From: Escherichia coli
GTDB taxonomy: Bacteria > Pseudomonadota > Gammaproteobacteria > Enterobacterales > Enterobacteriaceae
Strand: one strand, 5' to 3'
Assembly: GCF_003334305.1 (NCBI RefSeq)
Contig: NZ_QOWS01000014.1
DNA length: 64,000 bases
Shown: in pieces, positions 1 to 64,000 of the stretch
Numbering within the stretch: the first letter of the stretch is position 1
How the letters are laid out: the number at the start of each line of letters is the position of its first letter
Notes under the pieces: generated by a model
The model's input: the letters and a program-made list of their open reading frames with translations, nothing else
Told to the model about the DNA's origin: nothing
Databases searched by the model: none
Program-made: the position numbers and the translations under genes

Positions 1-2835
1 CAGCCTGCCGTGACGGTCATACCGGTAAAGATAGTGCGCGTCACGGGCGATACGGTTATCCGGCCACATGCTGAGGGTGCTGTCCGGGTGCAGCTCCGGG
101 TCGGGCAGGCGGTTGCCCGCCGGGTCCGTGGCATACGGGATGCGGATATCCAGATTCGCTGCGGTGGTGTGAACGCCGGTCAGCCTGCCGGTGGTGCTGT
201 AGCTGTAACTCCGGGTCTGGCGCGGGCTGCTGATGCGGATGAGTTCGCCGTTGTCGTTCCAGGTGTAATCGCGGTCATACTGCAGGCTGTTCAGGTGCTG
301 ACGCTGTAACTGCCCGGCAGGGGTGTAAGCGGTGGTGAGTTCATAACGGCCGAAGCGGCGCAGCGTTTCCCGGTGCAGGCGGTCGCGGGTGTACTCCACC
401 AGCGGTGTGTCGCCGAGTTTCATGCCTGCCAGGTAACCGCTGCCGTAGGTCAGCCATTCCACGGCGGGCAGGCTGTCCGGTATACAGCGGTTCGCCAGTC
501 CCTGCGCGTTGTACGCATGTCTGGTCTCATGCTGCCAGAGCAGTGCTTCCGTCTGCGGGTGATGCACCGTCTGGCGCTCACCGGTCAGGCGGCCTTTCTC
601 ATCATACCTGTAATGCACCGCTACCCGGTGCCCTTCGCTGATATGGCTGATGTCTGTCAGCCAGCCACGTTCGTCATACCGCCACCGCTCTGCGGTTTCA
701 CCCTTCACGGTGCGGTGCGTGAGGCGGTCTGCTTCGTCATAGTGCCAGTGGGTGACCAGACCCTCATCCTCGCTGCGGATAAGTTTGCCGGTCAGGTCGT
801 GGTGATAACGCTGTGTGCGGCCGTCAAAGCCGGTTTCCTGTATCAGCCGGTCAAGTACATCGTAACGGAAGGTGGTGTGGCTGCCGTTTTCACTGGTCAG
901 GCGGATGACCCGTCCGGCAGCATCGTATTCCATACTGCGCGTCAGCCCGCCCTGCGTGGTACGGACGGCCTTTCCCCACGCATCGTACTGTGTCCCGTTT
1001 CTGCTGCCGTCCGGGGCAATGACGGCGGTCAGGTCACCGGCGATGTTGTATTCATACCGCGTTTCATGGCCCTGCGTGTCTTTCACCGCAGTTAACTGTC
1101 CACGGCTGTCGTATGCGTGGTACTGGCTCAGGCCTTCCTCGCGGTGCACCGCCGTCACCTGACCAAAACGGTCATGGTCATAGCGGGTTACATAACCGGA
1201 ACAGTCAGTGAAGGTCAGCAACTGACCGTAACGGCTCCACGTCATGGTTTTCCGGCTGCCGGTGGCATCGTCCGTTGCGCAGGGGAGGTCACTGTGTGGA
1301 TTATCATAACGGTAGCGGGTGATATCGCCGTCAGGGGCAGTTTCCTGAATCAGACGGCCGGATTCATCATATTCCCGGCGCAATTCCAGCCCGTCAGGCC
1401 CGGTGGCTGACGTTAACTGGTTGTGGTGGTTATAGTAAAACGCCGATGCCCTGCCATCCGGCGTGGTTATGCGCGTGATGAGGCCCGTCACCACATCCGG
1501 GCTGTACTCTGTTGTCCTGCCTGCGGCATCCGTCTGTGCCCTGAGCCTGCCCACGGCGTCAAACTGACTCTGCGTGACGCTGCCGTCCGCGTGTTCCTTT
1601 TTCACCACCCGCTTCAGCCCGGCTTCGCCCTGCGTGTGCAGCACTTCACGGCGGTCCAGGCTGTCGGTGATGGTGATGTGGTCTTTCTCATACTGATACG
1701 TGTAGCTTAAGCCTGCCGGGTTTAGCTGTTCTGTCACCCGCCCGTCGCTGTCGTAACGGTAACGGATTTCCGGTCGGCTCGTGTGACGGTGCGCCACCAT
1801 CCGGCCCCGGTATTTATCATCGTAAGTAAAGCTGCGCACCTGTGTATTGCTGCGGTCATACACTGCCGCCAGTTCGCCGCGCGGCGTCCAGCCATAGCGC
1901 ACCAGCGGCGCGGCAGGTAAATTCTCCGGGTATTCCGGGTCGTGCGTCAGCCACACGGCAGACAGACGGATGCCGTTGTCCCGGCCATATTCGGTGTAAC
2001 CCGGCAGGGTATCAGGAAAAGCGGACGGTTCCGTCCCGCCGGAAATGGCCTGCTGCCGGGCTTCTTCTGCCCGCTGCGCCTGCGTGGTCAGTACCAGCCG
2101 GAAGTGACGCCCGGCACCATCCGTCACGCCGGTGATTTCGCCGCTGAATTCACCGGCGGCTTCGTGGTGGAACGTCTGTGTGCGCCCGAAGCGGTCCACC
2201 AGCCCGGTCAGTACCCGGTACGGCGGCAGCGGCGCAGGCAGCACCTCATCCGCTTCCGGCACCCGCTCACACCAGCCGAGTACCCACCACGGCCCCTGCG
2301 GACTGTTTGTCGCCAGATAACGATGCGGACTCAGGCGAAGCTCTTCCGGCAGCGCCTGCCAGAGTGCGGCCAGCCGGTGACCTTCATCCAGTTTCGCCAC
2401 ACCGCCGCGCACCAGCCAGAGTGATTCGCTGCGGCTGTAACCGTCCTCACCGGGAAACAGGTGCTCAAAATACAGGCTTCTGCCGCCGTTATCACTGAGT
2501 ATCAGTGTGTTATCGCGCAGCTGTAAGCGGATATCCGCAGGCATTTTCCAGCCGGGGCCGAGGCTCCCCACCGGCGCGGGCGTTTTTGTCCGGTAACTGC
2601 TGTAGGTGCGGGAGAGAATGAACGGCAGCGGGCCGGGCAGGGCGATGTCGGTTTCACCGGGAAGGACCTTTGCACCCAGCAGCGGATTGACCGGATGGCC
2701 GGACGTCACCCCGCCGGGGCACACCGAACAGGCCACGCCGGTGGGGGCACCGATGCGCACCCCGGCTGAACCCTGGACAATGCTACCGCCATACTGCGTC
2801 ATGTCGCCCTGACGCGCCGCCGGTTTTCCGCTCAT
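1..2835 (-). CDS. rhsC: Rhs-family core protein, N-terminal ~945 codons; gene continues beyond the window start
   Basis: Minus-strand frame open from ATG at 2835..2833 to position 1; translation begins [33 protein letters not shown] and carries YD-repeat blocks (RYDxxGRL). AAGGA 7 nt upstream of the ATG. Absent from the ORF track because no stop falls in the window. Symbol assigned from position next to ybfA only. Confidence 0.85.
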
Positions 2836-3023
2836 CTGCTCATCCTTGTTTTATCGGGTTATTTGTCTGCTGACAGGCGAAACCCTACAGATTTATAAGA
2901 AAGCCTTAAGTGAGATATCTGTCAGATAAGAACAATTAGGAAAATATTTATATATATTTCATGAATATATGTTTCGATTGGTATAACGATGTCTAAATAT
3001 TCCTCTGAACATCTTCCTGATAC

Positions 3024-3055
3024 AAAAAACCGCCAGCGTTTCCGCTGGCGGTTTT
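3024..3055. terminator. Hairpin CCGCCAGCG-TTTC-CGCTGGCGG flanked by an A-run and a T-run; likely intrinsic terminator downstream of ybfA
   Basis: Perfect 9-bp inverted repeat at 3030..3051 with A6 before and T4 after; sits just 3' of the ybfA stop on the minus strand. Confidence 0.6.
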
Positions 3056-3077
3056 CAATGTATTCAAAACTCAGCAA

Positions 3078-3284
3078 TCAATAAAAATCACCAGTTGCCT
3101 TTTCGGCCTGATCCATCCACACCGGTTTATCGCTGGTTTTCGACCAGACGCGATGCAGGTAGCTGTAAAAGCGGGCGCGGTCTTTCCAGAAAAGCATGAA
3201 AGGCAGCGCCAGAACGCCCGCTGCAACCGCATAAGTACGGCGTAAAAAGATAAGCCATGCAGGATATTCTCTGTAGAGTTCCAT
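3078..3284 (-). CDS. ybfA: Small membrane protein YbfA (DUF2517), 68 aa
   Basis: ORF-track protein [42 protein letters not shown] matches YbfA as I recall it; position between the Rhs gene and kdp as in K-12. Confidence 0.85.
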
Positions 3285-3493
3285 ACTTTTCTCCCCCTTT
3301 TGTATCTACCCGGTGAATGGCACCGGAAAAATGAATTTGTTTATCTGATGAAAATAGTACCGCCTTTTGTGTAATTTTACTACTCATCCGACCACTTATT
3401 TTTGCTTATTGATGGTTTATTTACATTCATCCTGTAATTAAGTTACACAAAAGTTAAATTAATACTAAACATTAGTTAAATCATGGCTTTTGC

Positions 3494-3560
3494 CATTTTT
3501 ATACTTTTTTTACACCCCGCCCGCAGATTTTTGCGAAATCTTTGCAGCCAGAATTCTACC
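3494..3560 (+). promoter_or_regulatory. kdpFABC promoter region with KdpE direct-repeat box
   Basis: TTTTTATACTTTTTTTACACC (about 3496..3516: TTTATA-N5-TTTACA direct repeats) followed by TTGCGA at 3531..3536, about 60 bp upstream of kdpF. Matches the known KdpE site architecture; exact -10 not resolved. Confidence 0.6.
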
Positions 3561-3596
3561 CTTCCGGTATCACTTTTAGGCCACTGGAGGTGCACT

Positions 3597-3686
3597 GTGA
3601 GTGCAGGCGTGATAACCGGCGTATTGCTGGTGTTTTTATTACTGGGTTATCTGGTTTATGCCCTGATCAATGCGGAGGCGTTCTGA
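3597..3686 (+). CDS. kdpF: KdpF, 29-aa subunit of the Kdp K+-ATPase (GTG start)
   Basis: Translation of the last 29 codons of ORF 3483..3686 is (M)[33 protein letters not shown] 6 nt upstream of GTG at 3597; stop overlaps the kdpA ATG. Confidence 0.85.
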
Positions 3687-5359
3687 TGGCTGCGCAAGGG
3701 TTCTTACTGATCGCCACGTTTTTACTGGTGTTAATGGTGCTGGCGCGTCCTTTAGGCAGCGGGCTGGCGCGGCTGATTAATGACATTCCTCTTCCCGGTA
3801 CAACGGGCGTTGAGCGCGTACTTTTTCGCGCACTTGGCGTCTCTGACCGTGAGATGAACTGGAAGCAATATCTTTGTGCCATTCTCGGCCTGAACATGCT
3901 GGGGCTGGCGGTGCTGTTTTTTATGTTGCTCGGTCAGCACTATCTGCCGCTTAATCCACAGCAGTTGCCGGGGCTGTCGTGGGATCTGGCGCTGAATACC
4001 GCCGTCAGCTTTGTCACGAATACCAACTGGCAATCTTACAGCGGTGAAACCACGTTGAGCTATTTCAGCCAGATGGCTGGCTTAACGGTGCAAAACTTTC
4101 TTTCTGCCGCCAGCGGGATTGCGGTGATTTTTGCCCTCATCCGTGCGTTTACCCGCCAGAGCATGAGCACACTCGGGAATGCCTGGGTCGATCTGCTACG
4201 CATCACGTTATGGGTGCTCGTCCCTGTGGCGTTGTTGATCGCACTGTTTTTTATTCAACAAGGTGCGCTGCAAAACTTTCAGCCTTATCAGGCTGTGAAT
4301 ACCGTTGAAGGAGCGCAACAGCTGTTACCCATGGGGCCTGTAGCTTCTCAGGAAGCGATCAAGATGCTCGGTACTAACGGCGGTGGCTTCTTTAATGCCA
4401 ACTCGTCGCATCCGTTTGAAAACCCAACCGCACTGACCAACTTCGTGCAGATGCTGGCGATCTTCTTGATCCCAACGGCGCTGTGCTTTGCCTTTGGTGA
4501 AGTGACGGGCGATCGCCGCCAGGGGCGCATGTTGCTGTGGGCGATGTCAGTGATTTTTGTCATCTGCGTAGGCGTGGTGATGTGGGCAGAAGTTCAGGGT
4601 AATCCTCATCTGCTGGCGCTCGGCGCAGACAGCAGCATCAATATGGAAGGTAAAGAGAGCCGTTTCGGCGTGCTGGTCAGTAGCCTGTTTGCGGTCGTGA
4701 CTACGGCGGCTTCCTGTGGCGCGGTGATTGCGATGCATGATTCGTTTACCGCTCTCGGTGGCATGGTGCCGATGTGGCTGATGCAAATTGGTGAAGTGGT
4801 GTTCGGCGGTGTCGGTTCTGGTCTTTACGGCATGATGCTGTTTGTCCTGCTGGCGGTGTTTATTGCCGGGCTGATGATTGGTCGTACACCGGAATATCTG
4901 GGTAAAAAAATCGACGTACGCGAGATGAAACTGACTGCACTGGCGATTCTGGTTACCCCGACGCTGGTGCTGATGGGCGCGGCGCTGGCAATGATGACCG
5001 ACGCCGGACGTAGCGCCATGCTCAACCCTGGCCCGCATGGTTTTAGCGAAGTGCTGTACGCCGTGTCATCCGCCGCTAACAACAACGGCAGCGCCTTTGC
5101 CGGATTAAGCGCCAACTCCCCGTTCTGGAACTGTTTACTGGCGTTCTGCATGTTTGTCGGTCGCTTCGGGGTGATTATCCCGGTGATGGCAATTGCCGGT
5201 TCGCTGGTGAGTAAAAAGAGCCAACCCGCCAGCTCCGGCACGCTGCCAACGCACGGCCCGCTGTTTGTTGGCCTGTTAATCGGCACCGTGTTGCTGGTTG
5301 GCGCACTGACCTTTATCCCTGCCCTGGCGCTTGGTCCGGTGGCGGAATATCTCTCCTGA
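3686..5359 (+). CDS. kdpA: K+-transporting ATPase subunit KdpA, 557 aa
   Basis: Internal ATG of ORF 3542..5359 gives [24 protein letters not shown]..., the KdpA N-terminus; ATG overlaps the kdpF TGA (ATGA-type coupling). Confidence 0.95.
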
Positions 5360-5381
5360 TGATATTGAGTGAGCACTGAAT

Positions 5382-7430
5382 ATGAGTCGTAAACAACTGG
5401 CGCTATTCGAACCAACACTTGTCGTTCAGGCGCTGAAAGAAGCGGTGAAAAAATTAAACCCGCAGGCGCAATGGCGCAATCCGGTGATGTTTATCGTCTG
5501 GATCGGCAGTCTGCTGACCACCTGTATTAGCATCGCGATGGCAAGCGGTGCGATGCCTGGCAATGCGCTGTTTAGCGCGGCAATTAGCGGCTGGCTGTGG
5601 GTCACCGTACTGTTCGCTAATTTCGCCGAGGCGCTGGCAGAAGGCCGCAGTAAAGCGCAGGCCAACAGTCTTAAAGGGGTGAAAAAAACTGCCTTTGCCC
5701 GCAAGCTGCGTGAGCCGAAATATGGCGCTGCGGCGGACAAAGTTCCTGCCGATCAACTGCGTAAAGGTGACATCGTGCTGGTAGAAGCTGGCGATATTAT
5801 CCCCTGCGATGGTGAAGTCATTGAAGGCGGCGCATCGGTCGATGAAAGCGCCATCACCGGGGAATCGGCACCGGTGATCCGTGAATCCGGCGGCGATTTT
5901 GCCTCCGTCACCGGCGGCACGCGTATTCTTTCTGACTGGCTGGTGATTGAGTGTAGCGTTAACCCCGGTGAGACATTTCTGGATCGGATGATCGCGATGG
6001 TGGAAGGCGCACAGCGACGCAAAACACCGAACGAGATTGCCCTGACTATCCTGCTGATTGCTCTGACCATCGTCTTTTTACTGGCAACCGCCACGCTGTG
6101 GCCGTTTTCCGCGTGGGGCGGTAATGCCGTGAGTGTAACGGTACTGGTGGCGCTGCTGGTCTGTCTGATCCCAACCACTATTGGCGGCCTGTTGTCAGCG
6201 ATCGGCGTCGCCGGGATGAGTCGGATGCTGGGCGCGAATGTGATTGCCACCAGCGGACGTGCAGTTGAAGCGGCAGGTGACGTTGACGTTCTGCTACTGG
6301 ATAAAACCGGCACCATCACACTCGGTAACCGTCAGGCGTCGGAGTTTATCCCTGCGCAGGGCGTGGATGAAAAAACGCTGGCTGACGCCGCACAACTGGC
6401 TTCGCTGGCTGATGAAACGCCGGAAGGCCGCAGTATTGTGATCCTCGCCAAGCAACGTTTTAACCTGCGCGAGCGCGATGTGCAGTCGCTCCATGCCACC
6501 TTTGTACCGTTTACTGCGCAAAGCCGGATGAGCGGGATCAACATCGACAACCGCATGATCCGTAAAGGTTCTGTCGATGCCATTCGCCGCCATGTTGAGG
6601 CTAACGGCGGTCACTTCCCTACCGATGTTGATCAAAAAGTCGATCAGGTTGCGCGTCAGGGGGCCACGCCGCTGGTGGTGGTGGAAGGTTCCCGTGTGCT
6701 GGGCGTTATTGCGCTGAAAGATATCGTCAAAGGCGGTATTAAAGAGCGCTTCGCCCAGCTGCGCAAAATGGGCATTAAAACGGTGATGATTACCGGCGAT
6801 AACCGTCTGACTGCCGCCGCCATTGCTGCGGAAGCGGGCGTCGATGATTTTCTCGCCGAAGCGACACCGGAGGCCAAGCTGGCATTGATTCGTCAGTATC
6901 AGGCGGAAGGCCGTTTGGTGGCGATGACCGGCGACGGCACCAACGATGCTCCAGCGCTGGCGCAGGCAGATGTCGCGGTGGCGATGAACTCCGGTACTCA
7001 GGCGGCGAAAGAAGCGGGCAATATGGTCGATCTCGACTCTAACCCGACCAAGTTGATCGAGGTGGTACATATTGGCAAACAGATGCTGATGACCCGTGGC
7101 TCGCTGACCACCTTCAGCATTGCCAACGATGTGGCGAAATACTTCGCCATTATTCCGGCGGCGTTCGCGGCAACGTATCCGCAGTTAAATGCGCTGAACA
7201 TCATGCGCCTTCATTCGCCCGACTCCGCCATTCTCAGTGCGGTCATTTTCAACGCCTTGATTATCGTCTTTTTGATTCCTCTGGCGTTAAAAGGCGTGAG
7301 TTATAAACCGCTTACCGCTTCTGCCATGTTGCGCCGTAACTTATGGATTTACGGTCTGGGTGGGCTGCTGGTGCCGTTTATTGGTATCAAAGTCATTGAT
7401 TTACTGCTGACCGTTTGCGGTCTGGTGTGA
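5382..7430 (+). CDS. kdpB: K+-transporting P-type ATPase catalytic subunit KdpB, 682 aa
   Basis: ORF-track protein with P-type ATPase motifs DKTGT (phosphorylation site), TGDN and GDGTNDAP. Confidence 0.97.
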
Positions 7431-7438
7431 GGTTTACC

Positions 7439-8011
7439 ATGCGTGGCTTACGTCCGGCATTATCGACATTTATCTTTCTGTTATTGATTACTGGCGGCGT
7501 TTACCCGCTGCTGACCACCGTGCTGGGGCAATGGTGGTTTCCCTGGCAGGCCAACGGTTCGTTGATTCGTGAAGGTGATACGGTGCGGGGTTCGGCATTA
7601 ATCGGGCAGAATTTTACCGGCAACGGCTATTTTCAGGGTCGCCCGTCGGCAACGGCAGAAATGCCCTATAATCCACAGGCTTCTGGCGGGAGCAATCTGG
7701 CGGTCAGTAACCCTGAGCTGGATAAACAAATAGCCGCACGCGTTGCTGCATTACGGGCCGCTAACCCGGATGCCAGTACGAACGTTCCGGTTGAACTGGT
7801 GACGGCATCGGCAAGCGGGCTGGACAATAATATCACCCCGCAAGCGGCGGTCTGGCAAATCCCACGCGTGGCGAAAGCGCGTAATCTCAGCGTTGAACAG
7901 CTCACGCAACTGATCGCAAAATACAGCCAACAACCGCTGGTGAAATATATCGGCCAGCCGGTCGTCAACATTGTTGAACTCAATCTGGCGCTGGATAAAC
8001 TTGATGAATAA
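7439..8011 (+). CDS. kdpC: K+-transporting ATPase subunit KdpC, 190 aa
   Basis: Internal ATG at 7439 (GAGG upstream) gives [40 protein letters not shown]; the upstream part of ORF 7415..8011 overlaps the kdpB 3' end and is not coding. Confidence 0.93.
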
Positions 8012-10688
8012 CGAACCCTTACGTCCCGACCCCGATCGTCTGCTGGAACAAACTGCCGCGCCGCATCGGGGGAAGCTGAAAGTTTTCTTCGGTGCCTGTG
8101 CAGGCGTCGGGAAGACCTGGGCGATGCTGGCAGAAGCCCAGCGACTGCGGGCGCAAGGGCTGGATATTGTGGTTGGCGTGGTAGAAACCCATGGGCGGAA
8201 AGATACCGCCGCCATGCTTGAAGGGCTGGCTGTTCTGCCGCCCAAACGCCAGGCGTACCGTGGGCGGCATATCAGCGAGTTTGATCTCGATGCCGCCCTC
8301 GCCCGCCGTCCGGCGCTGATCTTAATGGACGAACTGGCGCACAGTAATGCGCCAGGTTCTCGTCATCCTAAACGCTGGCAGGATATCGAAGAACTGCTGG
8401 AAGCTGGCATTGATGTTTTCACAACCGTCAACGTTCAGCATCTGGAAAGTCTGAATGATGTGGTCAGCGGCGTCACCGGAATTCAGGTACGGGAAACCGT
8501 GCCCGATCCTTTTTTCGATGCCGCCGACGACGTAGTGCTGGTGGACTTGCCCCCGGACGATCTGCGCCAGCGGCTGAAAGAAGGCAAAGTCTATATTGCC
8601 GGGCAGGCGGAGCGCGCCATTGAACATTTTTTCCGCAAAGGCAATCTGATCGCCCTGCGTGAACTGGCACTGCGCCGTACTGCCGATCGCGTAGATGAGC
8701 AAATGCGCGCCTGGCGGGGGCATCCTGGTGAAGAGAAAGTGTGGCACACGCGCGACGCGATCCTTTTATGCATCGGGCATAACACCGGCAGTGAGAAACT
8801 GGTCCGCGCGGCGGCGCGGTTGGCCTCGCGCCTGGGTAGCGTCTGGCACGCGGTGTATGTTGAAACCCCTGCCCTGCATCGCTTACCGGAAAAAAAACGT
8901 CGGGCAATTCTCAGCGCCTTACGTCTGGCGCAGGAGCTGGGCGCGGAGACGGCTACACTTTCTGATCCAGCGGAAGAAAAAGCAGTAGTGCGTTATGCCC
9001 GTGAACATAATCTCGGCAAGATTATTCTCGGTCGCCCGGCCTCGCGCCGCTGGTGGCGTCGGGAAACGTTTGCTGACCGACTGGCGCGCATCGCCCCCGA
9101 TCTCGATCAGGTGCTGGTCGCGCTTGATGAACCACCCGCCCGCACGATTAACAACGCGCCGGATAGCCGCTCTTTTAAAGACAAGTGGCGGGTACAGATT
9201 CAGGGATGCGTGGTTGCCGCCGCGTTATGCGCCGTTATCACTTTAATTGCCATGCAGTGGCTGATGGCGTTTGATGCCGCCAACCTGGTGATGCTGTATC
9301 TGCTTGGCGTGGTGGTGGTGGCGCTATTTTATGGACGCTGGCCTTCGGTGGTTGCTACCGTCATTAATGTGGTGAGTTTCGATCTCTTTTTTATCGCCCC
9401 ACGCGGCACGCTCGCTGTCTCTGATGTGCAATATCTGCTGACCTTCGCGGTGATGTTAACCGTCGGGCTGGTGATCGGGAACCTTACTGCGGGTGTGCGT
9501 TATCAGGCGCGGGTAGCCCGTTACCGCGAGCAACGCACACGGCACTTATATGAAATGTCGAAAGCTCTGGCGGTGGGCCGCAGTCCGCAGGACATCGCCG
9601 CCACCAGCGAACAATTTATTGCCTCCACGTTTCATGCCCGCAGTCAGGTGTTGTTGCCCGATGACAACGGTAAATTGCAGCCGTTAACACATCCGCAAGG
9701 AATGACCCCGTGGGACGATGCCATCGCACAGTGGAGTTTTGATAAAGGCCTGCCTGCGGGTGCGGGCACCGACACGTTACCCGGTGTACCGTACCAGATT
9801 TTGCCGTTAAAAAGCGGTGAGAAAACCTACGGGCTGGTGGTGGTGGAACCAGGGAATCTGCGTCAGTTGATGATCCCGGAACAGCAGCGCCTGCTGGAGA
9901 CGTTTACGCTGTTAGTCGCCAATGCGTTTGAGCGGCTTACGCTGACCGCCAGTGAAGAACAGGCGCGGATGGCAAGCGAACGGGAACAGATCCGCAACGC
10001 TCTGCTGGCGGCGCTTTCGCATGATTTACGCACGCCGCTCACGGTGCTGTTCGGTCAGGCAGAAATCTTAACGCTCGATCTGGCAAGCGAAGGATCGCCT
10101 CACGCCCGCCAGGCCAGCGAGATTCGTCAGCACGTGCTGAACACTACCCGACTGGTGAATAATCTACTGGATATGGCGCGAATTCAGTCCGGCGGCTTTA
10201 ATTTGAAGAAAGAGTGGTTAACGCTGGAAGAAGTGGTCGGCAGCGCGCTGCAAATGCTGGAACCGGGTTTATCGTCGCCCATCAATCTTTCTCTGCCAGA
10301 ACCGCTGACCTTAATCCACGTTGACGGGCCACTCTTTGAACGGGTGCTGATTAATCTGCTGGAGAACGCGGTGAAATATGCGGGTGCGCAGGCCGAAATT
10401 GGTATCGATGCCCACGTTGAGGGCGAAAATCTACAACTGGATGTCTGGGATAACGGCCCCGGTCTTCCGCCAGGCCAGGAGCAGACGATATTTGATAAGT
10501 TTGCTCGCGGGAATAAAGAGTCGGCAGTACCGGGGGTAGGGCTTGGACTGGCAATTTGTCGGGCGATAGTGGATGTACACGGGGGCACTATTACCGCGTT
10601 CAACCGACCGGAAGGTGGTGCCTGTTTTCGTGTTACACTTCCCCAGCAAACTGCCCCTGAACTTGAAGAATTTCATGAGGATATGTGA
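8004..10688 (+). CDS. kdpD: Sensor histidine kinase KdpD, 894 aa
   Basis: ATG at 8004 gives [45 protein letters not shown] (P-loop); C-terminal HisKA/HATPase motifs ([23 protein letters not shown]). Start overlaps the kdpC stop. Confidence 0.96.
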
Positions 10689-11362
10689 CAAACGTTCTGA
10701 TTGTTGAAGATGAACAGGCTATTCGTCGCTTTCTGCGCACGGCGCTGGAGGGCGACGGGATGCGCGTCTATGAGGCCGAAACGCTGCAACGCGGCTTGCT
10801 GGAAGCGGCTACCCGTAAGCCAGATTTGATTATTCTCGATCTCGGCCTGCCCGATGGTGATGGGATTGAGTTTATCCGCGACCTGCGCCAGTGGAGCGCG
10901 GTGCCGGTGATTGTGCTTTCCGCACGCAGCGAAGAGAGCGACAAAATCGCCGCGCTGGATGCCGGAGCGGATGATTATCTGAGTAAGCCGTTTGGCATTG
11001 GCGAATTGCAGGCCCGTCTGCGCGTCGCTTTACGCCGCCACTCCGCCACCGCCGCGCCCGATCCGCTGGTGAAATTTTCCGATGTTACCGTCGATTTAGC
11101 CGCCCGCGTGATTCACCGGGGTGAGGAAGAGGTGCATCTCACGCCGATTGAGTTCCGCCTGCTGGCGGTGCTGCTGAATAATGCCGGGAAAGTGCTCACC
11201 CAGCGCCAGTTACTCAATCAGGTGTGGGGGCCAAACGCGGTCGAACACAGTCACTATTTGCGTATTTATATGGGACATCTGCGACAAAAACTGGAACAGG
11301 ATCCCGCTCGCCCCCGCCATTTCATTACTGAAACCGGTATTGGGTATCGGTTTATGCCATGA
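10685..11362 (+). CDS. kdpE: Response regulator KdpE (OmpR family), 225 aa
   Basis: ORF-track protein [32 protein letters not shown]...; receiver Asp in LIILDLGLPDGDG; winged-helix C-terminus; 4-bp overlap with kdpD. Confidence 0.96.
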   Translation: MTNVLIVEDEQAIRRFLRTALEGDGMRVYEAETLQRGLLEAATRKPDLIILDLGLPDGDGIEFIRDLRQWSAVPVIVLSARSEESDKIAALDAGADDYLSKPFGIGELQARLRVALRRHSATAAPDPLVKFSDVTVDLAARVIHRGEEEVHLTPIEFRLLAVLLNNAGKVLTQRQLLNQVWGPNAVEHSHYLRIYMGHLRQKLEQDPARPRHFITETGIGYRFMP

Positions 11363-11636
11363 ATGTTTATTCAATAAATGCGCTTAAATAATTATTAATT
11401 TATTATTAAACCTGCCAAAAATATTATTATTTGGCAGGTTTAATTTCTTAACGCAAATATAAAACACAAAATTACAACATTTAAATAACAAAACAGCATC
11501 TAATATGGCGCTATTCATAATTAATGATTTATTATTTGGGGTATGATCGTTTTTTGTTGATCTTCTTCACAGATTATAGCCATTTCATGGATAGAATAAC
11601 TCTACCTTCAACTGACACAGCAAGAGGTAAAGGTAA

Positions 11637-11741
11637 ATGGAAAATAATAACCGCTTAATGCCTCATATAAGGCGGACAACCCATATCATGAAGTTTGCCC
11701 ATCGTAATAGTTTTGACTTTCATTTCTTTAATGCCCGCTAG
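11637..11741 (+). CDS. speFL: speF leader arrest peptide SpeFL, 34 aa
   Basis: ATG 11637 to TAG 11739..11741 translates MENNNRLMPHIRRTTHIMKFAHRNSFDFHFFNAR, which I recognise as the ornithine-sensing leader peptide; 300 bp upstream of speF. Below the ORF-track size cutoff. Confidence 0.8.
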   Translation: MENNNRLMPHIRRTTHIMKFAHRNSFDFHFFNAR

Positions 11742-12051
11742 TCTTCTGACTAAAGGGCACCCCAACGTACAGGTCTCCCTGACTTTAAGCATTACAGGTT
11801 AATACCTGTATTCCTCGGTGCTCATATACTGCTAACCCTTTTAAACTCTAAATAATTCGAGTCGCAGCACTTGCAACTTGAGGTATGACGAGTATAGCCA
11901 GTTACCGGGCTGGTCTGGGTTATTGCATCTGCAAAAAGCAAACTACTGATTTATTTATCAGCGGTGGAGCTTTGCTTTTTTTCCGGCGTGATCGATTTCT
12001 CCTTTGAGAAATTGAGGACCTGCTATTACCTGAAATAAAGAGATGAACAAA

Positions 12052-14250
12052 ATGTCAGAATTAAAAATTGCCGTTAGTCGTTCTTGCCCTGATTGTTTTT
12101 CCACTCATCGTGCATGCGTGAATATAGACGAAAGTAATTATATTGACGTTGCCGCCATTATTTTATCAGTCAGTGATGTTGAACGTGGAAAACTCGATGA
12201 AATAGACGCTACTGGCTATGACATTCCTGTTTTTATTGCAACGGAAAATGAAGAACGTGTACCCGCAGAATATCTGCCACGTATTTCTGGTGTCTTCGAA
12301 CATTGCGAATCACGTAAAGAGTTTTATGGACGTCAGTTAGAAACCGCTGCCAGCCATTATGAAACGCAACTGCGCCCGCCCTTCTTCCGCGCACTGGTCG
12401 ATTATGTTAATCAGGGCAATAGTGCTTTTGACTGCCCTGGTCATCAGGGGGGTGAGTTTTTCCGTCGCCATCCGGCAGGCAATCAGTTCGTGGAATACTT
12501 TGGCGAAATGCTCTTCCGCTCTGACTTGTGTAATGCTGACGTAGCAATGGGCGATCTGCTGATTCATGAAGGTGCGCCATGTATTGCACAACAGCATGCG
12601 GCTAAAGTCTTTAATGCCGATAAAACCTATTTCGTTTTAAACGGTACTTCATCTTCTAATAAAGTGGTCTTAAACGCATTGCTGACGCCGGGCGATCTGG
12701 TGTTGTTTGACCGCAATAACCATAAATCTAACCACCACGGTGCGTTGCTACAGGCTGGCGCGACACCGGTTTATCTGGAAACCGCACGTAACCCGTATGG
12801 TTTTATCGGTGGTATTGACGCTCACTGTTTTGAAGAAAGTTACCTGCGTGAGCTGATTACAGAAGTTGCACCGCAGCGGGCAAAAGAGGCTCGTCCTTTC
12901 CGCCTCGCCGTTATTCAGCTAGGCACTTACGACGGTACGATTTATAACGCCCGTCAGGTGGTGGATAAAATTGGTCATCTGTGTGACTACATTCTGTTTG
13001 ACTCCGCATGGGTTGGCTATGAGCAATTTATCCCGATGATGGCTGACTGTTCGCCGCTGTTGCTGGATCTTAATGAGAACGATCCGGGTATTCTGGTTAC
13101 GCAATCCGTACATAAACAGCAGGCTGGTTTTTCTCAAACTTCACAAATCCATAAAAAAGACAGCCACATCAAAGGGCAACAGCGTTATGTACCGCACAAA
13201 CGCATGAACAACGCCTTTATGATGCACGCCTCCACCAGCCCGTTCTATCCGCTGTTTGCCGCACTGGATATCAACGCCAAAATGCATGAAGGTGTCAGCG
13301 GTCGTAATATGTGGATGGATTGTGTGGTAAATGGCATTAATGCCCGCAAACTGATCCTCGATAACTGTCAGCATATTCGTCCGTTCGTACCTGAACTGGT
13401 GGATGGTAAACCCTGGCAGTCGTATGAAACAGCGCAAATTGCGGTTGATCTGCGCTTCTTCCAGTTTGTACCAGGGGAACACTGGCATTCTTTTGAAGGC
13501 TATGCAGAGAATCAATACTTTGTCGATCCTTGCAAACTGTTGCTGACAACCCCAGGTATTGATGCACGTAACGGCGAATATGAAGCGTTCGGTGTACCCG
13601 CGACGATTCTTGCTAACTTCCTGCGCGAAAATGGCGTAGTGCCGGAAAAATGCGATCTTAACTCCATCCTCTTCCTGCTGACTCCGGCAGAAGATATGGC
13701 CAAGCTTCAGCAACTTGTTGCCCTGCTGGTACGCTTCGAAAAACTGCTTGAGTCCGACGCGCCATTAGCAGAAGTGCTGCCTTCCATCTACAAACAGCAT
13801 GAAGAGCGCTACGCCGGTTATACCCTGCGTCAGTTGTGTCAAGAAATGCATGATTTGTATGCCCGTCACAACGTGAAACAACTGCAAAAAGAGATGTTCC
13901 GTAAGGAACACTTCCCACGCGTAAGCATGAATCCGCAAGAAGCCAACTACGCCTATTTACGCGGTGAAGTGGAGCTGGTTCGTCTGCCGGATGCAGAAGG
14001 CCGTATCGCTGCCGAAGGTGCGCTTCCTTATCCTCCGGGTGTGCTGTGCGTTGTTCCGGGTGAAATCTGGGGTGGTGCTGTTCTGCGTTACTTCAGCGCT
14101 CTGGAAGAAGGGATCAACCTGTTGCCAGGTTTTGCACCGGAGCTTCAGGGTGTCTATATCGAAGAACATGATGGTCGTAAGCAAGTTTGGTGCTATGTCA
14201 TCAAGCCTCGTGATGCGCAAAGTACCCTGTTGAAAGGGGAAAAATTATGA
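12052..14250 (+). CDS. speF: Inducible ornithine decarboxylase SpeF, 732 aa
   Basis: Protein (MSELKIAVSRSCPDCFST...) is a fold-III PLP decarboxylase with the ornithine decarboxylase body; start chosen at the second ATG (12052) to match the K-12 length, with an in-frame ATG at 12043 as alternative. Confidence 0.93.
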   Translation: MSELKIAVSRSCPDCFSTHRACVNIDESNYIDVAAIILSVSDVERGKLDEIDATGYDIPVFIATENEERVPAEYLPRISGVFEHCESRKEFYGRQLETAASHYETQLRPPFFRALVDYVNQGNSAFDCPGHQGGEFFRRHPAGNQFVEYFGEMLFRSDLCNADVAMGDLLIHEGAPCIAQQHAAKVFNADKTYFVLNGTSSSNKVVLNALLTPGDLVLFDRNNHKSNHHGALLQAGATPVYLETARNPYGFIGGIDAHCFEESYLRELITEVAPQRAKEARPFRLAVIQLGTYDGTIYNARQVVDKIGHLCDYILFDSAWVGYEQFIPMMADCSPLLLDLNENDPGILVTQSVHKQQAGFSQTSQIHKKDSHIKGQQRYVPHKRMNNAFMMHASTSPFYPLFAALDINAKMHEGVSGRNMWMDCVVNGINARKLILDNCQHIRPFVPELVDGKPWQSYETAQIAVDLRFFQFVPGEHWHSFEGYAENQYFVDPCKLLLTTPGIDARNGEYEAFGVPATILANFLRENGVVPEKCDLNSILFLLTPAEDMAKLQQLVALLVRFEKLLESDAPLAEVLPSIYKQHEERYAGYTLRQLCQEMHDLYARHNVKQLQKEMFRKEHFPRVSMNPQEANYAYLRGEVELVRLPDAEGRIAAEGALPYPPGVLCVVPGEIWGGAVLRYFSALEEGINLLPGFAPELQGVYIEEHDGRKQVWCYVIKPRDAQSTLLKGEKL

Positions 14251-15566
14251 GTCAGGCTAAATCGAACAAAATGGGCGTCGTTCAGTTAACCATACTGACG
14301 ATGGTCAACATGATGGGCTCCGGTATCATCATGCTGCCGACAAAGCTTGCCGAAGTTGGGACAATTTCAATTATCTCCTGGCTGGTGACAGCCGTAGGCT
14401 CAATGGCACTGGCATGGGCATTCGCAAAATGCGGTATGTTCAGCCGTAAATCAGGTGGTATGGGCGGTTATGCCGAGTATGCTTTCGGTAAGTCCGGCAA
14501 TTTTATGGCGAACTACACCTACGGTGTCTCGCTGCTGATTGCTAACGTCGCGATTGCTATTTCGGCGGTTGGTTACGGCACCGAACTGCTCGGCGCGAGT
14601 TTGTCGCCAGTGCAGATTGGTCTTGCGACCATCGGAGTGCTGTGGATTTGTACCGTGGCTAACTTTGGTGGTGCGCGCATTACCGGGCAAATCAGTAGCA
14701 TTACTGTGTGGGGGGTCATTATTCCGGTGGTAGGCCTGTGCATTATCGGCTGGTTCTGGTTTAGCCCGACGCTTTACGTTGATTCCTGGAATCCGCATCA
14801 TGCACCGTTCTTCAGTGCAGTAGGTTCTTCCATCGCTATGACGCTGTGGGCTTTTCTCGGTCTGGAGTCTGCGTGTGCGAATACTGATGTAGTGGAAAAC
14901 CCGGAACGTAATGTGCCAATCGCGGTACTCGGCGGTACGTTAGGTGCGGCGGTGATTTATATCGTCTCCACCAACGTGATTGCAGGGATTGTGCCTAATA
15001 TGGAGCTGGCAAATTCAACGGCACCATTTGGCCTGGCCTTCGCACAGATGTTCACACCAGAAGTGGGTAAAGTCATTATGGCGCTGATGGTGATGTCCTG
15101 CTGCGGTTCGCTGCTTGGCTGGCAGTTCACCATTGCCCAGGTGTTTAAATCTTCATCTGATGAAGGCTACTTCCCTAAAATTTTCTCCCGTGTAACCAAA
15201 GTGGATGCACCGGTGCAGGGAATGTTGACCATTGTGATTATCCAGAGCGGGTTGGCGCTGATGACGATTAGCCCGTCGCTAAACAGTCAGTTCAACGTGC
15301 TGGTTAACCTGGCCGTGGTGACCAATATCATTCCGTATATTCTGTCAATGGCGGCATTAGTCATTATTCAGAAGGTCGCTAATGTGCCCCCCTCAAAAGC
15401 GAAAGTTGCAAACTTTGTTGCTTTTGTTGGCGCGATGTATAGCTTTTATGCGCTGTACTCATCCGGGGAAGAAGCCATGCTGTACGGTTCCATCGTGACC
15501 TTCCTTGGTTGGACACTGTATGGTCTGGTATCACCACGCTTTGAACTGAAAAATAAACACGGTTAA
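14247..15566 (+). CDS. potE: Putrescine-ornithine antiporter PotE, 439 aa
   Basis: ORF-track protein MSQAKSNKMGVVQLTILTMVNMMGSGIIMLPTKLAEVG... (APC-family transporter); 4-bp overlap with speF. Confidence 0.96.
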   Translation: MSQAKSNKMGVVQLTILTMVNMMGSGIIMLPTKLAEVGTISIISWLVTAVGSMALAWAFAKCGMFSRKSGGMGGYAEYAFGKSGNFMANYTYGVSLLIANVAIAISAVGYGTELLGASLSPVQIGLATIGVLWICTVANFGGARITGQISSITVWGVIIPVVGLCIIGWFWFSPTLYVDSWNPHHAPFFSAVGSSIAMTLWAFLGLESACANTDVVENPERNVPIAVLGGTLGAAVIYIVSTNVIAGIVPNMELANSTAPFGLAFAQMFTPEVGKVIMALMVMSCCGSLLGWQFTIAQVFKSSSDEGYFPKIFSRVTKVDAPVQGMLTIVIIQSGLALMTISPSLNSQFNVLVNLAVVTNIIPYILSMAALVIIQKVANVPPSKAKVANFVAFVGAMYSFYALYSSGEEAMLYGSIVTFLGWTLYGLVSPRFELKNKHG

Positions 15567-15577
15567 AAAAGCAAAGT

Positions 15578-15610
15578 AAAAAAGGGCGATCTTGCGACCG
15601 CCCTTTTTTT
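15578..15610. terminator. Bidirectional intrinsic terminator between convergent potE and pgm
   Basis: AAAAAAGGGCGATCTTGCGACCGCCCTTTTTTT: GC-rich stem with an A-tract on one side and a T-tract on the other, in the 55-bp gap between the two stop codons. Confidence 0.75.
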
Positions 15611-15621
15611 ATTAAATGTGT

Positions 15622-17262
15622 TTACGCGTTTTTCAGAACTTCGCTAACAATCTCAACCGCTTCTTTCTCAATCTGCTTGCGATGTTCTTCACCGAGGAAG
15701 CTTTCGCAGTAGATCTTATATGCGTCTTCCGTGCCTGACGGACGCGCGGCGAACCAGCCGTTGTCGGTCATCACTTTCAGACCGCCGATAGAAGCACCAT
15801 TGCCCGGTGCCGCCGTCAGGCGCGCGGTGATCGGGTCGCCTGCAAGGGTGCTGGCGCTCACCATTTCCGGAGACAGCTTAGACAGCGCCGCTTTTTGTGC
15901 GGAAGTCGCGGCTGCCTGCAAACGGTTGTAGCTCGGCGCACCAAAGCGTTTTGCCAGTTCGTTGTAGTGTTCCTGCGGGTTCTTACCGGTGACAGCGGTG
16001 ATTTCCGCCGCCAGCAGACACATAATGATGCCGTCTTTGTCGGTGGACCACGGCGTGCCGTCGAAACGCAGGAAGGAAGCCCCTGCGCTCTCTTCGCCGC
16101 CAAAGCCGAAGCTGCCGTCGAACAGACCATCAACAAACCATTTGAAACCTACCGGGACTTCTACCAGCTTACGGCCCAAGTCATTGACCACACGGTCGAT
16201 CATCGCAGAAGAAACCAGCGTTTTACCGACAGCAACATCTTTGCCCCACTGCGGACGATGCTGGAACAGGTAGTTGATCGCCACCGCCAGGTAGTGGTTC
16301 GGATTCATCAAACCTGCCGGAGTGACGATACCGTGACGGTCATAATCCGGGTCGTTAGCAAACGCCAGATCGAACTTATCACGCAGTGCCAGCAGGCCCG
16401 CCATCGCACACTCGGAGGAGCAGTCCATACGGATCGCGCCGTCTTTATCAAGGTGCATAAAGCGGAAGGTTTGATCGACCTGATCGTTAACGATGGTCAG
16501 GTTGAGGTTGTAATACTCGCCAATACGCTTCCAGTATTCGATACCGGAACCGCCCAGCGGATCAACGCCCAGCGTCAGGCCCGCTTTCTGAATTGCCGCC
16601 ATATCAACGATATCGGCCAGACCTTCCACAAACGGCTGCACCAGATCCTGCTCTTTTACATGACCGGATGCCATCGCTTCGTCGAGGGAGATACGCTTCA
16701 CGCCTTTCAGGCCATCGGCCATCAGTGCGTTGGCCCTGTCTTCCACCACTTTGGTGACGTTGGTATCAGCCGGGCCACCATTTGGCGGGTTGTACTTGAT
16801 ACCACCATCTTCCGGCGGGTTATGGGACGGTGTAATCACGATACCGTCTGCCAGCGGGCCACCTTTTTTATTGTGAACCAGGATGGCATTGGAAATGGCA
16901 GGTGTCGGAGTGAAGCCATTGTTTTCCTGCACAATGACATCAACGCCGTTCGCTGCCAGCACTTCCAGTACGGAAATGAACGCAGGCTCGGACAGGGCGT
17001 GAGTATCTTTACCCACATAGCAAGGGCCAGTGATGCCGTTTTTCGCACGTTCTTCAGCAATTGCCTGAGCGATCGCCAGAATGTGCGGCTCGTTAAAGCT
17101 GTGGCGCGCTGCACTGCCACGGTGACCGGAAGTACCGAATTTCACCGCGTGCTCCGCATTCCCTGCTTCTGGTTTCAGTACATAATATTGCGCCGTCAGT
17201 TGGGCGACGTTAATCAAATCACTCTGTTGTGCAGGTTGGCCTGCACGATTGTGGATTGCCAT
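15622..17262 (-). CDS. pgm: Phosphoglucomutase, 546 aa
   Basis: Internal start of ORF 15622..17313 gives [51 protein letters not shown] (phosphoserine motif TSGHRG). Confidence 0.96.
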
Positions 17263-17287
17263 TGCTTTGTCCTTTGTCTGCAACGTT

Positions 17288-17833
17288 TTAGATAGTTCCG
17301 CAAACCTTCTCAATCAATTCCGCCGGGAATTGCATCGACTGCATGATGTGTTCGATCATGCTGCATTTACGGCCGGTGTTGGTGTTGGTGATCACCCAAT
17401 ACGGCGTGCCTGGCACATGTTTCGGCTTGGTCTGATTACCATTTTTCAGCAGCGTTTGTTCATCTGCCGCAAAGTAAACGCGTGTACGACCGTGCAACGA
17501 TTCCGTTGCTTCGGCAAACGCCTGGGCGTCAAGAGAATATAGTGTAGACAACAGCAGCATAAAGCGATTGACCGCTCGCTTTTGCTCTGCGTATTCATCC
17601 GAAAGCAGAAGTTCACGCATTGCGCGAACCTTGTCTTTAATCGTTTTGACCGGCTTCGCTTCGACGATAGCAGGTGACGCAACGCGAACCTCTTTCGTCA
17701 CCGGAGCAGCAGGCTGTGATGCGGCGGAAAATTTCAACATACGCCGTAAAATGTCGGATGCGCTCTCGCCGATATGCTTAGTGTGGCTGGCAATATAGCT
17801 GTAGAGTTCATCATCAACTTCAATCGTTTTCAT
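17288..17833 (-). CDS. seqA: Replication-initiation negative regulator SeqA, 181 aa
   Basis: Internal start of ORF 17288..17968 gives [35 protein letters not shown]...; 25 bp upstream of pgm on the same strand (seqA-pgm operon). Confidence 0.95.
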
Positions 17834-18017
17834 CTTAATCCAGTGCAGTGTCTTAGCTGAATACAAGTCGCCAGGAGTATATGAATAAATCCCGGCAGCG
17901 GATAGCGTCAAGCCTGGCTTGCAGAAAAACTCGGAATAAACCTTATTTGTTGCAGCCCTGTGGCACAATGGTCAACATAATACCCTAACCCGACAACGCG
18001 AAAAAAAGAACTTTGCC

Positions 18018-18782
18018 ATGAAATTGAATATCCGCGCGCAAACTGCACAAAACCAGCACAATAATTCTCCCATCGTTCTTGTCCATGGTCTGTTTGGTAG
18101 CCTCGACAACCTTGGCGTACTGGCTCGCGATCTGGTAAATGATCACAATATCATCCAGGTTGATATGCGTAACCACGGTCTTTCACCGAGAGATCCGGTG
18201 ATGAATTACCCGACGATGGCGCAGGATCTTGTTGATACTCTGGATGCACTGCAGATCGACAAAGCAACATTTATCGGTCACTCCATGGGCGGTAAAGCGG
18301 TAATGGCACTTACTGCACTGGCCCCCGATCGCATCGATAAACTGGTGGCGATTGACATCGCGCCGGTCGACTATCACGTACGCCGTCATGATGAGATTTT
18401 CGCAGCTATCAACGCGGTCAGTGAATCGGACGCACAAACTCGCCAGCAAGCAGCAGCAATAATGCGCCAGCATCTTAATGAAGAAGGGGTGATTCAGTTT
18501 CTGTTGAAATCTTTTGTTGACGGGGAGTGGCGCTTTAACGTGCCGGTATTGTGGGATCAGTATCCGCATATTGTGGGTTGGGAGAAAATCCCGGCATGGG
18601 ATCACCCTGCCCTGTTTATCCCTGGCGGCAATTCTCCGTATGTTAGCGAGCAGTACCGTGATGATTTACTGGCACAATTTCCACAGGCACGGGCGCATGT
18701 GATTGCAGGCGCGGGTCACTGGGTCCATGCTGAAAAACCGGATGCGGTATTACGCGCTATCCGTCGCTATCTCAATGATTAA
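18018..18782 (+). CDS. ybfF: Alpha/beta-hydrolase esterase YbfF, 254 aa
   Basis: ORF-track protein with the GHSMGG nucleophile-elbow motif; divergent from seqA. Confidence 0.93.
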   Translation: MKLNIRAQTAQNQHNNSPIVLVHGLFGSLDNLGVLARDLVNDHNIIQVDMRNHGLSPRDPVMNYPTMAQDLVDTLDALQIDKATFIGHSMGGKAVMALTALAPDRIDKLVAIDIAPVDYHVRRHDEIFAAINAVSESDAQTRQQAAAIMRQHLNEEGVIQFLLKSFVDGEWRFNVPVLWDQYPHIVGWEKIPAWDHPALFIPGGNSPYVSEQYRDDLLAQFPQARAHVIAGAGHWVHAEKPDAVLRAIRRYLND

Positions 18783-18921
18783 CGCAACTGATTAAAAACC
18801 CAGCGTCCGCGTCGCTTTCCGCGCGTGGGCGTTGGCGTGACTCATCGCGCTGATGTATTATGGCGCGCTATCCATCCGGGCAGAGGCCTGGCTGATTGTT
18901 TCCCCCGAAGTCACCAAGATC

Positions 18922-19215
18922 ATGGCCAAAGAACAAACGGACCGTACGACATTAGATCTGTTCGCGCACGAGCGTCGACCGGGACGACCGAAAACTAATC
19001 CGCTTTCGCGCGATGAACAGCTGCGTATTAATAAACGCAACCAGCTAAAACGCGACAAAGTACGTGGCCTTAAGCGTGTCGAACTGAAGCTGAACGCGGA
19101 AGCTGTCGAGGCGCTGAACGAGCTGGCGGAGTCGCGCAATATGAGCCGTAGCGAACTGATCGAAGAGATGTTAATGCAGCAACTGGCGGCGCTGCGTAGT
19201 CAGGGCATCGTTTAA
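18922..19215 (+). CDS. ybfE: YbfE (LexA-regulon protein in K-12), 97 aa
   Basis: Internal ATG of ORF 18853..19215 gives [46 protein letters not shown]...; start chosen by length recall. Confidence 0.8.
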
Positions 19216-19354
19216 ATTTCCACTTTCATGTAGCACAGTGTGCAGTCCTGCTCGTTTGCTGATTCCGCAAGACTGCCTGTTCTGCTATGATTGCCTTTAT
19301 CCGTGGGCAATTTTCCACCCCCATTTCAATAAGTTTCAAGAGGTTATTTCACTC

Positions 19355-19885
19355 ATGGCTATCACTGGCATCTTTTTCGGCAGCGACACCGGTAATACCG
19401 AAAATATCGCAAAAATGATTCAAAAACAGCTTGGTAAAGACGTTGCCGATGTCCATGACATTGCAAAAAGCAGCAAAGAAGATCTGGAAGCTTATGACAT
19501 TCTGCTGCTGGGCATCCCAACCTGGTATTACGGCGAAGCGCAGTGTGACTGGGATGACTTCTTCCCGACTCTCGAAGAGATTGATTTCAACGGCAAACTG
19601 GTTGCGCTGTTTGGTTGTGGTGACCAGGAAGATTACGCCGAATATTTCTGCGACGCATTGGGCACCATCCGCGACATCATTGAACCGCGCGGTGCAACCA
19701 TCGTTGGTCACTGGCCAACTGCGGGCTATCATTTCGAAGCATCAAAAGGTCTGGCAGATGACGACCACTTTGTCGGTCTGGCTATCGACGAAGACCGTCA
19801 GCCGGAACTGACCGCTGAACGTGTAGAAAAATGGGTTAAACAGATTTCTGAAGAGTTGCATCTCGACGAAATTCTTAATGCCTGA
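19355..19885 (+). CDS. fldA: Flavodoxin 1, 176 aa
   Basis: Internal ATG of ORF 19238..19885 gives [71 protein letters not shown] (FMN-binding T-G-N-T loop). Confidence 0.96.
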
Positions 19886-20090
19886 TGTGATGCGGCGTAG
19901 ACTCATGTCTACGCCGTATTAATAGATAATGCCAATCAAAATAATTGCTACAAATTTGTAACTTTTGCTGTTGTACCTGTACAATGTCCCGGTGTTCAAG
20001 TGGCCTTGCCGTTGTAAATGTAAGCTGTGCCACGTTTTTATTAACAATATTTGCCAGGGACTTGTGGTTTTCATTTAGGCGTGGCAATTC

Positions 20091-20109
20091 TATAATGATA
20101 CGCATTATC
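20091..20109. promoter_or_regulatory. Fur-box-like 19-mer in the fur/uof promoter region
   Basis: TATAATGATACGCATTATC matches the Fur consensus GATAATGATAATCATTATC at 15 of 19 positions; overlaps the uof start codon. Confidence 0.6.
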
Positions 20110-20181
20110 TCAAGAGCAAATTCTGTCACTTCTTCTAATGAAGTGAACCGCTTAGTAACAGGACAGATTCCGCATGACTGA
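20095..20181 (+). CDS. uof: Uof leader peptide, 28 aa, translationally coupled to fur
   Basis: Last 28 codons of ORF 19945..20181: MIRIISRANSVTSSNEVNRLVTGQIPHD; its stop overlaps the fur coding start (fur ATG 20174). Confidence 0.7.
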   Translation: MIRIISRANSVTSSNEVNRLVTGQIPHD

Positions 20182-20620
20182 TAACAATACCGCCCTAAAG
20201 AAAGCTGGCCTGAAAGTAACGCTTCCACGTTTAAAAATCCTGGAAGTTCTTCAGGAGCCGGACAACCATCACGTCAGTGCGGAAGATTTATACAAACGTC
20301 TGATCGATATGGGTGAAGAAATTGGTCTGGCTACGGTATATCGCGTACTGAACCAGTTTGACGACGCTGGTATCGTCACCCGCCACAATTTTGAAGGCGG
20401 TAAATCCGTATTTGAACTGACACAGCAACATCACCACGATCACCTGATTTGCCTCGACTGCGGCAAGGTTATCGAATTTAGTGATGATTCCATCGAAGCG
20501 CGTCAGCGTGAAATTGCCGCAAAACATGGCATTCGCCTGACTAACCACAGTCTCTATCTTTACGGTCACTGTGCCGAAGGCGATTGCCGCGAAGATGAGC
20601 ACGCGCACGAAGGCAAATAA
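20174..20620 (+). CDS. fur: Ferric uptake regulator Fur, 148 aa
   Basis: ORF-track protein MTDNNTALKKAGLKVTLPRLKILEVLQEPDNHHVSAEDLYKRLIDMGEEIGLATVYRVLNQFDDAGIV... with the HHHDH and C-terminal Cys metal sites. Confidence 0.97.
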   Translation: MTDNNTALKKAGLKVTLPRLKILEVLQEPDNHHVSAEDLYKRLIDMGEEIGLATVYRVLNQFDDAGIVTRHNFEGGKSVFELTQQHHHDHLICLDCGKVIEFSDDSIEARQREIAAKHGIRLTNHSLYLYGHCAEGDCREDEHAHEGK

Positions 20621-20635
20621 GCCAGCCTGAACGAG

Positions 20636-20663
20636 AAAAGCCAACCTGCGGGTTGGCTTTTTT
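20636..20663. terminator. Bidirectional terminator between convergent fur and chiQ
   Basis: AAAAGCCAACCTGCGGGTTGGCTTTTTT: 8-bp stem (GCCAACC-side) with flanking A and T runs. Confidence 0.7.
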
Positions 20664-20703
20664 ATGCAAGGGAAATAAGAAAAGCGAGAGTTACAGCTCT
20701 CAC

Positions 20704-21030
20704 TTATTTGTTATTACTGCGAATTTCCTGCCAAACTTTATCACAATCGGCTTTCACCGCCTGGTCATTACCGGTTTGCGTTGCGCGCAGACACTGCTGA
20801 TAATCCAGTACGCGTACACTTTCCTGGTCGGCAAACTGCTGATGTTGTTTTTCTTTCTTCAGCACGTTTAACACGCTCTGGCAGGCTTCAATTTTTTCTG
20901 GCGAACCTTGTGCGGTGTTGATACAGGCGCTGTATGCCTCTTTCAGACGACTGTCTTCCTGTGGCGCGGTTGATTGCGCACAAGCTACCAGCCCCGATGC
21001 CATCATGGCGATGAGAATCAGTTTTTTCAT
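20704..21030 (-). CDS. chiQ: Lipoprotein ChiQ (YbfN), 108 aa
   Basis: ORF-track protein MKKLILIAMMASGLVACAQSTAPQEDSRLKEAY... (lipobox LVAC); immediately downstream of chiP on the same strand. Confidence 0.9.
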   Translation of the reverse strand: MKKLILIAMMASGLVACAQSTAPQEDSRLKEAYSACINTAQGSPEKIEACQSVLNVLKKEKQHQQFADQESVRVLDYQQCLRATQTGNDQAVKADCDKVWQEIRSNNK

Positions 21031-21079
21031 AGCAAATTCCTCAAACGTGCGGCAGGCACAAAACCTGCCGCGTCGGGCA

Positions 21080-22486
21080 TCAGAAGATGGTGAATGGTGC
21101 GATTACCATAAATTTCACGTCACGCTCATCCTGGAAGATGTTACCGTAACCGCCGCCCCAGCTTGGGATGTCAGAGTGGTTGTCGTATTCGGTGAAGTGC
21201 AGTTTGAACATCGTGCCTTTGGCGCGGCCGTCCTGAATGGTGTAGACCGCATCCAGGCTGTAGGCAGACTCTTCAATAGTCCGGTTTTTGTCGTAGTACG
21301 CATCCGGATTGCTCTGCCAGGTCGCAGGTTTAGCATCCCATGCGTAAACGTAGGAAGCGCCGATGGCGAAGCCTGGAAGATTCCAGTTTTTCAGGTCATA
21401 CATCGCACCGAAGAAGACCGCTTTTTCTCCGTTAGCGTTGAAGTCGGAACGGTTATCCCACCAGATATCCAGGCGACCGTTCGAGGAAGCGTAGGTTGGA
21501 GTCATACGTTGCAGGAAGTATCCCTGCTGACCGTCAGCCTTAACCCAGGTGCCTTCAAGGCGCAAATCCACTACGTCAGCCGCCCGGTAACCAAAGGTCA
21601 ATGCTTGCAGCCAAGCGGTGCCGTCATAAAGATCGTTGACGCTGCGATCGTCAACTTTATCGCGGGTACCGTAGAACTGGTAGCTGGTGGTTAACGGGCT
21701 ACCGGCGATATCAAATTTGTAGCTGGCTTTGGCAAAATATTGATCGATATACCCTTCCGCCTGACCAAATGCCGCTTCCAGTACGAAGTTATTTTTGAAG
21801 TCGTATTTCGCCCCAAGGGAGTGCAGATAATCAACTTTGGTGGTTTTATCGTTCTGATAAAACTCATCCATTTCCAGATGCCACGGCGCTTTGTATTCGT
21901 TGGTCCACATGTAGGAGAAACTCAAGGCACCAGCATCGCCGTAATCAAAATTCGCCCCGGCTTCCGCCCCCTGATAAGTACCTGGCATAAAGCTCCAGTG
22001 CGGCGCTAACAGCGTTTGACCAGTTGGCTGAATGTAACCTGCCCTCGCCCAAACCGGACCGTATTTAAATTTGGCCGCAGCTTTATACAGGCTTATACCG
22101 CTTTTGTCGCCGGACCAGTCTTCGTCATAGGCTTTATTACTTTTTGAAAACGCGATTTCGTTCGGGTGGGAGCTGTCGCCGTTTTCCGCCATTTCAATCG
22201 CCGTAAACGCAGCAATATCAAGGCCGAACATATCAGCAGCATAACCGGACTGAAAATCGAGGTTGGCATTCCAGGTGGAGTGAGAAAGGTTGGTTTTGTA
22301 TTTGTCGCCGTCGGTAACATCTTTACGGTCGCGTTCACGCTGCCAGTAATATATACCGCCGGTTAAGGTTGAATCGTCGATGAATCCTTCGGCGCGAGCC
22401 TCCGGCATTGCCATAAAGCCCGACATTGCTGTAACACCGGCGATAGCCAGCGCCAGCGTACTACGTTTGCCACTAAACGTACGCAT
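21080..22486 (-). CDS. chiP: Chitooligosaccharide outer-membrane porin ChiP (YbfM), 468 aa
   Basis: ORF-track protein with signal peptide [35 protein letters not shown] and C-terminal aromatic residue (…PFTIF), OprD-like porin. Confidence 0.93.
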
Positions 22487-22844
22487 GGGTTAATCCTCTT
22501 TGACGTATAAATTGCTGCACCAAAGGTGAACAGCGAAAAAATAAAAATTAAAAAAGTAGCGTTGAGAAAAGTCTCGCTGACTACAGGAACAGACTATTTT
22601 TCGCGACGCGAATTATCAATCTCTTTCTGTAACCAGAATGTAAGAACATGAGCAACCGCACATATTTTGATGATTTTTGTTACAAGGCTTAAGTTTGCGG
22701 TTGAAAGGCTTGCAGAAGAATAAAAGCGTGAATTTCCAGCAAGATGGAAGCGGTTACATTTTATTTAATTATGGTTTGTGATTTTAAATTTATTTTATGG
22801 ATAAATTGCGAAGCGGAATTAATTCGCGAAGAAAAGCAGAAAAA

Positions 22845-22863
22845 ACGCCGCAGAGTGCGGCGT
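22845..22863 (-). terminator. Candidate intrinsic terminator downstream of glnS
   Basis: Minus-strand hairpin ACGCCGCACTCTGCGGCGT followed by TTTTTTCTGCTTTTC, about 70 bp past the glnS stop. Confidence 0.55.
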
Positions 22864-22931
22864 TTGGGATTGTTTGCTATTTCTTGCCGGATGCGACGTA
22901 AATGCCTCACCCGGCCTGGTAGAACTTAAAA

Positions 22932-24596
22932 TTACTCGCCTACTTTCGCCCAGGTATCACGCAGCCCAACGGTGCGGTTAAATACCGGTTTTTCCGCTGT
23001 GGAATGGCGGCTGTCGAGGCAGAAGTAACCTTCACGCTCAAACTGGAATGCTTTACCCGCAACCGCATCTTTCAGCGACGGTTCAGCAAAGCCCTGTTTG
23101 ATCACCAGCGATTCCGGGTTAATCACCGACAGGAAATCATCCGCAGCACCAGGGTTCGGCACGCTGAACAGACGGTCGTACAGACGGATTTCAACCGGCA
23201 GCGCATGTGCCGCGCTCACCCAGTGAATAACACCTTTGACTTTACGACCATCTGCCGGATCTTTGCTTAAGGTGTCGGCGTCATAAGTACAGAAGATGGT
23301 GGTGATATTGCCTTCGGCATCTTTCTCCACGCGTTCAGCCTTAATGACGTAAGCATTACGCAGACGCACTTCTTTACCCAGCACCAGACGTTTGTACTGC
23401 TTGTTAGCTTCTTCGCGGAAATCGGCGCGATCGATCCAAATCTCACCGCTAAACGGCACCTGACGACTCCCCATTTCCGGTTTGTTCGGATGGTTCGGCA
23501 TGGTGACCATTTCGCCTTCGCCCTGATAGTTTTCGATAACCAGTTTCACCGGATCGATAACCGCCATTGCGCGCGGCGCATTTTCGTTGAGATCTTCACG
23601 GATGCAGGATTCCAGCGATGCCATCTCAATGGTGTTGTCCTGCTTGGTCACGCCGATGCGTTTGCAGAACTCACGAATAGAAGCAGCAGTGTAACCACGA
23701 CGACGCAGACCGGAAATGGTCGGCATACGCGGGTCATCCCAGCCTTCAACGTGCTTGTCGGTCACCAGCAGGTTCAGCTTACGCTTGGACATCACAGTGT
23801 ATTCCAGATTCAGGCGCGAGAATTCGTACTGGCGCGGGTGAACAGGAATGGTGATGTTGTCCAGCACCCAGTCGTACAGGCGACGGTTGTCCTGGAACTC
23901 AAGCGTACACAGAGAGTGCGTAATACCTTCCAGGGCATCGCTGATGCAGTGGGTGAAGTCGTACATCGGGTAGATGCACCACTTGTTGCCAGTCTGGTGG
24001 TGTTCAGCAAATTTAATACGGTACAGCACCGGATCGCGCATCACGATAAACGGTGAAGCCATGTCGATTTTCGCACGCAGGCAGGCTTTACCTTCTTCAA
24101 AACCACCGGCACGCATTTTTTCGAACAGCGCCAGGTTCTCTTCAACGCTGCGGTCGCGGTACGGGCTGTTTTTACCCGGTTGCGTCAGGGTGCCGCGGTA
24201 TTCGCGGATCTGTTCCGGCGTCAGTTCATCAACGTACGCCAGGCCTTTATTGATCAGTTCGATCGCATAGGCGTGGAGCTGATCAAAATAATCGGAGGAG
24301 TAACGGACGTTACCAGACCAGTGAAAACCTAACCACTCTACGTCGTTTTTGATCGACTCAACATACTCGATATCTTCTTTTACCGGGTTAGTGTCGTCGA
24401 AACGCAGGTTGCACTGGCCTTTATAGTCCTGGGCGATCCCGAAGTTCAGGCAGATAGATTTCGCATGGCCAATATGCAGATAGCCATTCGGCTCCGGCGG
24501 GAAACGGGTGTGTACTGTGGTGTGCTTACCACTGGCCAGATCTTCATCGATGATCTGACGGATAAAGTTAGTCGGGCGGGCTTCTGCCTCACTCAT
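22932..24596 (-). CDS. glnS: Glutaminyl-tRNA synthetase, 554 aa
   Basis: ORF-track protein [53 protein letters not shown]... (class I HIGH motif, VMSKR KMSKS-type motif). Confidence 0.97.
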
Positions 24597-24758
24597 CGTG
24601 GATTCCTCAAAGCGTAAACAACGTATAACGGCGTATGATCTTATAAGCGGGACAGGCTGACAACTGTTAGTTTTTTAAAATTGATAATCTAACAAGGATT
24701 ATGGGGATGATTGATGAAAAAAAAAGCGGCAGAGAAGATCTCCACCGCTTGTCATTGT

Positions 24759-24786
24759 TGGATGCGACGCTCAAGCGTCGCATCAG
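24759..24786. repeat. REP-like perfect palindrome between nagE 3' end and glnS promoter
   Basis: GATGCGACGC-TCAA-GCGTCGCATC, a 10-bp perfect inverted repeat with 4-nt loop; not followed by a T-run on the nagE strand. Confidence 0.5.
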
Positions 24787-24798
24787 GCATAAAGCAGA

Positions 24799-26745
24799 TT
24801 ACTTTTTGATTTCATACAGCGGTGTTTGACCCGCCACAACATGGCCCTGAGCTTTAATGATCAAGCCACTGAAATCGTCGATATTGCTGCAAACCACCGG
24901 GCTAATCATCGAGCGGGCGTTAGCGTTCAGGTAATCCAGATCCATTTCCAGAATCGGTTGCCCTGCGCTTACCTGCGCACCCTCTTCCACCAGACGTTTA
25001 AAGCCTTTACCTTCCAGCGCTACGGTGTCGATACCCATATGGACGACGATCTCCGCGCCTTTTTCGGTTTCCAGGCAGAACGCGTGGTTGGTGTTGAAGA
25101 TTTTCACGATTGTCCCTGCGGCTGGTGATACGACGATTTTATCTGTCGGTTTCACCGCCACACCGTCACCCACCGCTTTGCTGGCGAATGCTTCGTCAGG
25201 AACCTGATCCAGTGCCACGACATCACCGGTAATCGGCGATACCAGCTCCGCGATAGATACCGCGTTTGGTACAGCCTGCGGTTTTGCTACAGGCGCGGCA
25301 GTTGCCGGAGTTGCTTCAGCTGACGCAGCTGCTACCGGACCGCGGGCAACGACTTTCTTCATCGCATCGCCGATGGATTCTGCTTTCGCGCCAACAATCA
25401 CCTGAATAGTCTGTTTGTTCAGTTTTACTACACCAGAAGCACCCAGACGTTTACACATCGTATCGTTAACGCGGGCAGAGTCAGCCACTGTAAGGCGCAG
25501 ACGGGTGATACAGGCGTCAATTGCTTTCAGGTTGTCAGTGCCGCCAACCGCAGCAATATAGTTGGTCGCCAGTTGATTGAGGCCTTCTTCAGTGTTGCTG
25601 TTGGCTTCTTCAGTAACGATCTCGTCTTCTTTATCTTCACGACCCGGCGTTTTCAGGTTGAACATGCGGATAACCAAACTGAACACCACGAAGTAGATAG
25701 CGAAGAAGACAACACCCATCACCAGCAGCATCCAGACGTTCTGGCTGGCGGCCGGCAGGTTATACATCAACGCGTAGTCGATAGCCCCCGCAGAGAAAGA
25801 GAAGCCAGCATGGATACCCAGCAGTGTTGCCACAAACAGGCTGATACCGGTCAGCAGTGCGTGCAGGAGGTACAGCAGCGGTGCAAGGAACATGAACAGG
25901 AATTCCAGCGGCTCAGTCACACCGGTCAGGAACGCAGTAACAGCAACAGAAAGCAGCATCCCGCCAACCATAGGACGACGCTCTTTCGGTGCTGCGAAGT
26001 ACATCGCCAGCGCCGCACCCGGCAGACCGAACATCATAATCGGGAAGAAGCCGGACATGAACATCCCCGCGGTGCCGTCACCGGCATAGAAGCGGTTGAT
26101 ATCACCGTGGAAAACCGTACCCGCCGCGTTGGTGAATTCACCAATCTGGAACCAGGCGATGGTGTTCAGCACCTGATGCAGACCGGTTGGGATCAGCAGA
26201 CGGTTGATGAAACCAAAGATACCGGAACCCAGCGCGCCCGCAGAAACGATCCACTCGCCTCCTGCATGGATAGCGTGCTGTACCGGCGGCCAGACGTAAC
26301 CAAAAATGGCCGCCAGCACCAGGCAGAAGAAGCCGGTGGCAATCGGCACAAAGCGTTTGCCGCCGAAGAAACTCAGGAAGTCCGGCAGTTTAATATCGGA
26401 CCAACGGTTATAGGCTGCGCCACCAACCAGACCGGTAATGATACCCGCCAGTACACCCATGTTAATTTCTGGGTTGATGGTCACCATCGCTTTGGTTAAC
26501 ACAAAGTAACCTACCGCACCCGCCAGCGCCGCCGCACCTGCGCTGTCTTTCGACCAGCTGGATGCCACACCGATGGCGAAGATTAATGCGAGGTTATCAA
26601 AAATCGCACCGCCCGCCTGGGCAATAAACGCAACGTTAAGTAAATCTGGCTGACCGAATCGCAGCAACAGTGCCGCCACCGGCAGCACCGCGATAGGGAG
26701 CTGTAACGCCCTACCGAGTCGCTGGAAAAAACCTAAAATATTCAT
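24799..26745 (-). CDS. nagE: PTS N-acetylglucosamine-specific EIICBA component NagE, 648 aa
   Basis: ORF-track protein MNILGFFQRLGRALQLPIAVLPVAALLLRFGQPDLLN...; EIIB Cys motif (CITRLR) and C-terminal EIIA domain. Confidence 0.96.
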   Translation of the reverse strand: MNILGFFQRLGRALQLPIAVLPVAALLLRFGQPDLLNVAFIAQAGGAIFDNLALIFAIGVASSWSKDSAGAAALAGAVGYFVLTKAMVTINPEINMGVLAGIITGLVGGAAYNRWSDIKLPDFLSFFGGKRFVPIATGFFCLVLAAIFGYVWPPVQHAIHAGGEWIVSAGALGSGIFGFINRLLIPTGLHQVLNTIAWFQIGEFTNAAGTVFHGDINRFYAGDGTAGMFMSGFFPIMMFGLPGAALAMYFAAPKERRPMVGGMLLSVAVTAFLTGVTEPLEFLFMFLAPLLYLLHALLTGISLFVATLLGIHAGFSFSAGAIDYALMYNLPAASQNVWMLLVMGVVFFAIYFVVFSLVIRMFNLKTPGREDKEDEIVTEEANSNTEEGLNQLATNYIAAVGGTDNLKAIDACITRLRLTVADSARVNDTMCKRLGASGVVKLNKQTIQVIVGAKAESIGDAMKKVVARGPVAAASAEATPATAAPVAKPQAVPNAVSIAELVSPITGDVVALDQVPDEAFASKAVGDGVAVKPTDKIVVSPAAGTIVKIFNTNHAFCLETEKGAEIVVHMGIDTVALEGKGFKRLVEEGAQVSAGQPILEMDLDYLNANARSMISPVVCSNIDDFSGLIIKAQGHVVAGQTPLYEIKK

Positions 26746-26867
26746 CTTATTCCCCCTACGAGAACCCTATTTGGCTCGTTTAAAGCCGTATTTTTATTTT
26801 GCTGCAAATTGTACTGCCGATGTTCTGTAATCAGATTGTTAGATCATCTGCTACAGAGTGTGTGAAA

Positions 26868-26892
26868 ATTTAATTCGTATCGCAAATTAAAC
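26868..26892. promoter_or_regulatory. Candidate NagC operator in the nagE-nagB divergent control region
   Basis: AATTTAATTCGTATCGCAAATTAAA: AT-rich dyad TTAATTCG/CGCAAATTAA; about 30 bp from the CRP site. Assignment from the known nag regulon architecture. Confidence 0.4.
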
Positions 26893-26899
26893 GCGTGTC

Positions 26900-26921
26900 T
26901 TTTGTGAGTTTTGTCACCAAA
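26900..26921. promoter_or_regulatory. CRP binding site, nagE-nagB intergenic
   Basis: TGTGA-GTTTTG-TCACC at 26903..26918, a near-consensus TGTGA-N6-TCACA site, central in the divergent promoter region. Confidence 0.7.
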
Positions 26922-26962
26922 TATCGTTATCATCACTCCCTTTTACTGGCTAAACCAGAAAA

Positions 26963-26985
26963 CTTATTTTATCATTCAAAAAATC
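26963..26985. promoter_or_regulatory. Second candidate NagC operator near the nagB promoter
   Basis: CTTATTTTATCATTCAAAAAATC, AT-rich element about 94 bp from the first candidate, on the opposite side of the CRP site, consistent with the looped two-operator arrangement. Confidence 0.35.
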
Positions 26986-27077
26986 AGGTCGGATTGACGC
27001 CTGTCTGCGCAAATCCAGGTTACGCTTAAAGATGCCTAATCCGCCAACGGCTTACATTTTACTTATTGAGGTGAATA

Positions 27078-27878
27078 ATGAGACTGATCCCCCTGACTAC
27101 CGCTGAACAGGTCGGCAAATGGGCTGCTCGCCATATCGTCAATCGTATCAATGCGTTCAAACCGACTGCCGATCGTCCGTTTGTTCTGGGCCTGCCGACT
27201 GGCGGCACGCCGATGACCACCTATAAAGCGTTAGTCGAAATGCATAAAGCAGGCCAGGTCAGCTTTAAGCACGTTGTCACCTTCAACATGGACGAATATG
27301 TCGGTCTGCCGAAAGAGCATCCGGAAAGCTACTACAGCTTTATGCACCGTAATTTCTTCGATCACGTTGATATTCCAGCAGAAAACATCAACCTTCTCAA
27401 CGGCAACGCCCCGGATATCGACGCCGAATGCCGCCAGTATGAAGAAAAAATCCGTTCTTACGGAAAAATTCATCTGTTTATGGGCGGTGTAGGTAACGAC
27501 GGTCATATTGCATTTAACGAACCGGCGTCTTCTCTGGCTTCTCGTACTCGTATCAAAACCTTGACTCATGACACTCGCGTCGCGAACTCTCGTTTCTTTG
27601 ATAACGATGTCAATCAGGTGCCAAAATATGCCCTGACTGTCGGTGTTGGTACATTGCTGGATGCCGAAGAAGTGATGATTCTGGTGCTGGGTAGCCAGAA
27701 AGCACTGGCACTGCAGGCTGCAGTTGAAGGTTGCGTGAACCACATGTGGACCATCAGCTGTCTGCAACTGCATCCAAAAGCGATCATGGTGTGCGATGAA
27801 CCTTCCACCATGGAGCTGAAAGTTAAGACTTTAAGATATTTCAATGAATTAGAAGCAGAAAATATCAAAGGTCTGTAA
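27078..27878 (+). CDS. nagB: Glucosamine-6-phosphate deaminase NagB, 266 aa
   Basis: ORF-track protein [45 protein letters not shown]... Confidence 0.97.
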
Positions 27879-27922
27879 TTGTTATCCCTGCCCTGGCTCC
27901 TTGCTCAGGGCAATATTTTTAA

Positions 27923-29086
<1,164 letters not shown>

Positions 29087-29094
29087 GAGAAAGT

Positions 29095-30315
29095 ATGACA
29101 CCAGGCGGACAAGCTCAGATAGGTAATGTTGATCTCGTAAAACAGCTTAACAGCGCGGCGGTTTATCGCCTGATTGACCAGTACGGGCCAATCTCGCGGA
29201 TTCAGATTGCCGAGCAAAGCCAGCTTGCCCCCGCCAGCGTAACCAAAATTACGCGTCAGCTTATCGAACGCGGGCTGATCAAAGAAGTTGATCAGCAGGC
29301 CTCCACCGGGGGCCGCCGCGCTATCTCCATCGTCACCGAAACCCGCAATTTCCACGCAATCGGCGTACGGCTTGGTCGTCACGACGCCACCATCACCCTG
29401 TTTGATCTCAGCAGCAAAGTGCTGGCAGAAGAACATTACCCGCTGCCGGAACGTACCCAGCAAACGCTGGAACATGCCCTGTTGAATGCCATTGCTCAGT
29501 TTATTGATAGCTACCAGCGCAAACTGCGCGAGCTGATCGCGATTTCGGTGATCCTGCCAGGGCTTGTTGACCCGGACAGCGGCAAAATTCATTACATGCC
29601 GCATATTCAGGTAGAAAACTGGGGGCTGGTAGAAGCACTGGAAGAACGTTTTAAAGTGACCTGTTTCGTTGGTCACGATATCCGTAGTCTGGCGCTGGCG
29701 GAGCACTACTTCGGTGCAAGTCAGGATTGCGAAGACTCCATTCTGGTGCGTGTCCATCGCGGAACCGGGGCCGGGATTATCTCTAACGGGCGCATTTTTA
29801 TTGGCCGCAACGGCAACGTCGGTGAAATTGGCCATATTCAGGTCGAACCGCTGGGTGAACGCTGCCACTGCGGCAACTTTGGCTGCCTGGAAACTATCGC
29901 TGCCAACGCCGCTATTGAACAACGGGTGTTGAATCTGTTAAAGCAGGGCTACCAGAGCCGCGTGCCGCTGGACGACTGCACCATCAAAACTATCTGCAAA
30001 GCCGCGAACAAAGGCGATAGCCTGGCCTCGGAAGTGATTGAGTATGTCGGTCGTCATCTGGGCAAAACCATCGCCATTGCTATCAACTTATTTAATCCGC
30101 AAAAAATTGTTATTGCCGGTGAAATCACCGAAGCCGATAAAGTGCTGCTCCCTGCTATTGAAAGCTGCATTAATACCCAGGCGCTGAAGGCGTTTCGCAC
30201 TAATCTGCCGGTGGTACGTTCTGAGCTGGATCACCGCTCGGCAATCGGCGCTTTTGCGCTGGTAAAACGCGCCATGCTCAACGGTATTTTGCTCCAGCAT
30301 TTGCTGGAAAATTAA
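29095..30315 (+). CDS. nagC: ROK-family transcriptional regulator NagC, 406 aa
   Basis: ORF-track protein MTPGGQAQIGNVDLVKQLNSAAVYRLIDQYGPISRIQIAEQSQLAPASVTKITRQLIERGLI... (N-terminal HTH, ROK zinc motif CHCGNFGCLE). Confidence 0.97.
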   Translation: MTPGGQAQIGNVDLVKQLNSAAVYRLIDQYGPISRIQIAEQSQLAPASVTKITRQLIERGLIKEVDQQASTGGRRAISIVTETRNFHAIGVRLGRHDATITLFDLSSKVLAEEHYPLPERTQQTLEHALLNAIAQFIDSYQRKLRELIAISVILPGLVDPDSGKIHYMPHIQVENWGLVEALEERFKVTCFVGHDIRSLALAEHYFGASQDCEDSILVRVHRGTGAGIISNGRIFIGRNGNVGEIGHIQVEPLGERCHCGNFGCLETIAANAAIEQRVLNLLKQGYQSRVPLDDCTIKTICKAANKGDSLASEVIEYVGRHLGKTIAIAINLFNPQKIVIAGEITEADKVLLPAIESCINTQALKAFRTNLPVVRSELDHRSAIGAFALVKRAMLNGILLQHLLEN

Positions 30316-30362
30316 TGTGCTTTTATAGTGGCGCTTATTGTTGTCAATATTCTGGGTAGTCC

Positions 30363-31115
30363 ATGACCATTAAAAATGTAATTTGCGATATCGACGGCGT
30401 GCTGATGCACGATAACGTCGCCGTACCGGGTGCAGCGGAATTTTTGCACGGGATTATGGATAAAGGCCTGCCGCTGGTGTTGCTGACCAACTATCCTTCG
30501 CAGACCGGGCAAGATCTGGCGAACCGCTTTGCCACTGCCGGTGTCGATGTGCCGGATAGCGTGTTTTATACCTCTGCGATGGCGACTGCCGATTTCCTGC
30601 GTCGCCAGGAAGGCAAGAAAGCGTATGTGGTGGGCGAAGGCGCACTGATTCATGAACTGTACAAAGCCGGTTTCACTATTACCGATGTGAACCCTGATTT
30701 TGTGATTGTTGGCGAAACGCGTTCCTACAACTGGGACATGATGCATAAAGCGGCCTATTTCGTCGCTAACGGTGCACGCTTTATCGCCACCAACCCGGAC
30801 ACCCACGGGCGCGGTTTTTATCCCGCTTGTGGCGCGTTGTGTGCAGGGATTGAGAAAATCTCCGGGCGCAAACCGTTCTATGTTGGTAAGCCCAGCCCGT
30901 GGATCATCCGCGCGGCATTAAACAAAATGCAGGCGCATTCGGAAGAAACGGTGATTGTCGGCGATAACTTGCGTACCGATATTCTGGCGGGCTTCCAGGC
31001 GGGTCTGGAGACGATTCTGGTGCTTTCTGGTGTTTCGTCGCTCGACGATATCGACAGTATGCCGTTCCGCCCAAGTTGGATTTACCCATCGGTCGCTGAA
31101 ATCGACGTTATCTGA
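30363..31115 (+). CDS. nagD: HAD-family UMP phosphatase NagD/UmpH, 250 aa
   Basis: ORF-track protein MTIKNVICDIDGVLMHDNVAVPGAAEFLHGIMDKGLPLVLLTNYPSQTGQ... (DxDGV HAD motif). Confidence 0.96.
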   Translation: MTIKNVICDIDGVLMHDNVAVPGAAEFLHGIMDKGLPLVLLTNYPSQTGQDLANRFATAGVDVPDSVFYTSAMATADFLRRQEGKKAYVVGEGALIHELYKAGFTITDVNPDFVIVGETRSYNWDMMHKAAYFVANGARFIATNPDTHGRGFYPACGALCAGIEKISGRKPFYVGKPSPWIIRAALNKMQAHSEETVIVGDNLRTDILAGFQAGLETILVLSGVSSLDDIDSMPFRPSWIYPSVAEIDVI

Positions 31116-31371
31116 ATAGCAACCACGTCTGCGGACGTGGTTTCTTATTTTTACCCATCATTAAAATCATCCCATTCAATAAAACCCGTCAAAAATTATC
31201 GATCCATCAATAAATACGCCACCACACCCTATCCTTTTTCACAAATCAGCAATCACCATTACGTTTTTTATTTTTTCACCGCCAAATCGCTTGCGCACAG
31301 TGCTGCTTTGCGGCATTTTTTTAAACAAGCAAACACAACAAGCAACAAATACCAAGTTAACGGAGAAGGTT

Positions 31372-33036
31372 ATGTGTTCAATTTTTGGCGTATTCGATAT
31401 CAAAACAGACGCAGTTGAGCTGCGTAAGAAAGCACTCGAGCTGTCACGCCTGATGCGTCATCGTGGCCCGGACTGGTCCGGTATTTATGCCAGCGATAAC
31501 GCCATTCTCGCTCACGAACGTCTGTCAATTGTTGACGTTAACGCGGGGGCGCAACCTCTCTACAACCAACAAAAAACCCACGTACTGGCGGTAAACGGTG
31601 AAATCTACAACCACCAGGCATTGCGCGCTGAATATGGCGATCGTTATCAGTTCCAGACAGGGTCTGACTGTGAAGTGATCCTCGCGCTGTATCAGGAAAA
31701 AGGGCCGGAATTTCTCGACGACTTGCAGGGCATGTTTGCCTTTGCCCTGTACGACAGCGAAAAAGATGCCTACCTGATTGGTCGCGACCATCTGGGGATC
31801 ATCCCACTGTATATGGGCTATGACGAACACGGTCAGCTGTATGTGGCCTCAGAAATGAAATCGCTGGTGCCAGTTTGCCGCACGATTAAAGAGTTCCCGG
31901 CGGGGAGCTATTTGTGGAGCCAGGACGGCGAAATCCGTTCTTATTATCATCGCGACTGGTTCGACTTTGATGCAGTGAAAGATAACGTGACCGACAAAAA
32001 CGAGCTGCGTCAGGCTCTAGAAGATTCCGTTAAAAGCCATCTGATGTCTGATGTGCCTTACGGTGTGCTGCTTTCTGGTGGTCTGGATTCCTCAATTATT
32101 TCCGCTATCACCAAGAAATACGCAGCCCGTCGCGTGGAAGATCAGGAACGCTCTGAAGCCTGGTGGCCGCAGTTACACTCCTTTGCTGTAGGTCTGCCGG
32201 GTTCACCGGATCTTAAAGCAGCCCAGGAAGTGGCAAACCATCTGGGCACGGTGCATCACGAAATTCACTTCACTGTACAGGAAGGTCTGGATGCCATCCG
32301 CGACGTGATTTACCACATCGAAACTTATGATGTGACCACTATTCGCGCTTCAACACCGATGTATTTAATGTCGCGTAAGATCAAGGCGATGGGCATTAAA
32401 ATGGTGCTGTCCGGTGAAGGTTCTGATGAAGTGTTTGGCGGTTATCTTTACTTCCATAAAGCGCCCAACGCTAAAGAACTGCATGAAGAGACGGTGCGTA
32501 AACTGCTGGCCCTGCATATGTATGACTGCGCGCGCGCCAACAAAGCGATGTCCGCCTGGGGCGTGGAAGCGCGCGTTCCGTTCCTCGACAAAAAATTCCT
32601 TGATGTGGCGATGCGCATTAACCCGCAGGATAAAATGTGCGGTAACAGCAAAATGGAAAAACACATCCTGCGTGAATGTTTTGAGTCATACCTGCCCGCA
32701 AGCGTGGCCTGGCGGCAGAAAGAGCAGTTCTCCGATGGCGTCGGTTACAGTTGGATCGACACCCTGAAAGAAGTGGCGGCGCAGCAGGTTTCTGATCAGC
32801 AACTGGAAACTGCCCGCTTCCGCTTCCCGTACAACACGCCAACCTCAAAAGAAGCGTATCTGTACCGGGAGATCTTTGAAGAACTGTTCCCGCTTCCGAG
32901 CGCCGCTGAGTGCGTGCCTGGCGGTCCTTCCGTCGCGTGTTCTTCCGCTAAAGCGATTGAGTGGGATGAGGCGTTCAAGAAAATGGACGATCCGTCTGGT
33001 CGTGCGGTTGGCGTTCACCAGTCGGCGTATAAGTAA
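31372..33036 (+). CDS. asnB: Asparagine synthetase B (glutamine-hydrolysing), 554 aa
   Basis: Internal ATG of ORF 31291..33036 gives MCSIFGVFDIKTDAVELRKKALELSRLMRHRGPDWSGIY (N-terminal nucleophile Cys2) and the SGGLDSS PP-loop. Confidence 0.96.
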   Translation: MCSIFGVFDIKTDAVELRKKALELSRLMRHRGPDWSGIYASDNAILAHERLSIVDVNAGAQPLYNQQKTHVLAVNGEIYNHQALRAEYGDRYQFQTGSDCEVILALYQEKGPEFLDDLQGMFAFALYDSEKDAYLIGRDHLGIIPLYMGYDEHGQLYVASEMKSLVPVCRTIKEFPAGSYLWSQDGEIRSYYHRDWFDFDAVKDNVTDKNELRQALEDSVKSHLMSDVPYGVLLSGGLDSSIISAITKKYAARRVEDQERSEAWWPQLHSFAVGLPGSPDLKAAQEVANHLGTVHHEIHFTVQEGLDAIRDVIYHIETYDVTTIRASTPMYLMSRKIKAMGIKMVLSGEGSDEVFGGYLYFHKAPNAKELHEETVRKLLALHMYDCARANKAMSAWGVEARVPFLDKKFLDVAMRINPQDKMCGNSKMEKHILRECFESYLPASVAWRQKEQFSDGVGYSWIDTLKEVAAQQVSDQQLETARFRFPYNTPTSKEAYLYREIFEELFPLPSAAECVPGGPSVACSSAKAIEWDEAFKKMDDPSGRAVGVHQSAYK

Positions 33037-33044
33037 GAAATGCG

Positions 33045-33076
33045 AAACAGCCCCGGTGAAATCCGGGGCTGTTTCA
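33045..33076 (+). terminator. asnB intrinsic terminator
   Basis: AAACAGCCCCGG-TGAAAT-CCGGGGCTGTTT hairpin 9 bp after the asnB stop. Confidence 0.65.
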
Positions 33077-33347
33077 GTTATTGAGGTGCTTGTTAATTCT
33101 GATATGCAGTAAGGAAATGTTCCGGGTTTGCCACATCACTGTTTGACAACTCATCACTGTAGGCCAGTATTTCATAGATTAATTTCCCACCACTATTGTT
33201 GAATTCCGAATTTCATCCTGTACGACAAAAGAATGGCTGTAGGGTGGGGAAAAAACACAAAGTAAACAATAATTGACGAATATAGCGCCACGCTGTTCGC
33301 AACCTAACCAAACAGTCACTTTCGAGCAATTTTCCTTGAAAAAGAGG

Positions 33348-33376
33348 TTGACGCTGCAAGGCTCTATACGCATAAT
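33348..33376 (+). promoter_or_regulatory. Promoter of the metT tRNA operon
   Basis: TTGACG (33348..33353), 17-bp spacer, CATAAT (33371..33376), then GC-rich discriminator GCGCCCCGC typical of stringently controlled stable-RNA promoters; about 40 bp upstream of the first tRNA. Confidence 0.65.
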
Positions 33377-33416
33377 GCGCCCCGCAACGCCGATAAGGTA
33401 TCGCGAAAAAAAAGAT

Positions 33417-33493
33417 GGCTACGTAGCTCAGTTGGTTAGAGCACATCACTCATAATGATGGGGTCACAGGTTCGAATCCCGTCGTAGCCACCA
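33417..33493 (+). tRNA. metT: tRNA-Met (elongator, anticodon CAU)
   Basis: GGCTACGTAGCTCAGTTGGTTAGAGCACATCACTCATAATGATGGGGTCACAGGTTCGAATCCCGTCGTAGCCACCA; cloverleaf with CAT anticodon and encoded CCA. Confidence 0.95.
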
Positions 33494-33502
33494 TCTTTTT
33501 TT

Positions 33503-33587
33503 GCGGGAGTGGCGAAATTGGTAGACGCACCAGATTTAGGTTCTGGCGCCGCAAGGTGTGCGAGTTCAAGTCTCGCCTCCCGCACCA
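33503..33587 (+). tRNA. leuW: tRNA-Leu (anticodon UAG), long variable arm
   Basis: GCGGGAGTGGCGAAATTGGTAGACGCACCAGATTTAGGTTCTGG...CCCGCACCA; anticodon loop TTTAGGT. Confidence 0.93.
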
Positions 33588-33610
33588 TTCACCAGAAAGC
33601 GTTGTACGGA

Positions 33611-33685
33611 TGGGGTATCGCCAAGCGGTAAGGCACCGGTTTTTGATACCGGCATTCCCTGGTTCGAATCCAGGTACCCCAGCCA
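33611..33685 (+). tRNA. glnU: tRNA-Gln (anticodon UUG)
   Basis: TGGGGTATCGCCAAGCGGTAAGGCACCGGTTTTTGATACCGG...CCCCAGCCA; anticodon loop TTTTGAT. Confidence 0.93.
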
Positions 33686-33700
33686 TCGAAGAAACAATCT

Positions 33701-33777
33701 GGCTACGTAGCTCAGTTGGTTAGAGCACATCACTCATAATGATGGGGTCACAGGTTCGAATCCCGTCGTAGCCACCA
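33701..33777 (+). tRNA. metU: tRNA-Met (elongator, anticodon CAU), second copy
   Basis: Identical 77-nt sequence to the first tRNA-Met. Confidence 0.95.
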
Positions 33778-33825
33778 AATTCTGAATGTGTCGAATACGT
33801 TCGGCAAATTCAAAAACCAATTTGT

Positions 33826-33900
33826 TGGGGTATCGCCAAGCGGTAAGGCACCGGATTCTGATTCCGGCATTCCGAGGTTCGAATCCTCGTACCCCAGCCA
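33826..33900 (+). tRNA. glnV: tRNA-Gln (anticodon CUG)
   Basis: TGGGGTATCGCCAAGCGGTAAGGCACCGGATTCTGATTCCGG...CCCCAGCCA; anticodon loop ATTCTGA. Confidence 0.93.
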
Positions 33901-33904
33901 CATT

Positions 33905-33931
33905 AAAAAAGCTCGCTTCGGCGAGCTTTTT
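33905..33931 (+). terminator. Intrinsic terminator of the tRNA operon
   Basis: AAAAAAGCTCGC-TTCG-GCGAGCTTTTT directly after the last tRNA. Confidence 0.8.
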
Positions 33932-33984
33932 GCTTTTCTGCGTTCATTCAATGTCGAATGCGATGTTGACACGTTTTATCCTTC

Positions 33985-34048
33985 AATGTCGGATGCGACG
34001 CTGCCGCGTCTTATCCGACCTACGGTTGGCACGCATCCGGCAATGTTG
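33985..34048. repeat. REP (repetitive extragenic palindromic) element
   Basis: TGTCGGATGCGACGCTGCCGCGTCTTATCCGACCTACGGTTGGCACGCATCCGGCA, the familiar GCCGGATGCG...CTTATCCGGCCTAC REP pattern, between the tRNA terminator and the ubiF stop. Confidence 0.7.
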
Positions 34049-34053
34049 TAAGG

Positions 34054-64000: not shown

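Follow-up and report, generated by a model that had tools for sequence, protein, structure and literature searches.

The window analyzed here is a stretch of 64,000 nucleotides from an Escherichia coli contig (NZ_QOWS01000014.1, assembly GCF_003334305.1). Its first gene lies on the minus strand and is cut by the edge of the window. Only one open frame is present on the minus strand of 1..2850; it begins with an ATG at 2835..2833 and continues for 945 codons without a stop to position 1. A ribosome-binding site (AAGGA) is present at 2847-2843, with the ATG eight bases downstream. The frame was missing from the list of open reading frames (ORFs) solely because it leaves the window. The G+C content of 1..2835 is 0.626, compared with 0.511 for the remainder of the window, and no other stretch of 2835 bases in the window exceeds 0.576. 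Third codon positions of the frame are 73% G+C. The features of the locus are collected in Table 1.

Table 1. Features of rhsC and its surroundings in the window, and of the alternative allele found in two related strains.
Feature	Position	Strand	Basis
rhsC, codons 1-945 of about 1397	1..2835	-	Open frame, NF041261, identity with A7; cut by window edge
N-terminal segment, residues 1-47, short, putatively PAAR-like	2695..2835	-	Predicted autocleavage H47/P48; Tse5 alignment
DUF6531, residues 46-123, predicted N-terminal plug of Rhs cocoon	2467..2700	-	Pfam PF20148, E = 1.7e-17
YD/RHS repeats, residues 318-892, predicted beta-cocoon wall	160..1884	-	13 PF05593 matches; TIGR01643; homology to 8cp6, 7q97, 8qja
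Putative recombination (gene-conversion) tract, minimum extent, gene nt 223-1000	1836..2613	-	13 differences from A7 rhsC
ybfA-rhsC intergenic region: ybfA terminator hairpin, AT-rich stretch, rhsC ribosome-binding site	2836..3077	-	Read from sequence
ybfA (68 aa), conserved neighbor upstream of rhsC, marks the locus	3078..3284	-	Annotated in A7, K-12, 41, PS1Thumoskin9
Alternative rhsC-locus allele, strains 41 and PS1Thumoskin9	6636-10835 of each extracted locus		Full-length core and ybfO tip, then ybfC

Among 5,426 complete E. coli genomes, the best match to positions 1-3400 is the rhsC and ybfA pair of strain A7. It is 99.6% identical, and no genome in this set gave a higher value. At least 80% of the same stretch is present in 3,890 of the 5,426 genomes, and nearly all of them give some match. 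The top matches adjoin ybfA and are annotated "rhsC: rhs element protein RhsC"; the PGAP name of the A7 orthologue is likewise 'rhs element protein RhsC'. The 945 residues match the NCBIfam model NF041261 ("RHS element core protein"), covering its positions 1-959 of 1261 at E = 0 with a score of 1971 bits. The cut-off of this model is 2000 bits, and the fragment falls just under it solely because the gene is cut.

Upstream of rhsC the gene order is ybfA, followed by the divergently oriented kdpF, kdpA, kdpB, kdpC, kdpD, kdpE and speF, as in A7 and K-12 MG1655. The kdpA, kdpB, kdpC and kdpD genes, which belong to the potassium-pump operon kdp, begin approximately 3.5 kb into the window. The site of rhsC is between ybfA/kdpFABCDE and phr; gene and site are long known from the catalogue of Jackson et al. 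2009 (PMC2935791). There, rhs locus 5 (kdpA-phr) carries a clade I rhs and is counted among the species' oldest rhs loci. The family match, the identity with A7, the gene order and the catalogued site therefore identify the frame, at the level of sequence, as the 5' 68% of E. coli rhsC, a clade I Rhs core gene.

Between the two genes, the minus strand carries an intrinsic terminator after ybfA, with a hairpin at 3052-3029 (ACCGCCAGCG-GAAA-CGCTGGCGGT) and a T-run to 3024. A simple consensus scan found no sigma-70 consensus promoter upstream of rhsC. This is weak evidence either way because the obvious ybfA terminator hairpin also escaped the consensus scan. Repeats within 1-3500 are limited to short pairs of low identity, as expected of YD-repeat coding sequence.

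In addition to DUF6531, the YD_repeat model TIGR01643 matches with E = 1.9e-35, and 10 of the 13 matches to the Pfam family RHS_repeat have E values of 0.001 or lower. The original prediction had described the first 2.8 kb as the GC-rich N-terminal and YD-repeat portion of an Rhs core gene on the minus strand that runs off the window. Each of these statements is borne out, and the end that it gave at 2835 turns out to be the start codon; the prediction left the gene unnamed. The solved structures that match best are Rhs shells of type VI secretion systems (T6SS), namely Tse5 of Pseudomonas aeruginosa (8cp6, E = 2.8e-91), 7q97 (E = 3e-52) and 8qja.

The alignment to Tse5 (PA2684; 8cp6, 9i9y), a T6SS Rhs effector and the best match among solved structures, is informative at the N-terminus. 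Residues 48-145 of RhsC align to the Tse5 shell with E = 5e-16. At the start of this alignment Tse5 reads PVNPMLGSKLLPEEVD; its shell chain opens with P48. Tse5 and RhsC share an N-terminal segment of approximately 47 residues, a shell start of the form PVNP(L/M)LG(A/S)K, a DUF6531 plug, YD repeats and a tip of approximately 150 residues. Tse5 undergoes two cleavages, one at K47/P48 and one after L1168, and its N-terminal fragment of 47 residues is PAAR-like and required for secretion (PMC10684867). The same study assigns the N-terminal plug of Tse5 to DUF6531 and the release of the toxin to an aspartyl protease within the C-terminal plug (PMC10684867). The two proteins differ in that they come from different genera, the RhsC tip has no detectable family, and cleavage and secretion of RhsC are proposed by analogy only.

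Pfam gave no match to the PAAR domain (PF05488) at E <= 10 anywhere in the 945 residues. Only weak matches to PAAR-type tip proteins were obtained, between residues 2-29 and the last repeat of 9rce_c (E = 0.02) and of 4jiv_D (E = 0.58). Judged by these matches, the N-terminal segment of RhsC is best described as PAAR-like, as is that of Tse5, rather than as a full PAAR domain.

Ten ORFs of at least 50 aa lie wholly within 1..2835 on the plus strand. Plus-strand ORFs of 240 and 160 aa are long for antisense frames, and one or more of the ORFs at 10..2812 could in principle be a real overlapping gene. Their number and length are, however, reproduced by a codon-shuffle null. Shuffling of the Rhs codons leaves the number of stops in the codon-aligned antisense frame at 10, and the longest antisense open stretch is 261 codons as against 266 +/- 76 in the shuffles. 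None of the ten has an NCBIfam match at E <= 1. The differences from the diverged allele of strain 41 are 21 synonymous and 13 non-synonymous in the Rhs frame, whereas in the frame of the long plus-strand ORFs the same differences are 4 synonymous and 30 non-synonymous. The RefSeq annotation of four genomes (A7, K-12, 41 and PS1Thumoskin9) contains nothing on the plus strand opposite rhsC. The shuffle null, the lack of family matches and the substitution pattern lead us to reject plus-strand genes, and a real gene among these ORFs is extremely improbable. The ORFs are chance by-products of the GC-rich Rhs codon usage, as had been predicted when they were called antisense artefacts.

Approximately 300 core residues, the PxxxxDPxGL boundary, a tip of approximately 150 residues and a candidate immunity gene sit beyond position 1. 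This region can be viewed through A7. The A7 RhsC protein has 1397 residues and scores 2628.8 bits against the RHS_core cut-off of 2000. Its Rhs_assc_core match spans residues 1170-1247 and ends with PISNIDPLGL at 1238-1247, after which a Cys-rich tip of 150 residues follows. The core-tip boundary in A7 corresponds to approximately 880-910 bases past position 1, and the end of rhsC to 1359 bases past. The order in A7 is an intact rhsC with the RhsC tip, ybfB, ybfO (an orphan core fragment whose tip differs), ybfC and ISAs1 remnants, with ybfB, the orphan ybfO and ybfC all within 4.7 kb of position 1. The arrangement after rhsC is the same in K-12, which, like PS1Thumoskin9, was compared by annotation only. 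The K-12 element (b0700; rhsC-ybfB-ybfO-ybfC-ybfQ/L/D) also shares the ybfA/kdpFABCDE flanks, the start codon, the GC-rich core and the domain order with the window. It differs in that the window shows 945 of 1397 codons, and the window allele contains a patch of 13 sites identical to the Rhs gene at yibF-yibH, which is described below.

The original prediction had placed the tip and the immunity gene beyond position 1 and had suggested an extension of 3-5 kb. The position of the boundary in A7 agrees with the first statement, and the distances in A7 to the boundary, the end of the gene and ybfC indicate that the suggested extension is about right. No truncated or frameshifted rhsC was seen in the closest relatives (A7, 41 and PS1Thumoskin9). 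No Pfam toxin family was detected in the RhsC or ybfO tips; in A7 RhsC and the strain 41 Rhs, the C-terminal 297-299 residues gave the RHS core motif only. The NCBIfam models likewise gave no match for YbfA, YbfB or YbfC. Because the tips, YbfB and YbfC are without a family match, any role of this locus in toxicity or immunity is putative and is assigned by position and analogy. The window holds only the conserved and uninformative part of rhsC, and by itself that part matters little.

Two related strains contain a different allele. Strains 41 and PS1Thumoskin9 are 98.8% and 99.1% identical, respectively, to positions 1-3400 of the window. In both, the Rhs protein has 1399 residues and ends in the ybfO tip, ybfC follows directly, and the RhsC tip and ybfB are absent. 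The activation of an orphan tip by recombination between a full core and a downstream orphan core has been described as C-terminal displacement (PMC2935791). The allele of strain 41 is the product expected from such an event, and the orphan ybfO tip has apparently been promoted to an expressed position in these two strains. The visible sequence of the window is that of the undeleted A7 type.

The existence of this allele raises the alternative that rhsC in the window is a pseudogene or is rearranged past position 1, whether by truncation, by fusion to the ybfO tip with loss of the RhsC tip and ybfB, or by acquisition of an RhsB-type tip. The orphan core aligns to rhsC gene nt 2695-3729, of which the window holds 141 bases. 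Within these 141 bases the window has the bases of A7 rhsC and not those of strain 41, and the sites that differ from strain 41 include nt 2709, 2718, 2721 and 2824. Over gene nt 1001-2835 the window is identical to A7 rhsC, and 24 sites distinguish it from the allele of strain 41. The other compared parts of the window are likewise free of mismatches to A7, whose arrangement is of the intact K-12 type. A rearranged or inactivated gene is therefore unlikely. It does draw some weight from the two strains with the ybfO tip and from a property of the A7 copies: after nt 1000, the first site that separates rhsC from its paralogue is nt 2970, 135 bases outside the window.

That paralogue is of interest because of a recombination tract in rhsC. 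The window and A7 genes differ at 13 sites, all of which cluster at gene nt 223-1000. In the parts compared outside rhsC (2836-12400, 14001-33687 and 33824-63779) there are zero mismatches to A7. At all 13 sites the base of the window is that of the A7 paralogue at yibF-yibH. At nt 18, 60, 84 and 126 the window has the rhsC base and not that of the paralogue. Since the compared parts outside rhsC are those of A7 base for base, apart from a deletion in a tRNA array, the patch is readable as a single recombination event. The simplest reading of these bases is a recent gene conversion from the yibF-yibH copy to rhsC; the patch may instead have been imported from the rhsC of another strain. A piece of 551 bases that spans the patch has 100% identity to genes that carry the name rhsB in many strains and the name rhsC in a few.

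The tRNA array lies beside asnB at 33417-33900. It contains five genes (Met, Leu, Gln(UUG), Met, Gln(CUG)) as compared with seven in A7. The array is 221 bases shorter than that of A7, and one copy of each duplicated tRNA-Gln is missing. This could be either a deletion between tandem copies or a collapse in the assembly.

The K-12 rhsB site, nikR-yhhJ, is occupied in A7 by a HicAB toxin-antitoxin pair (17052-17683 of the extracted locus) with no rhs. We considered an A7 rhsB at nikR-yhhJ as the donor of the patch and rejected it, as the site lacks such a gene; the donor-like copy is at yibF-yibH. The yibF-yibH locus, which is the K-12 rhsA site, contains in A7 an Rhs gene whose tip is of the RhsB type, together with yhhH; yibA follows. 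The locus that this tip occupies therefore varies between strains.

The tract's 5' end falls between gene nt 127 and 222. The rhsC and yibF-yibH copies of A7 are identical over nt 1001-2969, and the 3' end therefore cannot be placed within the window. Because the tract may reach the unseen far end of the gene, three tip types are possible for this rhsC. The RhsC type is the most likely, then the ybfO type, then the RhsB type. For the last of these, a very recent conversion within the genome, from the paralogue approximately 3.15 Mb away, would have run through the core-tip boundary and brought to rhsC an RhsB-type tip and the immunity gene yhhH. We consider this quite improbable. If true, an exchange of tips between two loci within a single genome would have been captured very nearly as it happened.

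Jackson et al. 2009 (PMC2935791) considered that clade I cores at separate loci exchange sequence infrequently, if ever. Read as a conversion from yibF-yibH, the patch would be a clean example of such an exchange with the donor sequence in the same genome. It also implies that in a truncated rhs gene the core is not a safe guide to the tip. The tract is nonetheless a tidy but minor observation, and its value is modest and methodological.

Because the layout of RhsC is the same as that of Tse5, we infer that the same mechanism would apply. By comparison with Tse5, RhsA and Rhs1, the full RhsC would form a closed beta-cocoon around a C-terminal toxin of approximately 150 residues. Self-cleavage after PxxxxDPxGL by the aspartyl protease of the C-terminal plug would release the tip, and a second cut would probably fall between H47 and P48. 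RhsC would be mounted on a VgrG spike through residues 1-47 and fired into neighboring bacteria by the T6SS. Protection of the producing cell would fall to the small downstream gene (ybfB in K-12 and A7).

Several observations count against this model. The PAAR resemblance is weak, the simple scan gave no consensus promoter upstream, and no vgrG, hcp or chaperone gene is found beside rhsC, either in the window or in A7. The region expected to confer the activity also lies past the window edge. To our knowledge E. coli K-12 has no T6SS, yet it has kept rhsC. An alternative is that rhsC is intact but silent. It could serve as an undelivered reservoir for recombination, supplying core or tip to other rhs loci, or it could form an intracellular pair resembling a toxin-antitoxin system. 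The absence of an adjoining vgrG, the lack of a consensus promoter in the simple scan and the retention of the locus in K-12 are consistent with this alternative. So is the tract common to rhsC and the yibF-locus paralogue, which indicates that the copies exchange sequence. Rhs elements of Salmonella are also reported to function as toxin-antitoxin modules (PMC7043789). The coding sequence argues in the other direction, as the frame of 945 codons is fully open and the differences from strain 41 show a synonymous excess.

The genome of A7 also argues against a silent copy. This near-clonal strain has, at aspV and approximately 540 kb from rhsC, a complete T6SS cluster that includes hcp, vgrG and a linked Rhs gene. 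The Rhs gene of this island (locus 1 of Jackson et al.) is directly downstream of hcp and vgrG, whereas rhsC has no secretion gene alongside. The vgrG-linked Rhs is 70% identical to the window protein over 945 residues, and the N-terminal segment, which would direct delivery, is highly similar in the two. A silent rhsC is thus a reasonable possibility but the less likely one. The explanation that best accounts for the observations, and which we hold with high confidence, combines the identification of rhsC, the Rhs/T6SS mechanism suggested by its homologues and the origin of the plus-strand ORFs as by-products of Rhs codon usage.

What the first reader, a model, noticed from the sequence alone, without database searches (positions are those of the whole stretch)
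11363..12051. speF leader with intact SpeFL arrest peptide and a structured region upstream of speF
Seen: a 34-codon ORF (MENNNRLMPHIRRTTHIMKFAHRNSFDFHFFNAR) sits 300 bp upstream of speF. The downstream leader contains an imperfect hairpin with a T7 tract (AGCAAA...GCTTTGCTTTTTTT, about 11935..11985). Established: SpeFL stalls ribosomes in response to ornithine, preventing premature Rho-dependent termination. The conserved C-terminal HIRRxxH...FHFF block is intact here.
Basis: partly seen in the sequence, partly recalled or inferred. Interest (0 to 1): 0.35.

Follow-up and report, generated by a model that had tools for sequence, protein, structure and literature searches.

The report
Known speFL leader carrying a mini-ERIC
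This is the already-described E. coli speFL-speF leader (an ornithine-sensing arrest peptide plus a structured 5' UTR) and so is ordinary; the one unremarked detail is that this common allele carries a 55-nt remnant of an ERIC repeat that the studied K-12 leader lacks.

Summary
A 34-codon ORF at 11637-11741 (+), ending in TAG, encodes MENNNRLMPHIRRTTHIMKFAHRNSFDFHFFNAR. It lies 310 nt upstream of speF (ATG at 12052). It matches the SpeFL chain of PDB 6TBV/6TC3 at 32 of 34 residues, and RefSeq already annotates it as speFL in 100%-identical E. coli chromosomes. The two differences, S5N and T7L, are the commonest states among 71 homologues. All mutationally tested residues are intact, as are the rare ATA-AGG-CGG codons, the stop-codon hairpin, the pause consensus, the C-rich tract and the helix that sequesters the speF SD.

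It looks like a structural stem of the leader's "ring" region, not an intrinsic terminator.

That element is present in 3327 of 5426 complete E. coli genomes. It sits within a ~1.8-kb block that is 63-93% identical to K-12. In silico it folds as an independent stem-loop and leaves every other predicted pair unchanged.

Verdict: already known, low interest.

The parts
11405..11444 (+). Perfect 15-bp hairpin after kdpE (AAACCUGCCAAA...UUUGGCAGGUUU). It is probably the kdp operon terminator. It marks the 5' boundary of the speF control region and is replaced by a different hairpin in K-12.
   Evidence: Fold energy -18.9 kcal/mol, z = -5.6. The alignment with K-12 shows this segment is haplotype-specific. 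The terminator role is inferred.
11592..11606 (+). Inferred -10 box TAGAAT (11592-11597) and transcription start near 11606.
   Evidence: Inference only. The Salmonella TSS lies 31 nt upstream of the orf34 AUG (PMC6386406). The GGATAGAATA block is conserved between the two E. coli haplotypes. The consensus promoter scan called nothing on the + strand.
11622..11627 (+). speFL Shine-Dalgarno sequence, AAGAGG, 9 nt before the ATG.
   Evidence: Read directly from the sequence.
11637..11741 (+). speFL, encoding the 34-aa ornithine-sensing arrest peptide. The stop codon is TAG. The rare codons are I11 ATA (11667-11669), R12 AGG (11670-11672) and R13 CGG (11673-11675).
   Evidence: RefSeq annotation in 100%-identical genomes.
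11711..11730 (+). CU-rich 3' part of speFL. It is the 5' strand of the long-range helix that sequesters the speF SD, and it is the proposed Rho/anti-SD site.
   Evidence: 19 long-range pairs with mean probability 0.89. The published equivalent was tested by compensatory mutagenesis in Salmonella (PMC6386406).
11732..11759 (+). Hairpin enclosing the UAG stop codon. This is the RNA polymerase pause hairpin of the published model.
   Evidence: Local fold: UGCCC/GGGCA plus UAGUC/GACUA. Model from 10.1101/604074.
11756..11767 (+). Match to the pause consensus G-11 G-10 ... Y-1 G+1: GG at 11756-11757, C at 11766, G at 11767. [quoted passage not shown]
   Evidence: Sequence check. Consensus from 10.1101/604074, Supplementary Fig. 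4 legend. Salmonella terminates about 21 nt after the stop.
11727..11846 (+). C-rich, G-poor tract with C/G ratio 1.7-2.1. Its composition is rut-like, and it overlaps the end of speFL.
   Evidence: Composition in 60-nt windows. Rho binding is inferred from the literature.
11793..11810 (+). Hairpin UACAGGU-UAAU-ACCUGUA. Its loop is the site where other genera carry a full-length ERIC.
11842..11896 (+). Internally deleted ERIC/IRU (RU-1) element: consensus positions 1-21 joined to 94-127. It forms its own stem-loop. It is absent from K-12.
   Evidence: 52 of 55 identical to the consensus termini (consensus from PMC2759123). Dispersed in all 5426 E. coli genomes, median 4 places. At this site in 3327 of 5426 genomes. 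Hairpin energy -15.1 kcal/mol.
11897..11914 (+). Small hairpin GCCAGUU-ACCG-GGCUGGU.
   Evidence: Whole-leader MFE. The ACCGGnC core is nearly invariant in 42 species.
11933..11982 (+). Outer A-run/U-run stem 11933-11942 with 11971-11980. Inner stem 11946-11950 with 11957-11961. T7 run 11976-11982.
11993..12014 (+). Conserved 9-bp hairpin UCGAUUUCU...AGAAAUUGA between the T7 hairpin and the speF RBS.
   Evidence: RNAalifold consensus. 5 of 9 pairs show compensatory changes and 96.8% of cells are paired.
12036..12060 (+). speF RBS region and 3' strand of the closing helix. It includes the SD AAGAG (12038-12042) and the speF ATG (12052-12054).
   Evidence: SD nucleotides are paired to the speFL ORF with P about 1.0.
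12052..14250 (+). speF, the inducible ornithine decarboxylase and the regulated gene. potE follows at 14247-15566.
   Evidence: 97% identical to K-12 SpeF.

Best explanation
The region is the kdpE-speF intergenic region of an E. coli chromosome and contains the known speFL-speF regulatory leader. Transcription is inferred to start about 30 nt before speFL. When ornithine is scarce, the ribosome finishes the 34-codon speFL and is released at UAG. This leaves the C-rich RNA at and after the 3' end of speFL free. Rho loads there and terminates at the pause site just past the stop-codon hairpin, around 11766. Any full-length RNA keeps the speF Shine-Dalgarno sequence paired to the CU-rich end of speFL. 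When ornithine is abundant, it is trapped between 23S rRNA and the HIRRxxH loop of nascent SpeFL. The Phe-rich C-terminal part then compacts and blocks RF1 at the UAG. The stalled ribosome, with others queued behind it, covers the Rho site and opens the SD-sequestering helix, so speF-potE is transcribed and translated. The rare ATA-AGG-CGG codons slow the ribosomes that follow. The T7 hairpin is one of the conserved stem-loops inside the 'ring' closed by the long helix, next to the segment whose deletion stabilises the Salmonella mRNA against RNase G. It is not the terminator. This allele also carries a 55-nt ERIC remnant that folds as an extra self-contained stem-loop in the ring. Shown here: sequence identity, conservation, predicted structures and covariation. 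Inferred from published work on K-12 and Salmonella: ornithine stalling, Rho dependence and RNase G decay.
For: Identity: the region is 100% identical to many E. coli chromosomes where the ORF is annotated 'leader peptide SpeFL'. It matches PDB 6TBV/6TC3 SpeFL at 32 of 34 residues, E = 1.7e-18, and K-12 SpeFL except for S5N and T7L. Peptide features: among 71 gap-free homologues from 74 SpeFL-bearing loci, M1 E2 N3 N4 H10 I11 R12 R13 H16 M18 R23 F26 F28 are invariant and all are present here. N5 occurs in 57 of 71 and L7 in 21 of 71, the commonest states at those positions. The codons are ATA, AGG and CGG and the stop is TAG. RNA features: a stop-codon hairpin at 11732-11759; the pause consensus at 11756-11767 and a C/G ratio of 1.7-2.1 over 11727-11846; and a long-range helix 11711-11730 with 12036-12060, mean pair probability 0.89, with the SD paired at P about 1. 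The whole-leader fold has z = -3.6. T7 hairpin and neighbouring hairpin: 93.7% of cells are paired, against 44-58% in slid controls. 11 pairs show compensatory changes, against 2-4 in controls, and 0 of 500 shuffles reach the observed values. Mechanism sources: 10.1101/604074 and PMC6386406.
Against: No experiment was done on this allele. All E. coli functional and structural work used the K-12 sequence. That sequence differs at residues 5 and 7, which lie within the N-terminal hairpin whose deletion (residues 1-7) abolishes stalling. It also differs by about 15% across the leader and by the ERIC insertion. NCBIfam has no HMM that recognises the peptide, so family assignment rests on pairwise identity and RefSeq naming. 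The two strands of the closing helix are almost invariant across species, so covariation cannot confirm it. K-12 Term-seq tables list no 3' end in this leader. The TSS and promoter are inferred by homology only, and the promoter scan found nothing on the + strand.
Confidence: 0.9

Rival explanations
1. The T7 hairpin (11933-11982) is a Rho-independent terminator or attenuator. It would stop transcription inside the leader and provide a second termination checkpoint before speF.
For: A hairpin immediately followed by seven U residues. The U-run followed by CCGG is present in about 40 of 42 Enterobacteriaceae leaders.
Against: The stem next to the U-run is A/U-rich with a large interior. The core without A-run/U-run pairing folds at only -8.7 kcal/mol. 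The terminator scan did not call it on the + strand. The U-run is itself the 3' arm of the stem. In Pluralibacter L022 the U-run became UAUUC and the A-run changed to GAAUA, preserving the pairing, and Kosakonia L015 shows the complementary pair GAAUAA/UUAUUC by eye although its MFE did not use it. This indicates selection on the helix, not on a U-tract. In Salmonella the only premature product is about 157 nt, ending just after orf34. Bicyclomycin restores read-through, and the authors found no intrinsic terminator in the 5' UTR (PMC6386406).
Confidence: 0.08
2. This allele is a decayed or functionally altered leader. The S5N and T7L changes in the sensor hairpin, or the ERIC insertion, would have abolished ornithine sensing or Rho control, making speF constitutive or silent.
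For: Deleting residues 1-7 abolishes stalling in K-12 SpeFL (10.1101/604074), so the N-terminus matters. A 55-nt insertion lies in the region that controls mRNA fate.
Against: N5 and L7 are the majority or plurality states across genera. MENNNRLMPHIRR is the exact N-terminus in Enterobacter, Lelliottia, Kluyvera georgiana and others. The allele is present in 61% of complete E. coli genomes, and speF and potE are intact. Removing the ERIC in silico changes no other MFE pair. Other genera tolerate a full 127-nt ERIC in the same leader.
Confidence: 0.03
3. The leader works as in K-12, but the mini-ERIC stem-loop quantitatively changes the output. It could alter RNase E/G access, mRNA half-life or the Rho translocation path, so the two E. 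coli haplotypes are regulatory variants.
For: ERIC copies within Yersinia transcripts change the stability of flanking mRNA in an orientation-dependent, RNase E-linked manner (De Gregorio et al. 2005, as summarised in PMC2229807). The insertion lies within the part of the leader that corresponds to the RNase G-sensitive ring of Salmonella. The two haplotypes also differ by 20-37% in the promoter region.
Against: In silico the element is structurally neutral. There are no expression data. Repeated insertions at two sites in several genera may simply reflect tolerance of the ring to insertions.
Confidence: 0.2

Closest known systems
E. coli K-12 SpeFL / speFL-speF leader (Herrero del Valle et al. 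2020; PDB 6TBV, 6TC3)
   Same: A 34-aa peptide with 32 of 34 residues identical. The HIRRTTH loop, P9, R12/R13, F20/F26/F28/F30/F31 and the UAG stop are all the same. So are the rare AGG-CGG codons, the stop-codon pause hairpin, the position upstream of speF-potE, and the T-tract hairpin and downstream hairpin.
   Different: S5N and T7L. The leader is 310 nt rather than 257 nt because of a 55-nt ERIC remnant. The leader is about 15% divergent and the promoter region 20-37% divergent. The first ~600 nt of speF are 83% identical, whereas the 3' half of speF is 98.8% identical.
Salmonella orf34-speF leader (Ben-Zvi et al. 2019)
   Same: The same peptide family. Rho-dependent attenuation just after the ORF. 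A long helix pairing the ORF's 3' end with the speF RBS and closing a multi-hairpin 'ring'. An AU-rich segment 5' of the T-tract hairpin that corresponds to the RNase G-sensitive segment at nt 388-400.
   Different: The Salmonella spacer is 379 nt. In the arizonae representative (L017) a ~117-nt insertion sits in the loop of the ACAGG/CCUGU hairpin, a different site from the window's insertion. That insertion is not significantly ERIC-like (z = 0.7). Arginine/RNase G control has been shown only in Salmonella.
ERIC / IRU / RU-1 enterobacterial repeat (127-bp imperfect palindrome)
   Same: Both termini match the consensus: 21 plus 34 nt, 52 of 55 identical. It is intergenic and co-transcribed, hairpin-forming, and dispersed in every E. 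coli genome. Full-length copies occupy the same leader in Citrobacter, Kluyvera and Pluralibacter.
   Different: The central 72 nt, which include the ERIC-PCR primer core, are missing. The left terminus reads TAAAC rather than TATAC.
TnaC-tnaCAB leader (tryptophan-sensing arrest peptide with Rho-dependent attenuation)
   Same: The same logic: a small-molecule-dependent block of peptide release at a leader stop codon masks a rut site and prevents Rho termination.
   Different: An unrelated peptide, ligand and binding site. It is an analogy only and was not tested here.

Membership tests
SpeFL ornithine-sensing arrest peptide | A short ORF of about 34 codons directly upstream of speF on the same strand | tested here: met
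   ORF at 11637-11741 (+), 310 nt before speF at 12052.
SpeFL ornithine-sensing arrest peptide | HIRRXXH ornithine-recognition loop at residues 10-16, with P9, R12 and R13 | tested here: met
   The peptide reads P9-H-I-R-R-T-T-H16. H10, I11, R12, R13 and H16 are invariant in 71 homologues. Motif definition from 10.1101/604074.
SpeFL ornithine-sensing arrest peptide | Effector-domain hydrophobic core: F20, F26, F28, F30, F31 | tested here: met
   All five are Phe in the window. F26 and F28 are invariant, F31 occurs in 68 of 71, F30 in 49 of 71 and F20 in 50 of 71.
SpeFL ornithine-sensing arrest peptide | N-terminal hairpin (residues 1-13) competent for sensing | tested here: inconclusive
   Residues 5 and 7 differ from the solved K-12 peptide. 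N5 and L7 are the commonest natural states, which argues for function, but no structure or assay exists for this variant.
SpeFL ornithine-sensing arrest peptide | Arrest at the stop codon, UAG, decoded by RF1 | tested here: met
   TAG at 11739-11741. TAG is used by 43 of 71 homologues and TAA by 28.
SpeFL ornithine-sensing arrest peptide | Consecutive rare Arg codons at positions 12 and 13 | tested here: met
   AGG and CGG at 11670-11675, preceded by the rare ATA.
SpeFL ornithine-sensing arrest peptide | Ornithine-dependent ribosome stalling | not testable with these tools
   This needs toeprinting or a reporter assay. It has been shown only for the K-12 sequence (10.1101/604074).
speF leader Rho-dependent attenuator with RBS-sequestering helix | Pause hairpin containing the leader stop codon, followed by a pause consensus | tested here: met
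   Hairpin at 11732-11759. G-11 G-10 ... C-1 G+1 at 11756-11767.
speF leader Rho-dependent attenuator with RBS-sequestering helix | C-rich, G-poor rut region overlapping the 3' end of the leader ORF; Rho dependence | tested here: inconclusive
   The composition fits, with C/G 1.7-2.1 over 11727-11846. Rho binding and bicyclomycin sensitivity cannot be tested here.
speF leader Rho-dependent attenuator with RBS-sequestering helix | Long-range helix between the ORF's 3' end and the speF SD | tested here: met
   19 pairs with mean probability 0.89. The SD is paired at P about 1. This is a prediction only, because both strands are too conserved for covariation.
ERIC / IRU / RU-1 repeat | Sequence match to the 127-bp consensus | tested here: met
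   The match is partial. Window 11842-11896 aligns to consensus positions 1-21 and 94-127 with 52 of 55 identical, and positions 22-93 are absent. The local alignment score has z = 14.7 against shuffles. I therefore file it as an internally deleted copy, not a full element.
ERIC / IRU / RU-1 repeat | Multiple dispersed copies per genome | tested here: met
   The 59-nt query hits all 5426 E. coli genomes, with a median of 4 and a maximum of 9 places. An independent copy lies in the yafP-rtcB spacer.
ERIC / IRU / RU-1 repeat | Terminal inverted repeats with TA ends and a target-site duplication | tested here: inconclusive
   The termini are TAAACTC...GAGTATA, against the consensus TATACTC...GAGTATA. 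The empty K-12 site reads CCCTT|GTATTA, and a clean TA duplication cannot be shown.
Intrinsic (Rho-independent) terminator | G+C-rich stem with a short loop, directly followed by a U-tract | tested here: not met
   The U7 run is present, but the adjoining stem is A/U-rich with a 28-nt interior. The core folds at -8.7 kcal/mol. The scan made no call on the + strand.

The most novel reading that the evidence does not exclude
The majority E. coli speF control region is a functionally distinct regulatory allele. It combines a mini-ERIC stem-loop in the RNase-sensitive ring, a strongly diverged promoter and leader, and a diverged SpeF N-terminal domain. On this reading it has been kept alongside the K-12-type allele as an old, possibly trans-species, polymorphism because the two give different ornithine, arginine or acid responses. 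K-12 would then be an unrepresentative model for speF regulation in most E. coli, including O157:H7 and O104:H4.
Probability: 0.15. Interest if true: 0.45.

Novelty: already known. Interest (0 to 1): 0.17.

Why it matters
The finding itself adds nothing new. SpeFL is published, solved by cryo-EM and annotated by RefSeq at this exact sequence. The one useful by-product concerns the leader studied in K-12, which is the minority form. About 61% of complete E. coli genomes carry this allele, which has an ERIC remnant in the leader and a much-diverged promoter and leader. Anyone extrapolating speF regulation, or polyamine-linked acid-stress and virulence phenotypes, from K-12 to pathogenic lineages should test this allele. 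The ERIC presence/absence polymorphism is a ready-made natural experiment for doing so.

Tried and rejected
1. Rfam scan of 10500-13000 at E <= 1. The only hit was a sub-threshold match to isrH (17.3 bits against a gathering score of 45). It turned out to be the mini-ERIC, not an sRNA.

2. NCBIfam HMMs. There was no model hit for SpeFL or for the overlapping 44-aa ORF. This is uninformative, not negative evidence.

I used the first 300 aa of SpeF instead.

4. My first divergence script failed on a wrong file path. I re-ran it unchanged in logic.

5. The MAFFT alignment of the short element to the 127-nt ERIC misplaced the left arm. I replaced it with a low-gap-extension local alignment and explicit arm scoring.

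6. blastn-short of ERIC against the leaders missed the full-length copies in L010, L012 and L025. Smith-Waterman alignment with shuffles recovered them.

7. Helix probabilities were partly wrong. String search picked the first occurrence of short motifs, and the K-12 pair register was guessed. I discarded those numbers and recomputed from the pair table.

8. A covariation test of the closing helix was abandoned because both strands are nearly invariant.

9. The K-12 Term-seq supplements contain no leader 3' end, so they cannot decide whether the T7 hairpin terminates.

10. I considered calling the Salmonella insertion at site A an ERIC. I rejected this because the similarity is not significant (z = 0.7).

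11. Wilson and Sharp 2006, the catalogue of E. coli ERIC copies, is not held. I cannot say whether the kdpE-speF copy is listed there.

12. I considered a Citrobacter origin for the K-12-type block, because the K-12 SpeFL N-terminus is Citrobacter-like. I rejected it because that block is only 77% identical to Citrobacter but 83-84% identical to other Escherichia.
Full report
**1. Observation**

The window around the finding is an E. coli chromosome segment: kdpD (7971-10688), kdpE (10685-11362), an AT-rich spacer, speF (12052-14250) and potE (14247-15566), with pgm on the opposite strand.

The 34-codon ORF is at 11637-11741 (+). The stop codon ends 310 nt before the speF ATG at 12052. That is the start RefSeq uses in identical genomes, and it lies 9 nt after the SD AAGAG (12038-12042).

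The hairpin with a T-run is present. The A-rich arm is at 11933-11942, the inner stem CTGAT/ATCAG at 11946-11950 with 11957-11961, and the U-rich arm at 11971-11980. The T7 run is at 11976-11982, followed by CCGG.

**2. Identity**

The whole 689-nt interval is 100% identical to many E. coli chromosomes, including O104:H4 2009EL-2050. There the ORF is already annotated 'speFL: leader peptide SpeFL'.

Against the Protein Data Bank, the peptide matches only the SpeFL chain of 6TBV/6TC3, at 32 of 34 residues with E = 1.7e-18. The K-12 peptide is MENNSRTMPHIRRTTHIMKFAHRNSFDFHFFNAR, so the window differs only by S5N and T7L.

NCBIfam has no HMM that recognises the peptide. That test says nothing either way.

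**3. Is the variant peptide likely functional?**

I retrieved 80 speF loci from one genome per species across the Enterobacterales. A SpeFL-like ORF was upstream of 74 of them.

- Among 71 gap-free 34-aa homologues, M1 E2 N3 N4 H10 I11 R12 R13 H16 M18 R23 F26 F28 are invariant. All of them are present in the window.
- N5 occurs in 57 of 71. Position 7 is the most variable in the peptide, and L is its commonest residue (21 of 71).
- The exact N-terminus MENNNRLMPHIRR is the form found in Enterobacter, Lelliottia, Kluyvera georgiana and others.
- The residues that Herrero del Valle et al. showed to be required are all intact: H10, I11, R12, R13, H16, F26, F28, F30 and F31. So are P9 and F20, which contribute to the ligand pocket and the hydrophobic core (10.1101/604074).
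- The rare codons ATA-AGG-CGG at positions 11-13 are intact, and so is the UAG stop.

**4. RNA features of the published mechanism**

The literature describes three layers of control.

- Ornithine-dependent arrest at the stop codon blocks RF1 and masks a rut site that overlaps speFL. [quoted passage not shown]
- In Salmonella, Rho terminates about 21 nt after the orf34 stop, giving a 157-nt product from a TSS 31 nt upstream of the AUG (PMC6386406).
- A long helix pairs orf34 nucleotides with the speF RBS and closes a 'ring-like' structure that RNase G attacks when arginine is high.

The window has the corresponding elements.

- A hairpin at 11732-11759 encloses the UAG.
- The pause consensus G-11 G-10 ... 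C-1 G+1 lies at 11756-11767.
- A C-rich, G-poor tract with C/G 1.7-2.1 spans 11727-11846.
- 19 long-range pairs join speFL nt 75-94 (11711-11730) to 12036-12060, with mean probability 0.89. The SD is paired to the speFL ORF at P about 1.
- The whole leader folds at -118.2 kcal/mol, z = -3.6 against shuffles.

Both strands of the closing helix are almost invariant across species. Covariation therefore cannot add support. The support is the prediction here plus the published compensatory mutagenesis in Salmonella.

**5. The T7 hairpin**

I aligned the last 150 nt of the leader from 42 Enterobacteriaceae. The inner stem CUGAU/AUCAG is invariant, and the A-run, the U-run and the following CCGG are nearly so.

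I counted pairs for an explicit structure made of the outer stem, the inner stem and the next hairpin (11993-12001 with 12006-12014). 93.7% of cells were paired, against 44-58% when partners were slid. 11 pairs showed changes on both sides, against 2-4 in the slid controls. None of 500 shuffles reached the observed values.

The downstream hairpin carries most of the covariation: 5 of its 9 pairs have compensatory changes. The outer stem is kept mainly by sequence conservation, with some informative exceptions.

- Salmonella uses AAAGCUA/UAGCUUU.
- Kluyvera uses GUGA/UUAC.
- In Pluralibacter L022 the U-run has become UAUUC and the A-run GAAUA.
- Kosakonia L015 shows the complementary GAAUAA/UUAUUC by eye, although its MFE chose another pairing.

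The U-run therefore appears to be conserved because it pairs with the A-run.

As a terminator the hairpin is poor. Its core folds at -8.7 kcal/mol without A-run/U-run pairing. The stem next to the U-run is A/U-rich, and the terminator scan made no call. The Salmonella authors found no intrinsic terminator in the 5' UTR and saw only the 157-nt Rho-dependent product.

I mapped Salmonella numbering onto the arizonae locus L017. The deletion of nt 388-400, which stabilises the mRNA, and the strong RNase G site at A392 fall on UUACAUCUAAAAU. That corresponds to window ~11923-11936, immediately 5' of the hairpin's A-rich arm and overlapping its start. This mapping is approximate because L017 is not Typhimurium.

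The K-12 Term-seq tables list no 3' end in this leader, so they do not decide the question.

**6.

Only 3352 of 5426 complete E. coli genomes match this leader by megablast. The K-12 leader matches a separate set of 1709.

Aligned to K-12, the window has 310 rather than 257 nt between speFL and speF, because of an extra block. A 59-nt query covering that block hits every E. coli genome, with a median of 4 places. One of those places is the yafP-rtcB spacer.

I compared the block with the ERIC/RU-1 consensus printed in Delihas 2007 (PMC2759123). Window 11842-11896 aligns to consensus positions 1-21 and 94-127 with 52 of 55 identical (z = 14.7). It is therefore an ERIC copy with the central 72 nt deleted.

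A query spanning both junctions finds the element at this site in 3327 of 5426 genomes, including O157:H7. No feature is annotated there.

The element folds on its own at -15.1 kcal/mol. Deleting it in silico leaves every other pair of the leader's MFE unchanged, and the closing-helix probabilities stay the same.

E. albertii (L007) and the L006 record (titled E. coli strain E69) carry degenerate copies at the same position.

Independently, unambiguous full-length ERIC copies (positions 1-127, z = 29-61) sit at another site in Citrobacter (L010, L012), Kluyvera (L025, L083) and Pluralibacter (L028). That site is the loop of the UACAGG/CCUGUA hairpin, which corresponds to window 11800-11803. 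Salmonella arizonae has a 117-nt hairpin-forming insertion at that same site, but it is not significantly ERIC-like (z = 0.7).

Neither speFL paper mentions repeats. A literature search linking ERIC to speF found nothing relevant. The Wilson and Sharp catalogue is not held.

ERIC copies inside Yersinia transcripts are reported to affect mRNA stability through RNase E, depending on orientation (PMC2229807). A quantitative regulatory effect here is therefore conceivable but untested.

**7. The haplotype block**

Identity to K-12 is 95-100% in kdpD, in kdpE and in speF beyond ~13100. Between ~11300 and ~13100 it falls to 63-93%. Most SpeF amino-acid differences lie in the first ~160 residues.

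- In speF nt 1-600 the window is 90% identical to E. albertii but only 83% to K-12.
- In the same segment K-12 is 83-84% identical to the other Escherichia and 77% to Citrobacter.
- In speF nt 1150-2190 the window and K-12 are 98.8% identical, and both are ~87% identical to E. albertii.

The control region and the 5' end of speF are thus an old mosaic polymorphism. I did not pursue its origin further.

**8. Verdict**

Both the observation and the interpretation hold. The element is the known speFL-speF leader, so its novelty is 'already known' and its interest is low.

The T-tract hairpin is a genuine conserved structure, but it is most likely a structural stem of the ring and not a termination site.

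The only point beyond the literature I could read is this. The common E. coli allele carries a mini-ERIC and a strongly diverged promoter and leader compared with the K-12 allele used in all the E. coli experiments.

Noticed in passing
window 11300-13100: A block of about 1.8 kb covers the kdpE 3' end, the promoter, the leader and the first ~1 kb of speF. It is 63-93% identical to K-12, while the flanks are 95-100% identical. In speF nt 1-600 the window allele is closer to E. albertii (90%) than to K-12 (83%). The K-12-type block is about equally distant from all Escherichia sampled. The two haplotypes occur in roughly 61% and 31% of complete E. coli genomes.
   Followed up: partly
L010 and L012 (leader nt 59-184), L025 and L083 (leader nt 38-164), L028 (leader nt 48-173); the equivalent site is window 11800-11803: Full-length 127-nt ERIC copies are inserted in the loop of the UACAGG/CCUGUA hairpin of the speF leader in Citrobacter, Kluyvera and Pluralibacter. 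This is a second, independent ERIC insertion site in the same leader. Salmonella arizonae (L017) has a 117-nt hairpin-forming insert there that is not detectably ERIC.
   Followed up: partly
window 11840-11896: The only Rfam hit is sub-threshold: isrH, 17.3 bits, E = 0.057. It falls on the mini-ERIC. The printed isrH model consensus at positions 159-216 itself reads like joined ERIC termini (uauaCCCAAAAUAAU...CAACUUGAAGuauGA.GGGuaua). This suggests that the Salmonella sRNA family includes a short ERIC.
   Followed up: no
window 11524-11658 (+): RefSeq/PGAP annotates a 44-aa 'hypothetical protein' (WP_001299172.1) here in identical genomes. It overlaps the inferred speF promoter and TSS and the first 22 nt of speFL. 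It has no NCBIfam match and lies in the most diverged part of the spacer, so it is probably a spurious call.
   Followed up: partly
window 11405-11444: A perfect 15-bp hairpin (-18.9 kcal/mol, z = -5.6) follows kdpE. It is probably the kdp operon terminator. K-12 lacks this segment and has a different hairpin (AAAGCCGUA...UACGGCUUU) at the equivalent place.
   Followed up: partly
window 15567-15621: potE is followed almost directly by pgm on the opposite strand. The ~1.7 kb that K-12 has here, carrying ybfP and the pseudogenes ybfG and ybfI, is absent.
   Followed up: no
L002 (NZ_CM173443.1) 4001-5365: Some E. coli genomes lack speFL-speF-potE altogether. In this lab stock an IS1A sits just after the kdpE spacer and the operon is missing. 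About 365 of 5426 genomes match neither leader haplotype.
   Followed up: no
L006-L084, SpeFL ORFs: The SpeFL stop codon is TAG in 43 of 71 homologues and TAA in 28, including Kluyvera, Hafnia, Serratia and Yersinia. TAA is read by both RF1 and RF2, whereas the published arrest mechanism describes a block of RF1.
   Followed up: no
L053, L055, L057, L061, L062, L085: Six speF-like loci, 67-75% identical over the N-terminal 300 aa, have no HIRRxxH ORF within 1.3 kb upstream. They may be paralogues or may be regulated differently.
   Followed up: no
L011 (JAIJJM010000551.1): A 2.2-kb contig binned as a Collinsella MAG carries a K-12-type E. coli speFL-speF sequence. This is probably contamination or misbinning.
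   Followed up: no
window 11842-11896 compared with L006 and L007 at the same site: The window's mini-ERIC is 95% identical to the ERIC consensus. The positionally homologous copies in E. albertii and in L006 (titled E. coli strain E69) are far more degenerate, roughly 60-65% identical to the window's copy by eye. This is odd for a single old insertion. It could reflect gene conversion between ERIC copies or re-insertion at the same site.
   Followed up: no

What the first reader, a model, noticed from the sequence alone, without database searches (positions are those of the whole stretch)
15567..15621. potE and pgm are separated by only 55 bp with a shared bidirectional terminator; the K-12 ybfP/ybfG segment appears absent
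Seen: stop-to-stop distance is 55 bp, fully occupied by a hairpin flanked by A6/T7. From memory, K-12 has roughly 1.5 kb here carrying ybfP and ybfG, so this strain has the compact (probably ancestral) state and the K-12 genes would be an insertion. Useful as a strain marker.
Basis: partly seen in the sequence, partly recalled or inferred. Interest (0 to 1): 0.25.

Follow-up and report, generated by a model that had tools for sequence, protein, structure and literature searches.

The report
Compact potE–pgm junction, shared terminator
In this E. coli strain the convergent genes potE and pgm are 55 bp apart and share one terminator hairpin, which is the commonest layout in E. coli and its relatives; K-12 carries a derived 1.75-kb filler (ybfI', ybfG', ybfP, REP elements) here, so the finding is correct but ordinary.

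Summary
potE (14247-15566, +) and pgm (15622-17262, -) are separated stop-to-stop by 55 bp (15567-15621). That spacer holds one A6-hairpin-T7 element at 15578-15610.

MG1655 has 1,747 bp at this position. It carries ybfP, the ybfG pseudogene, ybfI' (a 3' relic of kdpE), REP/BIME elements and a second hairpin.

Among 5,426 complete E. coli genomes:
- About 59% have the compact junction.
- 34% have the K-12-type filler.
- 4.5% lack speFL-speF-potE altogether (kdpE-ybfP-pgm).
- Two genomes have both hairpins plus a BIME and no genes.

The outgroups support the compact layout as ancestral. In 55 species of Enterobacteriaceae with potE and pgm convergent, including E. albertii (57-bp spacer, one hairpin), none has ybfG or ybfP here. 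The median spacer is 115 bp, and 32 of 55 carry an A-tract/hairpin/T-tract element. YbfP was found only in this E. coli locus. The closest YbfG relatives outside this E. coli locus are about 57% identical.

One caveat remains. The K-12 filler is bounded by a 15-bp direct repeat formed by the left arms of its two hairpins, so a deletion between them would give exactly this junction. Flanking haplotypes are also shuffled between the two states. A secondary deletion is therefore not excluded, though it is less likely.

Terminator function is predicted, not measured. Low novelty; usable as a strain marker.

The parts
14247..15566 (+). potE (putrescine-ornithine antiporter), 439 aa; stop TAA at 15564-15566
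   Evidence: ORF list. Annotation of the 100% identical genome NZ_CP025916.1.
15567..15621 (.). 55-bp stop-to-stop spacer between the convergent genes potE and pgm (compact allele, 'S1')
   Evidence: Sequence. The same single-piece junction is seen in about 3,195 of 5,426 complete E. coli genomes.
15578..15610 (.). A6 - GGGCGATC - TTGC - GACCGCCC - T7: predicted intrinsic terminator readable on both strands ('G-type' hairpin)
   Evidence: Folds and terminator scan. It is 100% identical to the pgm-proximal hairpin of K-12. Equivalent A-tract/hairpin/T-tract elements occur in 32 of 55 outgroup loci.
15576..15590 (+). GTAAAAAAGGGCGAT: the 15 bp present twice in K-12, as the left arms of its two hairpins, bounding the extra segment. 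The break in collinearity between the window and K-12 lies inside this stretch.
   Evidence: Anchored left and right comparisons. K-12-type genomes align to the window only from 15576 onward. Compact genomes align to K-12 potE plus 24 nt of spacer.
15622..17262 (-). pgm (phosphoglucomutase), 546 aa; stop codon at 15622-15624
   Evidence: ORF list and annotation.
11219..11357 (+). 3' end of the resident kdpE. K-12's ybfI' pseudogene, which lies in the potE-pgm filler, is a ~90% identical copy of this stretch. This is context only, not part of the junction.
   Evidence: blastn of the K-12 spacer against the window; tblastn.

Best explanation
The window carries the common compact allele of the potE/pgm convergent junction. 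A single A6-hairpin-T7 intrinsic terminator sits in a 55-bp spacer and is predicted to end both transcripts: speFL-speF-potE from the + strand and seqA-pgm from the - strand.

Read in the pgm direction, the hairpin is an 8-bp stem (one G.U pair) with a GCAA (GNRA) tetraloop followed by U6. Read in the potE direction, it has an A.C mismatch and is followed by U7. It is therefore primarily the pgm terminator, with a weaker face serving potE.

This compact organisation is the ancestral one for Escherichia and for Enterobacteriaceae. The K-12-type allele is a derived, old composite. It runs: a separate potE-side hairpin of the E. albertii type, a REP-like stretch, a 3' relic of kdpE (ybfI'), ybfG (DUF2625), ybfP (an E. 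coli-only orphan lipoprotein), a BIME, and then the same pgm hairpin. That allele most likely arose by recombination between a speF-potE-bearing allele and a kdpE-(ybfG)-ybfP-pgm allele that lacks speF-potE. The latter still exists in 4.5% of genomes.

Shown: the anatomy, the population frequencies, the outgroup states and the restricted distribution of ybfG and ybfP. Inferred: terminator activity, the polarity, and the route by which the K-12 allele formed.
For: Anatomy and stability of the hairpin.

K-12 has a 1,747-bp spacer with ybfP, ybfG' and ybfI'.

Population counts in 5,426 complete E. coli genomes:
- Compact or near-compact: 3,197. All 18 rows sampled across the ranking were single-piece alignments of 1,055-1,056 bp.
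- Two-hairpin plus BIME state: 2.
- K-12-type: 1,851 by the spacer query and 1,842 by the potE-ybfI junction query.
- kdpE-ybfP-pgm without speF-potE: 246.

Outgroups: 55 GTDB species have potE and pgm convergent in kdpE-speF-potE/pgm-seqA synteny. None gives a YbfG or YbfP tblastn hit. The median spacer is 115 bp and 34 of 55 are 150 bp or shorter. E. albertii has 57 bp with one hairpin, and 32 of 55 have an A-tract/hairpin/T-tract element.

The tail of the G hairpin, CCCTTTTTCTTA, recurs in Kluyvera and Atlantibacter.

Sampled compact E. coli genomes all carry the G-type hairpin. They include BEN2908 (phylogroup B2, from my own knowledge) and strain 472. O157:H7 genomes (phylogroup E, from my own knowledge) also show the compact pattern, aligning to K-12 potE plus 24 nt of spacer only and lacking ybfP/ybfG.

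YbfG: hits of 88% identity or more are named E. coli or, where the contig was read, sit in this same locus beside E. coli-like pgm and seqA; the next best hits are about 57%. YbfP: only 28 clusters in 5.8 billion proteins; those named are E. coli and the two divergent ones checked lie in this locus. Published pan-genome work lists ybfP as enriched in phylogroup A (PMC5422975).

The 12 nt between the potE stop and the hairpin in the window match other compact strains (strain 472). They differ from K-12 at 2 positions, although the last ~300 bp of potE are identical to K-12. This argues against a recent deletion from a K-12-like allele.
Against: The K-12 filler is bounded by the 15-bp direct repeat GTAAAAAAGGGCGAT, so a deletion between the copies would give exactly the window's junction.

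The window's hairpin and its right flank (46 bp) are 100% identical to K-12's pgm-side copy. The adjacent ~140 bp of pgm and ~300 bp of potE are also identical to K-12.

A compact strain (MFDS1019527) and a two-hairpin strain (N96) share a 99.9-100% identical kdpE-speF-potE haplotype. States have therefore interconverted or been shuffled by recombination.

A divergent Escherichia lineage (strain E69) has both hairpins, so a two-hairpin ancestor of E. coli is not excluded.

Only one non-coli Escherichia species (E. albertii) and one divergent lineage labelled E. coli (E69) were sampled. No transcript 3'-end data were examined.
Confidence: 0.78

Rival explanations
1. Secondary compaction. The ancestor of this lineage, or of E. 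coli as a whole, had two hairpins (P on the potE side, G on the pgm side), with or without the ybfI'-ybfG-ybfP block. The 55-bp junction was then produced by deletion, or by homology-facilitated recombination, between the 15-bp repeated left arms. The compact look would then be derived rather than primitive.
For: The junction falls exactly within the 15-bp repeat. The window combines a potE-side left flank with the pgm-side (G) loop and right arm, which is what such a deletion predicts. Window and K-12 are identical over the potE-proximal ~300 bp and the pgm-proximal ~190 bp. MFDS1019527 (compact) and N96 (two hairpins) share the same kdpE-speF-potE haplotype. E69, a divergent Escherichia lineage, and 2 E. 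coli genomes have P+BIME+G.
Against: Every sampled compact E. coli genome has the same G-type junction, which fits one old state better than many independent deletions. E. albertii and most genera have a single hairpin. The window's 12-nt left flank is of the compact type and differs from K-12 at 2 of 12 positions, despite identical potE sequence upstream. MFDS1019527 and N96 differ in pgm from the first 50 bp onward, so a recombination breakpoint accompanies their difference in state, not a simple deletion. Two-hairpin alleles without genes are very rare, 2 of 5,426.
Confidence: 0.17
2. The hairpin terminates only pgm. potE transcription would end by Rho or read through into antisense pgm, so the element is not truly shared.
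For: In the potE direction the stem has an A.C mismatch and only -9.4 kcal/mol, against -14.4 kcal/mol in the pgm direction. The consensus scan reported it only on the - strand. The + strand fold has a z-score of only -2.3. Alleles with room to spare keep a separate potE-side hairpin that is better in the potE direction (K-12 P: -11.9 against -10.7 kcal/mol).
Against: A 5-bp G/C stem plus 2 further pairs, followed directly by U7, is within the range of working intrinsic terminators (general knowledge). No other hairpin fits in the 55 bp. A-tract/hairpin/T-tract elements at this junction recur in 32 of 55 species despite sequence turnover of the stem. Bidirectional terminators between convergent genes are a documented class in E. 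coli (general knowledge; literature located).
Confidence: 0.2

Closest known systems
pgm-proximal hairpin of E. coli K-12 MG1655 (between ybfP and pgm)
   Same: The sequence is 100% identical over 46 bp (window 15576-15621), including A6, stem, loop, T7 and the 11 nt up to the pgm stop.
   Different: In K-12 it faces ybfP and a BIME rather than potE. K-12 potE has its own hairpin 1.7 kb away (AAAAAAGGGCGATtgaatgATCGCCCTTTctg).
potE-pgm spacer of Escherichia albertii NBRC 107761
   Same: The spacer is 57 bp with one A6-hairpin-T6 element between the same convergent genes. The left arm GGGCGAT and the flanking A and T tracts are shared.
   Different: The loop and inner stem are of the 'P' type (CGAATGAT against CTTGCGAC). 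The hairpin is symmetric, -14.2 kcal/mol in both directions.
Bidirectional intrinsic terminators between convergent genes in E. coli (genome-wide 3'-end mapping literature; my recollection is Ju, Li & Liu 2019, not read here)
   Same: A palindromic G/C stem is flanked by an A-tract upstream and a T-tract downstream in a short spacer between convergent genes.
   Different: No 3'-end data for this particular element were examined. The stem is asymmetric because of an A.C / G.U position.
ybfP/ybfG accessory segment of phylogroup A E. coli
   Same: ybfP is reported as enriched in phylogroup A (PMC5422975).
   Different: The window has the 'absent' allele.

Membership tests
Intrinsic (Rho-independent) terminator | G/C-rich stem-loop immediately followed by a U-tract on the transcribed strand | tested here: met
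   On the - strand: an 8-bp stem (one G.U), GCAA loop, then U6; -14.4 kcal/mol for the stem alone. On the + strand: 5+2 bp with an A.C mismatch, then U7; -9.4 kcal/mol.
Intrinsic (Rho-independent) terminator | Located just downstream of a stop codon at the end of a transcription unit | tested here: met
   The element lies 11 nt after the potE stop and 11 nt after the pgm stop.
Intrinsic (Rho-independent) terminator | Transcript 3' ends map to the U-tract | not testable with these tools
   No RNA 3'-end data are available here.
Bidirectional terminator | A-tract 5' and T-tract 3' of one palindromic stem, between convergent genes | tested here: met
   A6 at 15578-15583 and T7 at 15604-15610; potE is on + and pgm on -. 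The same architecture occurs in 32 of 55 outgroup loci.
Bidirectional terminator | Comparable hairpin strength in both reading directions | tested here: inconclusive
   The two directions give -14.4 and -9.4 kcal/mol. Both are plausible terminators but they are unequal.
REP/BIME element | REP consensus palindrome (GCCGGATGCGGCG...-type) in the spacer | tested here: not met
   The window spacer has none. The K-12, E69, N96 and S4 alleles do.
Insertion sequence / transposon (considered for the K-12 extra segment) | Transposase gene, terminal inverted repeats and a target-site duplication | tested here: not met
   The K-12 segment has no transposase. The 15-bp direct repeat is formed by the left arms of two terminator hairpins, and a further 43-bp repeat (81% identical) is REP-flanking sequence. 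IS1 and IS200C occur only in rare secondary variants.
Rfam RNA families | Score at or above the family gathering threshold | tested here: not met
   The best hit was STnc320 at 25.8 bits against a gathering score of 50. All hits are generic matches to a terminator hairpin.
Anti-phage defence system (considered for ybfG/ybfP) | Match to a PADLOC model | tested here: not met
   No family matched either protein. YbfG matches only DUF2625 / PRK11408, and YbfP matches no NCBIfam family.

The most novel reading that the evidence does not exclude
The potE-pgm junction could be an old, multi-allelic recombination hotspot. In this reading the paired terminator arms (15 bp) and the REP-flank repeats (43 bp) act as recurrent crossover points, moving the ybfI'-ybfG-ybfP cassette, and even the whole speFL-speF-potE operon, in and out of different haplotypes. 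The K-12 allele would then have been built by re-acquisition of speF-potE into a lineage that had lost it, with ybfI' as the scar. Several alleles would have been maintained since about the origin of the species.
Probability: 0.2. Interest if true: 0.35.

Novelty: already known. Interest (0 to 1): 0.13.

Why it matters
Mostly as bookkeeping.

- It shows that K-12 is the minority, derived state at this junction.
- It gives a simple four-state structural marker: compact 59%, K-12-type 34%, speF-potE-less 4.5%, and rare others.
- It warns that K-12-based operon and terminator maps do not transfer to most E. coli. In most strains potE and pgm must share one asymmetric hairpin.

The surrounding kdpE-speF-potE region is unusually polymorphic. 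Inducible ornithine decarboxylase and its antiporter are missing from about 1 in 20 complete genomes, which may matter for studies of acid-stress response or putrescine physiology.

Tried and rejected
- Rfam scan of 15300-15900: only sub-threshold hits to sRNA models through their terminator hairpins. No RNA gene.
- PADLOC and NCBIfam on YbfG and YbfP: no defence or functional assignment.
- Literature search for ybfG/ybfP/potE: only pan-genome mentions of ybfP. No paper on this junction was found.
- Looked for ybfG/ybfP homologues at this site in other species. Partial YbfG variants of 88-89% identity and the YbfP variants of 63% and 71% all turned out to sit in this same locus, next to pgm and seqA sequences 94.6-99.8% identical to the window's. 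No donor species was identified.
- Looked for a kdpE-ybfG-ybfP-pgm allele without potE, the hypothetical intermediate. The potE-ybfI junction count (1,842) nearly equals the K-12-spacer count (1,851), so no sizeable group of that kind exists.
- Tested whether ybfI' is closest to the kdpE of the speF-potE-less allele. It is not: 88.7% against about 90% to other kdpE alleles, so the test is uninformative.
The repeats were taken from blastn and direct comparison instead.
- The single genome-contig scan did not return E. fergusonii, E. marmotae, E. ruysiae or the main E. coli representative. Those outgroups remain unsampled.

Full report
**1. The observation**

The window is E. coli. A 1,055-bp stretch across the site is 100% identical to several complete genomes, for example NZ_CP025916.1 (strain 120899), where the flanking genes are annotated potE and pgm.

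potE runs 14247-15566 on the + strand and pgm runs 15622-17262 on the - strand. The stop-to-stop spacer is 15567-15621, 55 bp.

The spacer contains A6 (15578-15583), GGGCGATC, loop TTGC, GACCGCCC and T7 (15604-15610). That is 33 of the 55 bp, with 11 nt on each side.

The element folds at -21.5 kcal/mol on the - strand (z -4.1; 0 of 200 shuffles fold as well) and -19.6 kcal/mol on the + strand (z -2.3). The pattern scan calls it a terminator on the - strand. No Rfam family reaches threshold.

**2. Comparison with K-12**

In MG1655 the same two stop codons are 1,747 bp apart. The interval is annotated with ybfP (lipoprotein), ybfG (pseudogene, DUF2625) and ybfI (pseudogene).

Reading the K-12 interval gives this order:
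- potE stop.
- Hairpin 'P' (AAAAAAGGGCGATtgaatgATCGCCCTTTctg).
- A REP-like stretch.
- ybfI', a ~90% identical copy of the last ~145 bp of kdpE.
- ybfG'.
- ybfP, on the opposite strand.
- A ~43-bp copy (81% identical) of the REP-flanking stretch, then a BIME (a pair of REP elements).
- Hairpin 'G', then the pgm stop.

Hairpin G and everything to its right (46 bp) is 100% identical to the window. The two K-12 hairpins share the 15-bp left arm GTAAAAAAGGGCGAT. Collinearity between the window and K-12 breaks inside that repeat.

ybfG is intact (216 aa) in other strains, so the K-12 nonsense codon is specific to the K-12 lineage.

**3. Population frequencies in 5,426 complete E. coli genomes**

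| State | Organisation | Genomes | Evidence |
|---|---|---|---|
| S1, compact | potE - 55/56 bp with one G hairpin - pgm | about 3,195 (59%) | 3,197 genomes cover at least 80% of a junction-spanning query in one place, minus the 2 S2 genomes |
| S2 | P hairpin + BIME + G hairpin, no genes (222 bp) | 2 | (strains N96 and R32_14_1F) |
| S3, K-12-type | P + ybfI' + ybfG + ybfP + BIME + G | 1,842-1,851 (34%) | spacer query; potE-ybfI junction query |
| S4 | kdpE-BIME-ybfP-BIME-G-pgm; no speFL, speF, potE or ybfG | 246 (4.5%) | |
| Other | includes IS200C and IS1 variants | about 130 | |

All 18 rows sampled across the ranking were single-piece alignments of 1,055-1,056 bp. The count could still include a few genomes with short insertions joined by the tool.

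Genomes of the compact type have no ybfP or ybfG anywhere. Their best match to the K-12 filler is a REP element elsewhere on the chromosome.

Most compact strains have a 56-bp spacer with a T5CTT tail. The window's T7 variant equals K-12's G copy.

**4. Outgroups**

One scan of GTDB species representatives with PotE returned 80 loci. In 55 of them potE and pgm are convergent neighbours in conserved kdpE-speF-potE / pgm-seqA synteny. They include E. albertii, Salmonella, Citrobacter, Enterobacter, Kluyvera, Raoultella, Atlantibacter and Cedecea.

- None has a tblastn match to YbfG or YbfP.
- Spacer lengths have a median of 115 bp, and 34 of 55 are 150 bp or shorter.
- 32 of 55 carry an A-tract/hairpin/T-tract element whose stem sequence turns over between genera (GGGCGAT, GGAGCC, GGGAGCC, GGCGCC, CGGCAACC) while the architecture persists.
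- E. albertii has a 57-bp spacer with one symmetric hairpin of the P type.
- The tail of the G hairpin in most E. coli (CCCTTTTTCTTA) recurs in Kluyvera and Atlantibacter.

On the two extra genes:
- YbfG relatives of 88% identity or more are named E. coli or, where the contig was read, lie in this same locus next to E. coli-like pgm and seqA. The next best are about 57% identical, from Pantoea, Erwinia, Kosakonia and others.
- YbfP has only 28 clusters in 5.8 billion proteins. Those named are E. coli, and the two divergent ones checked lie in this locus.
- A published pan-genome study lists ybfP as enriched in phylogroup A (PMC5422975).

The compact organisation is therefore ancestral, and ybfG/ybfP are lineage-restricted additions.

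**5. Why the polarity is not completely closed**

- A deletion between the 15-bp repeated arms of P and G would give exactly the window's junction.
- The window and strain 472 (both compact) are identical or nearly identical to K-12 (expanded) over the last ~300 bp of potE. The window is also identical to K-12 over the first ~140 bp of pgm.
- MFDS1019527 (compact) and N96 (S2) are 99.9-100% identical across kdpE-speF-potE.
- A divergent Escherichia lineage (strain E69; potE 88% and pgm 95.7% identical to the window) has the S2 state.

Structural state and flanking haplotype have therefore been reshuffled.

Against a recent deletion in the window's lineage:
- The 12 nt between the potE stop and the hairpin match other compact strains and differ from K-12 at 2 positions.
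- MFDS1019527 and N96 differ in pgm from the first 50 bp onward, so a recombination breakpoint accompanies their change of state.
- All sampled compact strains share the G-type junction.

I put secondary compaction at about 0.17.

**6. How the K-12 allele probably arose (inference)**

ybfI' is a scar of a kdpE 3' end lying downstream of potE. An allele still exists in which kdpE is followed directly by ybfP and pgm, without speF-potE. K-12's potE-side hairpin is of the E. albertii (P) type.

The simplest reading is a recombination that joined a speFL-speF-potE-P segment to a kdpE-(ybfG)-ybfP-BIME-G-pgm allele inside kdpE. The event is old:
- ybfI' is ~10% diverged from any E. coli kdpE.
- ybfP alleles are 87-100% identical in nucleotides.
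- speF of K-type strains forms its own clade, 91-94% identical to compact-type speF.

I could not find the postulated kdpE-ybfG-ybfP intermediate.

**7. Mechanism of the element itself (predicted)**

In the pgm direction the stem is 8 bp (one G.U) with a GCAA tetraloop and a U6 tail, -14.4 kcal/mol. In the potE direction an A.C mismatch interrupts the stem, -9.4 kcal/mol, followed by U7.

In two-hairpin alleles the potE-side hairpin is better in the potE direction (-11.9 against -10.7 kcal/mol). The E. albertii hairpin is symmetric (-14.2 kcal/mol both ways).

In compact E. coli the element is thus mainly the pgm terminator, with a weaker face serving potE. Whether potE transcripts actually stop there needs 3'-end mapping. 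Bidirectional terminators between convergent genes are a recognised class in E. coli (general knowledge; literature located).

**8. Verdict**

The finding is real and correctly interpreted, but ordinary. It is a known accessory-gene presence/absence difference at a convergent junction with a standard intrinsic terminator, and it works as a structural strain marker.

The modestly interesting by-products are:
- The multi-allelic, deeply diverged kdpE-speF-potE neighbourhood.
- The 4.5% of complete genomes that lack the inducible ornithine decarboxylase/antiporter operon.

Noticed in passing
L003 4467-7595 (NZ_CP145636.1); L098; corresponds to window ~11362-15621: 246 of 5,426 complete E. coli genomes have kdpE followed by a BIME, ybfP, a second BIME and pgm. 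The whole speFL-speF-potE operon and ybfG are absent from them.
   Followed up: partly
window 10685-15566 (kdpE, speF, potE) compared with L001, L086, L092-L096: Allelic divergence inside E. coli is unusually deep here: speF down to 91.4% nucleotide identity, potE 92.7%, kdpE 93.2%. By contrast pgm is at least 96.5% and seqA at least 99.5%. K-type strains carry a distinct speF clade, and K-12's potE looks like a recombinant patch of compact-type sequence.
   Followed up: partly
L001 6722-6871 (K-12 ybfI) compared with window 11219-11357: The K-12 pseudogene ybfI is a ~90% identical copy of the last ~145 bp of kdpE, sitting downstream of potE. It looks like a rearrangement scar.
   Followed up: yes
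L087 2540-3034 (ybfP): YbfP appears to be an orphan of this E. coli locus. Only 28 protein clusters match it in 5.8 billion; those named are E. coli and the two divergent ones checked lie in this locus. It matches no NCBIfam or PADLOC family. Its alleles range from 87 to 100% nucleotide identity.
   Followed up: yes
L097 5996-6355 (plasmid NZ_CP182310.1): A 3' fragment of potE (~90% identical) sits between IS26 copies, next to a class 1 integron (dfrA14), on a 78-kb resistance plasmid. Eleven such plasmid matches were counted.
   Followed up: partly
L043 (CACSKA010000002.1, labelled Chryseobacterium sp. 18061): A record labelled Chryseobacterium carries an Enterobacter-type kdpE-speF-potE-pgm-seqA locus (PotE 92% identical). 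The assembly is probably mislabelled or contaminated.
   Followed up: no
L004 4546-5004; L005 3248-3945: Rare secondary variants exist. One has IS200C inserted between the BIME and the pgm hairpin (strain GPEC464). Another has an IS1-associated deletion that removed most of speF, all of potE and ybfG (strain CUVM53).
   Followed up: partly
window ~11524-11658 (by offset from L002 2458-2592), overlapping the start of speFL at 11637-11741: RefSeq annotates a 44-aa 'hypothetical protein' here, called 'TonB-dependent receptor' in some genomes. It overlaps the start of the speFL leader peptide and is probably an annotation artefact.
   Followed up: no
window 12043-12052: The mechanical ORF for speF starts at ATG 12043 (735 aa). 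RefSeq annotates the start at 12052 (732 aa).
   Followed up: no

What the first reader, a model, noticed from the sequence alone, without database searches (positions are those of the whole stretch)
20091..20181. Fur-box-like motif overlapping the start codon of the uof leader ORF, which overlaps fur
Seen: TATAATGATACGCATTATC begins 4 nt before the uof ATG, and the uof stop overlaps the fur start. The same 19 bp contains a perfect TATAAT hexamer. That raises the question of whether this is a Fur operator, a -10 element or both, and implies that some fur transcripts may start inside uof.
Basis: partly seen in the sequence, partly recalled or inferred. Interest (0 to 1): 0.3.

Follow-up and report, generated by a model that had tools for sequence, protein, structure and literature searches.

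The report
Known Fur operator/-10 in fur promoter
This 19-bp motif is the long-known self-repression site of the E. coli iron regulator gene fur: it is both the -10 element of a fur promoter and a footprinted Fur binding site, and it also holds the start codon of the small upstream ORF uof, so the finding is correct but ordinary.

Summary
The window carries E. coli fldA-uof-fur. TATAATGATACGCATTATC lies at 20091-20109 and matches the Fur consensus at 16 of 19 positions. It is the only match with 3 or fewer mismatches in the 64 kb, and no shuffle produced one. The uof ATG (20095) sits inside it. uof and fur overlap by 8 nt (ATGACTGA).

- **Fur binding:** the DNase I Fur footprint of de Lorenzo 1988, as tabulated by Chen et al. 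2007, maps to window 20083-20112 and covers the whole motif.
- **Promoter:** TTTTCA-17 bp-TATAAT is a 10/12 sigma-70 match. SMRT-Cappable-seq puts a primary 5' end at NC_000913.3 710716, which is window 20104. That is 7 nt after the hexamer and 9 nt after the A of the uof ATG.

My comparison of 80 Enterobacterales species adds one point. TATAATGA is kept in 73 of 81 sequences, but a uof-like ORF reaching the fur start is kept in only 44. The ATG is therefore conserved mainly as promoter and operator sequence.

In vivo Fur ChIP-exo occupancy is listed in only one of nine strains, which fits weak autoregulation. Verdict: already known, low interest.

The parts
19893..19916 (+). Hairpin after the fldA stop codon (CGGCGTAGAC-TCAT-GTCTACGCCG). 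It acts as a leaky fldA terminator, and read-through gives fldA-uof-fur mRNA.
   Evidence: Sequence read. A published Term-seq 3' end at 710897, which is window 19923, is classed as the primary 3' end of fldA. An fldA-uof-fur transcript from TSS 711521 is listed.
19956..19985 (+). Distal promoter candidate TTGTAA-18 bp-TACAAT (the literature's Puof). Transcripts from it include the uof start codon.
   Evidence: Promoter scan, 9/12. CTGTACAATG and the upstream block 19935-19965 are conserved in about 80-90% of 81 Enterobacterales sequences. The literature names a Puof promoter upstream of uof. I found no start-site coordinate for it in any table I could read.
20068..20073 (+). -35 hexamer TTTTCA of the proximal fur promoter (Pfur / furpa)
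   Evidence: Promoter scan: TTTTCA-17 bp-TATAAT, 10/12. TTTTCA is at this spacing in 56 of 73 species that keep the -10. The GTTTTCATTT columns are >=90% conserved.
20091..20096 (+). -10 hexamer TATAAT of the proximal fur promoter. Its last two bases are the A and T of the uof ATG.
   Evidence: The published TSS lies 7 nt downstream.
20091..20109 (+). Fur box (Fur operator), 16/19 to consensus
   Evidence: unique in the window, 0/100 shuffles. It lies inside the published footprint.
20083..20112 (.). Published DNase I footprint of Fur on the fur promoter, mapped onto the window
   Evidence: Chen et al. 2007, Table 3: fur 709931-709960, 2 predicted sites, best Ri 12.3 bits. I converted coordinates with window = 730043 - coordinate. 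The 777-bp offset between NC_000913.2 and .3 is from memory, and it is self-consistent with the motif position.
20104..20104 (+). Transcription start of the short fur mRNA (an A), inside uof codon 4
   Evidence: SMRT-Cappable-seq operon table: b0683, TSS 710716, reverse strand, mapped to NC_000913.3. The window position is 730820 - 710716.
20095..20181 (+). uof, a 28-codon upstream ORF. It can be translated only from transcripts that start upstream of 20095 (Puof, PfldA, PybfE).
   Evidence: Translational coupling to fur and RyhB control are reported in secondary sources that cite Vecerek 2007.
20160..20164 (+). fur Shine-Dalgarno (AGGAC), 10 nt before the fur ATG
   Evidence: Sequence read. 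The block 20154-20181 is >=90% conserved. The centroid fold pairs 20122-20127 with 20162-20167, but the fold is not better than shuffles.
20174..20620 (+). fur coding sequence (148 aa)

Best explanation
The 19-mer is the operator and the -10 of the proximal, autoregulated promoter of E. coli fur.

RNA polymerase with sigma-70 uses TTTTCA (20068-73) and TATAAT (20091-96) and starts at A 20104. This makes a short fur mRNA with a 70-nt leader that lacks the uof start codon. Metal-loaded Fur binds 20083-20112, which covers the -10 and the start site, and excludes polymerase. Fur therefore lowers its own proximal promoter, and the effect is modest because the site is weak.

The same DNA is also transcribed within longer mRNAs from upstream promoters (Puof, fldA, ybfE). 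In those mRNAs the ATG inside TATAATG is the uof start codon. uof translation ends 5 nt after the start of the fur ATG and is reported to be coupled to fur translation.

Shown: the sequence features, the footprint coordinates, the start site, the two mRNA sizes and the conservation. Inferred: promoter occlusion as the mode of repression, and the idea that the uof ATG is conserved mainly because it is part of the -10/operator.
For: - **Motif:** unique in 64 kb and 16/19 to consensus.
- **Promoter:** 10/12 match with 17-bp spacer.
- **Fur binding:** the published Fur footprint 709931-709960 maps to window 20083-20112. It is one of the 11 footprinted sites used to build Fur models, Ri 12.3 bits.
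- **Start site:** capped 5' end at 710716, which is window 20104, for a fur-only transcript.
- **Transcripts:** northern evidence for a short fur mRNA from a promoter inside uof and a longer uof-fur mRNA.
- **Literature statement:** the Fur box overlaps the Pfur-a -10, and both fur starts lie within uof.
- **Strength of autoregulation:** described as moderate.
- **In vivo binding:** Fur ChIP-exo peak in strain KO11FL under iron-replete conditions at 4301615-4301627, which is window 20109-20121.
- **Conservation across species:** GTTTTCATTT, TCTATAATGA and ACGCATT are >=90% conserved across 81 Enterobacterales sequences. TATAATGA is present in 73/81, but a uof-like ORF reaching fur is present in only 44.
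- **Conservation within E. coli:** the 60-bp core is identical in 5269 of 5425 E. coli genomes.
Against: - **In vivo occupancy is weak or inconsistent.** The ChIP-exo tables list a uof/fur peak in only one of nine strains and none in MG1655.
- **The site is weak.** It scores 12.3 bits against 17-23 bits for iron-uptake operators.
- **Primary papers were not readable.** I could not read de Lorenzo 1988, Zheng 1999 or Vecerek 2007. The footprint and start sites therefore come from secondary tables and later papers.
- **Start-site evidence is thin.** Only one genome-wide start-site table was readable.
- **One coordinate offset is from memory.** This is the 777-bp offset between NC_000913.2 and .3.
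Confidence: 0.9

Rival explanations
1. The motif is only a -10 element. Its likeness to a Fur box is accidental, because the Fur consensus is built from GATAAT-like hexamers that resemble TATAAT.
For: The left third of the box is the -10 hexamer. ChIP-exo finds no peak in 8 of 9 strains. The information score is low.
Against: The 16/19 match includes the right half CATTATC, which a -10 does not need. ACGCATT downstream of the -10 is about 90% conserved across the order. A published DNase I footprint covers the site. A ChIP-exo peak abuts it in KO11FL.
Confidence: 0.04
2. The motif is conserved chiefly as the translation initiation region of uof, and the promoter and operator likeness is secondary.
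For: The ATG at 20095 is the annotated uof start. An ORF from this ATG that ends overlapping the fur ATG is found in 44 of 73 species. In 7 of these it ends in a different frame through ATGA, which hints at selection for coupling.
Against: TATAATGA is kept in 24 species where the ORF stops early, and in 4 where it runs in frame into fur. There is no Shine-Dalgarno at normal spacing: the nearest AGG is 16 nt upstream. Variation shows no codon-position pattern. The conserved -35 at 17 bp and the capped start at 20104 show promoter use.
Confidence: 0.03
3. This would be an additional role and does not exclude the main explanation. Fur bound at 20083-20112 also acts on the long transcripts as a roadblock. 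By repressing only the proximal promoter, it sets the ratio of uof-less to uof-containing fur mRNAs, which differ in RyhB sensitivity and in dependence on uof translation.
For: Two mRNA classes exist and respond differently to RyhB. Three or more promoters feed fur and change in use with growth phase. The operator lies inside the transcribed region of the long mRNAs.
Against: I found no direct test. The weak site and weak in vivo occupancy argue against an efficient roadblock.
Confidence: 0.2

Closest known systems
E. coli K-12 fur proximal promoter (furpa/furpb) with its Fur box (de Lorenzo et al. 1988, Eur J Biochem 173:537)
   Same: It is the same locus and the same sequence. The motif lies inside the footprint coordinates tabulated for the fur promoter, and the 60-bp core is identical in 5269/5425 E. 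coli genomes.
   Different: Nothing differs. The window is this locus in another E. coli strain.
uof-fur leader ORF with RyhB control and translational coupling (Vecerek, Moll and Blasi 2007, EMBO J 26:965)
   Same: The same 28-codon ORF with the 8-nt overlap to fur.
   Different: Reviews usually describe uof as if it were present on 'the' fur mRNA. The proximal start at 20104 gives an mRNA without the uof start codon. Outside Escherichia, Citrobacter, Enterobacter and relatives the ORF is often truncated.
Classical Fur-repressed promoters where the operator overlaps -35/-10 (iucA, fepA-fes, fhuF, cir)
   Same: The operator overlaps core promoter elements, and repression is by occlusion (background).
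   Different: There is a single weak site cluster (2 predicted sites, 12.3 bits) instead of strong multi-dimer arrays of 17-23 bits. Autoregulation is only moderate.

Membership tests
Fur box / Fur operator | Close match to the 19-bp consensus GATAATGATAATCATTATC, beyond chance | tested here: met
   16/19; the only match with <=3 mismatches in 64 kb; 0/100 shuffles
Fur box / Fur operator | Metal-dependent protection by purified Fur (DNase I footprint) | not testable with these tools
   It is published. The footprint 709931-709960 (de Lorenzo 1988, as listed by Chen et al. 2007, Table 3) maps to window 20083-20112. The primary paper is not held.
Fur box / Fur operator | In vivo occupancy by Fur | tested here: inconclusive
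   In the published ChIP-exo tables, a peak is assigned to uof/fur in KO11FL only, at window 20109-20121 under iron-replete conditions. No entry appears for MG1655 or the other strains.
Fur box / Fur operator | Position overlapping core promoter elements of the regulated gene | tested here: met
   The site overlaps the -10 and the start site.
Fur box / Fur operator | Conservation of both half-sites at orthologous promoters | tested here: met
   TATAATGA and ACGCATT(A) are >=90% conserved. The last three bases of the box are about 60-70% conserved.
Sigma-70 promoter | -35 and -10 hexamers with 16-18 bp spacing | tested here: met
   TTTTCA-17-TATAAT, 10/12
Sigma-70 promoter | Primary (5'-triphosphate) transcript end 6-9 nt downstream of the -10 | tested here: met
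   The published SMRT-Cappable-seq TSS at 710716 is window 20104, 7 nt after the hexamer.
Sigma-70 promoter | Conservation of both hexamers in relatives | tested here: met
   TATAATGA in 73/81 and TTTTCA at the right spacing in 56/73
Translationally coupled leader ORF (uof) | Short ORF whose stop overlaps or abuts the downstream start codon | tested here: met
   ATGACTGA, an 8-nt overlap
Translationally coupled leader ORF (uof) | Ribosome binding site ahead of the leader start | tested here: not met
   There is no Shine-Dalgarno-like purine run 5-10 nt before 20095. The nearest AGG is at 20077-79, 16 nt upstream. Translation is nevertheless reported in the literature.
Translationally coupled leader ORF (uof) | Start codon present on the mRNA | tested here: inconclusive
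   The start codon is present on transcripts from upstream promoters and absent from the proximal transcript that starts at 20104.
Translationally coupled leader ORF (uof) | ORF kept open in relatives | tested here: inconclusive
   Of 73 sequences, 44 keep an ORF that ends on the fur start, 24 stop early, 4 are in frame with fur and 1 has lost the stop. There is no codon-position signature.

The most novel reading that the evidence does not exclude
The triple overlap (-10, Fur operator, uof start codon) could work as an isoform switch. When iron-loaded Fur occupies the site, it shuts off only the uof-less short mRNA, so fur expression comes to rely on long mRNAs whose translation depends on uof decoding. 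When Fur leaves, the short mRNA is made and bypasses uof. The comparative data suggest uof arose opportunistically from the ATG that TATAATG supplies. It was then kept in some lineages, even across frame changes, and lost in others such as Salmonella arizonae, Klebsiella and Pantoea.
Probability: 0.2. Interest if true: 0.35.

Novelty: already known. Interest (0 to 1): 0.08.

Why it matters
The finding matters little as a discovery. The Fur box in the fur promoter is one of the founding footprinted Fur sites, and fur starts inside uof are recorded in databases and papers.

It does carry a practical reminder. Accounts of uof-fur coupling and RyhB control apply only to transcripts that start upstream of 20095. 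A capped transcript starts at 20104 without the uof start codon. Quantitative models of Fur homeostasis should therefore treat the mRNA isoforms separately.

The comparative result is a small addition to what is published. The promoter/operator core is conserved across Enterobacterales, while uof is kept in only some lineages.

Tried and rejected
- **Primary papers.** de Lorenzo 1988, Zheng 1999 (PMC103597), Vecerek 2007 (PMC1852835), Escolar 1999 (PMC103753) and Thomason 2015 (PMC4288677) are not held. I relied on later papers and tables.
- **Start-site tables.**
  - The Cappable-seq (Ettwiller 2016) supplements as held contain no coordinates near the locus.
  - No supplements are held for Conway 2014 or Beauchene 2015.
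  - The held supplements of Adams 2021 list 3' ends only.
  - I therefore found no coordinate for the distal Puof start.
- **RyhB pairing.** RNAduplex on the whole leaders gave meaningless long-range structures no better than shuffles. A windowed search with the RyhB core did not pick the region around GAGCAA (20114-20119) that I expected. A published benchmark likewise found the RyhB-uof model not predictable. I make no claim about the pairing site.
- **RNA families and structure.** Rfam has no family in 19850-20700 apart from two sub-threshold hits after fur. The short leader folds no better than shuffles, z = -0.67.
- **KO11FL accession.** NC_016902.1 was not in the collection; NC_017660.1 was.
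- **Second Fur box.** I considered a second Fur box near the distal promoter and rejected it. No site with <=3 mismatches exists there, and that conserved block is more likely the OxyR site reported by Zheng 1999. That attribution is from memory and I did not check it.

Full report
**What is there**

The window around the finding is the E. coli fldA-uof-fur region. A 401-bp query (19850-20250) is 100% identical to many complete E. coli genomes and matches 5425 of 5426. RefSeq annotates fldA, uof ('fur leader peptide') and fur at the corresponding positions.

In the window, fldA ends at 19885. uof is 20095-20181 (28 codons, MIRIISRANSVTSSNEVNRLVTGQIPHD). fur is 20174-20620. The motif TATAATGATACGCATTATC is at 20091-20109.

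**Is it more than chance?**

The motif matches the 19-bp Fur consensus at 16 positions. It is the only site in the 64 kb, on either strand, within 3 mismatches, and none of 100 dinucleotide-preserving shuffles gave one.

A simple sigma-70 scan finds TTTTCA-17 bp-TATAAT (20068-20096) with 10 of 12 matches. This is the best promoter-like site in 19200-20800. A second candidate, TTGTAA-18 bp-TACAAT, lies at 19956-19985.

**Coordinate maps**

The uof ATG is 710725 in NC_000913.3, so window = 730820 - coordinate. For NC_000913.2, I used an offset of 777 bp. That offset is from memory. It is self-consistent, because it places the motif inside the published footprint.

**Fur binding**

Chen et al. 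2007 (PMC2189734) list the fur promoter among the 11 DNase I-footprinted E. coli Fur sites used to build their model. The footprinted region is 709931-709960, citing de Lorenzo et al. 1988, with two predicted sites and a best information content of 12.3 bits. Iron-uptake operators score 17-23 bits. This footprint maps to window 20083-20112 and covers the whole 19-mer.

In vivo evidence is thinner. In the ChIP-exo tables of the Fur pan-regulon study (PMC10164565), one peak is assigned to uof/fur. It is in strain KO11FL under iron-replete conditions, at 4301615-4301627. In that genome uof starts at 4301601, so the peak is window 20109-20121 and abuts the box. No entry with matching coordinates appears for MG1655, and no other strain lists uof or fur as a target.

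This fits the description of E. coli fur autoregulation as moderate.

**Promoter use**

The SMRT-Cappable-seq operon table (PMC6131387) enriches 5'-triphosphate ends and reads whole transcripts. It lists a start at 710716 on the reverse strand for an operon containing only b0683 (fur). Starts at 711521 (fldA and fldA-uof-fur) and 711951 (ybfE-fldA-uof-fur) give the longer units. Mapping was to NC_000913.3, and only fully covered genes are assigned to an operon.

Position 710716 is window 20104, an A. It lies 7 nt after TATAAT and 9 nt after the A of the uof ATG. This transcript cannot encode uof from its annotated start.

Two other sources agree:
- Sinha et al. [quoted passage not shown] Only the short one falls when RyhB is induced.
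- Jaworska et al. [quoted passage not shown]

Conway et al. 2014 also describe three promoters feeding ybfE-fldA-uof-fur.

**Comparative evidence**

I fetched the fur locus from 80 species-representative Enterobacterales genomes and analysed the 260 nt upstream of fur together with the window sequence.

Column conservation is highest in three blocks:
- GTTTTCATTT (20066-20075), TCTATAATGA (20089-20098) and ACGCATT (20100-20106), all at 90% or more.
- CTGTACAATG (19977-19986) and the block 19935-19965 at the distal promoter.
- The fur ribosome binding region (20154-20181).

TATAATGA is found within 140 nt of fur in 73 of 81 sequences. TTTTCA sits 17 bp upstream of it in 56 of those 73.

The ORF that starts at the ATG of TATAATG is less constant:

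| Outcome of the ORF from the TATAATG ATG | Sequences (of 73) |
|---|---|
| Ends overlapping the fur ATG, stop at +5 (as in E. coli) | 37 |
| Ends overlapping the fur ATG, stop at +1 through ATGA in another frame | 7 |
| Stops 18-76 nt before fur | 24 |
| Runs in frame into fur | 4 |
| Has lost its stop | 1 |

The early-stop group includes Salmonella enterica subsp. arizonae, Klebsiella oxytoca, Raoultella, Atlantibacter and Pantoea.

Among 22 distinct 28-codon versions, variation shows no third-position excess. The peptide sequence is therefore not under visible purifying selection.

The ATG is thus conserved first of all as part of the -10 and operator. The ORF is kept in some lineages, possibly for coupling, and lost in others. 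Within E. coli, the 60-bp core 20066-20125 is identical in 5269 of 5425 genomes.

**Mechanism**

- *Shown:* the sequence features, the footprint location, the primary start at 20104, the two mRNA classes and the conservation.
- *Inferred from established knowledge of Fur-repressed promoters:* Fur with Fe2+ bound over the -10 and the start site excludes RNA polymerase from the proximal promoter. This gives modest negative autoregulation.
- *Reported but not verified here:* on transcripts from upstream promoters, the same bases are mRNA and provide the uof start codon. uof translation is reported to be coupled to fur translation and to respond to RyhB and to iron-dependent decoding. I saw these reports only through secondary sources.

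I could not reproduce the RyhB pairing by computation, and a published benchmark could not either. The short leader is not unusually structured, and no Rfam family matches.

**Rivals**

- *Pure -10 with an accidental Fur-box likeness.* The conserved right half, the footprint and the KO11FL peak all contradict this.
- *Conservation driven by uof translation initiation.* This is contradicted by the many species that keep TATAATGA without the ORF, by the missing Shine-Dalgarno, and by the capped start at 20104.
- *An added roadblock or isoform-switch role for Fur.* This is possible but untested.

**Verdict**

All of it is already known for this locus, so the interest is low. The only additions here are the mapping of published coordinates onto the window and the comparative finding that the promoter/operator core is conserved across Enterobacterales while uof is kept in only some lineages.

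Noticed in passing
window 20175 (NC_000913.3 710645, within the fur ATG): Published Term-seq tables list a very abundant RNA 3' end here in two conditions (read values 137086 and 180817), flagged 'uORF'. Together with the start at 20104, this would give a leader RNA of about 72 nt ending at the fur start codon. Its origin is not explained; it could be termination, processing, or protection by ribosomes or RyhB.
   Followed up: no
window 19893-19923: A perfect 10-bp hairpin follows the fldA stop, and a published 3' end lies at 710897, which is window 19923. It lacks a good U tract (UAUUAAU), so it probably acts as a leaky terminator that lets fldA-uof-fur read-through occur.
   Followed up: partly
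window 19935-19986: The block ATCAAAATAATTGCTACAAATTTGTAAC plus CTGTACAATG is 80-90% conserved across 81 Enterobacterales sequences. It contains the distal promoter candidate TTGTAA-18-TACAAT. It probably corresponds to the OxyR-activated fur/uof promoter of Zheng 1999, but that is from memory and the paper is not held. No start coordinate for it appeared in the one TSS table I could read.
   Followed up: partly
L057, L058, L060, L063 (Enterobacter sp. R1(2018), Buttiauxella izardii, B. agrestis, Dryocola boscaweniae), about 66-69 nt before fur: In these species the ATG of TATAATG is in frame with fur with no intervening stop. Long transcripts could therefore encode a Fur with an N-terminal extension of 22-23 residues.
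   Followed up: no
L022, L027, L030, L049, L054, L056, L065: In Mangrovibacter, Cedecea, a Buttiauxella and one genome labelled Citrobacter freundii, indels shift the frame. The ORF from TATAATG still ends exactly on the fur start through ATGA, with an unrelated peptide. This hints at selection for termination at the fur start and not for the peptide sequence.
   Followed up: partly
L046 (Enterobacter asburiae INSAq146): The uof stop is lost, and the ORF runs 49 codons to +68 inside fur in another frame.
   Followed up: no
window 20628-20689, minus strand: There are sub-threshold Rfam hits (STnc50 at 21.7 bits and isrD at 20.4 bits, both far below gathering) over the fur terminator region between fur and chiQ. 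They are most likely just the terminator hairpin.
   Followed up: no

What the first reader, a model, noticed from the sequence alone, without database searches (positions are those of the whole stretch)
26746..27077. nagE-nagBACD divergent control region with central CRP site and flanking AT-rich dyads
Seen: near-consensus CRP site TGTGA-N6-TCACC, with AT-rich dyads about 30 bp to one side and 64 bp to the other (centre-to-centre about 94 bp between dyads). This matches the looping architecture known for NagC. It is ordinary biology, but a useful internal control and strengthens the chiP observation.
Basis: partly seen in the sequence, partly recalled or inferred. Interest (0 to 1): 0.2.

Follow-up and report, generated by a model that had tools for sequence, protein, structure and literature searches.

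The report
E. coli nagE–nagB control region
This is the well-studied switch between the E. coli genes for importing and burning the amino sugar N-acetylglucosamine: two NagC repressor sites 94 bp apart with a CRP activator site between them.

Summary
Window 26746-27077 is the 332-bp spacer between nagE (minus strand) and nagBACD (plus strand) of Escherichia coli. It differs from K-12 MG1655 at two bases, neither in a mapped site.

The CRP core TGTGA-N6-TCACC is at 26903-26918 (centre 26910.5). The two AT-rich dyads are letter-for-letter the published NagC operators:
- nagE operator ("BoxE" in this report), 26869-26891, centre 26880
- nagB operator ("BoxB"), 26963-26985, centre 26974

They lie 30.5 and 63.5 bp from the CRP centre and 94 bp apart. 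Their published K-12 coordinates map onto exactly these positions.

A NagC matrix built without these two sites ranks them 2nd and 3rd of 63,978 window positions. The chiP-proximal operator ranks 1st.

Public 5'-end maps put CRP at -61.5 for nagE and -72.5 for nagB. BoxE then covers the nagE -35 and BoxB the nagB -10 and +1.

In 56 of 58 other species with a divergent nagE-like gene the same module recurs. Spacing is 94 bp (50 loci) or 93 bp (10 loci) across the 60 loci that carry it, although the DNA between the sites has diverged.

The mechanism is NagC looping repression plus class I CRP activation. It is already known and of low interest, and it works as an internal control.

The parts
26746..27077 (.). 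nagE-nagBACD divergent intergenic control region (332 bp)
   Evidence: Bounded by the nagE ATG (26745, minus strand) and the nagB ATG (27078, plus strand). Annotated nagE | nagB in E. coli genomes. Two SNPs against K-12.
26869..26891 (.). NagC operator of nagE (BoxE), weak or hybrid type with A/T at +/-11; centre 26880, which is -31 from the nagE start
   Evidence: Identical to the published nagE operator and its K-12 position. Scores 19.5 bits on the leave-out matrix, rank 2 in the window. Has TT/AA at +/-5,6 as PMC4288165 requires. A site of this kind recurs at the same relative position in the 60 loci that carry the module.
26880..26885 (-). Inferred nagE -35 hexamer TTGCGA, inside BoxE
   Evidence: Inference from the sequence and the nagE 5' end at 26849. 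It matches 4 of 6 to TTGACA and lies 17 bp upstream of the inferred -10 CACACT at 26857-26862.
26849..26849 (-). nagE transcription start
   Evidence: Cappable-seq TSS at U00096.2 703063 on the plus strand (PMC4782308, supplementary file 1) maps to window 26849. A weaker TSS at 703084 maps to 26828.
26900..26921 (.). CRP (CAP) site; core TGTGA-N6-TCACC at 26903-26918, centre 26910.5
   Evidence: One mismatch to the core consensus. Lies at -61.5 from the nagE start and -72.5 from the nagB start. Found 30.5 bp from BoxE in 53 of the 60 loci that carry the two-operator module.
26946..26952 (+). Conserved block CTGGCTA, probably the nagB -35 region
   Evidence: It is the only other conserved block in the 49-locus footprint. 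It lies 17-18 bp upstream of the inferred nagB -10. The assignment is an inference.
26963..26985 (.). NagC operator of nagB (BoxB), strong type with C at -11 and +11; centre 26974, which is -9 from the nagB start
   Evidence: Identical to the published nagB operator and its K-12 position. Scores 14.5 bits on the leave-out matrix, rank 3 in the window. C at -11 in 58 of 60 loci.
26970..26975 (+). Inferred nagB -10 hexamer TATCAT, inside BoxB
   Evidence: Matches 5 of 6 to TATAAT, with 7 nt between it and the mapped start at 26983. Inference.
26983..26983 (+). nagB transcription start
   Evidence: TSS at U00096.2 702929, with a 95-nt 5'UTR, in PMC3415461 supplementary file 2. The printed 51-mer ends at window 26983. 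A second 5' end at 702878 maps to window 27034.
29095..30315 (+). nagC, the repressor gene, third gene of the controlled operon (autoregulation)
   Evidence: 406 aa, identical in amino-acid sequence to K-12 NagC.

Best explanation
This is the canonical E. coli nagE-nagBACD divergent control region.

Without the inducer, NagC binds two 23-bp operators. BoxE covers the nagE -35 and BoxB covers the nagB -10 and +1. Their centres are 94 bp apart, about nine helical turns, so they lie on the same face of the helix. The bound proteins interact and loop out the DNA between them. The intrinsically weak BoxE (A/T at +/-11) is filled only through this cooperation with the strong BoxB (C at +/-11). Both promoters are therefore shut together.

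cAMP-CRP binds between the operators, about 3 and 6 helical turns from them. It sits at -61.5 for nagE and -72.5 for nagB, so it can activate both promoters as a class I activator once NagC is released.

Basis of each step:
- Shown here: the sites, their identity to the published operators, all distances, their positions relative to published 5' ends, and the conservation of the architecture.
- From papers I could not open: CAP binding (Plumbridge & Kolb 1991, title seen only), and from my own memory of that literature, GlcNAc-6-phosphate as the inducer that releases NagC and the stabilisation of the loop by the CRP-induced bend.
- Inferred: the exact -10 and -35 hexamers.
For: Identity:
- Near-identical to K-12, and present in 5,425 of 5,426 complete E. 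coli genomes as nagE | nagB.
- Both operators are letter-identical to the published sequences and map to their published K-12 coordinates, 94 bp apart.
- They meet the operator rules of PMC4288165: 23-bp quasi-palindromes with TT/AA at +/-5,6; C/G at +/-11 in the strong site; A/T at +/-11 in the weak nagE site.

Statistics:
- The leave-out matrix ranks the sites 2nd and 3rd in 64 kb. None of 20,000 shuffles of the spacer reproduced both scores.

Promoter geometry:
- Published 5' ends give CRP at -61.5 and -72.5, BoxE at -31 and BoxB at -9.

Conservation:
- 56 of 58 species with a divergent nagE-like gene carry the same BoxE-CRP-BoxB module. 0 of 17 loci without such a gene do.
- Operator spacing is 94 bp in 50 loci and 93 bp in 10.
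- The inter-site DNA has almost no information content, and the distance to the nagB ATG varies from 64 to 270 bp.
- The weak/strong operator asymmetry is kept: BoxE has A/T at +/-11 in 58-59 of 60 loci, against the matrix's own preference, and BoxB has C at -11 in 58 of 60.

Repressor:
- NagC is intact and identical to K-12.
Against: Nothing found argues against it.

Limits of the evidence:
- The CRP core match alone is no better than chance across the window.
- The TSS data come from genome-wide maps with few reads (13 for nagB) and from strain K-12, not this strain.
- The primary footprinting and looping papers (Plumbridge & Kolb 1991, 1993, 1998; Plumbridge 2001) were not held in the library. 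CAP binding, loop stabilisation by CAP and the identity of the inducer are therefore cited from memory or from secondary papers.
- PMC4288165 describes the nagE operator as '-11A,+11T', whereas I read T at -11 and A at +11 on either strand. Both are A/T pairs, so the conclusion is unaffected.
Confidence: 0.97

Rival explanations
1. The dyads are chance AT-rich sequences, or generic promoter or UP-element DNA, in an AT-rich spacer. They are not specific operators.
For: The spacer is only 38% G+C. Other AT-rich intergenic DNA in the window gives matrix hits of 12-14 bits, for example 11440-11462.
Against: None of 20,000 dinucleotide-preserving shuffles gave both scores. The sites are letter-identical to experimentally defined operators. 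Sites, spacing and +/-11 identities are conserved in about 60 species while the neighbouring bases are randomised.
Confidence: 0.005
2. The sites are operators for the paralogue Mlc rather than NagC. The two consensus sequences are nearly indistinguishable, and BoxE has the Mlc-like A/T at +/-11.
For: PMC4288165 calls the wild-type nagE operator a hybrid Mlc/NagC site and says the Mlc and NagC sequence logos are essentially indistinguishable.
Against: BoxB has C at both -11 and +11, the NagC signature. This is conserved in 58 and 48 of 60 species. PMC4288165 reports no cross-regulation between the two regulons at physiological protein levels, and preferential regulation of nagE by NagC when the nagB operator is present. 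nagC is itself part of the controlled operon.
Confidence: 0.01
3. NagC represses each promoter independently by simple occlusion, and the 94-bp spacing is incidental. There is no loop.
For: Each operator overlaps core promoter elements: BoxE the nagE -35, BoxB the nagB -10 and +1. Occlusion alone could therefore repress.
Against: The spacing is held at 94 or 93 bp in 60 species although the inter-site sequence has diverged and the other distances vary widely. PMC4288165 reports that a nagE fusion with the single wild-type operator is not regulated by NagC, and that repression relies on cooperative binding through looping. The conserved weakness of BoxE only makes sense if there is cooperativity.
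Confidence: 0.015

Closest known systems
E. coli K-12 nagE-nagBACD control region (Plumbridge & Kolb 1991, 1993, 1998; Plumbridge 2001)
   Same: It is the same locus. The operators and the CRP site are identical, the spacings are the same (94, 30.5 and 63.5 bp), the flanking genes are the same, and NagC is identical.
   Different: Two SNPs in unmapped parts of the spacer. Window 26782 is A where K-12 has C (nagE leader, +68). Window 26931 is C where K-12 has T (between the CRP site and the nagB -35). There are also three conservative NagE substitutions.
Other two-operator NagC loops (chbB, glmUS, fimB) and the chiP (ybfM) operator in this same window
   Same: The same 23-bp operator type. Cooperative binding at two separated sites is reported for nagE-B, chb, glmU and fimB (PMC5401889).
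   Different: The distances and outcomes differ: NagC activates at glmUS (PMC2806358). For chiP the matrix finds one strong site at 22595-22617 plus a weaker hit at 22800-22822, which is a different spacing.
gal and lac repression loops with a CRP site inside the loop
   Same: A short loop of roughly 100 bp between two operators, with a CRP site between them (from general knowledge; PMC3089460 cites nagE-B alongside lac and gal as examples of ~100-bp regulatory loops).
   Different: The repressor belongs to a different family: ROK-family NagC rather than LacI/GalR. Here the loop silences two divergent promoters at once.

Membership tests
NagC-controlled nagE-nagBACD divergent regulatory region | Lies between divergently transcribed nagE and nagB, with nagA, nagC and nagD (umpH) downstream of nagB | tested here: met
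   The ORFs and K-12 comparison give NagB, NagA, NagC and UmpH identical in amino-acid sequence, and NagE with 3 substitutions.
NagC-controlled nagE-nagBACD divergent regulatory region | Two 23-bp quasi-palindromic NagC operators with TT/AA at +/-5,6 | tested here: met
   Read from the sequence against the rule in PMC4288165. The sites rank 2nd and 3rd on the leave-out matrix.
NagC-controlled nagE-nagBACD divergent regulatory region | Operator sequences and positions equal to the annotated K-12 operators | tested here: met
   PMC3098098 Tables 1 and 2 give exact 23-mers at 702949 and 703043 (U00096.2), which map to window 26963-85 and 26869-91.
NagC-controlled nagE-nagBACD divergent regulatory region | Strong nagB operator (C/G at +/-11) paired with a weak nagE operator (A/T at +/-11) | tested here: met
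   BoxB has C at both positions and BoxE has T and A. This asymmetry is conserved in about 58 of 60 species and is described in PMC4288165.
NagC-controlled nagE-nagBACD divergent regulatory region | Operators an integral number of helical turns apart, allowing a repression loop | tested here: met
   94 bp divided by 10.5 gives 8.95 turns. The spacing is 94 or 93 bp in 60 of 60 loci that carry the module.
NagC-controlled nagE-nagBACD divergent regulatory region | NagC physically binds both sites and forms a loop that the inducer releases | not testable with these tools
   Binding and looping come from the literature only (PMC4288165, PMC5401889). The inducer (GlcNAc-6-phosphate) is from my memory of primary papers that were not held.
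Class I CRP-dependent promoter | Match to TGTGA-N6-TCACA | tested here: met
   9 of 10 core positions match. The match is not significant window-wide on its own.
Class I CRP-dependent promoter | Site centred near -61.5, -72.5, -82.5 or -92.5 from the transcription start | tested here: met
   -61.5 from the nagE start (window 26849) and -72.5 from the nagB start (window 26983), using the published K-12 5' ends.
Class I CRP-dependent promoter | cAMP-CRP dependence of transcription | not testable with these tools
   Known only from literature that I could not open; the Plumbridge & Kolb 1991 title was seen in reference lists.
Mlc operator | A/T at both +/-11 positions | tested here: not met
   Met for BoxE but not for BoxB, which has C at both positions. 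The pair as a whole is therefore not an Mlc target.

The most novel reading that the evidence does not exclude
The BoxE-CRP-BoxB module behaves as a rigid, conserved cassette across Enterobacterales, Aeromonas and part of the Vibrionaceae.

What is conserved:
- Spacing fixed at 94 or 93 bp.
- A deliberately weak nagE operator (A/T at +/-11).
- A CRP half-site that is never the consensus TCACA: TCACC in 46, TCACT in 9 and TCACA in 0 of 56 loci.

The cassette is retained even where the nagE gene behind it belongs to a lineage only about 40% identical to K-12 NagE. One genome labelled E. coli (L003) has a mosaic junction at about BoxE.

This would suggest that sub-optimal sites are selected design features, and that the control region can persist through, or serve as a junction for, replacement of the transporter gene.

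Comparative genomics of the NagC regulon has been published, so at best this is an incremental refinement.
Probability: 0.35. Interest if true: 0.25.

Novelty: already known. Interest (0 to 1): 0.1.

Why it matters
It matters mainly as a positive control for the scan. Reading raw sequence alone, the first stage recovered a textbook regulatory architecture with base-pair-accurate geometry. That lends credibility to its related chiP/NagC call in the same window.

The cross-species check adds a modest point. The 94-bp operator spacing, the weak/strong operator asymmetry and the position of the CRP site are conserved over a wide range of gamma-proteobacteria. This is what the looping model predicts.

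Tried and rejected
- Primary papers. I tried to read Plumbridge 2001 (NAR), Plumbridge & Kolb 1998 (NAR), El Qaidi & Plumbridge 2008, Plumbridge 1996 and Plumbridge 1995 (EMBO J). None is held. Details of the CAP footprint, loop stabilisation and the inducer are therefore marked as memory or secondary citation.
- Full-text search for the CRP site sequence. It returned only unrelated antibody-primer papers.
- Generic sigma-70 consensus scan of the spacer. It found only one site, at 27051-27079, no more than the shuffles gave. It missed both real, activator-dependent promoters, so I used published 5' ends instead.
- The repeat finder. It did not report the operator dyads, because the arms are 7 bp, below the length I set. 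It reported two other inverted repeats, which I regard as chance.
- First alignment to K-12. It used the wrong strand and was redone.
- nagB start in the Cappable-seq supplement. The minus-strand part of the stored file is cut.
- Rfam scan of the spacer. It gave only a sub-threshold chance hit to a yeast snoRNA model.
- Rivals considered and rejected: chance AT-rich DNA, Mlc as the regulator, and independent occlusion without looping (see the rival explanations).

Full report
**1. What is at the coordinates**

Window 26746-27077 is exactly the spacer between a minus-strand ORF ending at its ATG at 26745 (24799-26745, 648 aa) and a plus-strand ORF starting at 27078 (266 aa). A 601-bp query across it matches 5,425 of 5,426 complete E. 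coli genomes, at 99% identity or more in 5,419. The features under the match are annotated nagE and nagB.

Against K-12 MG1655 (locus L001, opposite orientation) the 421-bp stretch 26700-27120 differs at two bases only. Window 26782 is A where K-12 has C, and 26931 is C where K-12 has T. NagB, NagA, NagC and UmpH are identical in amino-acid sequence to K-12. NagE has three conservative substitutions. The window is therefore an E. coli chromosome segment. Coordinates convert as U00096.3 = 730689 - x and U00096.2 = 729912 - x.

**2. The observation**

- The CRP-like core TGTGAGTTTTGTCACC lies at 26903-26918 (centre 26910.5), with one mismatch to TGTGA-N6-TCACA.
- The left dyad, TTTAATTCGTATCGCAAATTAAA (26869-26891, centre 26880), has perfect 7-bp inverted arms.
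- The right dyad, CTTATTTTATCATTCAAAAAATC (26963-26985, centre 26974), is less symmetric.
- Centre-to-centre distances are 30.5 bp (CRP to left dyad), 63.5 bp (CRP to right dyad) and 94 bp (dyad to dyad).

**3. Is it more than chance?**

I took the ten NagC operators listed in Table 1 of PMC3098098. I built a symmetrised position-weight matrix from the eight that are not nagE or nagB. Over the whole 64-kb window the three best positions are:

| Rank | Position | Score | Identity |
|---|---|---|---|
| 1 | 22595-22617 | 24.3 bits | reverse complement of the published 'ybfM proximal' (chiP) operator |
| 2 | 26869-26891 | 19.5 bits | left dyad (BoxE) |
| 3 | 26963-26985 | 14.5 bits | right dyad (BoxB) |

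The next hit scores 13.8 bits. Leaving out the chiP site as well does not change the ranking.

In 20,000 dinucleotide-preserving shuffles of the spacer, the best score reached 19.5 bits in 0.05% of shuffles. The second-best non-overlapping score reached 14.5 bits in 0.01%. Both occurred together in none.

The CRP core is different. Two matches with at most one mismatch occur in the window against 2.03 expected. The pattern alone proves nothing. The support for this site comes from its position and its conservation (sections 5 and 6).

**4. Comparison with the annotated K-12 operators**

PMC3098098 gives the nagB operator as CTTATTTTATCATTCAAAAAATC and the nagE operator as TTTAATTTGCGATACGAATTAAA. 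Its genome scan places them at U00096.2 702949 and 703043 (same-strand convention), 94 bp apart. Converted, these are window 26963-26985 and 26869-26891, exactly the two dyads.

PMC4288165 gives the operator rules:
- The operators are 23-bp quasi-palindromes.
- Only TT/AA at +/-5,6 is invariant.
- C or G at +/-11 marks high-affinity NagC sites.
[quoted passage not shown] Both window sites have TT/AA at +/-5,6. BoxB has C at -11 and +11, and BoxE has T and A. PMC5401889 also lists nagE-B among the operons that need two NagC sites and looping.

**5. Promoter geometry**

I used published 5'-end maps.
- Kim et al. 2012 (PMC3415461, supplementary file 2) list a nagB start at U00096.2 702929, with a 95-nt leader. 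The printed 51-mer ends at window 26983. They list a second 5' end at 702878, which is window 27034.
- The Cappable-seq table (PMC4782308, supplementary file 1) lists plus-strand starts at 703063 and, more weakly, 703084. These are window 26849 and 26828 in the nagE direction.

The CRP centre is therefore at -61.5 for nagE and -72.5 for nagB. Both are canonical class I positions, from established knowledge of CRP promoters. BoxE is centred at -31 of nagE and contains a plausible -35, TTGCGA (26885-26880). That lies 17 bp from a weak -10, CACACT (26862-26857). BoxB is centred at -9 of nagB and contains a good -10, TATCAT (26970-26975), as well as the start site. The hexamer assignments are my inference. 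The generic promoter scan missed both promoters, as expected for activator-dependent promoters.

In helical terms 94 bp is 8.95 turns, 30.5 bp is 2.9 turns and 63.5 bp is 6.05 turns. All three proteins therefore sit on about the same face of the helix. This fits the reported cooperation between CAP bending and the NagC loop, which I cite from memory of Plumbridge & Kolb 1991 and 1998. Those papers were not held.

**6. Related sequences**

A scan of one genome per species for NagB relatives returned 80 loci: Enterobacterales, Vibrionaceae, Aeromonas and Pasteurellaceae. I scanned the 450 nt upstream of nagB with the same leave-out matrix and the CRP core. The results were:
- 60 of 79 usable loci have two NagC-type sites 94 bp (50 loci) or 93 bp (10 loci) apart.
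- A CRP core lies 30.5 bp from the nagE-side site in 53 loci, and 63.5 bp from the nagB-side site in 50.
- The module is present in 56 of 58 loci that have a divergent nagE-like gene. It is present in 0 of 17 loci that lack one, mostly Vibrio.
- The distance from BoxB to the nagB ATG ranges from 64 to 270 bp.

An ungapped stack of 49 distinct 94-bp loci shows high information only at BoxE, the CRP site, a CTGGCTA block (26946-26952, probably the nagB -35) and BoxB. The DNA between them is essentially randomised. Constant length across diverged sequence is the signature expected for a phase-dependent loop.

The weak/strong asymmetry is also conserved. BoxE has A/T at -11 in 59 and at +11 in 58 of 60 loci, even though the matrix used to find the sites prefers C/G there. 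BoxB has C at -11 in 58 and at +11 in 48 of 60. The invariance of TT/AA at +/-5,6 is partly ascertainment, because the matrix selects for it.

**7. Mechanism**

The best-supported model, at about 0.97 confidence, is as follows:
- NagC, encoded in the controlled operon itself, binds BoxB strongly.
- Through protein-protein contact across a 94-bp loop it also binds the weak BoxE. This occludes the nagB -10/+1 and the nagE -35 together.
- GlcNAc-6-phosphate releases NagC.
- cAMP-CRP at -61.5 and -72.5 then activates both promoters.

The sites, distances, TSS relations and conservation are shown here. CAP binding, the inducer and the effect of CAP on the loop come from papers I could not open or from memory. 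The hexamers are inferred.

The rival explanations are all poorly supported (see their entries): chance AT-rich DNA, Mlc as the regulator, and independent occlusion without looping.

**8. Novelty and verdict**

This is already-known, textbook-level regulation in the organism where it was discovered. Interest is low (0.1). Its value is as an internal control, and the related chiP operator call in the same window is also verified.

The most novel reading not excluded concerns the evolutionary rigidity of the cassette, its conserved sub-optimal sites, and its persistence in front of two very different nagE lineages. That would be an incremental comparative-genomics point.

Noticed in passing
L003, L008, L010-L014, L016-L018, L021-L023, L025-L030 and others, about 640-1190 (minus strand), compared with window 24799-26745: Two very different nagE lineages occupy the same position behind the same control module. 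The K-12 type is 88-99% identical over the first 150 aa in 11 loci. A second type is only about 40% identical, with about 23 extra residues, in 47 loci. Both pass the NCBIfam TIGR01998 (GlcNAc-specific IIBC) cut-off, but only the K-12 type matches NF007608 strongly. The two types are distributed patchily across genera: Enterobacter cloacae has the K-12 type and E. asburiae has type 2.
   Followed up: partly
L003 (NZ_JAATUR010000059.1, labelled Escherichia coli strain SCPM-O-B-8794), 1-1500: This locus is a mosaic. From about BoxB to nagB and beyond it is Escherichia-like, 97-100% identical to the window. The nagE side is closest to Pseudocitrobacter, Leclercia and Enterobacter (84-88%). The identity break falls at about BoxE. 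All 5,425 complete E. coli genomes that matched carry the K-12-type junction, so this is rare or an assembly or labelling issue.
   Followed up: partly
window 26914-26918 and the orthologous sites in L002-L080: The nagB-proximal CRP half-site is never the consensus TCACA in 56 species. It is TCACC in 46, TCACT in 9 and TCATT in 1. The nagE-proximal half is TGTGA in 49 and CGTGA in 7. A conserved non-consensus base suggests either selection for sub-maximal CRP affinity or an overlapping signal.
   Followed up: no
window 22595-22617 and 22800-22822 (upstream of chiP, 21080-22486, minus strand): The best NagC matrix hit in the whole window (24.3 bits) is the exact published 'ybfM proximal' operator. 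A weaker hit (11.9 bits) lies 205 bp further upstream. K-12 annotates the sRNA gene chiZ immediately upstream of chiP.
   Followed up: partly
window 11440-11462: The fourth-best NagC matrix hit is TTAATTTCTTAACGCAAATATAA (13.8 bits). It lies in the very AT-rich kdpE-speFL intergenic region, just after an inverted repeat (CCTGCCAAA...TTTGGCAGG). It is probably a chance match in AT-rich DNA. No NagC link to speF is known to me.
   Followed up: partly
window 27058-27080: A weak NagC-like hit, TTTACTTATTGAGGTGAATAATG (12.5 bits), overlaps the nagB ribosome-binding site and start codon. It is not conserved at a fixed position in other species, so it is likely chance.
   Followed up: partly
window 27034 (K-12 U00096.2 702878): A second nagB 5' end lies 44 nt upstream of the ATG in the Kim et al. 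2012 table, with as many reads as the main start. I saw no convincing -10/-35 for it. It may be a processing site or a minor promoter.
   Followed up: no
window 26772-26798: A small hairpin followed by a T-run on the plus strand (TGGCTCGTTTAAAGCCG TATTTTTATT) was flagged as terminator-like. It lies antisense to the nagE leader, and one of the two K-12 SNPs (26782) is in its loop. On the nagE mRNA it would be a 4-5 bp leader hairpin. Its significance is unknown.
   Followed up: no
L041, L044, L046, L048, L050, L053, L055, L063, L067, L068, L075, L077, L078, L081 (Vibrio, Aliivibrio and Photobacterium nagB loci without a divergent nagE): These loci have a different architecture. A strong NagC-type site is centred about 41-54 bp upstream of the nagB ATG. 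Often a second site lies about 135-167 bp further upstream, and there is no CRP core at the enterobacterial position. Moritella (L071) has sites 126 bp apart.
   Followed up: no

What the first reader, a model, noticed from the sequence alone, without database searches (positions are those of the whole stretch)
33417..33900. metT tRNA operon carries five tRNAs (Met-Leu-Gln(UUG)-Met-Gln(CUG)) instead of the seven I recall in K-12
Seen: exactly five cloverleaf genes with spacers of 9, 17, 15 and 48 bp, a stringent-type promoter upstream and a terminator downstream. K-12 is described with metT-leuW-glnU-glnW-metU-glnV-glnX, i.e. two tandem copies of each Gln isoacceptor. Here each Gln species is single-copy, consistent with copy-number variation by unequal recombination between tandem repeats.
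Basis: partly seen in the sequence, partly recalled or inferred. Interest (0 to 1): 0.3.

Follow-up and report, generated by a model that had tools for sequence, protein, structure and literature searches.

The report
Five-gene metT tRNA operon allele
This is the ordinary E. coli metT tRNA operon, but with one copy instead of two of each glutamine tRNA gene; that is either a routine repeat-mediated copy-number change or an assembly collapse, and it is not a new kind of feature.

Summary
ARAGORN and Rfam both find exactly five tRNA genes at 33417-33900 (+): Met(CAU), Leu(UAG), Gln(UUG), Met(CAU), Gln(CUG). They lie between asnB and ubiF. All five genes are identical to their K-12 counterparts, and K-12 has seven.

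The window matches E. coli strain A7 exactly over 30,177 bp. Upstream it differs at only 13 bases, all inside a multi-copy Rhs repeat. A7 has seven genes. Removing one 109-bp unit (Gln-UUG plus spacer) and one 112-bp unit (Gln-CUG plus spacer) from A7's operon reproduces the window's operon base for base. The breakpoints lie in 77-bp perfect direct repeats.

Seven genes is the usual state across Enterobacteriaceae, so five is derived. Among 5,426 complete E. coli genomes, about 13 (0.24%) carry the same five-gene form. About 12 records lack an intact leuW-Gln(UUG) segment. Those inspected carry no Gln(UUG) gene at the locus, a set expected to be inviable, so collapse at these repeats does occur. 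Variant records also cluster by sequencing project.

Without reads I cannot separate a real deletion (about 45%) from collapse (about 50%). Either way the finding is ordinary.

The parts
31372..33036 (+). asnB (asparagine synthase B), the upstream flanking gene
   Evidence: ORF list. The window is base-identical to strain A7 here, where the gene is annotated asnB.
33348..33385 (+). Putative metT promoter: -35 TTGACG, 17-bp spacer, -10 CATAAT, then the GC-rich discriminator GCGCCCCGC
   Evidence: Consensus scan, 10 of 12 matches. The sequence is identical in K-12. Activity and stringent control are inferred, not tested.
33417..33493 (+). tRNA-Met(CAU), elongator, equivalent to metT
   Evidence: ARAGORN; Rfam 71.1 bits; identical to K-12 metT.
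33503..33587 (+). tRNA-Leu(UAG), equivalent to leuW
   Evidence: ARAGORN; Rfam 57.6 bits; identical to K-12 leuW.
33611..33685 (+). The single tRNA-Gln(UUG) gene, identical to both glnU and glnW. The missing 109-bp unit was lost somewhere within this repeat. Upstream is the leuW-glnU spacer and downstream the glnW-metU spacer.
   Evidence: The U-W spacer is absent from the window.
33701..33777 (+). tRNA-Met(CAU), equivalent to metU, identical to the first Met gene
33826..33900 (+). The single tRNA-Gln(CUG) gene, identical to both glnV and glnX. The missing 112-bp unit was lost within this repeat. Upstream is the metU-glnV spacer and downstream the post-glnX terminator.
   Evidence: The V-X spacer is absent from the window.
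33906..33941 (+). Rho-independent terminator: an 11-pair hairpin AAAAAGCTCGCTTCGGCGAGCTTTTT followed by a T-rich tail
   Evidence: Terminator scan. A Rho-independent terminator of the metT operon is described in PMC2241853.
33944..34013 (+). REP/BIME-like pair of 35-nt units after the terminator; not part of the operon
   Evidence: the repeat finder family D3. The assignment to REP is from my own knowledge of the consensus.
34054..35229 (-). ubiF, the downstream flanking gene
   Evidence: Translation; annotated ubiF in A7.

Best explanation
The locus is the standard E. coli metT tRNA operon between asnB and ubiF: one promoter, one terminator, and a polycistronic transcript cut into tRNAs by RNase P and RNase E. 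It is in a reduced five-gene form. This form derives from the ancestral seven-gene form by loss of exactly one 109-bp unit (Gln-UUG gene plus 34-bp spacer) and one 112-bp unit (Gln-CUG gene plus 37-bp spacer). Both losses run through 77-bp perfect direct repeats.

Shown: the identity of the genes, the exact unit arithmetic, the derived polarity, and the fact that the state is private to this assembly. Inferred: where the loss happened. I rate collapse of the two tandem repeats during genome assembly as slightly the more likely cause (about 0.5). A genuine double deletion in the strain is about 0.45. In the collapse case the strain really has seven genes.

If the deletion is real, all three tRNA species are still encoded, and tRNA-Gln gene dosage is halved within one transcription unit.
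For: - Five tRNAs, with sequences identical to the K-12 genes.
- K-12 has seven.
- The window is 100.000% identical to strain A7 over 33824-64000 (30,177 bp). It is 99.961% identical over 1-33687, with all 13 mismatches in 1836-2613 inside rhsC. That stretch is multi-copy and is 100% identical to another Rhs paralogue of A7.
- A7, H15, TUM1887 and NCTC9088 all carry seven genes.
- A7's operon minus one unit of each kind equals the window's operon exactly. The repeats are 75 nt plus 2 nt of perfect identity.
- The canonical seven-gene array is found in 43 complete loci of Enterobacterales species representatives, including E. albertii, Salmonella, Citrobacter, Enterobacter and Kluyvera.

Pointing to collapse:
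- Both tandem pairs are reduced together in a background with no unique-sequence difference from a seven-gene strain.
- The joint absence of both spacers is far commoner than independence predicts. The U-W spacer is missing in 84 of 5,426 genomes and the V-X spacer in about 158, giving about 2.4 expected jointly. At least 16 are observed.
- About 12 'complete' records lack an intact leuW-Gln(UUG) segment. Those inspected, such as MC1061 and ST648, carry no Gln(UUG) gene at the locus.
- Variant records cluster by sequencing project.
- The window's exact rhomboid-propeller protein occurs on only one contig longer than 1 Mb, presumably A7 itself. The rest are contigs of 200 kb or less, so the window probably comes from a draft assembly.
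Against: Against collapse:
- The contig passes correctly through the equally long (78-bp) metT/metU repeat, and is otherwise flawless over more than 61 kb.
- Among the loci with a complete operon retrieved (a mix of draft contigs and complete chromosomes), nearly all carry seven genes. Three draft contigs instead end inside the operon rather than collapsing it (L159-L161).
- Five-gene alleles occur in about 13 complete genomes from several laboratories.
- Repeat-mediated loss within this very operon has been seen in vivo: metT/metU recombination on a plasmid (PMC5400242).
- RecA-independent deletion between direct repeats under 200 bp is a well-documented process (PMC7145654).

No reads were available, so nothing here tests collapse directly.
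Confidence: 0.5

Rival explanations
1. A genuine strain-level copy-number variant. Two independent in vivo deletions each removed one tandem Gln tRNA unit, by RecA-dependent unequal sister exchange or by RecA-independent template switching or slippage between the 77-bp direct repeats. The strain lives with one gene per Gln isoacceptor.
For: - The unit arithmetic is exact and the breakpoints lie in perfect repeats.
- The remaining gene set still covers every codon, unlike the records with no Gln(UUG).
- The same five-gene allele occurs in about 13 complete genomes on at least four flank haplotypes. It also occurs in one draft (L135) and in single representatives of E. whittamii, Rahnella victoriana and a Pluralibacter MAG.
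- Six-gene and eleven-gene alleles show that the locus changes in both directions.
- Recombination inside this operon has been observed experimentally (PMC5400242).
- Variation in runs of tRNA genes among E. coli strains has been reported (PMC2884548; PMC4539685).
- Such deletions are generally taken to be much more frequent per generation than a point mutation at any one site (my own knowledge, not computed here), so zero SNPs alongside two deletions is not paradoxical.
Against: - It needs two separate events in a lineage that shows no unique-sequence difference from a seven-gene relative.
- None of the ten nearest complete genomes has the five-gene form.
- Five-gene records are scattered single tips rather than clades. 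At least 24 other genomes share FDAARGOS_1077's flank perfectly and none of them is in the five-gene list.
- Seven genes are conserved across Enterobacteriaceae, which implies selection against loss.
- The public records that support this reading are contaminated by evident artefacts.
Confidence: 0.45
2. The five-gene arrangement is ancestral or a stable lineage allele, and K-12's seven genes arose by later duplication.
For: The operon must have grown by duplication at some point. Many Yersiniaceae and Morganellaceae representatives carry a single Gln(CUG) gene (22 loci with M-L-Qu-Qu-M-Qc).
Against: - Seven genes occur in E. albertii, Salmonella, Citrobacter, Enterobacter, Klebsiella/Raoultella and Kluyvera.
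- In E. coli the U-W spacer is present in 98.5% and the V-X spacer in 97.1% of complete genomes.
- The window's nearest relatives, identical in their flanks, have seven.
Confidence: 0.01
3. The five-gene allele was imported from another strain by homologous recombination (allelic replacement).
For: Five-gene alleles exist in other E. coli backgrounds, and E. coli recombines frequently.
Against: - The operon's spacers and both flanks are base-identical to A7's own allele (1,400 bp upstream and 900 bp downstream with 0 mismatches).
- The best five-gene genome in the collection reaches only 99.5-99.7% identity.
- So there is no imported tract to see.
Confidence: 0.02

Closest known systems
[quoted passage not shown]
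   Same: It sits in the same chromosomal site between asnB and ubiF. The promoter-like and terminator sequences are the same, the gene order is the same, and all tRNA sequences are identical. Processing by RNase P after terminator removal by RNase E or G is described for this operon (PMC2241853).
   Different: There is one copy instead of two of Gln(UUG) and of Gln(CUG), so the operon spans 484 bp instead of 704-705 bp. The 34-bp and 37-bp inter-Gln spacers are absent.
Five-gene alleles already deposited in complete E. coli genomes (such as GF66.1, FDAARGOS_1077, ECCTRSRTH03, CEA106S, TUM9757 and AVS0543)
   Same: The arrangement Met-Leu-Gln(UUG)-Met-Gln(CUG) is identical, aligning in a single full-length piece.
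   Different: They sit on different flank haplotypes (96-99.7% identity). None belongs to the window's A7-like lineage.
Repeat-mediated copy-number change in tandem tRNA arrays. Examples are glyV-X-Y with three or four copies in E. coli, the plasmid metT/metU recombinant pUST314, and unequal crossing-over at tyrT-tyrV.
   Same: Loss or gain is in whole repeat units between identical tRNA genes (PMC4539685; PMC5400242; PMC2884548). The tyrT-tyrV example is from my own knowledge.
   Different: Here two separate tandem pairs are reduced in one operon, and the event itself is not documented by reads or by experiment.
Assembly collapse of short tandem repeats
   Same: All differences from the nearest complete genome lie in repeated DNA. 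Other records at this locus show collapses that should not be viable.
   Different: There is no direct signature in the window, such as depth or an unplaced spacer contig. The 78-bp Met repeat was traversed correctly.

Membership tests
metT tRNA operon of E. coli / Enterobacteriaceae | Chromosomal position between asnB and ubiF | tested here: met
   asnB ends at 33036 and ubiF runs 34054-35229 (-). A7 and K-12 have the same neighbours.
metT tRNA operon of E. coli / Enterobacteriaceae | Gene order Met-Leu-Gln(UUG)-...-Met-Gln(CUG)-... on one strand, with tRNA sequences equal to metT, leuW, glnU/W, metU and glnV/X | tested here: met
   All five genes are 100% identical to the K-12 genes.
metT tRNA operon of E. 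coli / Enterobacteriaceae | Seven genes, with two tandem copies of each Gln isoacceptor | tested here: not met
   Only five genes are present. Both inter-Gln spacers are absent from the window. This is a copy-number allele of the operon, not a different operon.
metT tRNA operon of E. coli / Enterobacteriaceae | A single sigma-70 promoter with a GC-rich discriminator, and a Rho-independent terminator | tested here: inconclusive
   Consensus matches lie at 33348-33376 and 33906-33931, and the sequence is the same as in K-12. The terminator is documented in PMC2241853. Promoter activity and stringent control were not tested.
Repeat-mediated tandem copy-number variant (in vivo) | The missing DNA equals whole repeat units, with breakpoints inside perfect direct repeats | tested here: met
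   A7's operon minus 109 bp and 112 bp equals the window's operon. The repeats show 77 bp of perfect identity.
Repeat-mediated tandem copy-number variant (in vivo) | The longer form is ancestral, so the shorter form is derived | tested here: met
   Outgroups and nearest relatives carry seven genes.
Repeat-mediated tandem copy-number variant (in vivo) | The shorter form is physically present in the strain's DNA, shown by spanning reads, PCR or depth | not testable with these tools
   No reads or strain are available.
Assembly collapse of tandem repeats | Differences from a near-identical reference are confined to repeated sequence | tested here: met
   There are 0 mismatches in 30,177 bp downstream. 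Upstream there are 13 mismatches, all in a multi-copy Rhs segment, plus the two tandem-unit losses.
Assembly collapse of tandem repeats | Excess read depth over the collapsed unit, or spacer k-mers present in the reads | not testable with these tools
   No reads are available.

The most novel reading that the evidence does not exclude
The five-gene allele is real. Together with the 2- to 11-gene alleles in public genomes, it would mark the metT operon as a fast, reversible dosage switch for tRNA-Gln (and for tRNA-Met and tRNA-Leu). Strains would cycle through it under selection, for example for slow growth or host association, rather than it being neutral noise or assembly error.
Probability: 0.04. 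Interest if true: 0.4.

Novelty: already known. Interest (0 to 1): 0.08.

Why it matters
It matters little biologically. If the deletion is real, the strain has half the usual gene dosage for both glutamine tRNAs. It also has no spare Gln(CUG) gene that could mutate to a supE-type amber suppressor; that point is inference from general knowledge. This is a small and probably slightly deleterious polymorphism of a kind already described for tandem tRNA arrays.

The practical value is a caution. Copy number at this locus is unreliable in public assemblies, including 'complete' ones. About 0.2% of such records lack an intact leuW-Gln(UUG) segment here. tRNA gene counts taken from assemblies should therefore be checked against reads before being interpreted.

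Tried and rejected
- **Extra or degenerate tRNA copies.** I looked for any missed by one tool. ARAGORN and Infernal agree on five, and neither inter-Gln spacer occurs anywhere in the window even with 3 mismatches.
- **Five genes as the ancestral state.** Rejected by 120 loci from Enterobacterales species representatives.
- **Import of a foreign allele.** Rejected because the flanks and spacers are identical to A7.
- **Is the five-gene form a clade trait?** That would argue it is real. The flank haplotype of FDAARGOS_1077 is shared perfectly by at least 24 other genomes, none of which is in the five-gene list. The ST131-haplotype six-gene allele is concentrated in one sequencing project, alongside seven-gene genomes of nearly the same size. 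Both results were inconclusive and lean toward noise.
- **Source assembly of the window.** I searched with exact-protein look-ups. Only one of 14 contigs carrying the rhomboid allele is displayed, so the source stayed unidentified.
- **Collapse rate in draft assemblies.** The sample of about 23 complete loci contained one five-gene and one six-gene case, which is too small and not random.
- **Withers et al. 2006 (RNA 12:933).** The paper is not held in the library.
- **Coverage-based counts from search_dna_similar.** These were ambiguous because pieces that repeat a tRNA are sometimes joined. I first misread the joined three-Gln records as 2x UUG + 1x CUG. Those whose record span I checked (+111 to +115 bp), and the two I inspected (MG1655p, EcPF18), are 1x UUG + 2x CUG.

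Full report
**Observation**

ARAGORN finds five tRNA genes in the 64-kb window, all at the reported locus. They are Met(CAU) 33417-33493, Leu(UAG) 33503-33587, Gln(UUG) 33611-33685, Met(CAU) 33701-33777 and Gln(CUG) 33826-33900, on the + strand. Infernal with Rfam RF00005 finds the same five at 57.6-71.1 bits and nothing else nearby.

The spacers read from the sequence are 9, 23, 15 and 48 bp. A promoter-like TTGACG-17-CATAAT lies at 33348-33376 and is followed by GCGCCCCGC. A terminator-like hairpin at 33906-33931 is followed by a T-rich tail. These are consensus matches only. The terminator of this operon is documented experimentally in K-12 (PMC2241853); the 'stringent' character of the promoter is inference. 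The flanking genes are asnB upstream and ubiF downstream.

**Comparison with K-12**

MG1655 has metT-9-leuW-23-glnU-34-glnW-15-metU-47-glnV-37-glnX. All five window genes are base-identical to their K-12 counterparts. The two Met genes are identical to each other, and the two Gln species differ at 7 positions.

In the window, the single Gln(UUG) gene is preceded by the leuW-glnU spacer and followed by the glnW-metU spacer. The single Gln(CUG) gene is preceded by the metU-glnV spacer and followed by the post-glnX terminator. So one whole unit of each tandem pair is missing and nothing else has changed. Neither inter-Gln spacer occurs anywhere in the window.

**Which genome, and what do its relatives have?**

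The 18 kb downstream of the operon matches E. coli strain A7 perfectly (NZ_CP028767.1, orangutan faeces). It matches nine further complete genomes at 99.97% or better. A direct alignment gives these results:
- Window 33824-64000 is 100.000% identical to A7 (30,177 bp).
- Window 1-33687 is 99.961% identical, without gaps.
- All 13 mismatches fall in 1836-2613, inside rhsC.

That stretch is multi-copy, with a median of 5 places per genome. It is 100% identical both to another Rhs paralogue of A7 and to the orthologous rhsC of strain H15.

A7, H15, TUM1887 and NCTC9088 all carry seven tRNA genes. Deleting one 109-bp unit and one 112-bp unit from A7's 705-bp operon gives the window's 484-bp operon exactly. 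There are 0 mismatches in 1,400 bp upstream and 900 bp downstream. The direct repeats are 75 nt plus 2 nt of perfect identity.

The five-gene state is therefore private to this assembly. Every difference from A7 lies in repeated DNA.

**Polarity**

A pattern scan of one genome per GTDB species returned 120 Enterobacterales loci. ARAGORN on these gave the following:
- The canonical seven-gene array is found in 43 complete loci, plus 8 near locus ends. These include E. albertii, Salmonella, Citrobacter, Enterobacter, Klebsiella/Raoultella, Kluyvera and Cedecea.
- A six-gene form with one Gln(CUG) is found in 22 loci, mostly Serratia, Rahnella, Morganella and relatives.
- The five-gene form appears only in single short-read or MAG representatives: E. 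whittamii Sa2BVA5, Rahnella victoriana and a Pluralibacter MAG.

Seven is thus the conserved state in Enterobacteriaceae, and five is derived.

**Frequency in E. coli**

Among 5,426 complete genomes:
- The glnU-glnW spacer is present in 5,342.
- The glnV-glnX spacer is present in 5,267.
- So about 1.5% and 2.9% of genomes lack a second copy. Extra places show that expansions also occur.

A query spanning the whole five-gene allele aligns in one full-length piece in 16 genomes. One of these (GF54) was fetched and carries an 11-gene array, (Met-Leu-Gln)x3-Met-Gln. GF8 and GF161, which give the same hit pattern, are assumed to be alike. That leaves about 13 true five-gene records (0.24%), on at least four flank haplotypes.

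Six-gene forms exist, such as MG1655p and EcPF18. So do 2- to 4-gene forms.

Independence of the two losses would predict about 2.4 genomes lacking both spacers. At least 16 are seen.

**Artefacts at this locus**

An intact leuW-Gln(UUG) segment is present in 5,414 of 5,426 genomes. The remaining 12 or so include MC1061 (Met-Gln(CUG) only) and ST648 (Met-Leu-Gln(CUG)).

As far as I know, E. coli has no Gln tRNA gene outside this operon, and only the UUG species reads CAA. The operon is described as carrying essential tRNA genes (PMC6265465). These records therefore cannot be true genomes and must be collapses across the same repeats. Their number is about the same as that of the five-gene records.

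Variant records are also concentrated in a few sequencing projects (GF, AVS, IPCEC, CEA, STK, TUM). In the ST131 haplotype, six-, five- and two-gene forms come mostly from one project. That project also contains seven-gene genomes of almost the same size.

The flank haplotype of the five-gene FDAARGOS_1077 is shared perfectly by at least 24 other genomes, none of which is in the five-gene list. So five-gene records are isolated tips, not clades.

Loci retrieved from other assemblies (draft contigs and complete chromosomes) mostly carry seven genes, and three draft contigs end inside the operon instead. One five-gene draft contig and one six-gene contig were seen among about 23 complete loci.

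The window's exact rhomboid-propeller protein is on only one contig longer than 1 Mb, presumably A7 itself; this was not shown directly. The other 13 contigs are 200 kb or less, which suggests the window comes from a draft assembly.

**Mechanism**

Loss of whole units between identical, closely spaced direct repeats is the expected product of two processes. One is unequal sister-chromosome exchange. The other is RecA-independent template switching or slippage, which is prominent for repeats under 200 bp (PMC7145654).

Recombination inside this very operon has been observed: metT x metU, deleting leuW-glnU-glnW on a plasmid in Salmonella (PMC5400242). Variation in runs of tRNA genes among E. 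coli strains has been noted before (PMC2884548; PMC4539685).

The same repeats are also where assemblers can drop a loop. The sequence alone cannot say which happened.

**Weighing the two causes**

For a real deletion:
- The remaining gene set is viable.
- The mechanism is known and fast.
- The contig traverses the 78-bp Met repeat correctly.
- The same allele occurs in several complete genomes.

For collapse:
- Two events are needed in a background that shows no unique-sequence difference from a seven-gene strain.
- All differences lie in repeats.
- Co-loss is in excess, which fits a single technical cause.
- Collapses demonstrably occur at this locus.
- Variant records cluster by project.
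- The window probably comes from a draft assembly.

I put collapse at about 0.5, real deletion at about 0.45, and everything else at about 0.05.

**Verdict**

In either case the feature is ordinary: a known operon in a known kind of copy-number state, already present in public genomes. The interest is low. The most useful by-product is the warning that tRNA copy number at this locus is unreliable in deposited assemblies.

Noticed in passing
window 41065-42942 (- strand): A 625-aa ORF fuses an N-terminal rhomboid protease domain to a C-terminal beta-propeller (YVTN/PQQ-type repeats). It lies between lnt and gltI. It is annotated 'rhomboid family intramembrane serine protease' in A7, and it is absent at this site in FDAARGOS_1077. 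The exact allele is on only 14 contigs in the large collection.
   Followed up: partly
window 1836-2613 (inside rhsC, - strand): These are the only 13 mismatches to strain A7 in 64 kb. The stretch is 100% identical to a different Rhs paralogue of A7 and to the orthologous rhsC of strain H15. This indicates gene conversion between Rhs cores, or paralogue mixing in one of the assemblies.
   Followed up: partly
window 33944-34013: Two tandem 35-nt REP/BIME-like units (80% identical) lie just after the operon terminator.
   Followed up: no
L005 (MC1061, NZ_CP195014.1) and L006 (ST648, NZ_CP008697.1). Also GF47, AVS0947, IPCEC48, HS13-1 and WB61.: These 'complete' E. coli records have a metT locus reduced to Met-Gln(CUG) or Met-Leu-Gln(CUG). 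That leaves no tRNA-Gln(UUG) gene, and often no leuW, which is an implausible and presumably collapsed assembly. About 12 of 5,426 genomes are affected.
   Followed up: partly
L004 (GF54, NZ_CP172159.1) 1449-2497. GF8 and GF161 give the same hit pattern but were not fetched.: An eleven-gene array, (Met-Leu-Gln UUG)x3-Met-Gln CUG. It amounts to an amplification of the 283-bp Met-Leu-Gln unit on a five-gene background.
   Followed up: partly
search hits: Non-canonical metT loci are concentrated in a few sequencing projects (strain prefixes GF, AVS, IPCEC, CEA, STK, TUM). Within the ST131 haplotype, genomes of nearly equal size from one project carry 7, 6, 5 or 2 genes. This suggests pipeline-dependent errors.
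   Followed up: partly
L120 (Enterobacteriaceae bacterium LSJC7, AMFN01000002.1): The array is Met-Leu-Gln(UUG)-Gln(CUG)-Met-Gln(CUG)-Gln(CUG). A CUG gene sits in the slot normally held by the second UUG gene, possibly through an anticodon switch or gene conversion.
   Followed up: no
L159-L161 (draft contigs of ST131-type genomes): These contigs end 231-486 bp after ubiF, inside the tRNA operon. Some draft assemblers therefore break at these repeats rather than collapse them.
   Followed up: no
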